Of a stretch of DNA of 64,000 nt, positions 1-64,000 are shown piece after piece. The position numbers were made by a program, and so were the translations under genes. Within the stretch, counting starts at the first letter, position 1, and every line of letters begins with the position of its first letter. The stretch lies in contig JAWMAR010000541.1 in NCBI GenBank assembly GCA_036785375.1, positions 558,001-622,000 of the forward strand. The letters are read 5' to 3'. Source of the DNA: Leucoraja ocellata (taxonomy: Eukaryota). The notes under the pieces were generated by a model that saw only the letters and a list, made by a program, of their open reading frames with translations, did no database searches and was not told the DNA's origin.

Positions 1-35
1 CCACCACCTGCATTCCAGTTAGACTCTTATCTTTG

Positions 36-267
36 GTACACAAAAATGCTGGAGAAACTCAGCGGGTGCAGCAGCATCTATGGAGCGAAGGAAATAGGTG
101 ACGTTTCGGGCTGAAACACTTCTTCAGACTTAGTTGAGTCTGAAGAAGGGTTTCGGCCCGAAACGTCACCTATTTCCTTCGCTCCATAGATGCTGTTGCA
201 CCCGCCGTGTTTCTCCAGCATTTTTGTGTACCTTCGATTTTCCAGCATCTGCAGTTCCTTCTAGAAC
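36..267. mobile_element. Penelope-derived inverted pseudo-LTR (hairpin) element with target-site duplication
   Basis: Arms ~35-130 and 137-232 are near-perfect reverse complements and match the 3' terminus of the Penelope element at 23453-23545. Flanked by agactcttatctttg (21-35) and agattcttatctttg (268-282). Confidence 0.8.
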
Positions 268-1283
268 AGATTCTTATCTTTGTTTTATTCACACTAAAAT
301 GCACCAAAACTCTCATGGTTACACTATTTGGGAGTGCAAACTTAATACCACGTTTCCATTGCTTTGTAACAACCCCAGACCAATTCCATTCTCCTCATTC
401 TCCCTCTGATCATTCCCAAACTAATCCCATTGCCCAGACTCTCCACCTGATCATTCCTAGACTAATCCCATTGTCCACACACTGCCCACTTGATCAGCCC
501 CAGACCATTCCCACTGCTCTGCTCTCCACATAGTCTGAAGTGAACCCCACAGGTGTGCACATTTCCTGCACTTGTAACAAGGTAGATCTCATCCCTCCCT
601 CCTCAGTTCCTGCGATCTGCTTCTATTTCACCCATTTGTCCAAACTTTACTTGCATGTTCCAGGGGCTCTGGTACAACAATCGCTGTGACCTCAGACAGC
701 TCTTCCCTGTGTATATGCTCTGCTGATGCCCATCTTACATTGCCTACCCTCTATCACTCTTATGTGGGGTGTGGACAAGTTGGATGTGTCTCCGAGGCAG
801 AGAAGATTGGACAGGTATATGTGGTGAGGTTTTGATCATGAAGGGTTCTCACACAGCAGACAGGTGAAGTTGTTTCTGCTGCCATGGGTCAGGAACCAGA
901 CGAGATGGATATATGACGTGAGATTTTTAAGCAGCAATCTCCTGTGATCTGGAATTCCGTGTTGAATCTGGAGTTGAATAATTATACTAGATAACGGGAT
1001 AAAGAGCTGAAGGAAATGCCATGTAGTTGCAGGGCAGGTTGGATGCTGCTTTCACATCGCTGGTACCGTGAGAATGTTGAACGTTTGCTGTTTGATATTG
1101 TGAGTATTTCACACAGATCAGGGAATTACTGACGTGTGGGGCCAGGGTTTGCTGACGTAAGTGTGTATTTGGGGTGGGACTGGCTCCCCTCCACCCAGGT
1201 GGGCTTGGTGTCCCAGCTCTCTACTCTATGTGTTCATCCCGGGCTCTCTGTTGGATCCTTACCCTTCCCTCGTCTCTCCCCAG

Positions 1284-1429
1284 AGCCCGAGGTACCTGAG
1301 GAAGTGTCTGGCCCTGGAACCGTGATCTGTGCTCTGGGAATCACTCTGGGAATCATCAGCGCCGTGGTGGGAATCATCTTACTGATCAAAGAGAGGCAGC
1401 GGCTGCAGGCTCAGCAGCAGGGCATCTAG
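1284..1429 (+). CDS. DAA: MHC class II alpha chain, last coding exon (connecting peptide, TM, cytoplasmic tail); upstream exons lie outside the window
   Basis: Pyrimidine tract + cag acceptor (1281-1283), phase 1. Encodes EPEVPEEVSGPGTVICALGITLGIISAVVGIILLIKERQRLQAQQQGI* with the class II alpha TM signature CALGxxxG. GTGAGT donor at 1432, 2 nt after the stop. Confidence 0.93.
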
Positions 1430-1984
1430 CGGTGAGTGCGGGGCTTGTGATGATCACAGTCTGTGTCCAGTCCCATCACTGGGAGAGATTCTCCATCAGA
1501 AACTCCCAAGGCTGTTCCTTGTTCACCCCTCTGGTACCAGGGTTCCACCGTTCACCCTCCGACCCTTCGATTATCCGAACCTTCAGTGAAAATGGAAATC
1601 CAGGTAGGTTTAAATATAGGAAGGCCAATTTCATTAAATAAGGGAAGACCTGACAGAGGTAGAGACACAAGAGACTGCAGATGCTGGAATCTGGTGCAAC
1701 ACACAAGCTGTTGGGGAAAACTCAGGCTGACACAGGGTTTCAACCCAAAATGTCAACCATTTCATTCTCCTCATGATGTTGAATTTCTCCAGCAGTTGGT
1801 TTGTTGCTCCTGGCCCAGGTGAATCAAGAGCATCTACTTGCAGTAAGTCTACATCTACACAGTGGGATGGGAAGCATTCAAAGGAGAAATGACGAGAATT
1901 AGCCCAATCAATCACCAGACCAGACTCCCCATCATTGACTCCATCAATGATTGTACTCCACCATTGACTCCACCCTGACATGAG

Positions 1985-2275
1985 GGCGATGCAGTGGCAC
2001 AGTTGCTGCCTTACAACACCATATACCTGGGTTCAATCCTGACTACAGAGTTTATACGTTCTCCCTGTGTCTGCGTGGGTTTTCTCTGGTTGCGCCAGTT
2101 TGTACCCACACTCCAACGACATACAAGTTTGTAGGTTCATTTGGCTTCTGTTAATTGTAATTTGTTCCTAGTGTGCAGGATAGTGTTGGTATACAGTTAC
2201 TGTTGGTTGGCGCAGACTCTGTTGGCAGAAGAGCCTGTTACCATGCTGTCTATTCTAATGTCTAAAATAAAGTAA
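1985..2275 (+). mobile_element. tRNA-derived SINE (HE1/V-SINE-like), degraded
   Basis: gcagtggcacag...gggttcaatcc B-box; body homologous to the copy at 6613-6920. Confidence 0.7.
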
Positions 2276-3129
2276 AGCCACACATGCTGCCTCAAGAAAG
2301 CAGCAAATATAATCTGAAGAAGGGTCTCAACTCAAAATATCACCTATTCCTTTTCTTCAGTGATGCTGTCTGACCCGCTGAGTTACTCCAGCTTTTTATG
2401 TCTATCTTCAACATAATCAAAGACTTGTCCTACCCCGGTCATTCCTTTTTTCTCCCCGCTCCTATCCAAAAGAAGGTACAGATGCTTTAAATCGCTGCAC
2501 CAGACTCAGGAACTGCTTCTTCCCCTCTGTTATCAGGCTACTGAACAGTCTTTCCATAAGCTAAGCAGTGTCCAATTCACCTCTACCCCATTAAGACATC
2601 GGACTTTGTCTATAACACTGTTGCACTATTAGGGCTAAAGGAATCAAGGAATATGGGGGGAAAGCGGGAACGGGGTACTGATTTTAGATGATCAGCCATG
2701 ATTATATTTAATGGTGATACTGAGGGCCGAATGGTCAACTCCTGCACCTATGTTTCTAGGTTTCCAATGGTGAGAACTCTATTCTGCACTCTGTATCTTC
2801 CCCTTTGCTCCATCTATTGTACTTATTATTGGCAGAATTGTATTTATTTATGGCATATCTCATCTGATTGGATAGCATACAAAGCAAAGCAAAGCAAATT
2901 GAATAATTGAATTGAATCATTAAAGTACTGTACCTCAGTACACGTGACTATAATAAACCTAACCTAAACCGAAACTTAAACATGGCCCAGTGAGGGGAAA
3001 ACAGAGGTGACAAGTACAGAGAAGCTGGATTTAGAGGGCCATTGAGGGTTAGATTAAGAATGAAAAGATGGCATGTGACAGTTATAGGGGACTATAAATA
3101 TAGGAGATGCTTCAAATGGACAAACTGAG

Positions 3130-3930
3130 TCCAAAATTAGCAGCAATCAGAGAAAGAGTGGTGGTAGAGAATTGTTTCTATTAGTGGAAGACTGAGTACT
3201 GGTGTTCCACAGGGATTGGTGCTGCTATCCTGGCTTGTAATATATGTAAATGACTTGGATGTGGGTGTAATGGGGTAAATTCGTGGATGAGATGAAGATT
3301 GATAGAGCAATTTGGTAGTGTGGAAAGTAGTCAGGTGGCAGAACGATGCCAGGGTGTTGGTTAAATGGGCTGATAAATGGCAGATAGTGTTTAATTCAGA
3401 CAAATGTGAGGTGATATTTTTGTAAGTATTAATGAGGCTAGGGCATTGTCCACGAAGGTGTACTGAGGAACAGAGGGACCTTGCAGTACGTCCATAGATC
3501 CTAGACATGACAGTACACATAGTTAACATGGTTAGGAAGCCCTATGCTATACTGACTTTCATTAGTCTGGTTATGCTCTACCTCAGCTGGGGTAGTGCAT
3601 GCAGTTCTGGTCATCTTGCTGCACAAATAATCTGATAGCACTGGAGAAGATGGAGAGGAGATTCACCAGGAGTTTGCCTGGGATGGAGCGGTTCAGTTAT
3701 CAGGAACATAAAATATAAAGCAGTGCAGTACAGGCACAGGCCCTTTCGATCATAAAGTTGATGTCAAATTAAACTTCCCTTCTGCCTGCACATGATGCAT
3801 ATCCTCTATTCCCTGTAATACACGTGCTCATCTAAAAGCTCTTAAATGTCACTATTTTATCTACTTCCACCACCACTTCCAGTAGAACGTTCCAGGGACC
3901 TACCAATCTGTGTAAAAAAAATTGCCCCGT
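3130..3930. mobile_element. Old degraded CR1 LINE fragments
   Basis: Remnants of RT C-terminal motifs (GVPQG..., FNSDKCEV, QFWS) with many stops, followed by an antisense CR1 3' end. Confidence 0.6.
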
Positions 3931-3933
3931 ACA

Positions 3934-4412
3934 TCTATATACTAAAAGTCCCATCTTGTATGTGCCTTGTATGTATGGTTTGTATCTTCCTCAAAACGCA
4001 AAGTGCTAGCGCTTAAATTTTTACATATTCTTACTCACATTTTCCCCTCCACGCTGTAATCAGGTTCACTTAAGATTTCATCCTATATTTCACGTTATTC
4101 ATGATTAAAGTTTAAAAAAAAGGCAAAACCCACTTCTCACACAGACAGTCTTTTCCAGTAGCTTCCTGTGATGATGTCACAATGCCACAAACAGTGCACC
4201 GATTACAATGGGCTCCCAAGCTGCCGAGTGCCACAATGACATCACAATGGGGTGTTGTCAACAGTAACAGCAGCTTCTTACAGAGAGCCTTTTTCCAGGA
4301 GCTTCCAGTGATGGTGTCACAATGCCACTCACAATGCAGCAATCACAATAGGCTTCCAAAGTGGCCGAGTGTGACAATGACATCACAATGGGACTTGTCA
4401 ACGGTAACCGCA
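3934..4412 (+). mobile_element. Possible Helitron-like 5' portion containing a diverged ~140-bp tandem duplication
   Basis: Begins a|TCTATATACTAAAA, similar to the Helitron 5' end at 43662. 4140-4275 is duplicated at 4280-4412. No 3' hairpin/CTAG found. Confidence 0.35.
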
Positions 4413-5001
4413 GGCAAAGGCAGGCCCTATCAGATATGCCCAACGATAATGCCATTTGGCATGGCCCTCATTCATGCCTGTCTGCTACAAAGGGATCTTT
4501 TTTGGGGGGCCTCTAAAATTGAGGGGTCTCTGCTTGATCTTGGTTTGGGGCCCTCTAAAATTGAAATTGGCCTGGGCCTCAGTTCATCTAAGAGAGAGAG
4601 AGAGAGAGAGATCAAAACTAAGAATAATTCTTGGTGAAGGAAATACGGCACATCTTGCTGCACAATACGTAACAGCATGCCATAACCTGAGAGATGGTGA
4701 ATGACCAACATGCGCACACACACACTAATTGACATTAATTCACACTAAGAAATTAATATTGAATTGCTAATCTTGCTATTGTGTTATACTGCTGCCAGCT
4801 GCAAGAACGTGTACCGATCAATAAAGGGCTATAGGCCTCTTGCGAGTATATGTACAGGGACATATCTATCCATGCACTGTATACTTGTATTTATATTTAT
4901 GCATTTTAAATATGTATGTTATGTTTTATACTTTGGCAATATAACAATGTATTTTATCATGCCAATGTTTTTTTTAATTGAAATTGAAATTGAAAAATTG
5001 A

Positions 5002-5032
5002 GAGAGAGAGGTTGGCTGCCTGCCTCTCTTGC

Positions 5033-5067
<35 letters not shown>
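5002..5067. repeat. (GA)n / (CT)n microsatellites
   Basis: gagagagag at ~5000 and a long (ct)n run at 5035-5066; another (ga)n run at 4592-4610. Confidence 0.85.
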
Positions 5068-5069
<2 letters not shown>

Positions 5070-5215
5070 ACGGCATTGGGTGGGAGATGTACTGAAGGAA
5101 GACTGAATACATGTGGGCTGTTTCCTTTACAACGGTCCAGATTGAAAGAAGACCATTGAGGGAAATAGTTCACGAGGGACCGAGAGAGTCAATAGAAAGG
5201 ACTGATGCCTATTAG

Positions 5216-6253
5216 TAGCAATGTTACAAAATTTTGAGATTTAAAAAATCAAGTCTGCAATTTATCCCATCAGATAAAGCATAAAAATAAGTTTAATTTG
5301 ACACCTAAGTCACTTTCATATCTCAAGTAATAAAAAAGTTATGGCCATTTTCATACTCAGAAATTAGCATCTTGTTCCCTATTGATTTTCTATGGACATA
5401 ACAAAAAAGCTGTGATCGTGTGCTGTCAAAAGCCCATAACCTTCTTAAAAATTAAGGGAACTGAATGAAATTTTCAGTTATGATAGATTGAACCATTCTG
5501 AAACAAATATAAAATAATCTTACTTGGATGACCTGAATTAAAGCATATAATTAGTTAGTTACCCAATTGTAGCTAATTTCAAACTTCAATTACTAGATCT
5601 AAACATCTATCCATTTCTTAATAAATGATTAACATTTTTAAATAGCCTAAGTGTCCAAATAATATTCACAAATAATTCACAATAAAACATGATTTTTAAA
5701 TCTCATTTACATTAATTTATAGGCCAAATGGAAGGAATTTAGTGTTCAATTGCTGTAAATTAAGTCCATTTTAAATCGGCTTTCTAGTGGGATCCTGTGA
5801 ACGCGCTGGTTTAGAACGTTCACATTGCGTTGGATTTGTGCCCTCAAATGCCCAGAAAAATACTGCGGGATATAAAGAGCCCAAAATGAACTACTCGCTA
5901 TAGAAAACTTTATTTACAGGGTTCTTAAGAAGCCCCTTTTAATGTAAAAATAAGGTACATACCTTTAATTGTTTGCTTTATAAAACCCTGGGGCTGTGAG
6001 AGGTTGCGGGTTTAGAGAGTGATTTTTAAACTACTATAACTATTATACAAGGCCATAAAAACTAATAATACCTTTTGCGACGGGGTCTTTCAGCGATTTT
6101 TCGTTAATGATTTACTAGGCTGAACATTTTCGATTGCAACAGCCTAGTAAAAATCGCATTTTAAACCCGCCCCCTCTAAACAGCGCCAAAATCGCGCACA
6201 CGGGCTGGGACAGATTCTCCACGACGATTCAGGTAGGTTTTGTAGCATACCTA
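5216..6253. mobile_element. Non-autonomous DNA transposon (~1.04 kb, AT-rich) with imperfect TIRs
   Basis: Left end tagcaatgttacaaaa, right end ttttgtagcataccta. ctattag is duplicated at 5209-5215 and 6254-6260. No ORF. Interrupts an old CR1 fragment. Confidence 0.7.
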
Positions 6254-6612
6254 CTATTAGCAGAGGTGAAGACACAAAGTAATTGGTGAAAGATGGAGAG
6301 GATATGAGGATTTTTTAAATCTGAGGGTAGTGGAGATTTGCCCCCTGTGACTATGACCATCTGGCCAGGATCCCCTCTCCACCCCTCCCTCCCTCCCTCC
6401 CTCCTCACTATTGATCCACTCTTTCCCCAAGCCCCTCCCTCAAACTTTTTGGCAAGTTAGTGGATGATATGAAGATAGGTGGAGAGGCAGGTAGTATTGA
6501 GGAAGCAGGGAGTCTGCAGAAGAACTTGGAAAGAATGGGAGATTGGGAAAAGAAGTGGCAAAAAGCAAGCCAAGTACATCATCATACACGTTGGTAGACG
6601 GAATGGGGTTGA

Positions 6613-6920
6613 GGGTGGCACGGTGGCGCAGCGGTAGAGTTGCTGCCTCACAGCGCCAGACACCCTGGTTCAATCCTGACCGCGGTTGCTGTCTGTATGG
6701 AGTTTGTACGTTCTCACTGTGACCGTAAGGGTTTCCTCTGGGTGCTCTGGTTTCCTCCCACACTCCAAAGATGCACAAGTTTGTAGGTTAATTGGCCTCA
6801 GTAAAAATTGTAAATTGTCCCTAATGTGCAGTGGACACAATCCCGTTCGCTGGTTGGTGCAACACGGTGGCTGATGGATCTGTTTCCGTGCTATACCTCT
6901 AAAATCTGAAGTCTAAAGTA
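6613..6920 (+). mobile_element. tRNA-derived SINE (HE1/V-SINE-like) inserted in an old CR1
   Basis: Pol III A box tggcgcagcgg (6624-6634) and B box ggttcaatcc (6667-6676); body gtatggagtttgtacgttctc...gggtttcctctgggtgctctggtttcctcccaca. Confidence 0.85.
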
Positions 6921-7680
6921 AAGAATAAAGACATAGATTACTTTCTAAATGGGGAGAGGATTCAGAAAGCAGAGATGTAGAGGGACTTTGGGCTGCTGGT
7001 GCAGGATTCCCAAAAGTTTAATTTGCTGGTGCAGTTGGTGATAAGGGAGGCAAATGGATTGCTGGCATTTATTTTGAAGGGACTGGAATATAAAAACAAG
7101 TATGTAGGGCACTGGTAATCCCACATTTGGAATATTGTGAGCAGCTTTGGAGCCCATATCTGAGGAAGGATGTGCTGCCGTTGGAGAGGATCCAGAGGAG
7201 GTTTATGAGAATGCAGAATGATTGTGTTAATGTATGATCAGTGTTTGATGACTATGGGCCTGTACTCACCGGAGTTCAGACGGATGAGGGGGGACCTTAT
7301 TGAAACCTACCGAATGGTGAAAGCCCTGGATAGAGTGGAAGTGGAGAGGATGTTTCCAATGGTTGGAGAGTCCAAGACCAGAGGGCACAGCCTCAGAATA
7401 AAAGGATGTACCTTTAGAAAGGAAATTAGGAAGATTTGTTTTGGTCAGAGGGTGGTGAATCTGAGGAATTAATTGCCACAGATGACTATGGAGGCCAAGT
7501 CATTGGGTATATTTAAAGCAGAGATTGACAGTTTTCTTGATTAGTAAGGGTGTCGAAGGATACAGGGAGAAGGCAGGAGAATGGGGTTAGGAGGGAGAGG
7601 GAAAGATAGATCAGGCATGATTGAATGGTGAAGTAGACTCGATGGGCCGAATGGCCTAATTCTACTACTCTCACATCATA
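6921..7680 (+). mobile_element. CR1 LINE 3' fragment (degraded)
   Basis: Translation includes GLYSPEFRRMRGDLIETY...TRGHSLRI; CR1-type 3'UTR. Confidence 0.8.
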
Positions 7681-7981
7681 TCCCCATCCCCTGCTAAGAA
7701 CGTTATCTGGTAGGTTTCAATCAGACGTCCTCTCATCCTTCTGAACTCCAGGGAGAACAGGCCCAGAGCCATCAATTGCTCCTCACACATTAACTCAATC
7801 ATCCCTGGCATAATTCCCTTTCCAACACCAGCATATCCTTCCTTGGATATGGGGCCCAAAATTTCCCACAATATTCCAAATGTGGCTTCATCAGTGCCTT
7901 TTAAAGCCTCAGCATTCCGTCCCTATTTTTATATTCTAATCTTTTTGGAAAATAATGCATTTGACTTGCTTTCCACCAATA

Positions 7982-8537
7982 TAATATAACCATATAACAA
8001 TTACAGCACGGAAACAGGCCATCTCGGCCCTACAAGTCCATGCCGAACAAAATTTTTTTCCCCTTAGTCCCACCTGCCTGCACTCGTACCATAACCCTCC
8101 ATTTCCTTCTCATCCATATGCCTATCCAATTTATTTTTAAATGATACCAATGAACCTGCCTCCACCACTTCCACTGGGAGCTCATTCCACACCGCCACCA
8201 CTCTCTGCGTAAAGAAGTTCCCCCTCATATTACCCCTAAACTTCTGTCCCTTAATTCTGAAGTCATGTCCTCTTGTTTGAATCTTCCCTATTCTCAAAGG
8301 GAAAAGCTTGTCCACATCAACTCTGTCTATCCCTCTCATCATTTTAAAGACCTCTATCAGGTCCCCCCTTAACCTTCTGCGCTCCAGAGAATAAAGACCT
8401 AACTTATTCAACCTATCTCTGTAACTTAGTTGTTGAAACCCAGGCAACATTCTAGTAAATCTCCTCTGTACTCTCTCTATTTTGTTGACATCCTTCCTAT
8501 AATTGGGTGACCAAAATTGTACACCATACTCCAGAAT
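7982..8537 (-). mobile_element. CR1 LINE 3' fragment (same family as 30901-35593)
   Basis: Minus ORF LEYGVQFWSPNYRKD...RRLRGDLIEVFK; tail (ccatataa)n; near-identical to 35040-35590. Confidence 0.9.
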
Positions 8538-9590
8538 TGGTGACTTTATGACAGAGAGACCGCAGTCAGTCCGTGTTGGCAAGAACACTTCAGGCTTGAT
8601 CACGCCGAGTACTGGCTCCCCTCAAGGCTGTGTGCTCAGCCCGCAGTTGTTCACACTGCTCACACATGACAGTGCTGCCAGATTCAGGGACAATAAGATC
8701 ATAACATTTGCGGATGACACAACAGTGGTGGGACTCATCAGTGGAGAGGATGAAACAATGTACAGGGAGGAAGTGAAACAACTAGTGGACTGGTGCAGCA
8801 ACAACAATCTAGCATTAAATGCCGACAAAACAAAGGAGATGGTTGTCGACTTCAGGAAGGCGCAGCCAAAGCATACACCCCTCAACATCAGTGGCACCAC
8901 AGTGGAGAGAGTGGAGAGCATAAAGTTCCTCAGTGTGCAAATTACAGACAGTCTCACCTGGTCCAGGAACACCACTGGGATTGTCAAACAGCGACTGCAC
9001 TTCCTGAGGAAACTCAAACAGGCCTCACTCCCCACCATCATCCTCAGGACTTTTTACAAGGGTACGGTGGAGTCTGTACTCACGTACTGCATAAATACGT
9101 GGTACTCCAACTGTAACTGTTCAGACAGGAAGGCTCTGCAGAGGGTAGTGAGGGGAGCAGAGAGGATCATTGGCGTCTCCCTACCCTCGGTACAAGAACT
9201 GTTCCAGAGCCGCTGTCTGAAAAAAGCTCAGAGAATTGCTAAGGACAAACTGCACCCCCTCCACATACACCTGGATCTCCTGCCATCAGGCAAGAGATAT
9301 CGAAGCATCAAAGCCCAGACTACAAGACTGCTAAACAGCTTCCAGCCACAGGCTGTGAGGCTGCTAAACAGTCACTCTGTACTCAGTCACCTGATTCTGC
9401 GGCTGGCACGGACACTTTATAACTCTGGCACTGGCCACTCAAATCAGCTGCCCCGGACATTTTAATGACTGTTTTTACTGTATTTTAATGGTGCTGTTTT
9501 ACCTGCTTTTAATTATTTATACAGTTTCATCAGGGACTGGATTGTTTTTTATTGTTATTATGTGTGAAATGTTTAAGTTTCATGTGAGAT
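8538..9590 (+). mobile_element. Rex1/Babar-like LINE, 5'-truncated RT
   Basis: ORF 8503-9465 contains GSPQGCVLSP...FADDTTVVGLIS...YREEV...KTKEMVVDFRK. Confidence 0.85.
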
Positions 9591-9594
9591 TTCC

Positions 9595-10634
9595 TCTTTG
9601 ACCACTCCTGACTTTAGTGATTCTTGAAAAATCACTACTAATACCTCCACCATCTCTAAAACAACTTATTTCAGAACCCTGGGGTGTAGTCCATCTGGTC
9701 CAGGAGACTTATCCACCTTCAGACCTTTCAGCTTCCCAGGTACCTTCTCCTTAGTAATAGCAACTGCACTCACTTCTGGCCCCAGACTCTTGAAATTCTG
9801 GCACGTTGCTGGTGTCTTCTACCTGTGAAGAATGATGTAAAAAACGTATTCAATTTGTCTGCCATTTCTTTATTCCTCATTATCACTTCTCCAGCTTTAT
9901 TATCCAGCGGTCCAATGCCCACTCTTGCCTCTCTTTTACTCTTTACATATCTGAAGAAACAGTTGCAATCCTCTTTATTGTCTTTATATTTCATCTTTTC
10001 TCCCTGCATTGCTTTTTTATTTACCTTCTGCTGTGTTTTAGACGCTTCCCAATCCTCCAGCTTCCAACTGATCTTTGCAATATTATACACCTGCTCTTTT
10101 ACTTTTATGCTGTCTTTGACTTCCTTTGTCTGTCACACTCACCTCATTCTCCCCTTCACTCTTTCTTCCTCTTTGGGATGAAAAGATCCTGTGTTTTCCG
10201 TGTTCCTCCATGAAACTTCTGCCATTGTTGCTCCACCATCATTACTGCTGAGGTCCCTTTCCAATCAACTTTAGTCAGCTCCTCCCTCGTGCCTCTGTAG
10301 TTACCTAAACTCACCAATAATACCGACACGTCTGATTTCATCTCCCTCTCAAACTGCCGGCTGAATGTTATATTATGGTTACTACCTCAAAGGGGTTCCT
10401 TTACCTCAAGCTCCCTAATCAAATCCTGTTTGTTACACAATACTAGATCCAGAATGGCTTTTCCCTAGTGGGCTCGACTGCAAGCTGCCCTAAGAAGCCA
10501 TCTCATAGGCACTTTAAGTTACTTCGCTTGGGAGCCAGTACCAACCTGATTTCCGTACCTGAATGTTGAAATCCACCATGACCACCATTGTCTTTCTTAC
10601 ATGCCGATTGTTTCTACTTATGTGATTTGTTCCC
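9595..10634 (-). mobile_element. Older CR1 ORF2 fragment, host of the younger CR1; continues at ~15025-15570
   Basis: FFRYVKSKREARVGIGPL...MRNKEMADKLN motif; the endonuclease-region sequence resumes after ~15025. Confidence 0.7.
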
Positions 10635-13600
10635 TATAGAAACATAGAAAGTAGGTGCAGGAGTAGGCCATTCGGCCCTTCGAGCCTGCACCGCCATTCA
10701 ATATGATCATGGCTGATCATCCAACTCAGTATCCTGTACCTGCCTTCCCTCCATACTTTATGTTGATCCCTTTAGCCACAAGGGCCACATCTAACTCCCT
10801 CTTAAATATAGCCAATGAACTGGCCTCAACTACCCTCTGTGGCAGAGAACAGAGATTCACCACTCTCTGCGTGAAAAATGTTTTCCTCATCTTGGTCCTA
10901 AAAGATTTCCCCCTTATCCTTAAACTGTGACCTCTTGTTCTGGACTTCCCCAACATCGGGAACAATCTTCCTGCATCGAGCCTGTCCAACCCCTTAAGAA
11001 TTTTGTAAGTTTCTATAAGATACCCCTCAATATTCTAAATTCGAGCGAGTACAAATCGAGTCTATCCAGTCTTTCTTCATATGAAAGTCCTGACATCCCA
11101 GGAATCAGTCTGGTGAACCTTCTCTGTACTCCCTCTATGGCAAGAATGTCCTTCCTTAGATTAGGAGACCAAAACTACACAATACTCCAGGTGTGGTCTC
11201 ACTGGGACCCTGTACAACTGCAGTAGAACCTCCCTGCTCCTATACTCAAATCCTTATGCTATAAATGCCACCCAGGTTTCGTTGCATCTCCCCTTTTCCT
11301 AATCGGCCACCATTTAGATAATAGTCTACGTTCCTGTTTTTGCCACCAAAGTGGATAACCTCACATTTATCCACATTATACTGCATCTGCCAAACATTTG
11401 CCCACTGACCCAGCCTATCCAAGTCACCTTGCATCCTCCTAGCATCCTCCTCACAGCTAACACTGCCCTCCAGCTTCGTGTCATCCGCAAACTTGGAGAT
11501 GTTGCATTCAATTCCCTCATCCAAATCATTAATATATATTGTAAATAGTTGGGGTCCCAGCACTGAGCCTTGCGGTACCCCATTAGTCACTGCCTGCCAT
11601 TGTGAAAAGGACCCTACTCCTACTCTTTGCTTCCTGTCTGCCAGTCTCTCTATCCACATCAAAACTGAACCCCCAATACCGTGTGCTTTAAGTTTGTATA
11701 CTAATCTCTTATGTGGGACCTTGTCGAAAGCCTTCTGAAAGTCCAGATATAACACATCCACTGGTTCTCCCTTATCCACTTTAGTTACATCCTCGAAAAA
11801 TTCTATAAGATTCGTCAGACATGATTTACCTTTCATAAATCCATGCTGACTTTGTCCAATGATTTCACCACTTTCCAAATGTGCTGCTATCCCATCTTTA
11901 ATAACTGATTCTAGCAGTTTCCCCACTACCGACATTAGACTAACTGGTCTGTAATTCCCCGTTTTCTCTCTCCCTCCCTTTTTAAAAAGTGGGGTTACAT
12001 TAGCTACCCTCCAATCCTCAGGAACTACTCCAGAATCCATAGAGTTTTGAAAAATTATCTCTAATGCATCCACTATTTCTGGGGCTACTTCCTTAAATAC
12101 TCTGGGATGCAACCTATCTGGCCCTGGGGATTTATCGGCCTTTAATCCATTCAATTTACCTAACACCACTTCCCGGCTAACCTGGATTTCACTCAGTTGC
12201 TCCATCTCATTTGACCCCCGGTCGTCTGCTATTTCCGGCAGATTATTTATGTCTTCTTTAGTGAAGACAGAATCAAAGTAGTTATTCAATTGCTGCCATG
12301 TCCTTGTTCCCCATGATCAATTCACCTGTTTCTGACTGCAAGGGACCTCCATTTGTTTTAACTAATCTTTTTCTCTTCACATATCTATAAAAACTTTTGC
12401 AGTCAGTTTTTGTGTTCCCTGCCAGTTTTCTTTCATAATCTATTTTCCCTTTCCTAATCAACCCCTTTGTCCTCCTCTGCTGGACTCTGAATTTCTCCCA
12501 GTCCTCTGGTAGGCTGCTTTTTCTGGCAAATTTATACGCTTCATCTTTTGTTTTGATACTATCCCTGATATCCCTTGTTATCCACGGATGCACTACCTTC
12601 CTTGATTTATTTTTTTGCCAAATTGGGATGAACAATTGTTGTAGTTCATGCATGCAGTCTTTAAATGCCTTCCATTGCATATCCACCGTCAACCCATTAA
12701 GAATCAATTGCCAGTCTATTTTGGCCAATTCACGTCTCATACCCTCAAAGTTACCTTTCTTTAAGTTCAGGACTCTTGTTTCTGAATTAACAATGTCACT
12801 CTCCACCCTAATGAAGAACTCAACCATATTATGGTCACTCTTGCCCAAGGAGCCACGCACAACAAGACTGCTAACTAACCCTTCCTCATTACTCAATACC
12901 CAATCTAATATAGCCTGCTCTCTCGTTGGTTCCTCTACTTGTTGGTTTAGAAAACTATCCCGCATACATTCCAAGAAATCCTCTTCCTCAGCACCCTTGC
13001 CAATTTGATTCACCCAATCTATATGTAGATTGAAGTCACCCATTATAACTGTTTTACCTTTGTTGCACGCATTTCTAATTTCCTGTTTGATGCCATCCCC
13101 AACTCCACTACTACTATTAGGTGGCCTGTACACAACTCCCACTAACGTTTTCTGCCCCTTAGTGTTTTGCAGCTCTACCCATACCGATTCCACATCCTCC
13201 AAACTAATGTCCTTCCTTTCCATTGCGTTAATCTCCTCTCTAACCAGCAACGCTACCCCACCTCCTTTCCCTTTCTGTCTATCCGTCCTGAATATTGAAT
13301 ATCCCTGGATGTTCAGCTCCCAGCCTTGGTCACCCTGGAGCCATGTCTCCGTGATCCCAACTATATCATAGTCATTAATAACTATCTGCACATTCAACTC
13401 ATCCACCTTATTACAAATGCTCCTTGCATTGAGATACAAAGCCTTCAGGCTTGTTTTTACAACACTCTTACCCCTTATACAATTATGTTGAAAAGTGGCC
13501 CCGTTTGATTTTTGCCCTGGATTTGTCTGCCTGCCACTTTTACTTTTCACCTTGCTACCTATTGCTTCTACCCTCATTTTACACCCCTCTGTCTCTCCGC

Positions 13601-14845
13601 TCACACATTTAAGAAACCCTTTCCCTTTAACACCATCCTCAACTATCCCATTTGACACCCCATCCTCCTTATTCAATTTAAAACCACCCGTGTAGCAGTG
13701 GCAAACCTGCCTGCCAGAATGCTGGTTCCACACCTGTTAAGATGCAATCCGTCCCTTTTGTACAGTTGCCCCTTACTCCAAAACACATCCCACTGATCTA
13801 AGAATCTAAATCCCTGCCCCATGCACCAGTTCCTCAGGCACACATTCAGGTCCCGTATCTCCCTGTTCCTGCTCTCGCCAGCACGAGGAACTGGAAGCAA
13901 ACTGGATATAACAACCCTGGAGGTCCTGCTTTTCAGCATTTTTCCGAGCTCTCTAAAATCACGCTGCAGAATATTCATCCCCTTCTTTCCGACATCGTTT
14001 GTGCCGACATGCACTACCACTTCCGGATGTTCACCTTCGCCCTTGAGGATTTTCTGCACTCTGTCCGTGATATCCTGGATCCTGGCACCAGGAAGGCAGC
14101 ACACCATCCTTGCATCCCGTCTGTTGCCGCAGAAACCCCTGTCCGTACCTCTCACAATGGAGTCGCCCACTACAATGGCGTTGCCTGATGTTGGCCTATT
14201 TGGTTTTGGCTCAACAGCCCTATTTGCTTCGCAAGCCAGTCCGTCGCTCAGTGTAAACACGTCTTTTGTCCCGACAGCTTCTAAGTGGGTGAACCTGTTC
14301 ACAAGGGGTACAACACCCGGGGATGTTTGCATTCCATGCTTCCCTCCCTTCCTCACTGTCTCCCACCTTCTCTCTTCCAGTATCTTAGGTGTAACAATCT
14401 TACTGTAGGACTTGTCGAGGAATGACTCAGTTTCTCGGACGAACCACAGGTCATCCACTTGCTTCTCCAGTTCCCCAACACGGCCCTTCAGGAGCTCTAC
14501 CTGGATGCACTTCTCGCATTTGTAGCAGCCAGAGGCACCAGCGGTGTCCTTGACCTCCCACATACTGCAAGCATCGCACTGAATCAGCTTGCCTGACATC
14601 TCCTTCTTTCGTCTCTCCCTCTGCAGTGTTTTGCGTAGCCTCCTCTCCGAAGTCTCTCAAGCCAAAGACTCGCACTTTACTCACAGGGCACTTCACTCAC
14701 TGCCGCTCCCTATGAACAGTCTTGCTTATATTGACTGATAAATTGCCTAATTTACCAATTTACAAAACAAATTCCTCAGTTTTCAACTGTTTTCCCTGCA
14801 CTGACTCACTTCTCTCCTCCCACTTGGGCTAGAGCCAATCAGTAT
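10635..14845 (-). mobile_element. Near full-length CR1 LINE (ORF1 esterase + ORF2 APE/RT)
   Basis: ORF1 13673-14599; APE 12282-13733 (YLNARSI, ITETWL, GDFN, SDHN); RT 11246-12289 ([21 protein letters not shown]); (tagaaaca)n tail at 10637-10650; frameshift ~12285 and a deletion ~11265. Confidence 0.93.
13673..14599 (-). CDS. CR1 ORF1p: N-terminal CxxC..CxxC zinc finger/coiled coil + SGNH(GDSL) esterase domain
   Basis: Intact 308 aa with IQCDAC...YKCEKC, VVGDSIVRG, HVGTND and RDGLHLN blocks. Confidence 0.85.
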   Translation of the reverse strand: MSGKLIQCDACSMWEVKDTAGASGCYKCEKCIQVELLKGRVGELEKQVDDLWFVRETESFLDKSYSKIVTPKILEERRWETVRKGGKHGMQTSPGVVPLVNRFTHLEAVGTKDVFTLSDGLACEANRAVEPKPNRPTSGNAIVVGDSIVRGTDRGFCGNRRDARMVCCLPGARIQDITDRVQKILKGEGEHPEVVVHVGTNDVGKKGMNILQRDFRELGKMLKSRTSRVVISSLLPVPRAGESRNREIRDLNVCLRNWCMGQGFRFLDQWDVFWSKGQLYKRDGLHLNRCGTSILAGRFATATRVVLN

Positions 14846-14854
14846 TTTCTCATA

Positions 14855-14951
14855 GGTTACACAAAAAAGCTGGAGAAACTCAGCGGGTGCAGCAGCATCT
14901 ATGGAGCGAAGGAAATAGGCAACGTTTCGGGCCGAAACCCTTCTTCAGACC
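14855..14951 (-). mobile_element. Solo 97-bp Penelope terminal fragment with 8-bp TSD
   Basis: Matches 23451-23542; ttctcata is duplicated at 14847-14854 and 14952-14959. Confidence 0.8.
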
Positions 14952-15751
14952 TTCTCATATCTTCTCCTGCTGTTGCTTCCAAATCTACAGCAGCTCTGAA
15001 TAAAGTCTGCCTATATGCTGGCTCCTGTTTGGACTCTGTATATAACTCCCATCAGTGTCTTTTTAACCGTGCAGTTGGGGTCAAGAGTGTTCACGTCGTG
15101 GCCCTGTTTCCACCAATCTTTCCACCACCAAGCACAAGAAGTGCAAGACTGACACCATTGTATGCAGATGCCGAGAAGTGTGTTCAGCTCTGGCTGAACA
15201 ACTAATCTTGTGTGTGGACTTGATAAGAAGAACTTGCAGTTTCTTAGCTCGACCCACAGAGATTCTACATCTTATTATCCTATGTCACCCCTTGCTATAG
15301 GTTGAATTTCATTCCTTACAATTTAGTTTAAAGCGCTATCATTGGCCCAGGATATGCGGTTCGTCAGGACCCTGGTCCCAGCAGGGTTCATGTGGACTCT
15401 GTTCCATCAGAACAGCTGCCTCCTTCCCCAATACCGATGCCAATGTCCCATGAATACAAACCCACTTTTTCCAATGCAATCTTTGAGCCATGTGTTCAAC
15501 TCGTTAATCTTCTCGACCCTACGCCAATTTGCTCATGGCTCAGGTAGAAATCCAGAGATTATTACTGATACTGTGGCAATGTGTCGAGGGATTATTGCAG
15601 TATTCTAGGATAGAACTGATTTATCCCAGGAGGGAAATTGATCTGCAACAGTCATAAAACACAAGAGACTTGAAATTAAAGTGATGAGTGGAAAAGATTA
15701 AGGATGTGCAAAGATTGGGGGGGGGGGGGGAGGAGTCGGTCTACCCCAGGT

Positions 15752-16260
15752 AAACTAGTCAAGAATATAAAGGAGGATATTAAAAGCTTCTTTAGGTATG
15801 TGAAGAGGAAAAAAAAAAGTTAAGACCAAAGTTGTATCCTGGAAGACTGAAAAAGGTGAATTTATGATGGGGAACAAGGAAATGGCAGATGAGTTGAACA
15901 GGTACTTTGGATCTGTCTTCACTAAGGAGGACACAAACAATCTTCTTGGTTTACTAGTGGCCAGAGGATCTGGGGTGACGGAGGAACTGAAGGAAATCTG
16001 CATTAGGCAGGAAATGGTGTTGGATAGACTGATGGGACTGAAGGCTGATAAATCCCCAGGGCCTGATGGTCTGCATCCCAGGCTCTAGATATCGTGGACA
16101 CATATGGTGATCATTTTCCAATATTCTATAGACTCAGGATCAGTTCCTGTGGATTGGAGGGTAACCAATGTAAACCCACTTTTTAAGAAAGGCGGTAGAG
16201 AGAAAACAGGGAATTATAGACCAGTTAGCCTGACATCGGTGGTGGGGAAGATGCCGACAT
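15752..16260 (+). mobile_element. CR1 ORF2 fragment
   Basis: MGNKEMADELNRYFGSVFTKED...ADKSPGPDGLHPR. Confidence 0.8.
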
Positions 16261-16657
16261 CAAAGGATCTTTCCGGAAGGTGAACCCTTAGAAAGCATCT
16301 ATCCCCAATGGTGTATCTTAAAAACTGTGGATAACAACTGGCTGGAGTTTTTGCAGACATCTTCTCACTACTCAGATCCAAGATCCCCACCTGCTGGTAG
16401 GACTGGTACCTTGACATGGCTGAATGACGACTGACTGGTGCCTGGTGGGTCCTCACTGGGGTTGTGAAGATAGATTTGTGGGTTGCAGACACCCTGGGGA
16501 CTGGAGGGATCACAGGGACTGGGAAACCAGGGGAGGAATCTTCAAGAGTGGTGTGGAGTCCCTGTTGCCCAGTGAGCTACCTCCAGTTGTTCAGTTGCCC
16601 TAAGCAGATGCCCCTCCTCCCCGGTTGAACCTCACTAACCTCCTTTTCTTTCTCCAG

Positions 16658-16800
16658 ACATTTCCTTGCTGACGTCCCCGGTGTCTCTGCCTCCAGACGC
16701 TGCGTCTCCACCGGGGGATCTGTACTTGTTACACAGACCACGGCTACATACTCCGTGATTGGATGCTGTACCAATAAACCCACAAATTAACCCACCAGCC
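16658..16800 (+). other. DAA: Probable terminal non-coding (3'UTR) exon of the MHC class II alpha gene
   Basis: Branch point cactaac (16633-16639), pyrimidine tract, tccag acceptor ending 16657, AATAAA at 16773-16778, then a GT/T-rich element. Unique sequence among TEs. Provides a partner for the donor at 1432. Confidence 0.65.
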
Positions 16801-17118
16801 GCCATCTCTGTCTGTTTATTGTTGGTTAATCATAGTTGTAATTATGTACAGCACATAAACAGGCCCATTGGCCAAACTCATCCATGTCAACCAAGGTGTC
16901 TTCCTGCACTAGTCTATTTACCTACGTTTGGCCCATAGACATGTACCATTCTATCCATGTACCTGTCCAAATGTCCTTTAAATATTGTTACTATACCTGC
17001 CTCAACAACCTCTACTGGCAGCTTGTTCCATATACACCATCCTCTGTGTGAAAATAGTTCCTCCTTGGAACCTCTCAGAATCCCCTCCAATAACTCAGCC
17101 AACAGCAATGTTAGACCC

Positions 17119-17432
17119 AAGGGCCTGTCCCACTGTACGAGGTAATTCAAGAGCCCTCCCAAGTTTAAAAAACAATCAAACTCGTAAGTACGTAGAATGT
17201 ACATAGCGGGTACGTTGGAGCTTGGGTCGTCTCTTAGCGGCCCGTAACGCTAACGGCAGGTACTCGGGAAACGTGGTAAGCTCATGAGGACTCGAAGATT
17301 TTTCAACACGTTGAAAAATGTCCACGAGAGCCCTGAGTACCTACGAGCGGCTATTACCGTAATTCTCCGAGTTCAAATCAGGGGAAACGCGGGAGAACTA
17401 TTGAATTACCTCGTACAGTGGGACTGGCCCTT
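17119..17432. mobile_element. MITE with 32-bp TIRs (PIF/Harbinger-like)
   Basis: aagggcctgtcccactgtacgaggtaattcaa (17119-17150) vs ttgaattacctcgtacagtgggactggccctt (17401-17432). Confidence 0.85.
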
Positions 17433-18549
17433 CACCTGTCAATAGTTCCCTGGCATGTCTTACTTAAATAACGATACTATATTCACTGCCATCCAGTATT
17501 CTGGTACCTCACCTCTGACAAAAGATGATGTAAATATCCCTAAAGGACACAAAGTGCTGGAGAAACACGACAGGTTAGACAACATCGCTGGAGATAGATG
17601 ACATTTTGGGTCGGATCCCTTCTACAGACTGACAGGGAAGGGGGAGGGGGGGAGAGGAAGGGTCTCAACCCCAAACTGTCCATGTTCTCCAGGAATTCTA
17701 CGTGACCCATTGAGTTACTCTAGCACTTTGTGTCCTTTTGTGTATTAACCAGCATCTGCAGTTCTTTTTCTTCCATACCTCCCCACAATGTCTGAGATAC
17801 ACTTGTCAGGCCCCAGAGATGTACGTGCCTCAAGACTCCTTTGTAATGTGGATACATTTCAGGACATCACGATTCTCATGACTGAATTGCCTCATTTCCA
17901 TGATGTTCATAATCTTCCAATGTAGAGATTTACAAAGATTCATTACATTTTTGGTGAAAAAAAACGTCCTTCACTCTTTTCAATGGCCAAACGCTTTGTC
18001 TGAGAAGGTTCCTCCTGGTCCTAGATTCCTCAACAGGAGAAAAATATCTCATTGTGTGGAAGAATTCAAAACATGTTTCACGAGTCCTCCCATCATCCTT
18101 CTAACCACTGGAGAATACAGTCCCAGTTTACTAAGTCACTTTTCACACCAACCCATCATCCATGGACCGTGAATCTTCACATTCCTTGTTTAAGAAAGAA
18201 CTGCAGATGCTGGAAAAATGGAAGGTAGACAAAAATGCTGGAGAAACTCAGCGTGTGAGGCAACATCTATAGAGCGAAGGAATAGGTGATGTTTCGGGTC
18301 GAGACCTCTTCTGCAGACTGCATTTATGTCAACCTTCACATTCCTTGTGGTTGGTACATCTTACAGATGGAGACCAAATCTGTCCACAATACTCCAGGCT
18401 TAGTCTCACCAAGGCCCTGGATGATTATATATGAATCGTTCCAAAGGAAGAACATGTTGGGTAAATCAGTCGATGGGGCCTGAGAACATGTCGGATAAAT
18501 AAAGAAACTCTTTTCACCAAATGATTTTGGGGAGCATTGTGATGTTGAA

Positions 18550-19946
18550 GAAAGGCGGGAGAGAGAAAACGGAATTATAGACCAGTTAGCCTGACATCGG
18601 TGGTGGGGAAGATGCAGGAGTCAATTATAAAAGATGAGATAGCCGCACATTTGGATAGCAGTAGCAGGATCGGTCTGGGTCAGCATGGATTTACGAAGGG
18701 GAAATCATGCTTGACTAATCTTCTGGAATTTTTTTGAAGCTGTAACCAGGAAAATGGACAAAGGAGAGCCAGTGGATGTAGTGTACCTGGACTTTCAGAA
18801 AGCATTTGATAAAGGTCCCACATAGGAGATTAGTGGACAAAAATAGGGCACATGGTATTGGGGGTGGAGTGCTGACATGGATAGAAAATTGGTTGGTAGA
18901 CAGGAAACAAAGAGTAGGGATTAACGGGTCCCTTTCAGAATGGCAGGCAGTGACTAGTGGGGTACCGCAAGGCTCGGTGCTGGGACCGCAGCTATTTACA
19001 ATATACATCAATGATTTGGATGAAGGCATTCAAAGTAACATTAGCAAATTTGCAGATGACACAAAGCTGGGTGGCAGTGTGAACTGTGAGGAGGATGCTA
19101 TGAGAATGCAGGGTGACTTGGACAGGTTGAGGGAGTGGGCAGATGCATGGCAGATGAAGTTTAATGCGGATAAATGTGAGGTTATCCACTTTGGTATCAA
19201 AAACAAGAAGGCAGATTACTATCTAAATGGCGTCAAGTTGGGAAAAGGGGAAGTACAACGGGATCTGGGGGTCCTTGTTCATCAGTCTATGAAAGTAAGC
19301 ATGCAGGTACAGCAGGCAGTGAAGAAAGCGAATGGCATGTTGGCCTTTATAACGAGGAATCGAGTATAGGAGCAAATAGGTCCTTCTGCTTTTGTACAGG
19401 TTGAGTATTGTGTGCAGTTTTGGTCCCCTAATTTGAGGAAGGACATTCTTGCTATTGAGGGAGTGCAACGTAGGTTTACAAGGTTAATTCCTGGGATGGT
19501 AGGAGTGGCATATGCTGAGAGAATGGAGCAGCTGGGCTTGTACACTCTGGAGTTTAAAAGGATGAGAGCGGATCTCATTGAAACATATAAGATTGTTAAG
19601 GGTTTGGACACGCCAGAGGCAGGAAACATGTTGCCGATGTTGGGGAAGTCCAGAACCAGGAGCCACAGTTTAAGAATAAGGAGGAAGCCATTTAGAATGG
19701 AGACGAGGAAACACTTTCCCACAGAAAGTTGTGTCTGTGGAATTCTCTGCCTCAAAGGACGGTGGAGGCAGGTTCTCTGGATGCTTTCAAGAGAGAGCTA
19801 TATGGGGCTCTTAAAAATAGCAGAGTCAGGGGATATGGGGAGAAGGCAGGAACGGGGTACTGATTGGGGATGATTGGCCATGATCACATTGAATGGCAGT
19901 GCTGGCTCGAAGGGCCGAATGGCCTCTACTCCTGCACCTATTGTCT
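18550..19946 (+). mobile_element. CR1 LINE, 5'-truncated (RT + 3'UTR)
   Basis: [10 protein letters not shown]...FADDTKLGG; QFWSPNLRKD; 3' end cctgcacctattgtcta. Confidence 0.9.
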
Positions 19947-19959
19947 AGATAGATAGATA

Positions 19960-20710
19960 GAATCTTTATTTGCCACGTAACCAGGGTTGGTGGTATGTGG
20001 GTTCGGTATATGATACTACGCTGCTTTAGTCACATTAACACATATAACAACACAGACCACAGTAATAAAGTGCATCCACACCACATCACAAATCACAAAT
20101 CTCACCAACAGAACATAGTGCAAAAGAACAGACAAAGACCATAGACAAGACACTGTATACATCAAGAGTCCTTAGTGTTGTCTGTCATTGGAGGGCTGGT
20201 CTGCGTTGATGTGACATTTTAGATTATGGCAGATGTAGGTGCCCAGAAACTTGAATGAGTTTGTGGAGGTTATGGGATGGGAGTTGACATGGACCAGGGG
20301 TTTGGGGTTTTGTTTGTGTCTGAAGTCTATGGTGATTTCTAAGGTTTTTGATGTATTAAGCTGGAGGTTGTTGTCTGCGCACCATTTGACTGCGCTGTCC
20401 ACTGTTTGATGGTATTGTGATTCGTTGTTGTCTGAGATGAGGCCAATTATTGTTGTGTCATCTGCATATTTGAAATTTTTGACTGAGCTGCATTGGGATG
20501 TGAGGTTGTTGGTGTAAAGTGAGAAGAGTTGAGGGGACAGAACGCACCCTTGGGGGGCTCCGGTGGAGAGTCAGAGGGCTGGAGAGTTTTCACCCACCTT
20601 GACTCTTTGCTGTCTGTTTGTCACAGTGCAGGATCCAATGGCACATGGCTGGGTGAATGCTCATGTCCAACAGTTTATTATAGAGTTTAATTGGGTGTAT
20701 GGTGTTAAAG
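19960..20710 (-). mobile_element. Rex1/Babar-like LINE fragment (rearranged)
   Basis: Minus-strand WCADNNLQLNTSKT; YADDTTIIGLIS and GAPQGCVLSP motifs around 20440-20560. Confidence 0.7.
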
Positions 20711-20984
20711 GCCGAGCCTATTGTATATTGTCTATTGAAAGAGTCTCCCAACGTCAAAAGATGGAGTAATAACAAGAATTTAGTCACATTAAACTATCTC
20801 AAGAGCGATGGAAGAATCATCTTGAGGAAGAGTCAGCAATAAATCATTCAGGTGCAAGTAGGTTATCACCTAGAATTTTGAACATTACAAGTCTGATCAA
20901 GGCTTTTGACATCAAAAAAGGAGGAACCGTGATCTCGCCTTCACTGTGATCCCTGATTCCCATTTCATCATGTCCCACTTCAAT

Positions 20985-22164
20985 GTGTCCCCACATCACC
21001 GTGTCCCCACATCACCGTGTCCCCCTGTCCCCACATCACCGTGTCCCCACATCACCGTGTCCCCCTGTCCCCACATCACCCTGTCCCCACATCACCGTGT
21101 CCCCCTGTCCCCACATCACCGTGTCCCCCTGTCCCCACATCACCCTGTCCCCACATCACCGTGTCCCCACATCACTGTGTCCCCCTGTCCCCACATCACT
21201 GTGTCCCCCTGTCCCCACATCACCGTGTCCCCCTGTCCCCACATCACTGTGTCCCCCTGTCCCCACATCACTGTGTCCCCACATCACCGTGTCCCCACAT
21301 CACCGTGTCCCCCTGTCCCCACATCACCGTGTCCCCCTGTCCCCACATCACCGTGTCCCCCTGTCCCCACATCACTGTGTCCCCACATCACCGTGTCCCC
21401 ACATCACCGTGTCCCCCTGTCCCCACATCACTGTGTCCCCCTGTCCCCACATCACCGTGTCCCCACATCACTGTGTCCCCCTGTCCCCACATCACTGTGT
21501 CCCCACATCACCGTGTCCCCACATCACTGTGTCCCCCTGTCCCCACATCACCGTGTCCCCCTGTCCCCACATCACTGTGTCCCCACATCACCGTGTCCCC
21601 CTGTCCCCACATCACCGTGTCCCCCTGTCCCCACATCACTGTGTCCCCACATCACTGTGTCCCCCTGTCCCCACATCACTGTGTCCCCCTGTCCCCACAT
21701 CACTGTGTCCCCCTGTCCCCACATCACTGTGTCCCCCTGTCCCCACATCACCGTGTCCCCACATCACCGTGTCCCCACATCACCGTGTCCCCACATCACC
21801 GTGTCCCCACATCACTGTGTCCCCCTGTCCCCACATCACCGTGTCCCCACATCACCGTGTCCCCACATCACCGTGTCCCCACATCACCGTGTCCCCCTGT
21901 CCCCACATCACCGTGTCCCCACATCACCGTGTCCCCCTGTCCCCACATCACCGTGTCCCCGTGTCCCCACATCACCGTGTCCCCACATCACCGTGTCCCC
22001 ACATCACCGTGTCCCCACATCACCGTGTCCTCCTGTCCCCACATCCCCCTGTCCCCACATCACCGTGTCCCCCTGTCCCCACATCACTGTGTCCCCCTGT
22101 CCCCACATCACTGTGTCCCCACATCACCGTGTCCCCCCGTCCCCTCATCACCGTGTCCCCACAT
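20985..22164. repeat. C-rich minisatellite built from two octamers (STGTCCCC, ACATCACY) in 16- and 24-bp units
   Basis: About 1.18 kb of gtgtccccacatcacc/t and gtgtccccctgtccccacatcacc/t. Confidence 0.97.
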
Positions 22165-23272
22165 TACATACCATTCGCCTTCTTTACTGCCTGCTGCACC
22201 TGCATGCCTACCTTCAATGACTGGTGTACCATGACACCCAGGTCTTTCTGCATCTCCCCCTTTCCTAATCGGCCACCATTCAGATAAGTCTACTTTCCTG
22301 TTCTTGCCACCAGAGTGGATAACCTCACATTTATCAACATTATATTGTATCTGCCATGCATTTGCTCACTCACCCAGCCTATCCAAGTCACCTTGCAGCC
22401 TCCTAGCATCCTCCACACAGCTAACACTGCCCCCCAGCTTCGTGTCATCCGCAAATTTGGAGATGTTGCATTCAATTTCCTCGTCCAAATCATTAATATA
22501 TATTGTAAATAGCTGGGGTCCCAGTACTGAGCCTTGGGGTACCCCACTAGTCACTGCCTGCCATTGTGAAAAGGACCCGTTTACTCCTACTCTTTGCTTC
22601 ATGTCTGCCAGCCAGTTCTCTATCCACATCAATACTGAACCCCCAGTTTGCTTTAAGTTTGTATACTAATCTCTTATGTGGGACCTTGTCGAAAGCCTTC
22701 TGAAAGTCCAGATACACCACATCCACTGGTTCTCCCCTATCCACGCTACTAGTTACACCCTCGAAAAATTCTATAAGATTCATCAGACATGATTTACCTT
22801 TCATAAATCCATGCTGACTTTGTCCAATGATTTCACCACTTTCCAAATGTGCTGCTATCCCATCTTTAATAACTGATTCTAGCAGTTTCCCCACTACCGA
22901 CGCTAGACTAACTGGTCTGTAATTCCCCGTTTTCTCTCTCCCTCCCTTTTTAAAAAGTGTGGTTACATTAGCTACCCTCCAAACCTCAGGAACTACTCCA
23001 GAATCTAAAGAGTTTTGAAAAATTATCACTAATGCATCCACTATTTCTGGGGCTACTTCCTTAAGTACTCTGGGATGCAGCCTATCTGTCCCTTTAATCC
23101 ATTCAATTCACCTAACACCACTTCCCGGCTAACCTGGATTTCACTCAGTTCCTCCATCTCATTTGCCCTCTGGTCCCCTGCTATTTCCGGAAGATTATTT
23201 ATGTCTTCCTTAGTGAAGACAGAACCAAAGTAGTTATTCAATTGGTCTGCCATGTCCTTGTTCCCCATGATC
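22165..23272 (-). mobile_element. CR1 RT fragment (same family as 10635-14845)
   Basis: High identity to 11270-12320; DFQKAFDKVPH and FADD motifs. Confidence 0.9.
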
Positions 23273-23452
23273 GCTACAGTATGCACCATATTGCACTATT
23301 TCAAGCTGAAAAATGCAAATGTTCCGTACCAATGGGAAGGGGACAATATACTGAATGATCATATTGAATGGCGGTGCAGGCTTGAAGGGCCGAATGGCCT
23401 ACTCCTGCACCAAATTTCTATGTTTCTTCAGAAAGGAGGTGAGGAGGAAGTT

Positions 23453-25732
23453 ACAAAAAGGCTGGAGAAACTCAGCGGGTGCAGCAGCATCTATGGAGCG
23501 AAGGAAATAGGCAACGTTTCGGGCCGAAACCCTTCTTCAGACTGATCGGGGGCGGGGGTGGGTGGGGACAAGAAAGGGAAAAGGAGGAGTAGCCAGAAGG
23601 CTGGGGGGTGGGAGGAGACAGCAGGGGGGCTGAGGAAGGGGAGGAGACAGCAAGGACTAACAAAATTGGGAGAATTCGATGTTCATGCCCCCGGGGTGCA
23701 GACTCCCCAAACGGAATATGAAGTGCTGTTCCTCCAATTTCCGGTGCTGCTCGCTGTGGCCATGGAGGAGACCCAGGACAGAGAGGTCGGAGACGGAGTG
23801 GGAGGGGGAGTTGAAATACTGAGCCACCGGGAGGTCAGCTTGGTTATTGCGGACCGAGCGGAGGTGTTCGGCGAAACGATCGCCCAACCTCCGCTTGGTC
23901 TCACCGATATAGATCTGCTGACATCTAGAGCAGCGGACGCAATAGATGAGGTTGGAAGAGATGCAGGTGAACCTCTGTCGCACCTGGAACGATTGTTTGG
24001 GTCCTTGAACGGAGTCGAGGGGGGAGGTAAAGGGACAAGTGTTGCATCTCTTGCGGTTGCAAGGGAAAGTGCCCGGGGAGGGGGTGGACCGAGAGGGAAG
24101 GGAAGAATTGACAAGGGAGTTATGGAGGGAGTGGTCTTTGTGGAAGGCAGATATGGGGGGAGATGGGAAGATGTGGCGAGTGGTGGGGTCACGTTGGAGG
24201 TGGCGAAACTGACGGAGGATTACTTTTTGTATGTGACGGCTGGTGGGGTGAAAGGTGAGGACTAGGGGGACTCGGCCCTTGTTGCGAGTGCGGGGATGGG
24301 GAGAGAGAGCAGTGTTGCGGGGTATGGAAGAGACCCTGGTGCGAGCCTCATTTATGGTGGAGGAGGGGAACCCCCGTTCCCTGAATAGTGAGGACATTTC
24401 AGATGTCCTGGTGTGGAACGCCTCATCCGTGGAGCAGATGCGGCGTAGACGGAGGAATTGGGAGTAGGGGATGGAGTCCTTACAGGAAGCAGGGTGGGAA
24501 GAAGTGTAGTCCAGATAGCCATGGGAGTCAGTGGGTTTATAGTGTATGTCGGTTAGAAGTCTATCACCTGCAATGGAGATAGTGAGGTCAAGGAATGGTA
24601 GGGAAGTGTCGGAAATGGTCCAGGTGTATTTGAGTGCCGGATGGAAGTTAGTGGTGAAGTGGATGAAGTCAGTCAGTTGTGTGCGGGTGCAGGAGGTGGC
24701 ACCAAAGCAGTCGTCGATGTAGCGGAGGTAGAGGTCGGGGATGGGGCCCTGGTATGTATTGAACAAGGATTACTCGACGTAACCTACAAATAGGCAGGCA
24801 TAGCTGGGGCCCATGCGTGTGCCCATAGCTACGCCTTGTATTTGGAGGAAGTGGGAGGAGTCGAACGTGAAGTTATTGAGGGTAAGGACCAGCTCCGCTA
24901 GGCGGAGGAGAGTGTCAGTGGCTGGGTATGGGTTGCTTCTCTGGTCGAGGAAGAACCGGAGGGCTATGAGACCATCGTGGTGGGGGATGGAGGTGTAGAG
25001 TGATTGGACGTCCATGGTGAAGATGAGGGGGTGAGGGCCTAGAGAATTGAATGCGCGGAGACGACGGAGAGTGTCTGAGGTGTCTTGAACATAGGTAGGG
25101 AGGGATTTAACCAAGGGTGATAGGATGGAGTCAAGGAATTTGGAAATGAGTTTGGTGGGGCACGAACAGGCGGAGACAATGGGTCTTCCGGGACAATCAG
25201 GTTTGTGGATTTTAGGGAGAAGGTAAAATCGGGCTGTGCGGGGCTGGGGAACGATGAGGTTGGAGGCTCGGTCGGGTAGGGCATTGGAGTGGATGAAGTT
25301 GGTGATGGTGCTGGAGATGGTGGCCTGGTGCTTGTCAGTGGGGTCATGGTCCAGGGGTAAGTAGGAGGAGGTGTCCGATAGTTGGCGCGTGGCCTCAGCT
25401 TTGTAGAGATCGGCGCGCCAGACTACCATGGCACCTCCCTTGTCAGCGGGTTTGATAACCAAATCTGGGTTGTTGCGGAGTCGATGGCAGAACGTTCCTG
25501 TGGTGAGAGATTGGAGTGAGACAGGGGAGTGGAGAAGTTGAGGCGGTTGATGTCGCGACGGCAGTTATTGATAAAAAGTTCTAAAGCCGGAAATTGGCCA
25601 CGAGGGGGGTTCCACGAGGAGGGGGTGCGTTGGAGACGGGAAAAGGGGTCATCAGTGGGGGGCGAGGACTCCTTCCCATGGAAGTACGCTGTGAGGCGGA
25701 GGCGACGGTAGAAGCGCTCCAAGTCGTGGTGG
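23453..25732 (-). mobile_element. Penelope-like element (Neptune type), 5'-truncated, RT + GIY-YIG endonuclease
   Basis: ORFs 24770-25462 (KPADKGG, TMDVQSLYT, GVAMGT) and 23657-24766 (RYIDD, CNRKRCNTC linker, LIYCVRC...YIGET) are in one frame, split by one stop. ggaggaagtt is duplicated at 23443-23452 and 25733-25742. Inserted in a CR1 3' fragment. Confidence 0.93.
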
Positions 25733-25742
25733 GGAGGAAGTT

Positions 25743-25962
25743 CTTTCGTCAGCAAGTATTTAATCTGAGGAACACATTGCCACAGGGAGCCGTGGAGGCC
25801 GTCAGTGGGGATTTTAAGGCAGAGATAGACAAATTCCTGATTAGAACGGGTGTCAAGGGTTCTGGGGAAAAGTCAGGAAAATGGGATTAGGAGGCAGAGC
25901 CATAATTGAATGACGGAGTGGACTCGATGGGCCGAATTCTCATCCTATCATTTGTGAACATG
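25743..25962 (+). mobile_element. CR1 3' end abutting the class II beta promoter
   Basis: FFRQQVFNLRNTLPQ...AEIDKFL; CR1 3'UTR gatgggccgaat...cctatcatttgtgaacatg. Confidence 0.75.
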
Positions 25963-26160
25963 CCCGGCTGTGATTGGCCCCTCTCTACCCGGCTGTGATT
26001 GGCCCCTCTCTACCCGGCTGTGATTGGCCCCTCTCTACCCGGCTGTGATTGGCCCCTCTCTACCCGGCTGTGATTGGCCCCTCTCTACCCGGCTGTGATT
26101 GGCTCCTCTCTACCCGGTTGTGATTGGTGATTGGTTTGTGCTGCTGGGTCGGTATATAAA
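25963..26160 (+). promoter_or_regulatory. MHC class II beta proximal promoter: 25-bp tandem array of Y boxes (inverted CCAAT) + TATA box
   Basis: Unit cccggctgtgATTGGcccctctcta starts at 25963, 25988, 26013, 26038, 26063, 26088 and 26113, plus one extra tgattgg (8 ATTGG in total). tatataaa at 26153-26160, 77 bp before the ATG. Confidence 0.8.
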
Positions 26161-26236
26161 GCGGGTGTGGTGGTGTCGCTGCTGTTTAGCTCCAGGCTGT
26201 GGGATCTTTGCTTTAGTTGGTGCCCAGTGAGCGGTG

Positions 26237-26333
26237 ATGAAGGACGGCGCCGCCCAGCTCCGCTCCCTGTGGTTCAGGGTTGCGCTCTTGTTCTGTTCCC
26301 TGCTGCTCCCTGGACAGCACGATGTTGGAGTCG
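26237..26333 (+). CDS. DAB: MHC class II beta exon 1 (signal peptide)
   Basis: MKDGAAQLRSLWFRVALLFCSLLLPGQHDVGV + 1 nt, then GTGAGT donor at 26334; lies downstream of Y boxes and TATA; CpG-rich. Confidence 0.8.
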
Positions 26334-26759
26334 GTGAGTAGCGACTGTAACTTCTGTGATGGATCTGTCCCGATCTGGCATCTTGCCGGGTCTCAGCGCT
26401 CACTCGCGGCTCCGTGTCTCCGCGGCCACGGAGCTGGTAGTGGAAGGACACGGGCTTTAGGGTGATGTAGGGATGTTGTCCACACTAGTAATGGAAGTGT
26501 CGCATTCGGCCCCTTGACAAAAACCACCATTCCGTAAACTTACCTCTGATCTTGGGCACCATCTCCCTGCACGATACAGTACTGTATTCCTTGTTCTCCT
26601 CGCTGCCCTGAAACTTCCGCCGCCCGCAGTACCAGACGTCCAGTAACTCGAGTGAAGAAAGTCTCGGCAACTCTCTTAAACCATCCCGGGACTTGACATT
26701 TCAGCCGCGGGAAAACGCCCCCTGTCGTCCAGCCTGTCCCGCTACCGAACTATTTTATA

Positions 26760-27200
26760 CATTGTAAGTAAGTTTATTGGCCAAGTATTCACATACAAGG
26801 AATTTGCCTTGGTGCACCGCCCACAAGTCACAACATGACATACAGTGACAGTTACAAATGACTCGGACAACACTAAACATTAATAATATAAAACATTAAT
26901 GATAAAACACCATTGATCAAGCATGTGAACCAACAAGATACCGGATCAAAGGGGGCTACAGATATTTGGCTGTTGAGTAGAGCAACTACTCGTGGATAAA
27001 ATCTGTTTGGCTGTGGCAGCTTTGTCAGTCCGGAGTCGCCTTCCAGTGAGAAGTGATTCAAAGAGTTTGTGGCCAGGGTGAGAGGGGTCAGAGATGATCT
27101 TGCCCGCTCACTTCCTGGCCCTTGCAGTGTACAGTTCATCATTGGATGGAAGGTTGCAGCCAATAATCTTCTCTGCTGATCGGACGATTTGCTGCATTGT
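26760..27200 (-). mobile_element. Rex1/Babar-like LINE 3' fragment
   Basis: Minus-strand remnants of HPGHKLFESLLTG and FYPRVVALLN; 3' tail near 26765-26780. Confidence 0.55.
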
Positions 27201-27639
27201 ATACTTGTAAATTCTACCATTGTTCAGAAACATCAGGCTAATTAGTTGGTTGTCAGTTTGTTCTCACTCATTTGTTAAACATTAGTATCACATTTTCTAT
27301 TCACCACTCAAGAACCTATGATATTTTGGGAGGTGAAAACCAGTGTATCTATATTTTACATCCACCCTTTAAAACATGAGGGCAGAATATGGGTCCTTGG
27401 CTTATGTACCTCGCAGCATGTGTGATGTGAGGTGTGTTACTTTTGTAAGAAGGCTTTGTCTGAATGAGTATGTAGCGCTGCGATGGAGAGGGATAGGGAT
27501 GTCCTGTTCAAAAGTTGTCACGAGCAATTTTTTGGCTACAACATTTAATTAGGAAATCCAACACTTGCTTATTACTGAAGAAATTGAATACAAATATAGG
27601 CAGGTTGTCCTCATGATATTTGTCTTGGACAGTCTGTTG

Positions 27640-29790
27640 GTGTTAAGATAGACACAACATGCTGGAGCAACTCTGCGGGACAGGCAGCATCTGTGGAGAG
27701 AAGGATGGGATGACGTTTTGGATTGAGACCAATGGAAAGTCTAGAGGTATGGAAGGGGGAAGGTGTGAAAACAACAGATGGAAGCAGAATGGTAGAATGG
27801 TTCATTGTTGGCCGAGGGGAGGGTGTCAAGGAGGTAAATAATCAGTCAAATTCATCAGATGGACAGTGAAACTAACCGGAGAACTAGTGTGGGGGAGGGG
27901 TGGAGAGAGGGAAAACAAGGGTTACTTAATGTTAGAAAAATCTATATACTGCTGGGGTGTAAACTGCCTAAGCAAAATGAGGTGCTATTTCTCCAATTGG
28001 CATTGGGCCTCACAGAGTGGAGGAGGCCCAGGACAGAAAGGTCAGTGTGGGAATGAGGGGAGTTAGTGTTTAGTAACCGGGCGATCGCGTAGGCCTAGGT
28101 GGACTGAGTTGAGGTGATCAGTGAGACAATCGCTGAGCCGGTGCTTGGTCTCGCCAATATACAGGAGTCCACACCTGGAACAGTGGATATAGTAGATGAG
28201 GTGCAGTAAACCTCTGCCTCACCTGAAAGAAAATCAGGGTCGTTAAATGGAGTCGATGGGGGAGCTGTAGGGACAGGTGTTGCATTTCCTGCGGTTGCAG
28301 GGGAAAGTACCTGGGCACGGGGTGGTTTGGGTGGGAAGGGATGAGTTAACCCAGGAGTTGCGGAGGGAATGGTCTCTGCGGAAGGCGGAAAGGGGTGAAG
28401 ATGGGATGAAGCGGCGAATGGTGGGATCCTGTTGGAGGTGACAACAATGTTGGAGGATTATATGCTGTATGCAACAGCTGATGGGGTGAAAGGTGAAGAC
28501 TAGGGGCACTCTGTCCCTGTTGGGGGAGGGGGAACACAAGTGCAGCTGCGGGGTACTGAGGAGACCTGCTCTGATCTCACCTATGATGGAAGAAGGGAAT
28601 CCCTGTTCCTTAAAGAATGAGAACATCTGGGATGTCCTTGTATGGAACACAACTTGTCTTGGGGCAAGGAGTGGTGCAGATGGAGGGATTGAGAGTAGGG
28701 GATAGTCTTTTCAGGAGGCAGGATGGGAAGAAGTGTAGTCTAGACAGATGTCAGTCGATAGTCTATCTCCAGTGATGGAGATGGTGAGATCAGGAAATGG
28801 AAGGGAGATGTCGGAGATGGTCCAAGTGAATTTGAGTGCAGGAGGCAGCCCCGATGCAGTTGACAATGTAGCGGAGATAGGGTTTGGGGATAAGGCCAGT
28901 GTACGCCTGGAACAGGGATTGTTGGACATACCCTACAGAGAAGCAGGCATAGCTGGGGCCCATGTGAGTGCCCATAGCTACGCCTTGGATTTGGAGGAAA
29001 TGGGAGGAGTCAAAGTTGTTGAGAGTAAGGACCAGCTTCGCTCAGTGGAGGAGAGTGGAGGGAAATTGGTTAGTTCTGCGGTTGAGGAAGAAACAAAGGG
29101 CTTTAAGGCCTTCCTGGTTGGAGATAGAGGGGGAGAGTGACTGAACATCCACAGTGACGATGAGGGAGTGGGGGGGGCTGGAAAATGGATGTCATTGAAG
29201 AGACAAAAGGGATCTGATGTGTCTTGGACACGAGTCGGGGGAGGAGGGGGGGAGGGATAAGATGGAGTTGAGGTATGTGGAAATGAATTCAGTGGGACAG
29301 GAGCAGGCAGGAACAATGGGTGCGCAAGGCCAGTTGTGTTTATGGGTTTTGGGGAGGAGGTTAAACCGGGCCGTGCGGGGCTGGGAAATGACAAGGTTGG
29401 AGGCTGCAGAGGGCAGACAGCTGAAAGTGATCAAATCAGACATACTCCGATTATGGTTGTCTGTGGTCCAAGGGCAAGTCAGGTGTCTGAGAGCTGGTGC
29501 CTGGTGTCACTATGGTAGAGGTCAGCTCACCAGTCGGTCACGGCACCTCCCATGACGGTGAGTTGATATGATATTGGGGTTGGTGCAGAGTGAGCGGTGG
29601 CCTGTACGTTCAGATGGGGAGAGGTTAGAGTAGGTGAGGTGAGTGGAAAAGTTGAGACAGTTGATGTCACATTGGTAGTTACAAATAAAGATCTAAAGAG
29701 GGTAGACGGCTGCCTGGGAGAGTGCAGAGGAGTGGGACGGGTGGGGTAGGGGTCATCACTGAGTGGTGAGGAATCCTTCCCATAGAGTAA
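27640..29790 (-). mobile_element. Degraded Penelope-like element
   Basis: Fragments PRTARFNLLPK, MGTHMGPSYAC, RVPLVFTFHP, PGTFPCNRRKCNTCP, collinear with the copy at 23453-25732. Confidence 0.88.
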
Positions 29791-30376
29791 TGCCCCTGTC
29801 CCACTTAGGAGACCTGAACGGAAACCTCTGGAGACTTTGCGCCCCACCCAAGGTTTCTGTGCAGTTCCCGGAGGTTTTTGTCAGTCTCCCTAATGGTCGA
29901 AAGTGGTTTCCGCTTCTTCTATGTTCTGCCGATTATTTCAAAAAATTAAAAACCGGCCGCGACTAAAAATAGGTTGCCGTTTTAAAAATCGGTCATTTTT
30001 TAGTTGAAGCCGGTAGCCATGCTAGTTGAAGGTGGTTGCCGGAGGTTGCTGGTAGTGGAAGGTAAGACCCTTTTCCCACCCAGTTTTATTCCACCAGGGA
30101 TCGTCTTACCTTCCACCACGGCAACCTATTTTTAGTCGGCTTTGAATTTTTTTAAATAACCGCCGGATCATAGAAGAAGTCTCAGTTGCAGTGGGGAGTT
30201 TGCATGTTCTCCCTGTGGCCATTAATTCCCTCCCTTCTCTCTCTCCCTCCCTTCTCCCTTCTCTCTCCGCTTTCGACCACTTTCGACAAAAACCTCCAGG
30301 AACTGCACGGAAACCTCGGGTGGGGCGCAAAGTCTGCAGAGGTTTCCGTTCAGGTCTCCTAAGTGGGACAGGGGCA
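29791..30376. mobile_element. MITE with ~95-bp TIRs, PIF/Harbinger (Tourist-like)
   Basis: tgcccctgtcccacttaggagacctgaacggaaacc... and its reverse complement ending at 30376; flanked by taa/tta; shares the terminal cctgtcccact with the MITE at 17119. Confidence 0.85.
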
Positions 30377-30900
30377 TTAGGAGGTAATGGAAGAAAAGCT
30401 CTTTCATATGGCAGAGAGGAACGAAGGAAAGGCCTCTGAGGACTGTCAGGAGCAGTCCAGCTGTGGGTAGTTGACATGGAGTGTCGGTGGAATGACAAGT
30501 CTGGAGGCAGACAAAGCTAGTAGTCTGTGGTGAGAAACTGGTTGTTGAGGCTTGGACCTAGTGTAGAATGAAGTAAAGTTGTGAGAGGCATAGAGTAAAC
30601 ATTCAGAGATTGTTCCCAGGGTCCAACAATAGAGGGTTAAGGTGAGAGGCAGAATGTTTTATGGAGATATACAAGGCAAGTTTGTTGGTGAGTAGTGGAG
30701 GCCTGGAGCACGTTGCCAGCGATGGTGGTGACAACAGATACAATGGTGGTGGCATTTAGGAGACTTTTGGATGGGTACATGGAAGCGCAGAGGATAGAGG
30801 GATATGGATCATGTGCAGGCAGATAAAATCTGTTTATGTTTGGGGCAAACATTGTGGGCTGAAGGGCCATTCATGTGCAGGACTGTTCTGTTCCAGACTA

Positions 30901-31262
30901 GAGGCCCGGGACCGTTGGAGAGCAGTGGAGGAGGGTCAGGGCGGTGAGCACTTAAATCGGGCGCGGGGCTTGTTTTCACAGAGGCCCGGGACCGTTGGAG
31001 AGCAGTGGAGGAGGGTCAGGGCGGTGAGTACTTAAATCGGGCGCGGGGCTTTATTTCACAGAGGCCCGGGACCATTGGAGAGCAGTGGAGGAGGGTCAGG
31101 GCGGTGAGTACTTAAATCGGGCGCGGGGCTTGTTTTCACAGAGGCCCGGGACCGTTGGAGAGCAGTGGAGGAGGGTCAGGGCGGTGAGTACTTAAATCGG
31201 GCGCGGGGCTTTATTTCACAGAGGCCCGGGACCGTTGGAGAGCAGTGGAGGAGGGTCAGGGC
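30901..31262 (+). repeat. 80-bp tandem monomers (4.5 copies) at the CR1 5' end
   Basis: Unit gaggcccgggaccgttggag...ttttcaca at 30901, 30981, 31061, 31141 and 31221 (partial). Confidence 0.95.
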
Positions 31263-31644
31263 TTTTTTACCAAAATCCGTAACGTTCCACACTCCATAGT
31301 GAGGGTTCTGGTGGAAGCCGCTGATTGGTGGAAGCAGACTAGAGGAAGCAATTGATTGGGTGCAACCTCAGGTTAGCATTTGTGCTTTCTGGTTAAAGGT
31401 ACAGTGCTGTAGTAAAGGCACAGTGGGCTAAAGGTGCAGTGCTTTAGTAAAGGTACAGTGGGCTAAAGGTGCAGTGCTGTAGTAAAGGTACAGTGGGCTA
31501 AAGGTGCAGTGCTTTTTGTTTATATAATAAAGGTGCAGTTTAAAGGTCACGAGGGAGCAGCTGTTGTGAGTCAGATACCTGCTGATTTCTCCCAGCAGTT
31601 TCTATTGTATTATACTTGTATCGGATCCAGGGTAAGGCGGGAGA

Positions 31645-32577
31645 ATGACAGTCAGAGCAGTATACTGTTCTGGATGTCAGATGTGGGAGGTCATGGTGTC
31701 GGATGGCCCTCCAGACATCCACATCTGCACCAGGTGCAGCGAGATGGGGCTCCTAAGGGACCGTATTAGGATCCTGGAGCAGCAGCTCGATGACCTCGCT
31801 CTGATCAGGGAGAGTGAGGAGGTCATAGAGGGGAATTATAGGGAGGTGGTCACTCCAAAGCCACGGGAGAGAGACATGTGGGTCACGCTAAGGAAGGGCA
31901 AGGGGCAGAGGCAGGAACGAGTGAGTACTCCAATGTCGGTACACCTCGCAAATAAGTACTCCTGTTTGAGTACGGATGGGGGTGACAGCCTGCCCGGCGG
32001 TAGTGACAGCGGACGGGCCTCCAGCACAGAGACCGGCCCTGTTGCTCCAAAAGCTAGGGAAAAAAAGAGGGCAATAGTAATTGGGGACTCTATTGTTAGG
32101 GGGTCGGATAGGCGATTCTGTGGACGCAGTCGGGAGACCAGGATGGTGGTCTGCCTCCCTGGTGCCAAGGTCTCGGACGTGTCTCAACGCATCCAAGATA
32201 TCCTTAAATCAGAGGGAGAGGAGCCTGAGGTCGTGGTACATATAGGTACCAATGACATAGGTAAAACAAGGGAAGAGGTCCTGAAGGGAGGATTTAGGGA
32301 GTTGGGAGGAGAGTTAAGAAAAAGGACCAAAAAGGTAACAATCTCAGGATTACTGCCTGTGCCACGCGACAGTGAGAGTAGGAATGGAGCGAGGTGGAGG
32401 ATAAATGCGTGGCTGAAAGACTGGTGCAGAGGGCAGGGATTCAAGTTCCTGGATCATTGGGACTTCTTTTGGGGAAGGTGGGACCTGTACAGAAAGGATG
32501 GGTTGCACTTGAACCCGAGGGGGACCAATATCCTAGCGGGGAAATTTGCAAAGGCAGCTGGGGAGACTTTAAACTAG
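31645..32577 (+). CDS. CR1 ORF1p with zinc finger and SGNH esterase
   Basis: Intact 310 aa: VYCSGC...ICTRC, VIGDSIVRG, HIGTND, KDGLHLN. Confidence 0.85.
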   Translation: MTVRAVYCSGCQMWEVMVSDGPPDIHICTRCSEMGLLRDRIRILEQQLDDLALIRESEEVIEGNYREVVTPKPRERDMWVTLRKGKGQRQERVSTPMSVHLANKYSCLSTDGGDSLPGGSDSGRASSTETGPVAPKAREKKRAIVIGDSIVRGSDRRFCGRSRETRMVVCLPGAKVSDVSQRIQDILKSEGEEPEVVVHIGTNDIGKTREEVLKGGFRELGGELRKRTKKVTISGLLPVPRDSESRNGARWRINAWLKDWCRGQGFKFLDHWDFFWGRWDLYRKDGLHLNPRGTNILAGKFAKAAGETLN

Positions 32578-35500
32578 AATGGTTGGGGCGAGGGACTCAA
32601 ATAGAGAAAGCTAGTAGACAGAATGGGAGGCAGGAAGCAGAAAAGGGAAGCACTCGGACACAAGAGGAGAAAGAAAAAAAGGAAATAAACAGAATAAGAG
32701 ACTAAGTTTCTTAAATGTGCATATTTTAATGCTAGGAGCATTGTAAGAAAGGTGGATGAGCTTAGAGTCTGGATAGACACCTGGAAGTATGATGTTGTGG
32801 CGATCAGTGAAACGTGGTTGCAGGAGGGCTGTGATTGGAAACTAAATATTCCAGGATTTCGTTGCTTCAGGTGTGATAGAATTGGAGGGGCAAGAGGTGG
32901 AGATGTTGCATTGCTAGTCAGGGAAGATATTACAGCAGTGCTTTGACAGGATAGATTGGAGGGCTCATCTAGGGAGGCTATTTTGGGTGGAATTGAGAAG
33001 TGGGAAAGGTGTAGCAACACTTATAGGGGTGTATTATAGACCGCCAAACGGGGAGCGAGAATTGGAAGAGCAAATATGTAAGGAGATGGCAGATATTAGG
33101 AGTAAGCACAAGGTAGTGATTGGGGGAGATTTCAACTTTCCACACATTGACTGGGAAACACATTCTGTAAATGGGCTGGATGGGTTGGAGTTTGTAAAAT
33201 GTGTGCAGGATAGCTTTTTGCAGCAATACATAGAGGTACCTACTAGAGGAGGGGCAGTGCTGGACCTCCTGTTAGGAAATGAGATGGGACAGGTGGCGGA
33301 GGTATGCGTTGGGGAGCACTGTGATCACAATACCATTAGTTTCAATATAATTATGGAGAGGGTCAGAACTGGACCTAGGGTTGAGATTTTTGATTGGAGA
33401 AAGGCTAACTTTGATGAGATGCGAGATGATTTAAAAGGAGTGAACTGGGACATTTTGTTTTATGGGAAAGATGTAGAAGAGAAATGGAGGACATTTAAAG
33501 GGGAAATTTTAAGAATACAGAATCTTTATGTTCCTGTTCGGTTGAAAGGAAACAGTAAAAATTGGAAAGAGCCATGGTTTTCAAGGGAAATTGGACATCT
33601 TGTTCGGAAAAAGAGAGAGATCTACAATAATTATAGGCAGCATGAAGTAAATGAGGTGCTTGAGGAGTATAAGGAATGTAAAAAGAATCTTAAGAAAGAA
33701 ATTAGAAAAGCTAAAAGAAGATATGAGGTTGCTTTGGCAAGTAAGGTGAAAGTAAATCCAAAGGGTTTCTACAGCTATATTAATAGCAAAAGGATAACGA
33801 GGGATAAAATTGGTCCATTGGAGAGACAGAGTGGACAGCTATCTGCAGAGCCAAGAGAGATGGGGGAGATATTGAACAATTTTTTTTTCTTCGGTATTCA
33901 CCAAAGAGAAGGATATTGAATTATGTGAGGTAAGGGAAACGAGTAGAGTAGCTATGGATACTATGAGGTTCAAAGTAAAAGAAGTACTGACACTTTTGAA
34001 AAATATAAAAGTGGATAAGTCTCCAGGTCCTGACAGGATATTCCCTAGAACATTGAGGGAAGTTAGTGTAGAAATAGCCGTGGCTATGACAGAAATATTT
34101 CAAATGTCATTAGAAACGGGAATAGTCCCCGAGGATTGGCGTACTGCGCATGTTGTTCCATTGTTTAAAAAGGGTTCTAAGAGTAAACCTAGCAATTATA
34201 GACCTGTTAGTTTGACTTCAGTGGTGGGCAAATTAATGGAAAAGATACTTAGAGATAATATATATAAGCATCTAGATAAACAGGGTCTGATTAGGAACAG
34301 TCAACATGGATTTGTGCCTGGAAGGTCATGTTTGACTAATCTTCTTGAATTTTTTGAAGAGGTTACTAGGGACATTGACGAGGGTAAAGCAGTGGATGTT
34401 GTCTATATGGACTTTAGTAAGGCCTTTGACAAGGTTCCTCATGGAAGGTTGGTTAAGAAGGTTCAACTGTTGGGTATAAATGCAGGAATAGCAAGATGGA
34501 TTCAACAGTGGCTGCATGGGAGAAGCCAGAGGGTAATGGTGGATGGCTGTTTATCGGGTTGGAGGCAGGTGACTAGTGGGGTGCCTCAGGGATCTGTGTT
34601 GGGTCCTTTGTTGTTTGTCATGTACATCAATGACCTGGATGAAGGGGTGGTAAATTGGATTAGTAAGTATGCAGATGATACCAAGATAGGGGGTGTTGTG
34701 GATAATGAAGAGGATTTCCAAAGTCTACAGAGTGATTTAGGCCATTTGGAAAAATGGGCTGAAAGATGGCAGATGGAGTTTAATGCTGATAAATGTGAGG
34801 TGCTACACCTTGGCAGACAAATCAAAATAGGACGTACATGGTAAATGGTAGGGAATTGAAGAATACAGTTGAACAGAGGATCTGGGTATAACCGTGCATA
34901 GTTCCTTGAAGGTGGAAATCTCATATAGATAGGGTGGTAAAGAAAGCTTTTGGTATGCTAGCCTTTATAAATCAGAGCATTGAGTATAGAAGCTGGGATG
35001 TAATGTTAAAATTGTACAAGGCATTGGTGAGACCAAATCTGGAGTATGGTGTACAATTTTGGTCGCCCAATTATAGGAAGGATGTCAACAAAATAGAGAG
35101 AGTACAGAGGAGATTTACTAGAATGTTGCCTGGGTTTCAACAACTAAGTTACAGAGATAGGTTGAATAAGTTAGGTCTTTATTCTCTGGAGTGCAGAAGG
35201 TTAAGGGGGGACTTGATAGAGTCTTTAAAATGATGAGAGGGGATAGACAGAGTTGATGTGGACAACCTTTTCCCTTTGAGAATAGGAAGATTCAAACAAG
35301 AGGACGTGACTTCAGAATTAAGGGACAGAAGTTTAGGGTAATATGAGGGGGAACTTCTTTACTCAGAGAGTGGTAGCGGTGTGGAATGAGCTTCCAGTGG
35401 AAGTGGTGGAGGCAGGTTCATTGGTATCATTTAAAAATAAATTGGATAGGCATATGGATGAGAAGGGAATGGAGGGTTATGGTATGAGTGCAGGCAGGTG

Positions 35501-36419
35501 GGACTAAGGGGAAAATCAATTTGTTCGGCACGGACTTGTAGGGCCGAGATGGCCTGTTTCCGTGCTGTAATTGTTATATGGTTATATGGTTAAACTGAAA
35601 TGGGTATGTGGCCTTTTAAGGCTGAGCTTGTATCTGGTGGAATTCAAGATGAGAGTGGATTAAATCAAGTTCCCAACAGGTCTTGGGGGGAGGGTAGAGG
35701 GGGACGAGAGGTGGGAGGAGGGGGGGGGAGTGGGAAGGGAGGGGTGGGAGAGAGGAGAAGGGAGGGACTTAAAGGCCACGGGGAGAACATGCAAACGCCA
35801 CACAACAACTGAGGATTGAAACCAGGTCACTGATCCTATGAAGCAAGCACTCTAATTTACTGCTGCCCAAGCCAGAATCCAAATTTGAGACAGAACCCAA
35901 ATAATCCAGCTGTAATTTTTGATGCCACAAGTGTTCGTGACTCAGACTTTCCCAGGTGTAATCAGTGATCCTTGTGGGTTCCAACCCACCCTGCAGCATT
36001 GCTGCACCTGCCTCAGATGTGACTGTAGTTGTAGTTGCCCGAACAGTGTGGGCTGGTTATATTAAATACTCAATCCCACAGTCAGATCTCTGTACCTACT
36101 TTATGTCTGTGGAATGTGCCCAGAATGATTCATTCCCAAATCTAACTGGGCATTTTGCTTGTTGGAGCCTTGCACAGACAACATGCCTCACCCTTGTCCC
36201 TCACTCTGTCCATGTTCTGTTATTGTCCATCCAACCTTTGTTCCCTGAACCCTGGATTCCACTGCAAGCCTCATGTCCCCACTGATTAATCTACAAACAA
36301 GAGTAAAATGAGATTTAAAATACATTTACATAATATAATGGATATGAAGTGGTTTGGACGGCTATGGACAAAGTGCAGGCATTTGGGATTTGTGCAGAAT
36401 GGACAAAGTTGGGCCAATA

Positions 36420-36610
36420 AACTGCAGATGCTGGAATATCGAAGGTAGACAAAAATGCTGGAGAAACTCAGCGGGTGCAGCAGCATCTATGGAGCGAAGG
36501 AAATAGGTGACGTTTTGGGAGGGACGTTGAAGGGTTCGGCCCGAAACGTCACCCATTTCCTTCGCTCCATAGATGCTGCTGCACCCGCTGAGTTTCTCCA
36601 GCATTTTTGT
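36420..36610. mobile_element. Second Penelope-derived inverted pseudo-LTR pair
   Basis: caaaaatgctggagaaactcagcggg...ggtgacgttt followed by its reverse complement ...aaacgtcacc...ctccagcatttttg. Confidence 0.8.
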
Positions 36611-37254
36611 GGACCTGTTTCTGTGCTGTACAGCTGACTCCAAATCTGATTTATTCCACTCCTATCAAACTTGACCCCTGCATACTGATCATTAATTTTC
36701 CCCAGACATTGATCTCATTCCCAGCAAGTTGTGCCCCCACCAAACACCTAGTCCCCTCATTGTAAACCACTTTGCCCCCTTAAAATATCAGTTTGGATGA
36801 ATGACAGCATCCCTTGATACAGTTCCCATCTGTGAAACCAGTTGCAACTGCTGACTGACCACTGGCCTGGTCTTCATCCTCCAGCACTTGTGATGGTTGT
36901 GCATCAAGACCAGGTCTGCTGAAAGGAAGCTGTTGCCCACACCTTCCCATTGTCCTCTACAGGGAACTTCCTACAGGTCCTGGGTGTGACTGCCCTGTCT
37001 CCATTCTGTGGGTTGATTACCGCAGATGTTACTGACCCTCATGTACGGGATTGGCCCTCTGGCCATGGGGACTGGACCATGGTGGTGGCACCAGGACTAG
37101 TGTTAGTTGTTGACCAGCAGGTGAGAGGTGTTAGTCTGGACAGGACACATGTCTTTCAGTGGGGCGAGGGGAGAAGGATGGCCCCAAGGGGTGAGAGTGT
37201 CCAGTGTGGGAGTAATCTTGTATCCCTTCCTCCCCCCCCCCCCCCCCACTGCAG

Positions 37255-37525
37255 GGGCTCACGCCGGATGCAGGATTGTGGGCTGTTTTTTTTAACAGCA
37301 ATGACACCAAGCAGTGGACCTACACTGATCACCAAACCTATGATGGCGAGCTCATCTACTTCTTTGACTTTGACCAGAGGAAGTTTGTAGCAGCAAAGGA
37401 CTGGATGCAGAGCAACGTGGACAGATGGAATAAGGACGGGTCAGCAGAATCAGCATACCAGGGTGGGATCGGCATGTGTGAGAACAACGTTCCCATTTAT
37501 CAAAGAGAGGTGCTGCCCTGGAGAG
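37255..37525 (+). CDS. DAB: MHC class II beta exon 2 (beta-1 peptide-binding domain), +1 frameshift in a T8 run
   Basis: GAHAGCRIVGC|F/FNSNDTKQWTYTDHQTYDGELIYFFDFDQRKFVAAKDWMQSNVDRWNKDG...MCENNVPIYQREVLPWR; conserved Cys pair, W-N and NDT sequon; 271 nt versus the canonical 270. Confidence 0.92.
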
Positions 37526-38201
37526 GTGAGCGGGGCAAGGGTGGGGAGATGTCCTGGTGAGATGGGCCAACCATGGGAATGGGGTTCCATGGATAGTCAC
37601 AACCAGGGAGTGGGTGAAGCTTCTGCTGCCGGTGATGGAGCTGGGAAACAGTTGCAGATCACAATTCTGATCATCTGACCATTCCCCTCAAACCCCTGGT
37701 GGGATTCTCTGCTGGACACTACATTGTAAACCCATGCGAACAGATGGATTCTAGACACTGCCTGTTGTGTGGGCTGCTTGCATGTGGGAGCACACAAGCA
37801 GGTTATTTGGCCCATCGTGGCCCTACCAGCCCATCTGTGCTAACCCAATGGCCCAGCACTTGGTCTGTCACCACCTCTCACCTGGAAATCTGCTTTACTA
37901 CCTCTAAGGTGCTGTGTCCCAGACTCAATCTCCCCTCCCTCTCGAATATCTCCTGCCTTGGGGTCCACTCTAAATCTGATCCCTGGCCCTCAACCCACAC
38001 GGACATTATCCTGGACATTGGCTGCTGTTCGTGCAGTAATCCAGTCCTGGGCAGTTCTGGTCATTGGCTGGTGGTTCGTCCATCATCTGCCTCATCCAGA
38101 CTAAAGATTAACCTTCATTTCCTGGTGATGATCTCTCCACAATTCCACTTCCCTCTGCTCCATCCAAACTGCTTCATATCCCTGTAATATTCTTCCACAC
38201 T

Positions 38202-38720
38202 TTCTCTCTCCTCCCTCTTCCTCTCTCTCCCCCTCTTTCTCTCCTCTNNNNNNNNNNNNNNNNNNNNNNNNNNNNNNNNNNNNNNNNNNNNNNNNNNNNN
38301 NNNNNNNNNNNNNNNNNNNNNNNNNNNNNNNNNNNNNNNNNNNNNNNNNNNNNNNNNNNNNNNNNNNNNNNNNNNNNNNNNNNNNTCCCCCCCCTCTCTC
38401 TCTCCCCCCCCTCTCTCTCTCCCCCCCCCTCTCTCTCTCCCCCCCCCTCTCTCTCTCTCCCCCCCCTCTCTCTCTCCCCCCCCTCTCTCCTCCCCTCCCC
38501 CCCCCCCTCCTCCCCTTCTTNNNNNNNNNNNNNNNNNNNNNNNNNNNNNNNNNNNNNNNNNNNNNNNNNNNNNNNNNNNNNNNNNNNNNNNNNNNNNNNN
38601 NNNNNNNNNNNNNNNNNNNNNNNNNNNNNNNNNNNNNNNNNNNNNNNNNNNNNNNNNNNNNNNNNNNNNNNNNNNNNNNNNNNNNNNNNNNNNNNNNNNN
38701 NNNNNNNNNNNNNNNNNNNN
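38202..38720. repeat. C/T-rich low-complexity tract with two assembly gaps (N 38248-38385, 38521-38720)
   Basis: (ct)n/(c)n polypyrimidine sequence flanking runs of N. Confidence 0.95.
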
Positions 38721-38789
38721 GTGCCCTACATCAAGCTTTTTACTGTAGACTGTGATTCTCACATTGCTATCTTCTGCTTTCTCCTACAG

Positions 38790-39069
38790 TTAAACCTGAG
38801 ATCACAATCCGGCCCAAAGTCTCCCCCCACATGGGACAGTCGGCTCTACTCACCTGTCACGTCACTGGTTTCTACCCTTCTGAGATTGAAGTCACATGGC
38901 TGAAGAACGGAGCCCCAGTCCCCAGCGTGCATCAACACAGTGCTGCTGTCAGACGGTGACTGGACCTATCAAGTGGAGGAGCTCCTGCAGTACCACCCGG
39001 TGTCTGGGGATACCTACACCTGCCGTGTGGAGCACAGCAGCCTGGAAAAGTTCGTGGACATGGACTGGG
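38790..39069 (+). CDS. DAB: MHC class II beta exon 3 (beta-2 Ig C1 domain), frameshift at ~38927-38930
   Basis: VKPEITIRPK...LLTCHVTGFYPSEIEVTWLKNG, then in another frame INTVLLSDGDWTYQ...YTCRVEHSSL...DW; 280 nt versus the canonical 282. Confidence 0.94.
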
Positions 39070-39147
39070 GTAAGGTGCAGAGCAGCCACAACTGTGCTCC
39101 TTCCAGCCTTGTCTCAGTGATGTCCACATTCCACACCATCTATGTAG

Positions 39148-41995
39148 ACATAGAAACATAGAAATTAGGTGCAGGAGTAGAGGCCATTCAGCCCTTTGAG
39201 CTGCACCATTCGCCATTCAATATGATCATGGCTGATCATCCAACTCAGTATCCCGTACCTGCCTTCTCTCCATACCCCCTGATCCCCTTAGCCACAAGGG
39301 CCACATCTAACTCCCTCTCAAATATAGCAAATGAACTGGCCTCAACTACCTTCTGTGGCAGTGAATTCCACCACTCTCTGTGTGAAATTGTTTTTCTCAT
39401 CTCGGTCCTAAAATAATTCCCCCTTATCCTTAAGCTGTGGCCCCTCGTCCTGGACTTCCCCAACATCGGGAACAATCTTCCTGCATCTAGCCTGTCCAAC
39501 CCCTTATGAATTTTGTAAGTTTCTATAAGATCCCCCTCAATCTTCTGAATTCTAGCGAGTACAAGTCGAGTCTATCCAGTCTTTCTTCATATGAAAGTCC
39601 TGACATCCCAGGAATCAGTCTGGTGAACCTTCTCTGCACTCCCTCTATGGCAAGAATGTCTTTCCTCAGATTTGGAGACCAAAACTACGCAATACTCCAG
39701 GTGTTGTCTCACCAAGACCCTGTACAACTGCAGTAGAACCTCCCTGCTCCTATACTCAAATCCTTTTGCAATGACAGCTAACATACCATTCGCTTTCTTC
39801 ACTGCCTGCTGCACCTGCATGCCTACCTTCAATGACTGGTGTACCATGACACCCAGTTCTCGTTGCATCTCCCCTTTTCCTAATCGGCCACCATTCAGAT
39901 AATAGTCTACTTTTCCTGTTTTTGCCACCAATGCGGATAACTCACATTTATCCACATTATACTGCATCTGCCATGCATTTGCCCCACTCACCCAGTCACC
40001 TTGCAGCCTCCTAGCATCCTCCACACAGCTAACACTGCCCCCCAGCTTCGTGTCATCCTCAAACTTGGAGATGTTGCATTCAATTCCCTCATCCAAAATC
40101 ATGAATATATATTGTACATAGCTGGGTCCCAGCACTGAGCCTTGCGGTACCCCACTAGTCACTGCCTGCCATTCTGAAAAGGACCCGTTTACTCCTACTC
40201 TTTGCTTCCTATTTTCCAGCCAGTTCTCTATCCACATCAATACTGAACCCCCAATACCGTGTGCTTTAAGTTTGTATATCTTATCTCTTATGTGGGACCT
40301 TGTCGAAAGCCTTCTGAAAGTCCAGATACACCACATCCACAGGTTCTCCCCTATCCACTCTACTAGTTACATCCTTGAATAATTCTATAAGATTCGTCAG
40401 ACATGATTTACCTTTCGTAAATCCATGCTGACTTTGTCCAATGATTTCACCACTTTCCAAATGTGCTGCTATCCCATCTTTAATAACTGACTAGCAGTTT
40501 CCCCACTATCGATGTTAGACTAACTTGTCTGTAATTCCCCGTTTTCTCTCTCCCTCCCTTTTTAAAAAGTGGGGTTACATTAGCTACTCTGCAATCCTCA
40601 GAAACTACTCCAGAATCTAAAGTTTTGAAAAATTATCACTAATGCATCCATTATTTCTGGGGCTACTTCCTTAAGTACTCTGGGATGCAGCCTATCTGGC
40701 CCTGAGGTTTTATTGGCCTTTCCTGGCTAACCTGATTTCACTCAGGTTCCTCCATTTCATTTGACCCCTGGTCCCCTGCTATTTCCGGCAGATTATTTAT
40801 GTCTTCCTTAGTGAAGACAGAACCAAAGTAGTTATTCAATTGGTCTGCCATATCCTTGTTCCCCATGATCAATTCACCTGTTTTCTGACTGCAAGGGACC
40901 TACATATATTTTAACTAATCTCTATCTTCACACATTTATAAAAACATTTGCAGTCAGTTTTTATTTTACCCTGCCAGTCTTCTTTCATAATCAATTTTCC
41001 CTGTCCTAATTAAGCCCTTTGTCCTCCTCTGCTGGACTCTGAATTTCTTCCTGTCCACCAGTCCTCTGGAAGGCTGCTTTTTCTGGCTAATTTGTATGCT
41101 TCATCTTTTGTTTTTGATACTATCCCTGATTTCCCTTGTTATCCACGGATGCACTACCTTCCCTGATTTATTATTTTGCCAAACTGGGATGAACAATTGT
41201 TGTAGTTCATGCATGCAGTCTTTAAATGTCTTCCATTGCATATCCACCGTCAACCCTTTAAGAATCAATTGCCAGTCTATCTTGGCCAATTCACGTCTCA
41301 TACCCTCAAAGTCACCTTTCTTTAAGTTCAGGACCCTTGTTTCTGAATTAACAAGGTCACTCTCCATCCTAATGAAGAACTGAAACCATATTATGGTCAC
41401 TCTTGCCCAAGGGGCACGTACAACAAGATTGCTAACTAACCCTTCCTCATTACTCAATACCCAGTCTAGAATAGCCTGCTCCTCGTTGGTTCCTCTACAT
41501 GTTGGTTTAGAAAAACTATCCTGCATACATTCCAAGAAATCCTCTTCCTCAGCACCCTGCCAATTTGATTCACCCAATCTATATGTAGATTGAAGTCACC
41601 CATTATAACTGTTTTACCTTTGTTGCACACATGCTAATTTCCTGTTTGGTGCCATCCCCAACTCCACTACTACTGTTAGGTGGCCTGTACACAACTCCCA
41701 CTAGCGTTTTCTGCCCCTTAGTGTTTCGCAGCTCTACCCATATTGATTCACATCCTCCAAGCTAATGTCCTTCTTTCCATTGCGTTAATCTCCTCTCTAA
41801 CCAGCAACGCTACCCCACATCCTTTCCTTTCTGTCTATCCCTCCTGAATATTGAATATCCCTGGATGTTCAGCTTCCAACACGGTCCTTCAGGAGCTGTA
41901 CCTGGATGCACTTGTCACATTTGTAGCAGCCAGAGGCACCAGCGGTGTCCTTGACCTCCCTGCAATACTACATACTGCAAGCATCACACTGAATC
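39148..41995 (-). mobile_element. CR1 LINE (family of 10635-14845), internally deleted, in beta intron 3
   Basis: Collinear with 10637-13320, then jumps to ORF1 N-terminal sequence (41875-41995 matches ~14470-14585); many single-base indels. Confidence 0.9.
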
Positions 41996-42436
41996 TGATT
42001 CACTTCAGTAAAGAATGGAGGTTTGCTGTGGAACATTAGTTTTGACAATATTCTCTACACCTATGTTTTCTGTAATGTCCCTTCACCCTGCATTTAAATA
42101 TTACTTGAATGTGTTCCAATTAGTGACCTGATTCACTACCCAGGGCAACCACAACACTGCTCTCTTCCACTCTATTCTTCACCCACTTTAACTGCAGATT
42201 TGTTGATTTCCTTGTCCTTATTCCAGTGGAGTCTGAGCAACTTCTGTCAAAGATACTTGTGGACAGTGGTATGGAAATTCAAATCTCCATGTTCCAGTGT
42301 CCATTCCAGATACTGTCTGTGTTCCCTTTCTGGACCACATCTGTTGTATTTAAACTTGGTGGAGACTTTGGGTGGGGGGTGTGGCAAGGAGAGAGTTCAC
42401 CAGGACTGTACTAACTTCCCCGTTTACACCTGACAG

Positions 42437-42551
42437 ATGTGCAGAGCACTACCGAGTCTGAGAGAACCAAGATCATCGTGGGAGCGCTGGGCTTTGTGTT
42501 TGGGCTGCTCATCCTGCTGGCTGGAGTTAATGAAGCTGAGGAACGCTAAAG
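42437..42551 (+). CDS. DAB: MHC class II beta exon 4 (connecting peptide + TM), frameshift at ~42529
   Basis: TACTAAC branch point at 42409-42415; DVQSTTESERTKIIVGALGFVFGLLILLAGV, then shifted MKLRNAK; donor gtgagc at 42552; 115 nt (not 3n). Confidence 0.92.
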
Positions 42552-43049
42552 GTGAGCTGGTGTTGACCTCTAGCCCTGGGCTCCACTAATGTACACTTGT
42601 GGTGCTGCTACTTGGCTGGAGAGTCTGGGCCCAACATGGACTGGGTCTCTACCTTCCCACTTCAGATGTGGACCAATACCCCAGCACAGCCTGGGACAAG
42701 TTAACACCAGGCTAAATGGGGCAATATGTAGGCCTGTTGCATCCTGGTCTAAGGTCCTATCAGCTCAAACATTGGTTTAATGGTAAATGGAATTAAAATA
42801 TCACAATGCCGTAACACAATCTCACAAATCTTCAGGGAATCTCCTGCCTTTCCCTGTATCGGTGATGGAGGGATGGATATGAAGGGCCAAAGGGCCTGTA
42901 TAACTCTAATCCCATCCAATGACTGGGCTCAAGGTCACCCCCAACCCCCACCCAGATCCTGGGGTGAAGCTGAGGGCAGGAGATTCTGTCCTCCACTACT
43001 CCACCCCTGGCCTGGATCCTGCAGCAGCTCCGAGGCTGGAGATGGAGAC

Positions 43050-44030
43050 AAGTGGGATGTTTTTGAAAGTGTGCGAACAAAAGCTCAGGATATGTATGTC
43101 CCTGTTAGAGTGAAGGGCAAGGCAGGCAAACATAAGGAAGCTTGAAATGAGGGAAATTGAAGCATTGGTCAAGAATAAGGCTGCATGGGGCAGGTATAGG
43201 CAGCTGGGGTCAAGCACGTTACTGGAGGAGTTTAGAGAACTAAGGAGTAAATGAAAAGGAAATCAGACGGGCAAAAAGGGGCTGGGAGATATCTCTGGCA
43301 GATAGCATGAATACAATCCAAAGAGATTTTATAAATATACTAGACCAAGTGCAGACCCGTTGGGTCTGCTCCCCCAATGGTGTGATTCCCCAACCCAATA
43401 TTCCACCATGCACCCGTCTCCTCCAATGGAACTGAAGCCGTTGCCAAATGTAAGTTTCCAGCACTCCCCTGCCTCCCTCAATTGCACCTCCCCTGCCTGC
43501 TGCAGCAGTGAAAAGTTCAGTGTTCCTGTCTTGCAACTTTGTTTCGAAGTGTGTTGGAAGCTGATAGGAAGGAGCAGCCGTCAACTAATCAAAAGGCAGG
43601 AAGGGATCCGTACTGCAGGCGGATGGATTTGAGTTTTATATATTAATAGATAGATAGATAGATAGGTACGGGGAAGAGGGTAACTAGAGAGAGAGTGGCA
43701 CCCCTCAGAAATCAAAGTGGCCACCTCTGTGTGGAGCAACAGGAGATGGGCAAGGTCCTCAATGAGTATTTCTCCTCTGTATTTACTGAGGAGAAAGACA
43801 CGAGGTCGGAGAAACTTGGGACAGCCAATGCAAGTATTTTGGGAGCAGTCACTGTTACGGTGAAAAGAATTCCTGAAGGTACTATTGTATACGAAGGTAG
43901 ACAAATGTCCAGGGCCTGATCAGATATATCTGAGGACATTGTGGAAAACTAGAGAGGAAATTGCGGGATCCCTGGTTGAAATTATGAATCCTTTAAATAC
44001 AAGGAGAGGTGCCGGAAGACTGGACGGTGG
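43050..44030 (+). mobile_element. Degraded CR1 ORF2 fragment (interrupted by a Helitron)
   Basis: YVPVRVKGK; EMGKVLNEYFSSVFTEEKD; VDKCPGPD. Confidence 0.75.
43340..43662 (-). mobile_element. Non-autonomous Helitron
   Basis: Minus strand starts a|TC(tatc)n..., ends with the hairpin gcagaccc-aac-gggtctgc and CTAG|t; inserted at an A|T site without a TSD. Confidence 0.8.
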
Positions 44031-44842
44031 CAATGGTCTTTTTTTTCTTTTTTTATCTTTTAAAATCTTTTTATTAGTTGTTTTTCAAAAACAAAAACAA
44101 AACAACAAAAATAATGATAAACATAACAATGATATTGATACATAGGGATCAGGATTACATTAATAACAGGTATAACCTAATATGAGTCCAGTGTCAAAAT
44201 ACACATTGAATATAGACTTCTCGGTTTCTACGTAAATATAATTGTGTTTAAAAGAAAACATGTATATATAAAAAAAAACAAAATGAGAAAAAGAAAAAAA
44301 ACAAAGAGAAAAAAGGAAAAAACGAAACCTCCATAAACTAGTTCTCTTTCCAGTCATTCTTAATTTTTTAATTGTATCTATTTGTAATTTCAAAATCAAC
44401 TGGTAAATAGTCATTATTAAGCCTTTCTGATAAGGGTTGAAATGTAAATATTTTCTAAGATTTTGGTTTGATGTGGTAACGGAAAAAAAGGTATAGTAGC
44501 CTTCAAAAATGTCTAAATTTGTAAATATCTAAAAAATTGTGTGTTAGGTAAATGATATTTATTGGAAAGTTGTTCAAAAGACATAAACAACCGTCCAAAA
44601 ACAAATCACGAAAAGCTACAAATCCCTTCCTCTTCCATAACCGAAAGGCTTGATCAGTACTAGCAGGTTGGAAGAAAAAAAAATAGATTTGATAGGCCTC
44701 GATAAGATAAAATCATTCAATCCAAAAAAACTTACGAAATTGAAGCCATATTCGGAATGTATGTCTTGTTATTAGATTAGTCATATATTTATTCAATCTC
44801 GTAATTGTAAAAGGTATGGAGGCCCCTAGAATAGAAGCCAAT

Positions 44843-45486
44843 GATAGCATGTTGGCCTTTATAACAAGAGGAATCGAATATAGGAGCAAAGAGGTCTGCC
44901 TGCAGTTGTACGGAGCCCTAGTGAGACCACACCTGGAGTATTGTGTACAGTTTTGGTCCCCTAATTTGAGGAAGGACATTCTTGCTATTGAGGGAGAGCA
45001 GCGTAGGTTTACAAGGTTAATTTCCGGGATGGCGGGACTGTCATATGCTGAGAGAATGGAACAGCTGGGCTTGTACACTCTGGAGTTTAGAAGGATGAGA
45101 GGGCATCTCATTGAAACGTATAAGATTGTTAAGGGCTTGGACAAGCTAGAGGCAGGAAACATGTTCCCGATGTTGGGGGAGTCCAGAACCAGGGGCCACA
45201 GTTTAAGAATAAGGAGTAAGCCATTTAGAACAGAGACGAGGAAACACTTTTTCTCTCAGAGTGGTGAGTCTGTGGAATTCTCTGCCTCAGGTGGAGGCTG
45301 GTTCTCTGGATGCTTTCAAGCGAGAGCTAGATGGGTCTCTTAAAAATAGTGGAGCCAGGGGATATGGGGAGAAGGCAGGAACGGGGTACTGATTGGGGAT
45401 GATCAGATTGAATGGAGGTGCTGAATGTCCTTCCTCAAATTGGAAGGGCCAAATGGCCTACTCCTGCACCTATTGTCTATTGTCTA
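44843..45486 (+). mobile_element. CR1 3' fragment
   Basis: LAFITRGIEYRS...LVRPHLEYCVQFWSP; tail ctattgtctattgtcta. Confidence 0.88.
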
Positions 45487-46214
45487 TTAATAGCCCTTGC
45501 ATAGAATCACATTCAAGATTTATCCATCCTGGGCATTGCGTATCTTCTAAATCTTTTGTCCAAAACGTTAAATAACGAGCATTAACTGCCCAATAGTAGA
45601 ATCTAAGGTTTGGCAGTGCCAAACCACCGTCTTTTTTGGTTTTCTGTAAGTATTTTTTACTTAGTCTGGACTTTTTATTCTGCCATATATGAAGACATTT
45701 TGGAGTCAATAATATTAAAGAAAGATTTAGCAATAAAAATTGGTATCATCTGAAATAAATACAAACATTTAGGTAAGATAAACATTTGAATAGCCTTGAT
45801 TTGGCCGATCAAAGATAAGGACATTGGTGACCATTTAGTAAACTGTTGTTTGATATGGTCAATTAGAGGTGTAAAATTAGCTTTAAATAAATCCTTGTGG
45901 TTCTTGGTGATCTTAATACCTAAATAAGTAAAGCATTCAGTAGTCAATCTAAAAGAAAACTGTCCATAATTCAAAACTAGATTGTTTAATGGAAAAAGCT
46001 CACTCTTACTAAGATTTAGTTTATAACCAGAAAAAGTACTAAATTGATTAAGTAATGCTACTATTGCCGGAATAGATTTCTCATGGTTAGAAATGAATAA
46101 TAACAGATCATCTGCATAAAGAGATAGCTTATGTGTCTTATTCCCGCAGACAATACCAAAAATATTAGGGCATTCCAAAGCGATATCAAACAGTAAGGGA
46201 CTTAAAGGACAGAG

Positions 46215-47345
46215 ATTAGTATACAAACTGATACAATTAGTATACATTGATGTGGATTGAGAACTGGCTGGCAAACAGGAAGCAAAGAGTAGGAGTAAAC
46301 GGGTCCTTTTCACAATGGCAGGCAGTGTCTAGTGGGGTACCGCAAGGCTCAGTGTTGGGACCCCAGCCATTTCCAATAGTTATTAATGATTTGGACGAGG
46401 GAATTGAATGCAACATCTCCAAGTTTGCGGATGACACAAAGCCGGAGGACAGTGTTAGCTGTGAGGAGGATGCTAGGAGGCTGCAAGGTGACTTGTGTTG
46501 ACTGGGTGAGTGGGCAAATGCATGGCAGATGCAGTATAATGTGGATAAATGTGAGGTTATCCACTTTGGTGGCGAACAGGAAAGTAGACTATTATCTGAA
46601 TGGTGGCTGATTAGGAAAAGGGGAGATGCAATGAGACCTGGGTGTCATGGTACACCAGTCATTGAAAGTAGGCATGCAGGTGCAGCAGGCAGTGAAGAAA
46701 GCGAATGGTATGTTAGCATTCATATCAAAAGGATTTGAGTATAGGAGCAGGGAGGTTGTACTGCAGTTGTACAGGGTCTTGGTGAGACCACACCTGGAGT
46801 ATTGCGTACAGTTTTGGTCTCCTAATCTGAGGAAAGACATTATTGCCATAGAGGGAGTGCAGAGAAGGTTCACCAGACTGATTCCTGGAATGGCAGGACT
46901 TTCATATGAAGAGAGACTGGATAGACTCGGCTTGTACTCGCTGGAATTTACAAGATTGCGGGGGGATCTTATAGAAACTTACAAAATTCTCAAGTGCTTG
47001 GACAGGCTAGATGCAGTAAGATTGTTCCCGATGTTGGGGAAGTCCAGAACTAGGGGGTCACAGTTTAAGGATAAAGGGGAAATCTTTTAGGACGGAGATG
47101 AGTAAAAAATATTTTTTACACAGAGAGTGAATCTCTGGAAATCTCTGCCACAGAAGGTAGTTGAGGCCAGTTCATTGACTATATTTAAGAGAGAGTTAGA
47201 TGTGGCCCTTGTGGCTAAGGGGATCAGGGGGTATGGAGAGAAGGCAGATACGGGATACTGAGTTGGATGATCAGCCATGATCATATTGAATGGCGGTGCA
47301 GGCTCGAAGGGCCGAATGGCCTACTCCTGCACCTAATTTCTATGT
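46215..47345 (+). mobile_element. CR1 RT 3' fragment
   Basis: [29 protein letters not shown]; CR1 3'UTR ending ttctatgt. Confidence 0.9.
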
Positions 47346-48388
47346 AATCTATTCATTAAAAAGGCTTCTTTATAAAACCTTGCATAGCCAGGGAGACAGT
47401 CAACTTGAGAATTACTTTAAAACATTTCTACTGTAAACCCATCTAAACCGGGAGCTTTACCAAACTTCATCGAGAGGATTGATTTCTGTATTTCTTCTTC
47501 CATGATGGGTTCATTTAACAACAGACTCATTATGTGATAAATTTGGCAAGTTCAGTTTCTTTAAAAACTCGTGCATTATATTGGAATCAGTCAGAAGTTC
47601 TGATTGGTATAGGGAGGTATAAAATTCCTGACAGGATTGATTAATTTCATCATGGGTACAGTCAGTGTACAATCTCGTTTACTCACTTTAATCTGACGTT
47701 TGGTTACCGCTTTCAACTGATTGGTGAGTAATTTACCAGATTTCTCGCCATGTATATAAAATTGACTTTTTAAGTAGCTGATTCTCAATCGGTGATACTA
47801 ATAACAAATCATGTTTCAATTGAATTTCAACTGTATTCTTATAGAGCTCTAAACTAGGAGCTTTTGAATATTTTTTATTCATTTCTTTAATCTCGTCAGC
47901 CAATGTACGTCTTTCATTTTGAGTTTGTTTTTTTAATCCTGCAGAGTATGAAATAATTTGTCCCCGAATATATGCCTTGAAAGCATCCCAGACTACCTCA
48001 TTGGATATTTCTTCAGTAGAATTTGTTAAGAAGAAAAAAGCAATCTGATCTTAAATAAAATTAACAAAATTGAGATCTTGAAGAAAAGTAGTATTACATC
48101 AGCATTGTTTAGTACTAAACTTGGGGTCAGGTAGTTTAATTGATAGTTTCAATGGTGCAAGATCAGAAATAGCAATTGCATCATACTCACATGCAGTGAC
48201 CGATCAAACTAGCCGAGAATCTAATATAAAGTAGTCAATCATAGAAACATAGAAAATAGGTGCAGGAGTAGGCCATTCGGCCCTTTGAGCCAGCACCGCC
48301 ATTCAATATGATCATGGCTGATCATCCAAGAGTAACTATGATATACATCCGAGAAAAAAGAAAATTCTTTGTCATTTGGGTGTAGGAA

Positions 48389-50880
48389 TATTAGTAGTAA
48401 CAAGGTAGTTATTGTGGGAGATTTCAATTTTCCACACATAGACTGGGAAACGCATTCTGTAAATGGGCTGGATGGTTTGGAGTTTGTAAAATGTGTGCAG
48501 GATAGATTTTTGCAGCAGTACATAGAGGTAACTATTAAAGACTGGGCAGTGCTGGATCTCCTGTTAGGAAATGAGACAGGTCAGGTGGCGGAGGTATGCG
48601 TTGGGGAGCACTTCAGGTCCAGTGATCACAATACCATTAGTTTCAATATAATTATGGAGAGGGTCAGAACTGGACCTAGGGTTGAAATTTTTGATTGGAG
48701 AAAGGCTAACTTTGAGGAGATGCGAAAGGATTTAAAAGGAGTGAATTGGGACATTTTGTTTTATGGGAAAGATGTGGAAGAGAAATGGAGGACTTTTAAA
48801 GGGGAAATTTTAAGAGTACAGAATCTTTATGTCCCTGTTTGGTTGAAAGGAAATAGTAAAAATTGTAAAGAGCCATGGTTTTCAAGGGAAATTGGACATC
48901 TTGTTCGGAAAAAGAGGGAGATCTACAATAATTATAGGCAGCATGGAGTAAATGAGGTGCTTGAGGAGTATAAAGAATGTAAAAAGAATCTTAAGAAAGA
49001 AATTGGAAAAGCTAAAAGAAGATATGAGGTTGCTTTGCAAAGTAAGGTGAAAGTAAATCCAAAGGGTTTCTGCAGCTATATTAATAGCAAAAGGATAACG
49101 AGGGATAAAATTGGTCCATTAGAGACAGAGTGGACAGCTATCTGCAGAGCGAAAAGAGATGGGGGAGATATTGAACAATTTATTTTCTTCGGTATTCACC
49201 AAGGAGAAGGATATTGAATTATGTGAGGTAAGGGAAACTAGTAGAGTAGCTATGGATACTATGAGGTTCAAAGTAAAAGAAGAACTGACACTTTGGAAAA
49301 ATATAAAAGTGGATAAGTCTCCAGGTCCTGACAGGATATTCCCTAGGACATTGAGGAAAGTTAGTGTAGAAAGAGCAGGGGCTATGACAGAAATATTTCA
49401 AATGTCATTAGAAACAGGAATAGTGCCGGACGATTGGCATACTGCGCATGTTGTTTAATTGTTTAAAAAGGGGTCTAAGAGTAAACCTAGCAATTATAGA
49501 CCTGTTAGTTTGACTTCAGTGGTGGGTAAATTAATGGAAAGGATACTTGGAGATAATATATATAAGCATCTGGATAAACAGGGTTGATTAGGAACAGTCA
49601 ACATGGATTTGTGCCTGGAAGGTCATGTTTGACTAATCTTCTTGAATTTTTTGAAGAGGTTACTAGGGAAATTGATGAGGGTAAAGCAGTGGACGTTGTC
49701 TATATGGACTTTAGTAAGGCCTTTGACAAGGTTCCTCATGGAAGGTTGGTTAAGAAGGTTCAATTGTTGGGTATTAATGCTGGAGTAGCAAGATGGATTC
49801 AACAGTGGCTGAATGGGAGATGCCAGAGAGTAATAGTGGATGGTTGTTTGTCAGGTTGGAGGCAGGTGTCTAGTGGGGTTCCTCAGGGATCTGTGTTGGG
49901 TCCACTGTTGTTTGTCATGTACATCAATGATCTGGATGATGGTGTGGTAAATTGGATCAGTAAGTATGCAGATGATACTAAGATATGTGGGGTTGTGGAT
50001 AATGAAGTAGATTTTCAAAGTCTACAGAGAGATTTAGGCCATTTGCAAGAATGGGCTGAAAGATGGCAGATGGAGTTTAATGCTGATAAGTGTGAGGTGC
50101 TACTTGGCAGGACAAATCAAAATAGGACTTACATGGTAAATGGTAGCAAATTGAGGAATGCAGTTGAACAGAGGGATCTAGGAATAACTGTGCATGGTTC
50201 CCTGAAGGTGGAATCTCATGTAGATAGGGTGGTAAAGAAATATTTTGTGCTAGCCTTTATAAATCAGAGCATTGAGTATAGAAGTTGGGATGTAATGTTA
50301 AAATTGTACAAGGCATTGGTGAGACCAATTCTGGAGTATGGTGTACAATTTTGGTCGCCCAATTATAGGAAGGATGTCAACTAAATAGAGAGAGTACAGA
50401 GGAGATTTACTAGAATGTTGCCTGGGTTTCAGCAACTAAGTTACTGAGAAAGGTTGAACAAGTTAGGTCTTTATTCTTTGGAGTGCAGAAGGTTAAGGGG
50501 GGACTTGATAGAGGTCTTTAAAATGATGAGAGGGATAGACAGAGTTGACGTGGACAAGCTTTTCCCACTGAGAGTAGGGAAGATTCAAACAAGAGGACAT
50601 GACTTGGGAATGAAAGGGACAGAAGTTTAGGGGTAACATGAGGGGGAACTTCTTTACTCGGAGAGTGGTAGCGGTGTGGAATGAGCTTCCAGTGGAAGTG
50701 GTGGAGGCAGGTTCGATTTTATCATTTAAAAATAAATTGGATAGGTATATGGATGGGAAAGGAATGGAGGGTTATGGTATGAGTGCAGGTAGATGGGACT
50801 AGGGGAGAATATGTGTTCGGCACGGACTTGTAGGGCCAAGACGGCCTGTTTCCGTGCTGTAATTGTTATATGGTTATATG
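48389..50880 (+). mobile_element. 5'-truncated CR1 (family of 30901-35593) ending ~45 bp before beta exon 5
   Basis: ORFs 48369-49217 and 49584-50384 are near-identical to 33100-35090; (gttatatg)n tail. Confidence 0.92.
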
Positions 50881-50925
50881 TGAGATTGTGACTGACCTAA
50901 TGACCACGTGTGCTTTCTCTTCCAG

Positions 50926-50955
50926 CTATCCTGGATTCCACCGGCCATGGCCCAC
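50926..50955 (+). CDS. DAB: MHC class II beta exon 5 (cytoplasmic, 30 nt)
   Basis: tttctcttccag acceptor, (A)ILDSTGHGP, gtaagt donor; phase-compatible with exons 4 and 6. Confidence 0.85.
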
Positions 50956-51634
50956 GTAAGTACCCAGGTTACTGATTACTTTGGGATACTGGTTATTTTG
51001 GGAAGCTGCTCCACACCCTCCATGGAATCCCCAGTTGTGGGCTGAAAGCTTGTCTCCCCTTGCCTCAGGTCTCAGGGGACCTGCCCTGTCCCACAGCAGT
51101 GGGTGGGCCATGTGATGTGGGGCCGAGATGATTCCTCCCTCAGTGCAGAGACGCCAGTAGGTCTGTATGAAGGAGACATCCGAGTCCCTCAATGTACAGT
51201 ACTGACACCATAGTAACACTAGGGGTGTACAAGGAGACATAGAAACATAGAAAATAGGTGCATGAGGAGACAATTCGGCCCTTTGAGCCAACAATGAATG
51301 GTGGTGCTGGGTCGAAGGACTGAATGGCCGCCTCCTGCACCTATTTTCTATGTTTCTAATAACCCGTGCCTGCCTTCTCCCCATATCCCTTTATTCCAGT
51401 AGCCTCTAGAGCTCTATCTAACTCTCTCATAAGTTCATAGTGATTTGGCCTCCACTGCCCTCTGTGGCAGGGAATTCCACAAATTCACAACTCTCTGGGT
51501 GAAAAAGTTTTTTCTCGCCTCAGTCCTAAATGACCTCCCCTTTATTCTAAGACAGTCAGCAGAACACTTCCTGGTCTGTGCAGAAAGTGGTTGGGGTTGG
51601 GTGTGTATCGGGTTAATCCCCACGACTCTCCCTG

Positions 51635-52010
51635 GTGGGGGATGTAGAAGGGACATGGTCACTGGGACTCTCCTTGGTCAGTTCAGACATTGGGTGGGGG
51701 ATGTAGAAGGGGACATGGTCACTGGGACCCTCCTTGGTCAGTTCAGACATTGGGTGGCGGATGTACAAGGGACATGGTCACTGGGACCCTCCTTGGTCAG
51801 TTCAGACATTGGGTGGGGGATGTACAAGGGGACATGGTCACTGGGACCCTCCTTGGTCAGTTCAGACACTGGGTGGGGGATGTACAAGGGACATGGTCAC
51901 TGGGACCCTCCTTGGTCAGTTCAGACACTGGGTGGGGGATGTACAAGGGACATGGTCACTGGGACCCTCCTTGGCCAGTTCAGACACTGGGTGGGGGGTG
52001 TAGAAGGGGA
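51635..52010. repeat. 59-60-bp minisatellite (~6 copies) in beta intron 5
   Basis: Unit gggacatggtcactgggaccctccttggtcagttcagacattgggtgggggatgtacaag. Confidence 0.95.
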
Positions 52011-52072
52011 TAAGGGGACACAGTCTCCCATCTGTGATCTGGATCCTGACCTCTCTCCACCCTCTGTTCCAG

Positions 52073-52098
52073 GTCTGATGCCCACTACGGTTGCTTAG
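52073..52098 (+). CDS. DAB: MHC class II beta exon 6 coding part (RLMPTTVA*), followed by 3'UTR
   Basis: ctctgttccag acceptor; continues the exon 5 frame to TAG at 52096-52098. Confidence 0.82.
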
Positions 52099-52493
52099 CC
52101 ACGCCGCTAGCACGGTGCAGCTTCTGCCACCGGTGACTGGTCAGGACCGCACGGTTTCCCCGGGACTGGGCAGTGATTCAGGAGTCACCGGGGTGGAGAG
52201 CTGCTCGGTCCCGGATGTGGAAGTGGTTCACTGGTCACCGTGGGGTAGAGGTTCACATGCGGCCGGTTCCTGCCGACTGCAGTGAGCCGGCAGCTCATGC
52301 TAACCGGTGATCGTCACCAACTCACTGCACAGGTGAGGTCTGCGGATCAACCCCGAGGCTCCTGGAACTCCCTCTCGCTCCAGTCTCACTGATGGTAAAG
52401 CTGCATCTATCTACCTGTTGCTATTTTCTACACTTTACAATGAATTGGCTTTGTGTAAATCCTCATCTCTGTCCCTGTCGCTGGAAACATTTG

Positions 52494-52499
52494 ATTAAA
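52494..52499 (+). terminator. Probable polyadenylation signal of the class II beta gene (ATTAAA)
   Basis: ATTAAA ~400 nt after the stop, followed by the GT-rich tgtcacgtgttgtgtc. Confidence 0.55.
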
Positions 52500-52607
52500 G
52501 ACTCTGGGATACTTGTCACGTGTTGTGTCACTCTCTGTTGCCACGATCGGTCACCTGCTGGTAATGTTCTCCCAGCTGCTCCCAGACCCACAACACCAGG
52601 GGCCTCG

Positions 52608-53055
52608 TCAAGTCAAGTCACTTTTATTTCTATAACACATTTATGAAACGACTCTCGTTGGCCAAAGTGCTTTACATTGGTGGAGGTATTAACGTTATAC
52701 AACAGTGGTTCATAGATTAAATACATACATCACTACATACATATAGCCCTCGCTCAGAGGATGTCAAGAAAGGCTTGGGAGTAGAGATGAGTTTTAAGTC
52801 TCGACTTAAAGGAGTCGATGGAGTGGGCAGTTCTGATGGGAAGAGGGATGCTGTTCCACAGTCTAGGAGCTGCAACAGCAAAGGCGCAGTCGCCCCTGAG
52901 CTTATGCCTTGTCGGCCGATGTGAGGGACCTGGAGGTGGTGTGGTGGGTGAGCAGACTTGATGTAGGAGGGGGCAAGCCCATTGAGGGCTTTGGAGACAT
53001 AAAGGAGGATCTTGAAATGTATTCGGAACCACACAGGGAGCCAGTGGAGAGAGGC
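52608..53055 (-). mobile_element. L2 LINE 3' fragment
   Basis: FRIHFKILL...GLAPSYI; GDCAFAVAAPRLWNSIP; (ttgac)n tail. Confidence 0.8.
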
Positions 53056-53387
53056 CTCAGTTCCTCACTGAATGTGGTGCTGGACACTGGTCAGACACAG
53101 ACTCTCCCACAAGCAGTCAGGGTCCAGGATAAACTGGATACTCTGCTTCCTGCTGTGTGGACTTGGTCCTGGGGTGAAGGTTGTTTACCTTCTGTCCTTC
53201 ACACCTTCCACCCACACACTGCCAGGAGGTGATGGATGGGGCATCGATTGCCTGTAGCTGGAGGTTCAGTCATTGACTCTGTTCCCCCTCAGCCTGGGTT
53301 CAGTCAGTGTCACTGGTCCTAAACATCACTGATGGTGGGAGTGATCTATGTGTAACCTGAGTGAGATGATGTGTAAGGCATTGATCT

Positions 53388-53734
53388 GCTCATCCAGCCC
53401 ACAGGTCCTGCTCCCCAACCCCCTCCTCAACATGGGCTCATCCAGCCCACAGGTCCTGCTCCCCAACCCCCTCCTCAACATGGGCTCATCCAGCCCACAG
53501 GTCCTGCTCCCCAACCCCCTCCTCAACATGGGCTCATCCAGCCCACAGGTCCTGCTCCCCAACCCCCTCCTCAACGTGGGCTCATCCAGCCCACAGGCCC
53601 TGCTCCCCAACCCCCTCCTCAACATGGGCTCATCCAGCCCACAGGTCCTGCTCCCCAACCCCCCCCCCCCCCCTCAACATGGGCTCAACCAGCCCACAGG
53701 TCCTGCTCCCCAACCCTCTCCTCAACATGGGCTC
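53388..53734. repeat. 48-bp minisatellite (~7 copies)
   Basis: Unit gctcatccagcccacaggtcctgctccccaaccccctcctcaacatgg. Confidence 0.95.
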
Positions 53735-55949
53735 CACTCAGGGCAGAGGGGGGAACACAATGGTGATGGATCAAAGGAGACCAGGAACTGCAGATGCTGG
53801 AATGTTGAGCAATGCAGTGCTGGGGGAAGCTTTGGTTTGGGGGCCTTGTATTTTGGGGATGGTGGGGCAAGATAAAGCTGAAACTGTATGAGTGGGACAT
53901 TTGAGGGGGTATTTGACACATGGGAAGTTAAAGGCTAGAGATGAAAAGAGTAGAAAAATGAAATGTGGAGGGATAGGAGTGGACGGGGAAGAAGTGGAAA
54001 TCAAACTACAAATAGGAAAAATCTAAAATAATAACTGAAGAATTCAACAGGTCAGTCAGCGTTTGCTGATGAAGCAGATGGAGGTAATCTCCAGTGGGAG
54101 CTGAGCAGAGGGAGTGTGGGAGAGTCTGATGCATAAGTCTGTTCTCCGGGGGGGGGGGGGGGGGGGTATGGGCTTAGGGGGGTGGTTTACACCCCAGGAT
54201 GCTGGGATCAGTCAACAGCTTCAGTGAGGGGTAAGGGACAGAGGGTGGGTCTGTGTGTGGTGCACTGGGCCAACACCAGGCTGAATGGTGTATGGGTCTG
54301 CAGTGGGTGGAGGGAGGGTGGGGACATCCACAGGAGACGGGAGCAGAAGGTGCGGTGATCTGGGAAACATTCCAGGGAAATGCAGAGTTGGGTGGGGAGG
54401 GATGTGGTCAAACTCCTCATCCATGGGAAAGGGCTGCTTTAGTGTGGGACTGGAGGGCAAGGTTATGGGAATGGTGGCGGGGGGGGGGGGCAGCTCTGAG
54501 GGTCAAGAGGTGGGGATTGGAGGAGGGACAACAGGTGTGATGGAGTGATGGAACGAGGAGAAGTTCTTGGGAAAGGTTGTGGACAATGGAAGGAAACCAT
54601 GGGTTGGGCCAGAAGATGAGGATCCATCGCACCTGGGGGACCCAGGCAGAGCTGAGGCTTCACCCGATGCCCTGACCTCAGTGTCATCATCACCCAGAGG
54701 GGGAAGGGTCGGCATGGGCATGGATGAGTCGGGCACGGGCAAGTGTTGAAGGGGGTGGGTTGAGGGTAGTCGGTGGGGGTGGACAAAGGAGGGCAGCCAG
54801 GTGGGACATGTTGACAACACAAGCTCCTGGGGCTCTGAACTGAGGCACGTGGAGAGAGAGGTGGAGTTGGGCTGGTCAGACAGTGGTGCTGAGGTCAACC
54901 AGCCATGGGGAGAGACCCAGGACCTGCTCAACTGCAGTCTGGGGAGAGGACAATGGTGGTGGCTGCTTGGACAATGAAGATGGTGACAGTTTGGACAGTT
55001 CCCCAATCCCAGAACATTCCCCAGACTGGTAGGAAATGGACGTCGGTGTGAGAGAGAGGGAGGGGGAGTCTGGAAACGCAGTGTAGCTACCCCACCCCTG
55101 GGGAAACGTGAGATCTGTCACTGAGGAACTGGTGATGGAGGTAACAACAGCTCTGGCAAAGGTGGCCTGGATATGTCTGACAAAATGGTTCGGTGGTGAC
55201 CAGCAGTGACATGTGTGAACCAGTCCCTGCAACGTACTTGCACCATCACAAGTCCTGTGTTCAGGTGCTGCTGGTACGTTAAGATTAGAAACCAGGATCT
55301 GTAGGTGCTGGTTTACACAAATAGACAAAGTGCTGGAGTAACTCAGTCTGGCTGCATCTGCGGAGAACATGGATAGGTGACGGGCTGGGTCTGGACCCTT
55401 TTTCACACCTGTCAGGTGCACATTCCTGGGGTGACGTGTGGACATGGATTGAGGTCTGGGGAATATGTGTAAATCAGAGGGTGGACATGAGTCAGCATCA
55501 GCTTGTGTGAGTGGCCCGTGGATGCTACAGGGAGCACAGCAGCTTGTGAGTAGTCAAGGGCATGACAGGTGGAATAAATGCAGAGTTTGTTAAATGTAGA
55601 GAGAGTAGAAGGAGCTGATGTCCAGATGGGGCCCGTTGTCCCTGTACACAACTCACTGAACCCGTAGGATCAGCAAGCTACAAGGAAGGTGCACGGGCTT
55701 CACTATAAGAGGGTCTTGGTTACATGGGTGCCTGGCACACTGAGCTTGGGTCTGGTGAGGGACTGGAGCACCAATGGTTCCTGTCACAGTGAGTTTGCCC
55801 TCTGGTCCCACATCCAGAATCTTGCAGAGAATAAAACAAAACACTAGGGTGGGGTTGAGTCTGAAGCATAGTTATGCTTCACAGCATTGACACTTTAGAA
55901 ATGGGAATGTCCCACCCGAATGTAGGAGAAGGTGGGCAAACTTGAAGTT

Positions 55950-56505
55950 AGAGGTCAATGTTCATACTGCTGGGGTGCAAGCTATCCAAGCAAAATGTGT
56001 AGGTGCTGTTCCTCCAGTTTGTGTTGGGCCTCACTCTAACAATGGAGGAGGCACAGGCCAGAAAGGTCAGTGTTGGAAGGGGAATTAAAGTGCTGAGCAA
56101 CCAGGAGATCAGATAGGTTTCAGAGATTGAGGGGAGGTGTTCAGCTAATCAATCACCGAGACTGTGCTTAATCTCGCTGGTATAGAGTCCACACCTGGAA
56201 CAGCAGATGGATTGGAGGAGGTGCAAGTGCCTCACCTGAAAAGACTGTCATAGTCCTGGGATGGAGTTGAGGCAAGAGGTTTAGGGACAGGTGTTGCATC
56301 TCCTGCAGTTGCAGGAGAAAGTACCCAGGATGTGAGTGGTTTGGGTGGGAAGGGACGAGTTAACCAGGGAGTAGCGGAGGGAGCGGTCTCTGTGGAAAGC
56401 GGAAAGGGGTGGAAATGGGAAAATGTGGCTAATAGTGGGATCCTGTTGGAGGTGGCGAAAATGTTGGAGGATTATGTGCTGTAGGTGAGGACTAGGGGAC
56501 TCCGT
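55950..56505 (-). mobile_element. Penelope-like 3' fragment
   Basis: QHIILQHFRHLQQDPT...GTFSCNCRRCNTCP. Confidence 0.82.
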
Positions 56506-57572
56506 CATTTTTGCCCTGGATTTGTCTGCCTGCCCCTTTTACTTTTCACCTTGTCTATTGCTTCTACCCTCATTTCACACCCCTCTGTCTCTCCGCTCAC
56601 ACATTTAGAAACCCTTTCCCTTTAACTCCACCCTCCACTATCCCATTTGACACCCCACCCCCCCTTATTCAGTTTAATACCACCTGTGTAGCAGTGGCAA
56701 ACCTGCCTGCCAGAATGCTGGTCCCCCACCTGTTAAGATGCAATCCGTCCCTTTTGTACAGTTCCCCCTTACTCAAAAACACATCCCACCGATCTAAGAA
56801 TCTAAATCCCTGCCCCGTGCACCAGTTCCTCAGCCACACATTCAGGTCCCGTATCTCCATGTTCCTGCTCTCGCCAGCACGAGGAACTGGAAGCAAACTG
56901 GATATAACAACCCTGGAGGTCCTGCTTTTCAGCATTTTTCCGAGCTCTCTAAAGTCACACTGCAGAATATTCATCCCCTTCTTTCGGACATCGTTTGTGC
57001 CGACATGCACTACCACTTCCGGATGTTCACCTTCGCCCTTGAGGATTTTCTGCACTCTGTCCGTGACATCCTGGATCCTGGCACCAGGAAGGCAGCACAC
57101 CATCCTCGCATCCCGTCTGTTGCCGCAGAAACCCCTGTCCGTACCTCTCACAATGGAGTCTCCCCCTACAATGGCCTTGCCTGACGTTGGCATATTTGGT
57201 TTTGGCTCAACAGCCCTATTTGCTTCGCAAGCCAGTCCGTCGCTCAGTGTAAACACGTCTTTTGTCCTGACAGCTTCTAAGTGGGTGAACCTGTTCACAA
57301 GAGGTACAACACCCAGGGATGTTTGCATTCCATGCTTCCCTCCCTTCATACTGTCTCCCACCTTCTCTCTTCCAATATCTTAGGTGTAACAATCTTACTG
57401 TAGGACTTGTCGAGGAATGACTCAGTTTCTCGGACGAACCTGAGGGCATCCACTTGCTTCTCCAGTTCCCCAACACGGTCCTTCACGGTCCTTCAGGAGC
57501 TGTACCTGGATGCACTTCTCGCATTTGTAGCAGCCAGAGGCACCAGCAGTGCCCTTGACCTCCCACATACTT
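56506..57572 (-). mobile_element. CR1 ORF1 (esterase) fragment, copy of 13505-14565
   Basis: GGDSIVRG...HVGTND...RDGLHLN; near-identical to the full-length element. Confidence 0.9.
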
Positions 57573-58440
57573 CAACAGCGATAAGACAGAATTCCTCCTC
57601 ATAGGCTCCAAAGACACACTCAGCAAAATCAATAACCCCACTCTCACCATCGACGGCACCACTATCTCCCCATCTCCCCAGGCCCGCAACCTTGGCGTGA
57701 TCTTTGATTCCACCCTCTCCCTTGAGCCTCACATCCGCCATGTCATTAAAACTTCCTTCTTTCATCTCCGCAACATCGCCAAACTCAGACCCTCTCTCAC
57801 ACCTCCCGCTGCTGAAAGACTCATCCATGCCTTCATCTACTCCCTGGACTATTGCAACTCACTTCTCCTTGGCATCAGCTCCACCTACATCAACCGACTC
57901 CAACTGGTCCAGAACGCAGCCGCCCGACTCATCACCCACACCAAATCCTGGCATCACATCACTCCAGTCCTCAAACAACTTCACTGGCTTCCCATCTCCC
58001 ACCGGATCACCTACAAAATCCTGATCCTCACCTACAATGCCCTCCACCATCTGCCCCCCCCCCCCCCATATCTCACTGACCTCCTCTCCCCCTACCAACC
58101 CTCACGGTCCCTCAGATCCACATCAGCCGGTCTCCTCTCCATCCACAAGTCCAAACTCTGCAGTTTTGGGGACAGAGCCTTCTCCAGGGCAGCTCCCAGG
58201 CTCTGGAGCTCCCTCCCCCAACTGATCCGCAATTCCGTGTCCCTCACCATCTTCCAGTCCCGCCTCAAGACCCATCTCTTCACCTCTGCCTATCCTTAGC
58301 CCCACGTCCCCCTCCCTTTTCATCTGTGCATTAATTGCCTCATTGTGTTTTGTATTGTATTCTGTCTTTACTTTGTGTACTAGTCTTGTCTCTACTATTT
58401 ATTTCATTCCACTTACATGTTTTTCCTCTACCTGCTAAAT
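57573..58440 (+). mobile_element. L2 LINE 3' fragment
   Basis: IFDSTLSLEPHI...FFHLRNIAKLR...DYCNSLL...LQLVQNAAARL...GDRAFS. Confidence 0.88.
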
Positions 58441-59109
58441 TTGGAGGGAAGATAGAGGGTGTGGGGGGGAAAGGGGGGAGAGAGAAGGTTTGTTAGAGGG
58501 TATCTAACATTGGAGAACTAGATGTTCATAACTTCTAACAAAGCCCTTATCAGTACTGATGTAAAGAGGCATCTTGGGGCCCAGCTCCCTGAAGTAGAGT
58601 GGTAACGAAGGCAATATGGTACGCATCCCTTCATAGGTCAGGTATAAGAGTCAAGAAATCATGTGTAGGAACTGTAGATACTGGTTTAAACTGAAGATAG
58701 ACACAAAATGCTGGAGTAACTCAGCGGGACAGGCAGCATCTCTGAAGAGAAGGAATAGGTGACGTTTCGGGTAGATGCCCTTCTTCAGATAATAAATTAC
58801 ATAATGTTACAGGAAGTGTGTGGAGGCTCTGGGGGCAGGGTGCTGAAGAGGTTTACCATCATGCTGCCTGAATTACAGGATAATAGCTATATAAGCTTAG
58901 ATTGTTTACTTTGGATTGTCGGATGCTCTGGGAGACCTGGGTAGATATAAATATAATGATGAGTTGCATAAAGAGGCTGGACACCATTTCCCCTAGGATG
59001 GAAATGGCAACAATTATAATAATGTCAACACTCCGAGCCAGCCTGGTCATAACCATTATTCTAAAGCTGGAAAGATGTGTTAGATTGGTTCCCCAATCAG
59101 CATGGATCC

Positions 59110-59715
59110 ACTTCTGACTCGTCTGCTCCTAATTGGTTTGGGTTTGGTGTAGGCCTTGTAGTCTATGTCGAGCTGACCATCTAACATTTTGTAAAAACAG
59201 GTCAAACGGTGAACTTCACGTCTGCCTTGGAGAGGGTTCCACCCCGACCAGAGAATTCAGAAGTTTGGTGACAGTCGCTTCTCTCCCATAGGTGTTAGTA
59301 ACAAATCGAGCTGCCTGTCTTTGGACACGTTCGATGGATGAAATGTTTGTATTTGTGTATGGGTCCCATGCTGCAACTGCGTAGTCCAAATGAGGTCTAA
59401 CGAGGGTGAAGTATAGCTTCTCCTTGACAGAAGTTGAACAATGATGAAAGTTGCGCCTCAGAAAGTTTAGGACACCTGTTACTTTCACCGTTGCATGATG
59501 AGTCTGACCATTCCAACGCAGATCATTCTGCAATTTGATGCCAAGATACTTGGTTTGTTTGGATTCTTCAAGGATGACACCAAGTATATTGTAAGATGTT
59601 TCGCTTGGATTCCTCTTTCTGGTGAGACGCATAGTTTCACATTTGGAAGGGTTGAACTGCATGCCCCATTGTTGTGACTACTCAACCATAGTATCGAGAT
59701 CCTTTTGGAGAGCAT
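59110..59715 (-). mobile_element. Divergent CR1/Jockey-group RT C-terminal fragment
   Basis: MQFNPSKC...KYLGI...LNFLRRN...KEKLYFTLVRPHLDYAVAAWDPY...IERVQRQAARFV. Confidence 0.8.
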
Positions 59716-60421
59716 AGTGTTTAGAAACTATCCTAAAACCAAGCACCCATGTCATTCATCTGGTCCCTTGGGGTGACATCCCTTCCCTTGTGTGAGGGGT
59801 GTCTTCACCAGATTGTTCCCCTCAATGTCCCACTGTGAAATGACCCTAAACTGTGGTCCACCCCCACAGAGCATTGGCGTGGTCTACACCAAGCTTCAGA
59901 GAGTCCCTCAGCGTTTCCTTCTCCAGTGTGAAATAGACCAGTCAGCAACATTCCTGATGGACATCTAGCTGTGCTGGGACTTTAACAAGGCTCTGGCTGG
60001 GAGGGCCCATCTCACCGCCACCCAAGCAAAGAGTTAGAGCTTTTTTGTGTGTTCTGACGATGAGGCATATCGGTAGACAAGCTGGGCAGTCTGACTGCAA
60101 TGCGTCTGTAGAAATAGATAAAAGTCTTTGGGGACATGTCAAACTTCCTGAGCTGGAGGTATTGGTTTGCATCCATGGTCACTATGTCAGTGTGGTTGGA
60201 TCAGGACTAGTAACCATCTAAGAGTGGGAGAGAAGGAGGGGGGGGGTGATGGGATTTGTTCCGGAGATGCCGGTGTGTTATCCCGGGCTGGGAAGCAGAA
60301 CTAGCTTCTTTCAGACGGGCCACTGGGGGAGGGGTTGTCAGTAATATCATCAACCACAAGCAACAGAGAAACAGAGTGCAGCCTCCCAAACCGCAGACTC
60401 ACTAACATGGGGAATAAACAG

Positions 60422-60463
60422 CCAATGAAGTGGTGCAGCTGTAGCTTGTCACCTGTTGCCGGG
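60422..60463 (-). promoter_or_regulatory. Candidate MHC class II X-Y regulatory module 1 (inverted)
   Basis: Minus strand CCCGGCAACAGGTG + 23 nt (starting ACA, giving the X2-like TGACA) + ATTGG; same spacing as HLA-DRA CCTAGCAACAGATG...CTGATTGG. Confidence 0.7.
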
Positions 60464-61975
60464 TAGGATCTGTTTTTGAAGTCTGGTTGGGACTAGGATA
60501 TGTAGAGATCATCTGTATCTGAGGGAATGGTAAATAGAGGTGAAGGATGGCAGCGAAAGGGGAACATAATAACGCACCTATTGTCTCTCCGCTGACTGGT
60601 TAGCACACAGTAAATGCTTTTCACTGTACCTTGATACACGTGGCAATAAACTAAACTCAAACTCAAAACCGTGCTGGAGGAAGTCAGTGGGTCAGGCAGC
60701 ATCTGTGGAGGGAATGGACAGATGACATTTCTGGTTGGGACCCTTCTTTCATTTCGTTTGTTGTGGGGGGTAGAAAGCTGGAAAAGACACATGAGGGCAG
60801 GACAAAGATGGGCAAGTGCTGGGTGGATACAGGTGGATTGATGGAGGGTTGGAGTGAGTGACAAAAGAATCTTCAAAACTGTGTCACGTCTCACGCCCTC
60901 ATGTCTCTGTATTTATCTCTGGCCTTTGTTCCAATCATCTATCCATCAAAACCCCCCTCGCCTGTGTCTACCTGCTGTGCTCTCTCCCCTTCTCCCCTCA
61001 ACTACAATCAGCCCAAAGTAGTGTATTGACTAGAAACATCATCGATCCATGTTCTCCAGTGTTGCTGTAACCTTGCTGCTTAACCTGCTGAGTTACTCCA
61101 GTACTTTATGTCCTTTTGTGCATTAACCAGCATCTGCAGTTCTTTTTTTCTAGGTTTCGACAAAAGTTGGAAGTTTAAAGACAAGAAGGCGCTAGATAAG
61201 GAGAGATATCTCCCAAGTTACCTTTTTTTTCTGTTAATATACTCGTAGAATCTGATAGGATTCTGCGATGACATATCTGCTAAAAATGTGTGTCCTCCTG
61301 AATTCTTTAAGTGCACTCCTATATTGCTTCTGCTCCTCAAGGGAATTGCTTGATCACAGCAATCTATCCCTGGCATATACCTCCTTCTGGATGTTGGAAA
61401 TCTGAACTAACGGAGAATGTTGGGAATGTCCAGCAGGTTAGGTGGCGACTGAGCTAATGTTACAATGGACGATTTACATCAGAACCTGTCAGTAACCGGC
61501 ACAAACTGGAACGGCTGGTTATCTGAAATTGAACCATGGTAGCTGAGGACAGAAGGTGGGGTGGTGGGGTATGAGATTGAACTGTGGGAAACTGGAATAG
61601 AGGGTTGTGGAGATTAGAAACAGCAGCAGATGATCCATATGGTGGCGTTGATATGAGGAAGGACAAGGATATAGTTATGGCGAATGGAGATTACACCAGG
61701 GATTTGCAGGGTTCTGATAAGTGGGAGTCAGGGGTGAGGACAACAGATACTGTGGTGATGATCCAGAGGGTGGGGGTGGGTGAGGAAGGGAAAGGAGGGA
61801 GGGGGAGCTGCGAGGGACCAGTGACCATCCCAGGCGCTGAGAGGGTTTCAAGATGTCAGAGAGCTTGTTCAGATTGCTCAGTGGGGGAGGGTTTGGCTGG
61901 GAAATCACCAACTCCAGGCAGTAGAGAAACAAAGTAAACCTCTCACGTCGCTGGCCCACAAACGAACAAAACTAG

Positions 61976-62017
61976 CCAATACAGCAGTGTGGTTACAGTT
62001 TGTCACGTGTTGCTGGG
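61976..62017 (-). promoter_or_regulatory. Candidate MHC class II X-Y regulatory module 2 (inverted)
   Basis: Minus strand CCCAGCAACACGTG + 23 nt + ATTGG; flanks homologous to module 1. Confidence 0.7.
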
Positions 62018-62229
62018 TAGGATTTATTTATGAAACCTTGTTTTGATAAAGATACAAGTCAAGTTTGTTTTAACCCCATATGTACTGACAATGGAGCAAT
62101 GGAATCCTTACTTCCTGCAGCTTTATCAGCCCATGAACGCAGCAACACAAATAAATGTACAATAGATTTATAATCTGTAATTACAAAACTGATCAAAGTG
62201 CAAAACTGTAGTCAGCAGTGGAACCAAAC

Positions 62230-63120
62230 ACAGTCCATGTTAGATCATCGTTGCTGAGGTAGGATTGTGGTTAGTGTGGTGCAATGTTTACAGGAAGAAG
62301 CTTCTTGCTCTTGAACATGGAGGGAATGATTCTCAACTTTCTTCCCAATGGTAGCAGTGAGATGAGAACATGGCAGGATGGTATCAGTCTTTGATGATAC
62401 TTGCTGCCTTTTTCAGGCTGTGCTACCTGAGGTTCAGTTTGATGGTTGGGGGAGGGATGAATATCCATGAAAGACCTGACAATGTCCGTCACTTTCTATA
62501 GTCTTTGTTCCTGGACATGCCCCTGTCAAAACGTTCTCAAAACCTGCACGGGCCAACTCACTGGAGATTTTGTGGACATCTGCAACCTCTCAATACTGAG
62601 GTCTAAGGTTCTCTCCTGTTTTAACAGGTCATTGATAATACCGGTGTCCAAGAAGAGTAAGGTGCATGTCTCAATGACACATGGCAATTATGGCAGTAAT
62701 GTCAATGGAGATGATGTGTTTTGAGAGGTTCGTTGTGGAACATATTCACTATCTCAACAAGAACCTGGACCCACTGGACCTGCTACAATAGATCAATGGG
62801 GGATGTAAACTGGCAACAACACTTCCTCCTCAATAATCATTAGATATCTCAGGAACACCTCAAGGCTGCATGCTGAGCCCCTGCCCTAATCACGTTATAT
62901 CCATGACTGAGTAGCAGAACACAGTTCCAACTCCATCTTTAAATTTGCTGACAACACCATCGTTGTTGGAGGAATTATTGGTAAAGATGAATCAGAGTAT
63001 AGGAGGGAGATCATTATCTGATTGAATGGTGACAGAACAACAATGTTGCTCTCAACACCAATAAGACCAAGGAGCTGATTGTTGACTTTAGAAGATGATG
63101 GACAAGGATCCACTAACCTG
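62230..63120. mobile_element. Degraded Rex1/Babar-like fragments in both orientations
   Basis: VLKTCTGQL..VDICNLSI; PQGCMLSP, KFADNTIVVG, KTKELIVDF remnants. Confidence 0.65.
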
Positions 63121-63407
63121 TCTTTTTTATCAAATAGTTGGAGGTGGACCCACGTAATAGTGATATTTCATGAATCAGGAATGGTTCCAGATGATTGTGA
63201 AATTGCCAATATTACTCAGTTGTACAAGTAGGGATCAAAGTAGAACAGTGGAAACTCTGGGCTGACCAGAGATGCTTCATTCCTTCCATTCCTTCCTTCT
63301 CTCCAGAGATGCTGCCTGACCCACTGAGTTACTCCAGCATTTTGTGTCTACCTTCGATTTATACCAGCATCTGCACAGTGGAAACTATAGGCTGGTTAGT
63401 CTGACTC

Positions 63408-63724
63408 AGGGTAAGTGGCTAAGGCTAGAGATGAAAAGGAAGAAAAAGAGTATCAGATGAGGGGAGGAAAGCAGTGAAATATAAAACCGAAAGGAGGGAT
63501 AAGGTGGAAACGCCAAGGACAGGTTCTGTCCACCAGGTGTGTCCGGATGTCGTGGTGGAGGTGGGAGCATCCCGTGCTGGAGGTGAGAGAACACAGAACA
63601 TGTGTTCTCCTCGTCCTTGGCGTTTCCACCATATCCCTCCTTTCGGTTTTATATTTCACTGCTTTCCTCCCCTCATCTGATACTCGTTTTCTTCCTTTTC
63701 ATCTCTAGCCTTAGTCACTTACCC
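63408..63724. repeat. Inverted repeat, ~113-bp arms with ~90-bp spacer
   Basis: 63408-63520 is the near-perfect reverse complement of 63613-63724. Confidence 0.9.
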
Positions 63725-63779
63725 CAACCATCTCCATCTGCCCATCATCTGCCAGGCTTTGTTCCACTCCCACCTTTTA

Positions 63780-64000
63780 TACTCAGTGCCACGACTGAAG
63801 ATGTCAACCATTCCCCTTCACATTCCTATACTGAGCTAACTGTTGTGGGCCTTCTCCATTGCCAGAGTGAGGCCACACATAAACTAGAGGAACAGCATGT
63901 CATAATCTGCTCGGGCAGCTTAGAACTCAATAGTATAAAGGTTGAATATTAACTAACCTCTAACATCCCCACATCCACTTTCTACTCTCCACCCCCCGCC
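63780..64000 (+). mobile_element. Penelope-like GIY-YIG C-terminal fragment
   Basis: HSPSHSYTELTVVGLLHCQSEATHKLEEQHVI matches the C-terminus of ORF 23657-24766. Confidence 0.75.

What the first reader, a model, noticed from the sequence alone, without database searches (positions are those of the whole stretch)
25963..26160. Class II beta promoter is a Y-box VNTR with no recognisable X or S box
Seen: six full 25-bp units plus a partial seventh give eight ATTGG sites directly before a TATA box. Upstream is TE sequence, and I find no GCAAC-type X box at the canonical distance from any Y. Each unit contains CTACCCGGC, identical to the 5' part of distal X box 1 (cCTACCCGGCaacaggtga), so the unit may be a collapsed X/Y fusion, or this may be coincidence. 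Established: class II transcription normally needs the stereospecific S-X-X2-Y enhanceosome (RFX, CREB, NF-Y) to recruit CIITA. Inference: either an NF-Y-multimer promoter whose strength depends on copy number and which relies on distal X-Y modules, or a crippled promoter of a dying gene.
Basis: partly seen in the sequence, partly recalled or inferred. Interest (0 to 1): 0.75.

Follow-up and report, generated by a model that had tools for sequence, protein, structure and literature searches.

The report
Ray immune gene's CCAAT-repeat promoter
In a skate or ray, an MHC class II immune gene lacks the usual switch next to its start and has a run of near-identical CCAAT boxes and a TATA box instead, which, if the gene is active, would be an unusual way to turn such a gene on.

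Summary
The array is real: 6.6 copies of a 25-bp unit, 98% identical, eight ATTGG, then TATATAAA and the true exon 1 of a batoid MHC class II beta gene (leader identical to an intact, spliced homologue). No X, X2 or S box lies at the canonical distance from any Y; a LINE tail with a nested Penelope-like element abuts the first unit. Two well-formed X-X2-Y modules lie inverted 8-10 kb past the stop codon. The unit reads as pyrimidine tract + 5' half of X joined to Y (109 of 200,000 shuffles; post hoc). New here: exons 2, 3 and 4 are frameshifted as assembled, but only 3 of 268 residues fall outside six intact homologues, splice sites are intact, and part of that region shows excess single-base indels, so consensus error is likelier than a dead gene. 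Best reading (0.5): a live gene whose S-X was lost, driven by packed NF-Y sites (25 bp, just over the 24-bp minimum) plus TATA, with any CIITA control coming from the distal modules. Rival: silenced or dead copy (0.3). Copy-number variation, expression of this copy and factor binding are untested. New variant of a known kind.

The parts
25963..26127 (+). 25-bp minisatellite, 6.6 copies, each with an inverted CCAAT (Y box); first unit truncated at its 5' side
26120..26134 (+). 7-nt duplication that makes the eighth ATTGG (7 bp from the seventh, too close for both to hold NF-Y)
   Evidence: 24-bp minimum from PMC4982600 passages
26153..26160 (+). TATA box (TATATAAA); start site inferred near 26180-26185
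   Evidence: start site is inference
26237..26333 (+). Exon 1 coding part (leader), identical to intact homologue P0003; GT donor at 26334
25743..25962 (+). 3' tail of a CR1/L2-type LINE (family name recalled), right part; abuts the first repeat unit and covers the place where X and S should be
   Evidence: 71% to another tail in the window; tails compared
23453..25742 (-). Young Penelope-like retroelement nested in that LINE tail; 9-nt duplication at 23444-23452 and 25734-25742; one stop and one frameshift in about 2.2 kb
   Evidence: RT match E=1.4e-4, below Pfam cut-off; Penelope label recalled
23421..23452 (+). Left stub of the same LINE tail
37255..37525 (+). Exon 2 (beta-1 domain), frameshift in a T run near 37285-37292
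38790..39069 (+). Exon 3 (C1-set domain), frameshift near 38926-38931
42437..42551 (+). Exon 4 (connecting peptide, transmembrane), frameshift near 42529
50926..50955 (+). Exon 5 (cytoplasmic)
52073..52098 (+). Exon 6 coding part and stop
60224..60500 (-). Distal module 1: S-like hexamer (60479-60484), X (60450-60463), TGA half-site, 20-nt spacer, Y (ATTGG 60422-60426), plus about 200 nt homologous to module 2
61776..62054 (-). Distal module 2: X from 62017, TGA half-site, 20-nt spacer, Y (ATTGG 61976-61980)

Best explanation
This is the true promoter of a batoid classical-type MHC class II beta gene that is probably alive. An ancestral S-X-X2-Y promoter lost its RFX and CREB sites, most likely by a deletion of about 28 nt that joined the pyrimidine tract and 5' half of X to Y; that 25-nt remnant was amplified in tandem; a LINE fragment (later split by a Penelope-like element) came to lie in the first unit and no S box remains. 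The result is a row of consensus NF-Y sites 25 bp apart, which could hold up to seven NF-Y trimers side by side, in front of a TATA box: a promoter that can give basal transcription without RFX. Any CIITA-dependent boost would have to come by looping from X-X2-Y modules such as the two inverted ones 8-10 kb past the gene. Shown: anatomy, missing X, distal modules, nested insertions, coding conservation. Inferred: the fusion origin (about 0.6 on its own), the order of events, the frameshifts being consensus errors, NF-Y binding, transcription of this copy, and the link to the distal modules.
For: Exon 1 identical to an intact 273-aa homologue whose contig is 1279 nt, so spliced. Six nearest homologues group with batoid class II beta, support 99/99, and vary mostly in beta-1 (38 of 90 sites vs 14 of 94 in beta-2). 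Only 3 of 268 compared residues are absent from all six; the six themselves have 3-16 private residues in leave-one-out. 10 of 10 splice sites are GT/AG. LINE copy in intron 3 has 22 single-base gaps per 106 substitutions vs 5 per 96 in two control pairs, Fisher p=0.006; in 34816-35420 all 7 single-base losses are G. 7 of 8 Y boxes match the full recalled NF-Y consensus; 25 bp is just above the 24-bp minimum seen in LTR12 arrays (PMC4982600 passages). X+20+Y pattern: 2 hits vs 0.06 expected, 0 of 100 shuffles. Fusion tests; a pyrimidine tract 5' of X is general in class II modules (PMC2278383 Fig. 6 legend). CpG o/e 0.83 at 26201-26800 vs 0.34 window-wide.
Against: As assembled the gene has three frameshifts and R121W at a column invariant in 17 of 17 homologues. 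The indel excess is patchy: the LINE stretch 39156-39845 beside exon 3 shows 6 gaps per 45 substitutions and the family B pair overall 19 per 137, like controls. The intact homologues are unnamed records and may come from a paralogue or related species with a normal promoter; elasmobranchs carry one to four beta genes (PMC10751288 passages) with copy-number variation (PMC9992475 passages). In a bat, two of the five class II genes without S-X-Y are pseudogenes (PMC5437515 passages). In human cells RFX is essential for assembly at class II promoters (PMC2677874 passages). The young retroelement upstream is as CpG-rich as the promoter, so CpG content is weak evidence. The unit also aligns with the spacer+Y of module 2 (17 of 2000 shuffles).
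Confidence: 0.5

Rival explanations
1. Dead or silenced copy: insertion and loss of S-X crippled the promoter, the array drifted neutrally as a minisatellite, and the frameshifts are real or the copy is barely expressed; intact transcripts come from a paralogue.
For: Three frameshifts and R121W; LINE tail abuts the array; introns packed with retroelements; five other minisatellites or satellites in the window show arrays arise readily here; bat precedent.
Against: Control repeat pairs give about 6 substitutions per gap (56/9, 40/7), so 3-4 real indels should come with roughly 18-25 substitutions, yet only 3 of 268 residues are private (the expectation is my inference); splice sites all intact; a second insertion nested in the LINE tail implies time has passed without coding decay.
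Confidence: 0.3
2. Lineage-wide design: batoid (or all elasmobranch) class II beta promoters are normally Y box(es) + TATA, with RFX/CIITA input only from distal modules; the array is an expansion on that older plan and no proximal X was lost recently.
For: A canonical TATA box, unlike human class II genes (PMC2677874 passages); two diverged but conserved distal modules (score 152 vs null 26.6, 0 of 500); no orphan X found in 24.5 kb upstream.
Against: The unit looks like a broken X joined to Y; 98% homogeneity and truncation by a LINE suggest local, recent history; no orthologous promoter could be examined.
Confidence: 0.12
3. Assembly artefact: a join removed a normal S-X-Y, or the array is inflated.
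For: N gaps at 38248-38385 and 38521-38720 and error-like indels further into the gene.
Against: Coherent nested insertion with a 9-nt duplication, a nearly open 2.2-kb retroelement frame just upstream, variant bases confined to the last two units, exon 1 exact.
Confidence: 0.08

Closest known systems
MHC class II promoter-proximal S-X-X2-Y module (RFX, CREB, NF-Y, CIITA)
   Same: Inverted CCAAT (Y) at about 50-60 nt upstream of the inferred start, in front of a class II gene; human modules lie 50-100 bp upstream (PMC2677874 passages).
   Different: No X, X2 or S in register; eight Y instead of one; a TATA box, which human class II genes lack.
Distal S'-Y' enhancers of the human class II locus (for the two modules at 60.4 and 62.0 kb)
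   Same: X, TGA half-site and Y with a fixed 20-nt spacer, away from any exon found; S-Y modules work in either orientation in reporters (PMC1802633 passages).
   Different: Downstream of the beta gene, a tandem pair with about 200 nt of further shared sequence; binding and target gene unknown. In human they add to a complete proximal module, not replace it.
LTR12-type tandem CCAAT arrays and multi-CCAAT promoters bound by NF-Y
   Same: Direct repeats of consensus CCAAT at near-minimal spacing (24 bp in LTR12, 25 bp here; PMC4982600 passages).
   Different: No LTR context found; the array is single-copy in the window and seems built from the gene's own promoter parts; gene promoters favour 31 bp.
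Motif duplications in cetacean DQA and DRA promoters
   Same: Short (11-22 bp) duplications inside class II proximal promoters (PMC6155461 section 5 and passages).
   Different: Those keep S, X and Y intact and have two or three copies; here Y itself is amplified sevenfold and X is gone.

Membership tests
Proximal S-X-X2-Y module | Y box (inverted CCAAT) just upstream of the start | tested here: met
   start site inferred from TATA
Proximal S-X-X2-Y module | X box at fixed distance 5' of Y | tested here: not met
   5-7 mismatches of 14 at spacer 18-22 for 8 of 8 Y boxes, recalled consensus
Proximal S-X-X2-Y module | S and X2 boxes in register | tested here: not met
   their places are filled by repeat units or LINE tail
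Proximal S-X-X2-Y module | RFX- and CIITA-dependent activity | not testable with these tools
   needs reporter or binding assays; CIITA/RFX in cartilaginous fish not confirmed
Distal S'-Y' enhancer (modules at 60.4, 62.0 kb) | X and Y in canonical order and spacing | tested here: met
   0 and 1 mismatch, spacer 20 in both; 0 of 100 shuffles
Distal S'-Y' enhancer (modules at 60.4, 62.0 kb) | S box | tested here: inconclusive
   S-like hexamer 15 nt before X in module 1, weaker in module 2; consensus recalled
Distal S'-Y' enhancer (modules at 60.4, 62.0 kb) | Not the promoter of an adjacent gene | tested here: inconclusive
   no Ig/MHC Pfam hit in 48 of the 103 frames of 52100-64000 that were scanned; no class II beta hit there; a short leader exon or a gene beyond the window is not excluded
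Distal S'-Y' enhancer (modules at 60.4, 62.0 kb) | RFX/CIITA binding and action on this gene | not testable with these tools
   needs ChIP, 3C
LTR12-type tandem NF-Y array | Direct consensus CCAAT repeats at 24 bp or more | tested here: met
   25-bp period, 7 of 8 full consensus
LTR12-type tandem NF-Y array | Part of an LTR | tested here: not met
   no second copy or LTR context within the window; no repeat library was available
VNTR | Head-to-tail homogeneous units | tested here: met
VNTR | Copy number varies among haplotypes | not testable with these tools
   one haplotype; no eukaryotic genome collection on hand
Elasmobranch classical class II beta gene | Leader, beta-1, C1, TM, tail exons homologous to named class II beta | tested here: met
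Elasmobranch classical class II beta gene | Open reading frame | tested here: not met
   three frameshifts as assembled; probably errors
Elasmobranch classical class II beta gene | Assignment to DAB or DBB lineage | tested here: inconclusive
   tree has no lineage-labelled rows; groups loosely with catshark genes that PMC9992475 calls DBB, deep forks open

The most novel reading that the evidence does not exclude
An expressed, polymorphic classical class II gene in a cartilaginous fish is driven by an RFX-independent NF-Y array plus TATA, built from a collapsed X::Y remnant, with strength set by a repeat number that varies between haplotypes and with CIITA control moved wholly to downstream X-Y enhancers.
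Probability: 0.2. Interest if true: 0.8.

Novelty: new variant of a known kind. Interest (0 to 1): 0.5.

Why it matters
The S-X-Y module is described as strictly conserved in sequence, order and spacing at class II genes (PMC1802633 passages). A working classical class II gene without a proximal X would be a natural test of whether the enhanceosome must sit at the promoter or can be split between a proximal NF-Y array and distal RFX sites, in the oldest lineage that has MHC. A length-variable array would also offer a simple expression dial linked to class II alleles. The two distal modules suggest by themselves that X-X2-Y geometry exists in cartilaginous fish; my searches of the open library found no paper describing it.

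Tried and rejected
Search for a displaced S/X remnant upstream (1430-25962, + strand): five X-like hits with 2 mismatches, none with the RFX core or a Y in register, and no piece of the unit at insertion junctions. Array as a LINE tail or a repeat-element promoter: other tails end differently and the unit has no second copy in the window. Distal modules as decayed copies of this promoter or exon 1: downstream sequence does not align (154 and 165 of 500 shuffles). A second class II beta gene in the window: none. Coding exons after the modules: no relevant Pfam hit in 48 of 103 frames. Structured RNA or DNA: no Rfam hit; region folds worse than all 100 shuffles. Bacterial promoter scan not informative. 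PDB search gave only weak class I hits. Two exon pieces were read in the wrong frame; those rows were dropped and redone. Papers without useful promoter content: PMC4219347 (passages; supplement list only, files unread), PMC10751288 and PMC9992475 (no 'promoter' occurrence), PMC7862078 (one passage), PMC3964593 (no CIITA or RFX in main text or its one supplement). Unread supplements and subscription papers may hold shark promoter alignments.

Full report
Observation. The array is as described: 25963-26127, period 25, 6.6 copies, 98% matches. Seven ATTGG recur every 25 nt from 25973 to 26123 and an eighth at 26130 comes from a 7-nt duplication. TATATAAA follows at 26153. Seven of the eight sites match the full NF-Y consensus (recalled), which is 7 of the 16 such sites in the whole window; no other 165-nt stretch has more than 4 cores. 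With a recalled X consensus none of the eight Y boxes has an X at 18-22 nt (5-7 mismatches of 14). The 9-mer shared with the distal X box is exact at five places. Variation in copy number is not shown.

The gene. The beta-1 piece found six unnamed homologues at 71-86%; five are full 273-aa proteins on contigs of 990-1313 nt, hence spliced. A second search added a sixth full-length one and named shark and ray class II beta chains at 55-71%. The six group with batoids, support 99/99. Mapping them on the window gives six exons from 26237 to 52098; the leader is identical to P0003, so this is the true exon 1. The W-type alternative was not tested separately; all best named hits are class II beta.

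Alive or dead. As assembled, exons 2, 3 and 4 each carry a frameshift: in a T run, at two shortened doublets, and by a 2-nt loss. Against real decay: only 3 of 268 compared residues are absent from all six intact homologues, which themselves have 3-16 private residues (one further junction residue differs from the six but is shared with a named skate protein); 10 of 10 splice sites are canonical; control repeat pairs show about six substitutions per gap, so I infer that real indels should have come with many more changes. The LINE copy in intron 3 has 22 single-base gaps per 106 substitutions against 5 per 96 in two control pairs (hand count; p=0.006), and seven of seven single-base losses in 34816-35420 are G. 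For real decay: R121W sits at a column invariant in 17 of 17 homologues, the stretch beside exon 3 (39156-39845) shows no indel excess, and the intact homologues may come from another locus or species. I put consensus error above true frameshifts but not beyond doubt.

What lies upstream. The first unit is cut 7 nt before its Y octamer by the 3' tail of a LINE (71% to its nearest relative in the window). A Penelope-like element (label recalled; weak RT match) is nested in that tail, with a 9-nt duplication at both ends and only one stop and one frameshift in 2.2 kb. So two insertions followed each other, and local sequence quality near the promoter looks fair. No displaced X or unit remnant was found in the 24.5 kb upstream.

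Distal modules. Two X-X2-Y modules lie on the minus strand (X at 60463 and 62017), each with 20 nt between X and the Y octamer; 0.06 expected, 0 of 100 shuffles. They are homologous over about 280 nt (0 of 500 shuffles) but not to the proximal region downstream of Y. They are 8-10 kb past the stop codon and inverted relative to the gene. No exon was found after them (48 of 103 frames scanned). They resemble the human distal S'-Y' enhancers (PMC2677874, PMC1802633, passages), but might serve a gene beyond the window; beta-2-microglobulin and BRD2 are linked to this region in elasmobranchs (PMC10751288 abstract).

Origin of the unit. Read from the pyrimidine run, the unit is pyrimidine tract, 5' half of X, then Y. 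Human modules carry a pyrimidine tract 5' of X (PMC2278383 figure legend). Removing 28 nt between two GC dinucleotides of module 2 would give nearly the same string (seen by eye). Shuffled units share 9 nt with either module in 145 of 20,000 trials, and directly against Y in 109 of 200,000. A looser local-alignment test was weaker (85 of 2000 for module 1), and the unit also aligns to the spacer+Y of module 2 (17 of 2000). The tests were designed after the match was noticed. I give fusion about 0.6 and plain spacer+Y duplication the rest.

Mechanism. The RFX core and X2 are absent, so the standard enhanceosome, in which RFX nucleates assembly (PMC2677874 passages), cannot form here. NF-Y needs at least 24 bp between sites, the spacing found in LTR12 arrays (PMC4982600 passages); 25 bp allows up to seven trimers. 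With a TATA box, which human class II genes lack, this reads as a CCAAT/TATA promoter able to fire without RFX, with inducible input, if any, from distal modules. These steps are inference. Whether rays have CIITA and RFX was not confirmed (no mention in PMC3964593 main text or supplement).

Comparison and novelty. It fails membership as an S-X-Y module, works most like a tandem NF-Y array, and goes beyond the small duplications known in cetacean class II promoters (PMC6155461 section 5). Class II genes without S-X-Y are known in a bat, two of five being pseudogenes (PMC5437515 passages). Five searches of the open library found no description of cartilaginous-fish class II promoters or of a Y-box array at a class II gene (listings only); a search on LTR12 spacing found nothing. 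Subscription papers and unread supplements could hold such data.

Verdict. A real and odd promoter at a probably living class II beta gene: new variant of a known kind. Live gene with an NF-Y array 0.5, silenced or dead copy 0.3, lineage-wide design 0.12, artefact 0.08. Interest 0.5, up to 0.8 if expression and length variation are shown.

Noticed in passing
window 60224-60500 and 61776-62054 (-): Pair of homologous X-X2-Y modules with about 200 nt of further shared non-coding sequence; possible distal class II enhancers in a cartilaginous fish.
   Followed up: yes
window 34816-42551: Patchy excess of single-base indels and two N gaps; three exon frameshifts fall here, so annotation would probably call this gene broken.
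   Followed up: yes
window 23453-25742 (-): Young Penelope-like retroelement nested in a LINE tail with a 9-nt duplication; its 3' end is a 90-nt repeat found five times in the window that resembles a minimal hammerhead ribozyme (recalled; no Rfam hit at gathering threshold).
   Followed up: partly
window 26223-26236 (+): X-like 14-mer in the 5' UTR just before the ATG, one mismatch in the RFX core, no Y downstream; 40 of 5000 shuffles.
   Followed up: partly
window 1283-1429 (+): Last coding exon of what looks like a class II alpha chain (transmembrane glycine pattern, recalled; no Pfam hit), tail-to-head with the beta gene.
   Followed up: no
window 20971-22164, 30900-31262, 31394-31513, 51634-52008, 53388-53734: Other satellites and minisatellites (8/16/24, 80, 35, 59 and 48 bp units); the 80-bp one heads a near full-length LINE in intron 1, the 59-bp one lies in intron 5.
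   Followed up: no
window 29790-30375: Element with terminal inverted repeats inserted in an older Penelope-like copy in intron 1 (read by eye).
   Followed up: no

Follow-up and report, generated by a model that had tools for sequence, protein, structure and literature searches.

The window, the whole 64 000-nt stretch of DNA analyzed here, is batoid (skate-like) MHC class II DNA as judged from sequence matches. At its left end lies the final coding exon (1283–1429, + strand) of a gene for an MHC class II alpha chain, recognized from protein matches and encoding the connecting peptide, transmembrane segment and tail; the promoter of this gene falls to the left of the window. Identity of the exon reaches 96% with a skate and a stingray protein and 91% with nurse shark, and 31 of 93 candidates passed, every one of them class II alpha. 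A classical-type MHC class II beta gene occupies 26237–52098 (+ strand). Searches by tblastn with intact 273-aa relatives place its six exons at ~26237–26333, 37255–37525, 38790–39069, 42437–42551, 50926–50955, and 52073–52098. The beta-1 part is 87–88% identical to the intact 273-aa relatives P0001 and P0002, and outside the binding groove the copy is near-identical to its intact relatives except for three 1-nt frameshifts, one each in exons 2, 3, and 4 (~37285–37292, ~38926, and ~42528). These frameshifts may represent assembly errors or a young pseudogene; N gaps adjoin exon 3. With the 3′ end of an alpha gene and a whole beta gene in the window, the class II context proposed in an earlier note on this DNA is borne out. 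Several minisatellites lie within the class II genes or close to them, at 20892–22290, 30900–31299, 51591–52015, and 53340–53769 (units of 8, 80, 59–60, and 48 nt, respectively).

The beta promoter (25963–26160, + strand) is made up of a 25-nt tandem array with eight ATTGG cores (25973–26134) and a TATA box, with the word TATATAAA at 26153. It had been described as lacking an X box, and we likewise found no canonical X box in it and no X1-plus-Y match on either strand upstream. Because this beta copy carries three frameshifts, the X-less state may itself reflect decay or assembly noise. An inverted X-like word at 26138–26152, which agrees at 13 of 15 positions with the second of the two modules described below, was rejected, as it reads GCAGC for GCAAC and has no Y box at the right distance (p = 0.10). 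Transposable-element sequence starts just upstream of the promoter (~25920). A retroelement at 23657–25872 (− strand), with RT-like and GIY-YIG-like frames and presumably Penelope-like judging from its motifs, lies within 100 nt of the Y array, and it may have displaced upstream elements of the beta promoter. The array itself (25963–26135, + strand) amounts to a 25-nt minisatellite of Y boxes. Within the window, the 9-mer CTACCCGGC is confined to the unit junctions of this minisatellite (five occurrences) and the 5′ half of the X box of the first module; read post hoc, the minisatellite unit may have arisen when a deletion joined half of an X box to a Y box, with amplification following.

Two diverged homologous blocks of ~200 bp, as had been claimed for this region, lie 8–10 kb 3′ of the beta gene, the nearer one 8.2 kb from its stop codon and 34 kb from its TATA box. 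By blastn, 60310–60488 matches 61868–62042 with 69% identity over 180 nt (E = 3e-13), and local alignment extends the homology to ~60303–60500 and 61861–62054 (score 141, against a maximum of 41 in 200 shuffles). We refer to these blocks, both read on the − strand, as module 1 (60303–60500, ~200 nt) and module 2 (61861–62054, ~195 nt). Within the window there is no third copy, the next best tile scoring 38 compared with 137. No matches to the modules were obtained in Rfam at E ≤ 1 or in a metagenome pattern scan, and a search of the modules for terminal repeats, a target-site duplication, or LTR or MITE ends found none. An imperfect palindrome of 316 nt (63409–63724, 80% self-complementary) is situated 1.4 kb to the right of module 2.

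On the − strand, both blocks read ATCCTA-CCCRGCAACASGTG-ACAA...ATTGGCT, and ATTGG begins 23 nt after a 14-nt X1 box ends, exactly as first described. In module 1, the X1 box CCCGGCAACAGGTG (60450–60463), a predicted RFX site, follows ATCCTA and agrees with the X1 reference at 11 of 14 positions; the Y core ATTGG (60422–60426; CCAAT on the + strand), a predicted NF-Y site, follows X1 after 23 nt. Module 2 repeats this arrangement with the X1 box CCCAGCAACACGTG (62004–62017, again after ATCCTA and again 11/14), predicted to bind RFX, and, 23 nt on, the Y core ATTGG (61976–61980), predicted to bind NF-Y. The GCAAC core of X1 is intact in both. At the X2 position (60445–60449 in module 1), GTGACAA spans the X1/X2 junction and supplies a TGAC half-site; four of the five X2 letters are identical between the modules, and the half-site is present in both, a full CRE in neither. 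The 14-nt X1 reference is one that we take to equal the DRA X1 motif, and the 23-nt distance is presumably that of HLA-DRA. The reference was derived by reversing a published transversion mutant of the HLA-DRA X box, assuming that all 14 positions had been transverted (PMC2278383). PMC5437515 gives an X–Y spacing of 17–18 bp for human class II genes, and the 18 nt between X2 and Y in the modules fit this range, although box definitions may differ in that source.

The homology is not limited to the boxes. It spans ~35 nt upstream of X, where a 7-nt X flank is preceded by 30 nt with 20 identical positions, and continues for ~115 nt downstream of Y, where 79 of 111 aligned columns are identical. 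In module 1 this downstream part (60303–60419, − strand) contains the words TGTTTCTCT and CCCTCCCCCA, and it has neither a TATA box nor a leader exon.

How often such an arrangement would arise by chance depends on how it is defined. Allowing up to three X1 mismatches and an ATTGG 21–25 nt further on, these two sites are the only ones in 128 kb (both strands). The chance expectation per window is 0.0025 at a gap of exactly 23 nt (one event in 400 Markov shuffles), 0.03 at gaps of 22–24 nt, and 0.14 under a looser definition of X. As module 2 is a duplicate of module 1, the two copies count as one event. Between the copies, the boxes are identical at 29 of 33 positions, compared with 9 of 18 in the spacer (p = 0.005) and 108 of 159 in the rest of the homology (p = 0.014), the box limits in both tests having been set post hoc. 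A third X-like word (62250–62265, − strand) is nearly identical to the ATCCTAC...AGCAAC of the modules (p ∼ 0.07) and is probably part of a repeat. It was rejected as a third module, having no Y box at the right distance and a repeat-level read depth of 2618 against ~90 for single-copy sequence in run X8. The presence of such a word in a multi-copy repeat may be coincidental, or the repeat may have supplied skate genomes with RFX sites.

No S box is common to the two modules. Judged against an S-box consensus that we assume to be correct, which would lie ~16 nt upstream of X, module 1 has AGACTT 15 nt upstream of X1, a weak match, and module 2 nothing similar; the earlier description, that no convincing S box is present, was thus accurate. 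The same holds for its statement that no leader exon follows: a proximal class II promoter would have one ~100–150 nt downstream of Y, yet not one of the nine ATGs within 400 nt of the two Y boxes opens an exon that combines a signal peptide with a splice donor, and the same ATG and donor scan led us to discard the short ORFs beyond the Y boxes as leader candidates. Between 52.6 and 64 kb, tblastn with 40 class II proteins returned nothing credible in the way of class II exon remnants (best E = 0.04). Up to the end of the window at 64000, the modules sit within the class II locus at a distance from leader exons and start sites. In organism B, an oligo-dT run of unstated tissue gave no reads on the modules or on any of the 15 low-copy bins, a weak negative drawn from 12.9 million records, or ~5% of the run, with no class II positive control.

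We then considered read data from related species, in which four of 24 listed runs were aligned over 59800–62400 at 80% likeness; 20 public runs from nine organisms contain parts of this region. Membership in a dispersed repeat family, the objection that the earlier note itself had raised, is not what these reads indicate: depth over both blocks is ~1–4 times that of single-copy sequence, compared with 1e5–6e6 in the neighboring SINE bins. Module 2 is single-copy, with one contig per run at 61899 in each of three relatives, organisms D, H, and F (depth 85.8, 4.6, and 40.8, respectively). At 60441 in module 1, depths of 303, 4.8, and 119 in D, H, and F correspond to roughly 3–4, 1, and 3 contigs, so that module 1 has about one to four look-alikes, one of which matches only the X–Y core. 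Low depth in all three relatives shows that the blocks are not a dispersed repeat, and together with the lack of terminal repeats and of a target-site duplication it upholds the assignment to sequence outside transposable elements. According to PMC10751288, elasmobranchs have one to four class II gene copies, a number that the few look-alikes of module 1 would fit.

The look-alike that matches only the core is a 953-nt contig of F (X13 record 3), which aligns over 60357–60469 without a gap and with 16 differences, a stretch that starts in the X flank and runs ~65 nt beyond Y. As it matches the core alone, it appears to be a further copy that keeps the X–Y core and its spacing and whose flanks fall below the 80% threshold. 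The 747 nt of this contig downstream of the module 1 core may hold a leader exon.

Divergence was compared contig by contig, over 24 listed contig pieces and with 40 of 388 substitutions listed individually. In D, the module 1 contig (over 60301–60495) has 1 substitution in 187 positions, compared with 69 in 1650 (4.2%) in six other contigs (p = 0.004), and in H it has 14 in 313, of which ~115 nt are flank, compared with 144 in 1626 (8.9%; p = 0.004). Against baselines of single-copy sequence only, these values become p = 0.007 and p = 0.04, respectively. Excess conservation of module 2 is not significant in D (14/466, p = 0.15) or H (19/310, p = 0.07), and the contigs of F, which are mostly flank, show no depletion of substitutions (49/647, p = 0.47; 63/898, p = 0.29). 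The baseline for F omits X13 record 1 (22/113, in a repeat bin and probably not an orthologue) and X13 record 4 (a 240-nt record overlapping SINE bins), and X13 record 3 was treated as a paralogue. Overall, module 1 shows excess conservation in D and H, not in F, and for module 2 the excess is not significant in any of the three relatives. These tests are not independent, because the branch to the present genome is common to D, H, and F.

Spacing can also be followed in these contigs. The X–Y stretch of module 2 is free of gaps in D, where all four gap letters fall elsewhere, and in H, which has none. The D orthologue of module 1 has eight gap letters, whose positions within the block are not placed, and one D copy of module 1 lacks 1 nt of the X2–Y spacer, at 60441. 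The earlier proposal that the spacer had diverged while its length and the boxes were kept by selection is upheld in part: the excess identity of the boxes and the low divergence of module 1 from D and H agree with it, and the results for F and for module 2 show no significant signal of this kind.

The duplicated X–Y modules are real and probably functional. We place somewhat better than even confidence in the view that a class II-type X–X2–Y module was duplicated here, and that its two diverged, low-copy versions act as distal enhancers of the RFX/NF-Y/CIITA type for the class II cluster. The class II context, the X–X2–Y geometry, the low copy number, the lack of an exon, and the constraint on module 1 speak for the distal enhancer that the earlier note had proposed; the S box, module 2, the data from F, the frameshifts of the beta gene, and the ~115 nt shared downstream of Y, as in a copied promoter with its 5′ UTR, do not. 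Its term "inverted" applies in one sense, in that the modules lie on the − strand, opposite to the genes in the window. As the modules share no S box and factor binding is predicted, the elements would, on present sequence evidence, be filed as X–Y modules and not as a full S′-Y′ enhancer or LCR.

If the modules act in this way, X1 would be bound by RFX5, RFXAP, and RFXANK, as predicted from mammals, the TGAC half-site by a CREB/ATF-type factor, and the Y box by NF-Y. The fixed 23-nt distance between X1 and Y would keep these factors on those faces of the helix that CIITA recruitment requires, and recruited CIITA would in turn open chromatin and promote looping to a class II promoter. The candidate target would be either the beta promoter in the window, with its Y boxes and TATA box and no X box, or a further alpha or beta gene to the right of the window. 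The literature offers precedents. RFX and CIITA both bind the S′-Y′ element that lies 2.3 kb upstream of HLA-DRA (PMC2677874), several distal modules are described in the class II locus and Ii, with a module active in both orientations in reporters (PMC1802633), and imperfect modules without an S box still recruit CIITA (PMC2278383). Orthologues of both CIITA and NLRC5 are present in the whale shark (PMC8455134).

The homology past Y extends over ~115 nt, the part in which a promoter would have its start site and 5′ UTR, as would be expected of left-over proximal promoters of minus-strand class II copies whose exons were deleted, either neutral or secondarily active like human XL-7 and XL-8. 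The additional module 1 copies seen in D and F likewise fit the one to four class II genes reported for elasmobranchs (PMC10751288), and PMC2292219 describes XL-7 and XL-8 as likely promoter remnants of DRB pseudogenes. However, such an origin is at odds with the absence of a leader or other class II exon remnant and of a TATA box from the modules, and a comparison of the modules with the beta promoter in the window, the one promoter covered, gave no significant homology (p 0.10–0.70). The divergence of 1/187 in D is also unlike neutral decay. We regard promoter remnants as unlikely, if the least unlikely of the alternatives. Rather than a class II gene, the target could be a neighbor beyond the right edge of the window, for example the beta-2-microglobulin gene or the block of class Ia, TAP, and PSMB genes, with the modules serving as SXY-type enhancers through NLRC5 or CIITA. 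Only 1.9 kb to the right of module 2 lies within the window; the elasmobranch class II region adjoins class Ia and is linked to beta-2m and brd2 (PMC10751288), and class I and class II X boxes are interchangeable in reporters (PMC4374748). The latter source also states that NLRC5 requires a distinctive S box, whereas none is common to both modules. Their X1 boxes, moreover, resemble the class II DRA reference, and a target outside class II seems to us quite improbable.

Two further explanations were considered. An RFX half-site, a CCAAT box, and a C-rich word are common in promoters at large, and conservation continues downstream of Y, so that the modules could be active promoters driving a minus-strand transcript that is unannotated and probably non-coding, or they could be RFX1-3/NF-Y sites of a generic kind with no tie to antigen presentation. 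The exact class II distance between X1 and Y would be superfluous for such sites, and the absence of reads in ~5% of the single oligo-dT run from organism B is a weak point against transcription; we hold this to be very unlikely. Lastly, the blocks could lack any function, being pieces of some low-copy mobile element or a motif that arose by chance and was copied in a local duplication. A multi-copy repeat only 240 nt away bears the very similar X-like word at 62250–62265, the rate in the window, when scaled to a whole genome, would imply that roughly a hundred such modules, or more, arise by chance, and F shows no conservation at the contig level. Yet depth is 1–4 times single copy, against 1e5–6e6 for SINEs, terminal repeats and a target-site duplication are absent, and module 1 shows excess conservation in D and H, with the boxes kept over the spacer, leaving an origin without function as the least likely of all the readings.

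Within the preferred reading of distal class II enhancers, a stronger version can be formulated, which we consider unlikely: the skate beta promoter, keeping its Y array and TATA box, has lost its X box, and RFX/CIITA input comes wholly from distal 3′ X–Y modules at each cluster, a looped split enhanceosome that would be the oldest long-range control of the MHC. If the X-less beta promoter is both real and active, it offers a test of whether a class II enhanceosome has to assemble next to the promoter. A conserved, correctly spaced X–Y module outside a promoter would suggest either that the RFX/NF-Y/CIITA geometry and its distal use predate the split between cartilaginous and bony fishes or that they arose twice, and a distal enhancer role, if true, would date long-range control of class II genes to early jawed vertebrates. 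The modules are two short elements open to direct testing. We found no report of class II promoters or distal modules in elasmobranchs, in a literature search that left most subscription journals outside its reach, and distal X–Y modules are apparently unreported in cartilaginous fish.

The mammalian distal S′-Y′ and Ea elements are inverted in orientation. Like HLA-DRA S′-Y′ and the distal X–Y element of mouse Ea, the skate modules are X–X2–Y arrangements outside a promoter in a class II locus, with X1 boxes matching DRA at 11 of 14 positions. The mammalian elements, however, have an S box and sit upstream of an alpha gene with its own S–Y module, whereas the skate modules are two copies, S-less or S-weak, 3′ of a beta gene. 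The NLRC5-bound SXY modules of class I, B2m, TAP1, and PSMB9 use the same X and Y factors as predicted for the skate modules, but are defined by a conserved S box and a promoter-proximal position, neither of which the skate modules show. XL-7 and XL-8, the HLA-DRB pseudogene promoter remnants, are likewise intergenic X–Y modules without a gene; in contrast to them, the skate modules have no pseudogene exon remnant between 52.6 and 64 kb, and module 1 is constrained in two relatives. The distal S–Y modules of the human class II region and Ii (CD74), namely #2, #4, #6, #8, Ii S′-Y′, and Ii Y″-S″, are also several in number, away from start sites and in either orientation (PMC1802633). These human modules have ChIP support, whereas those of the skate are known from their DNA letters; unlike the human modules, the skate modules share ~115 nt beyond Y.
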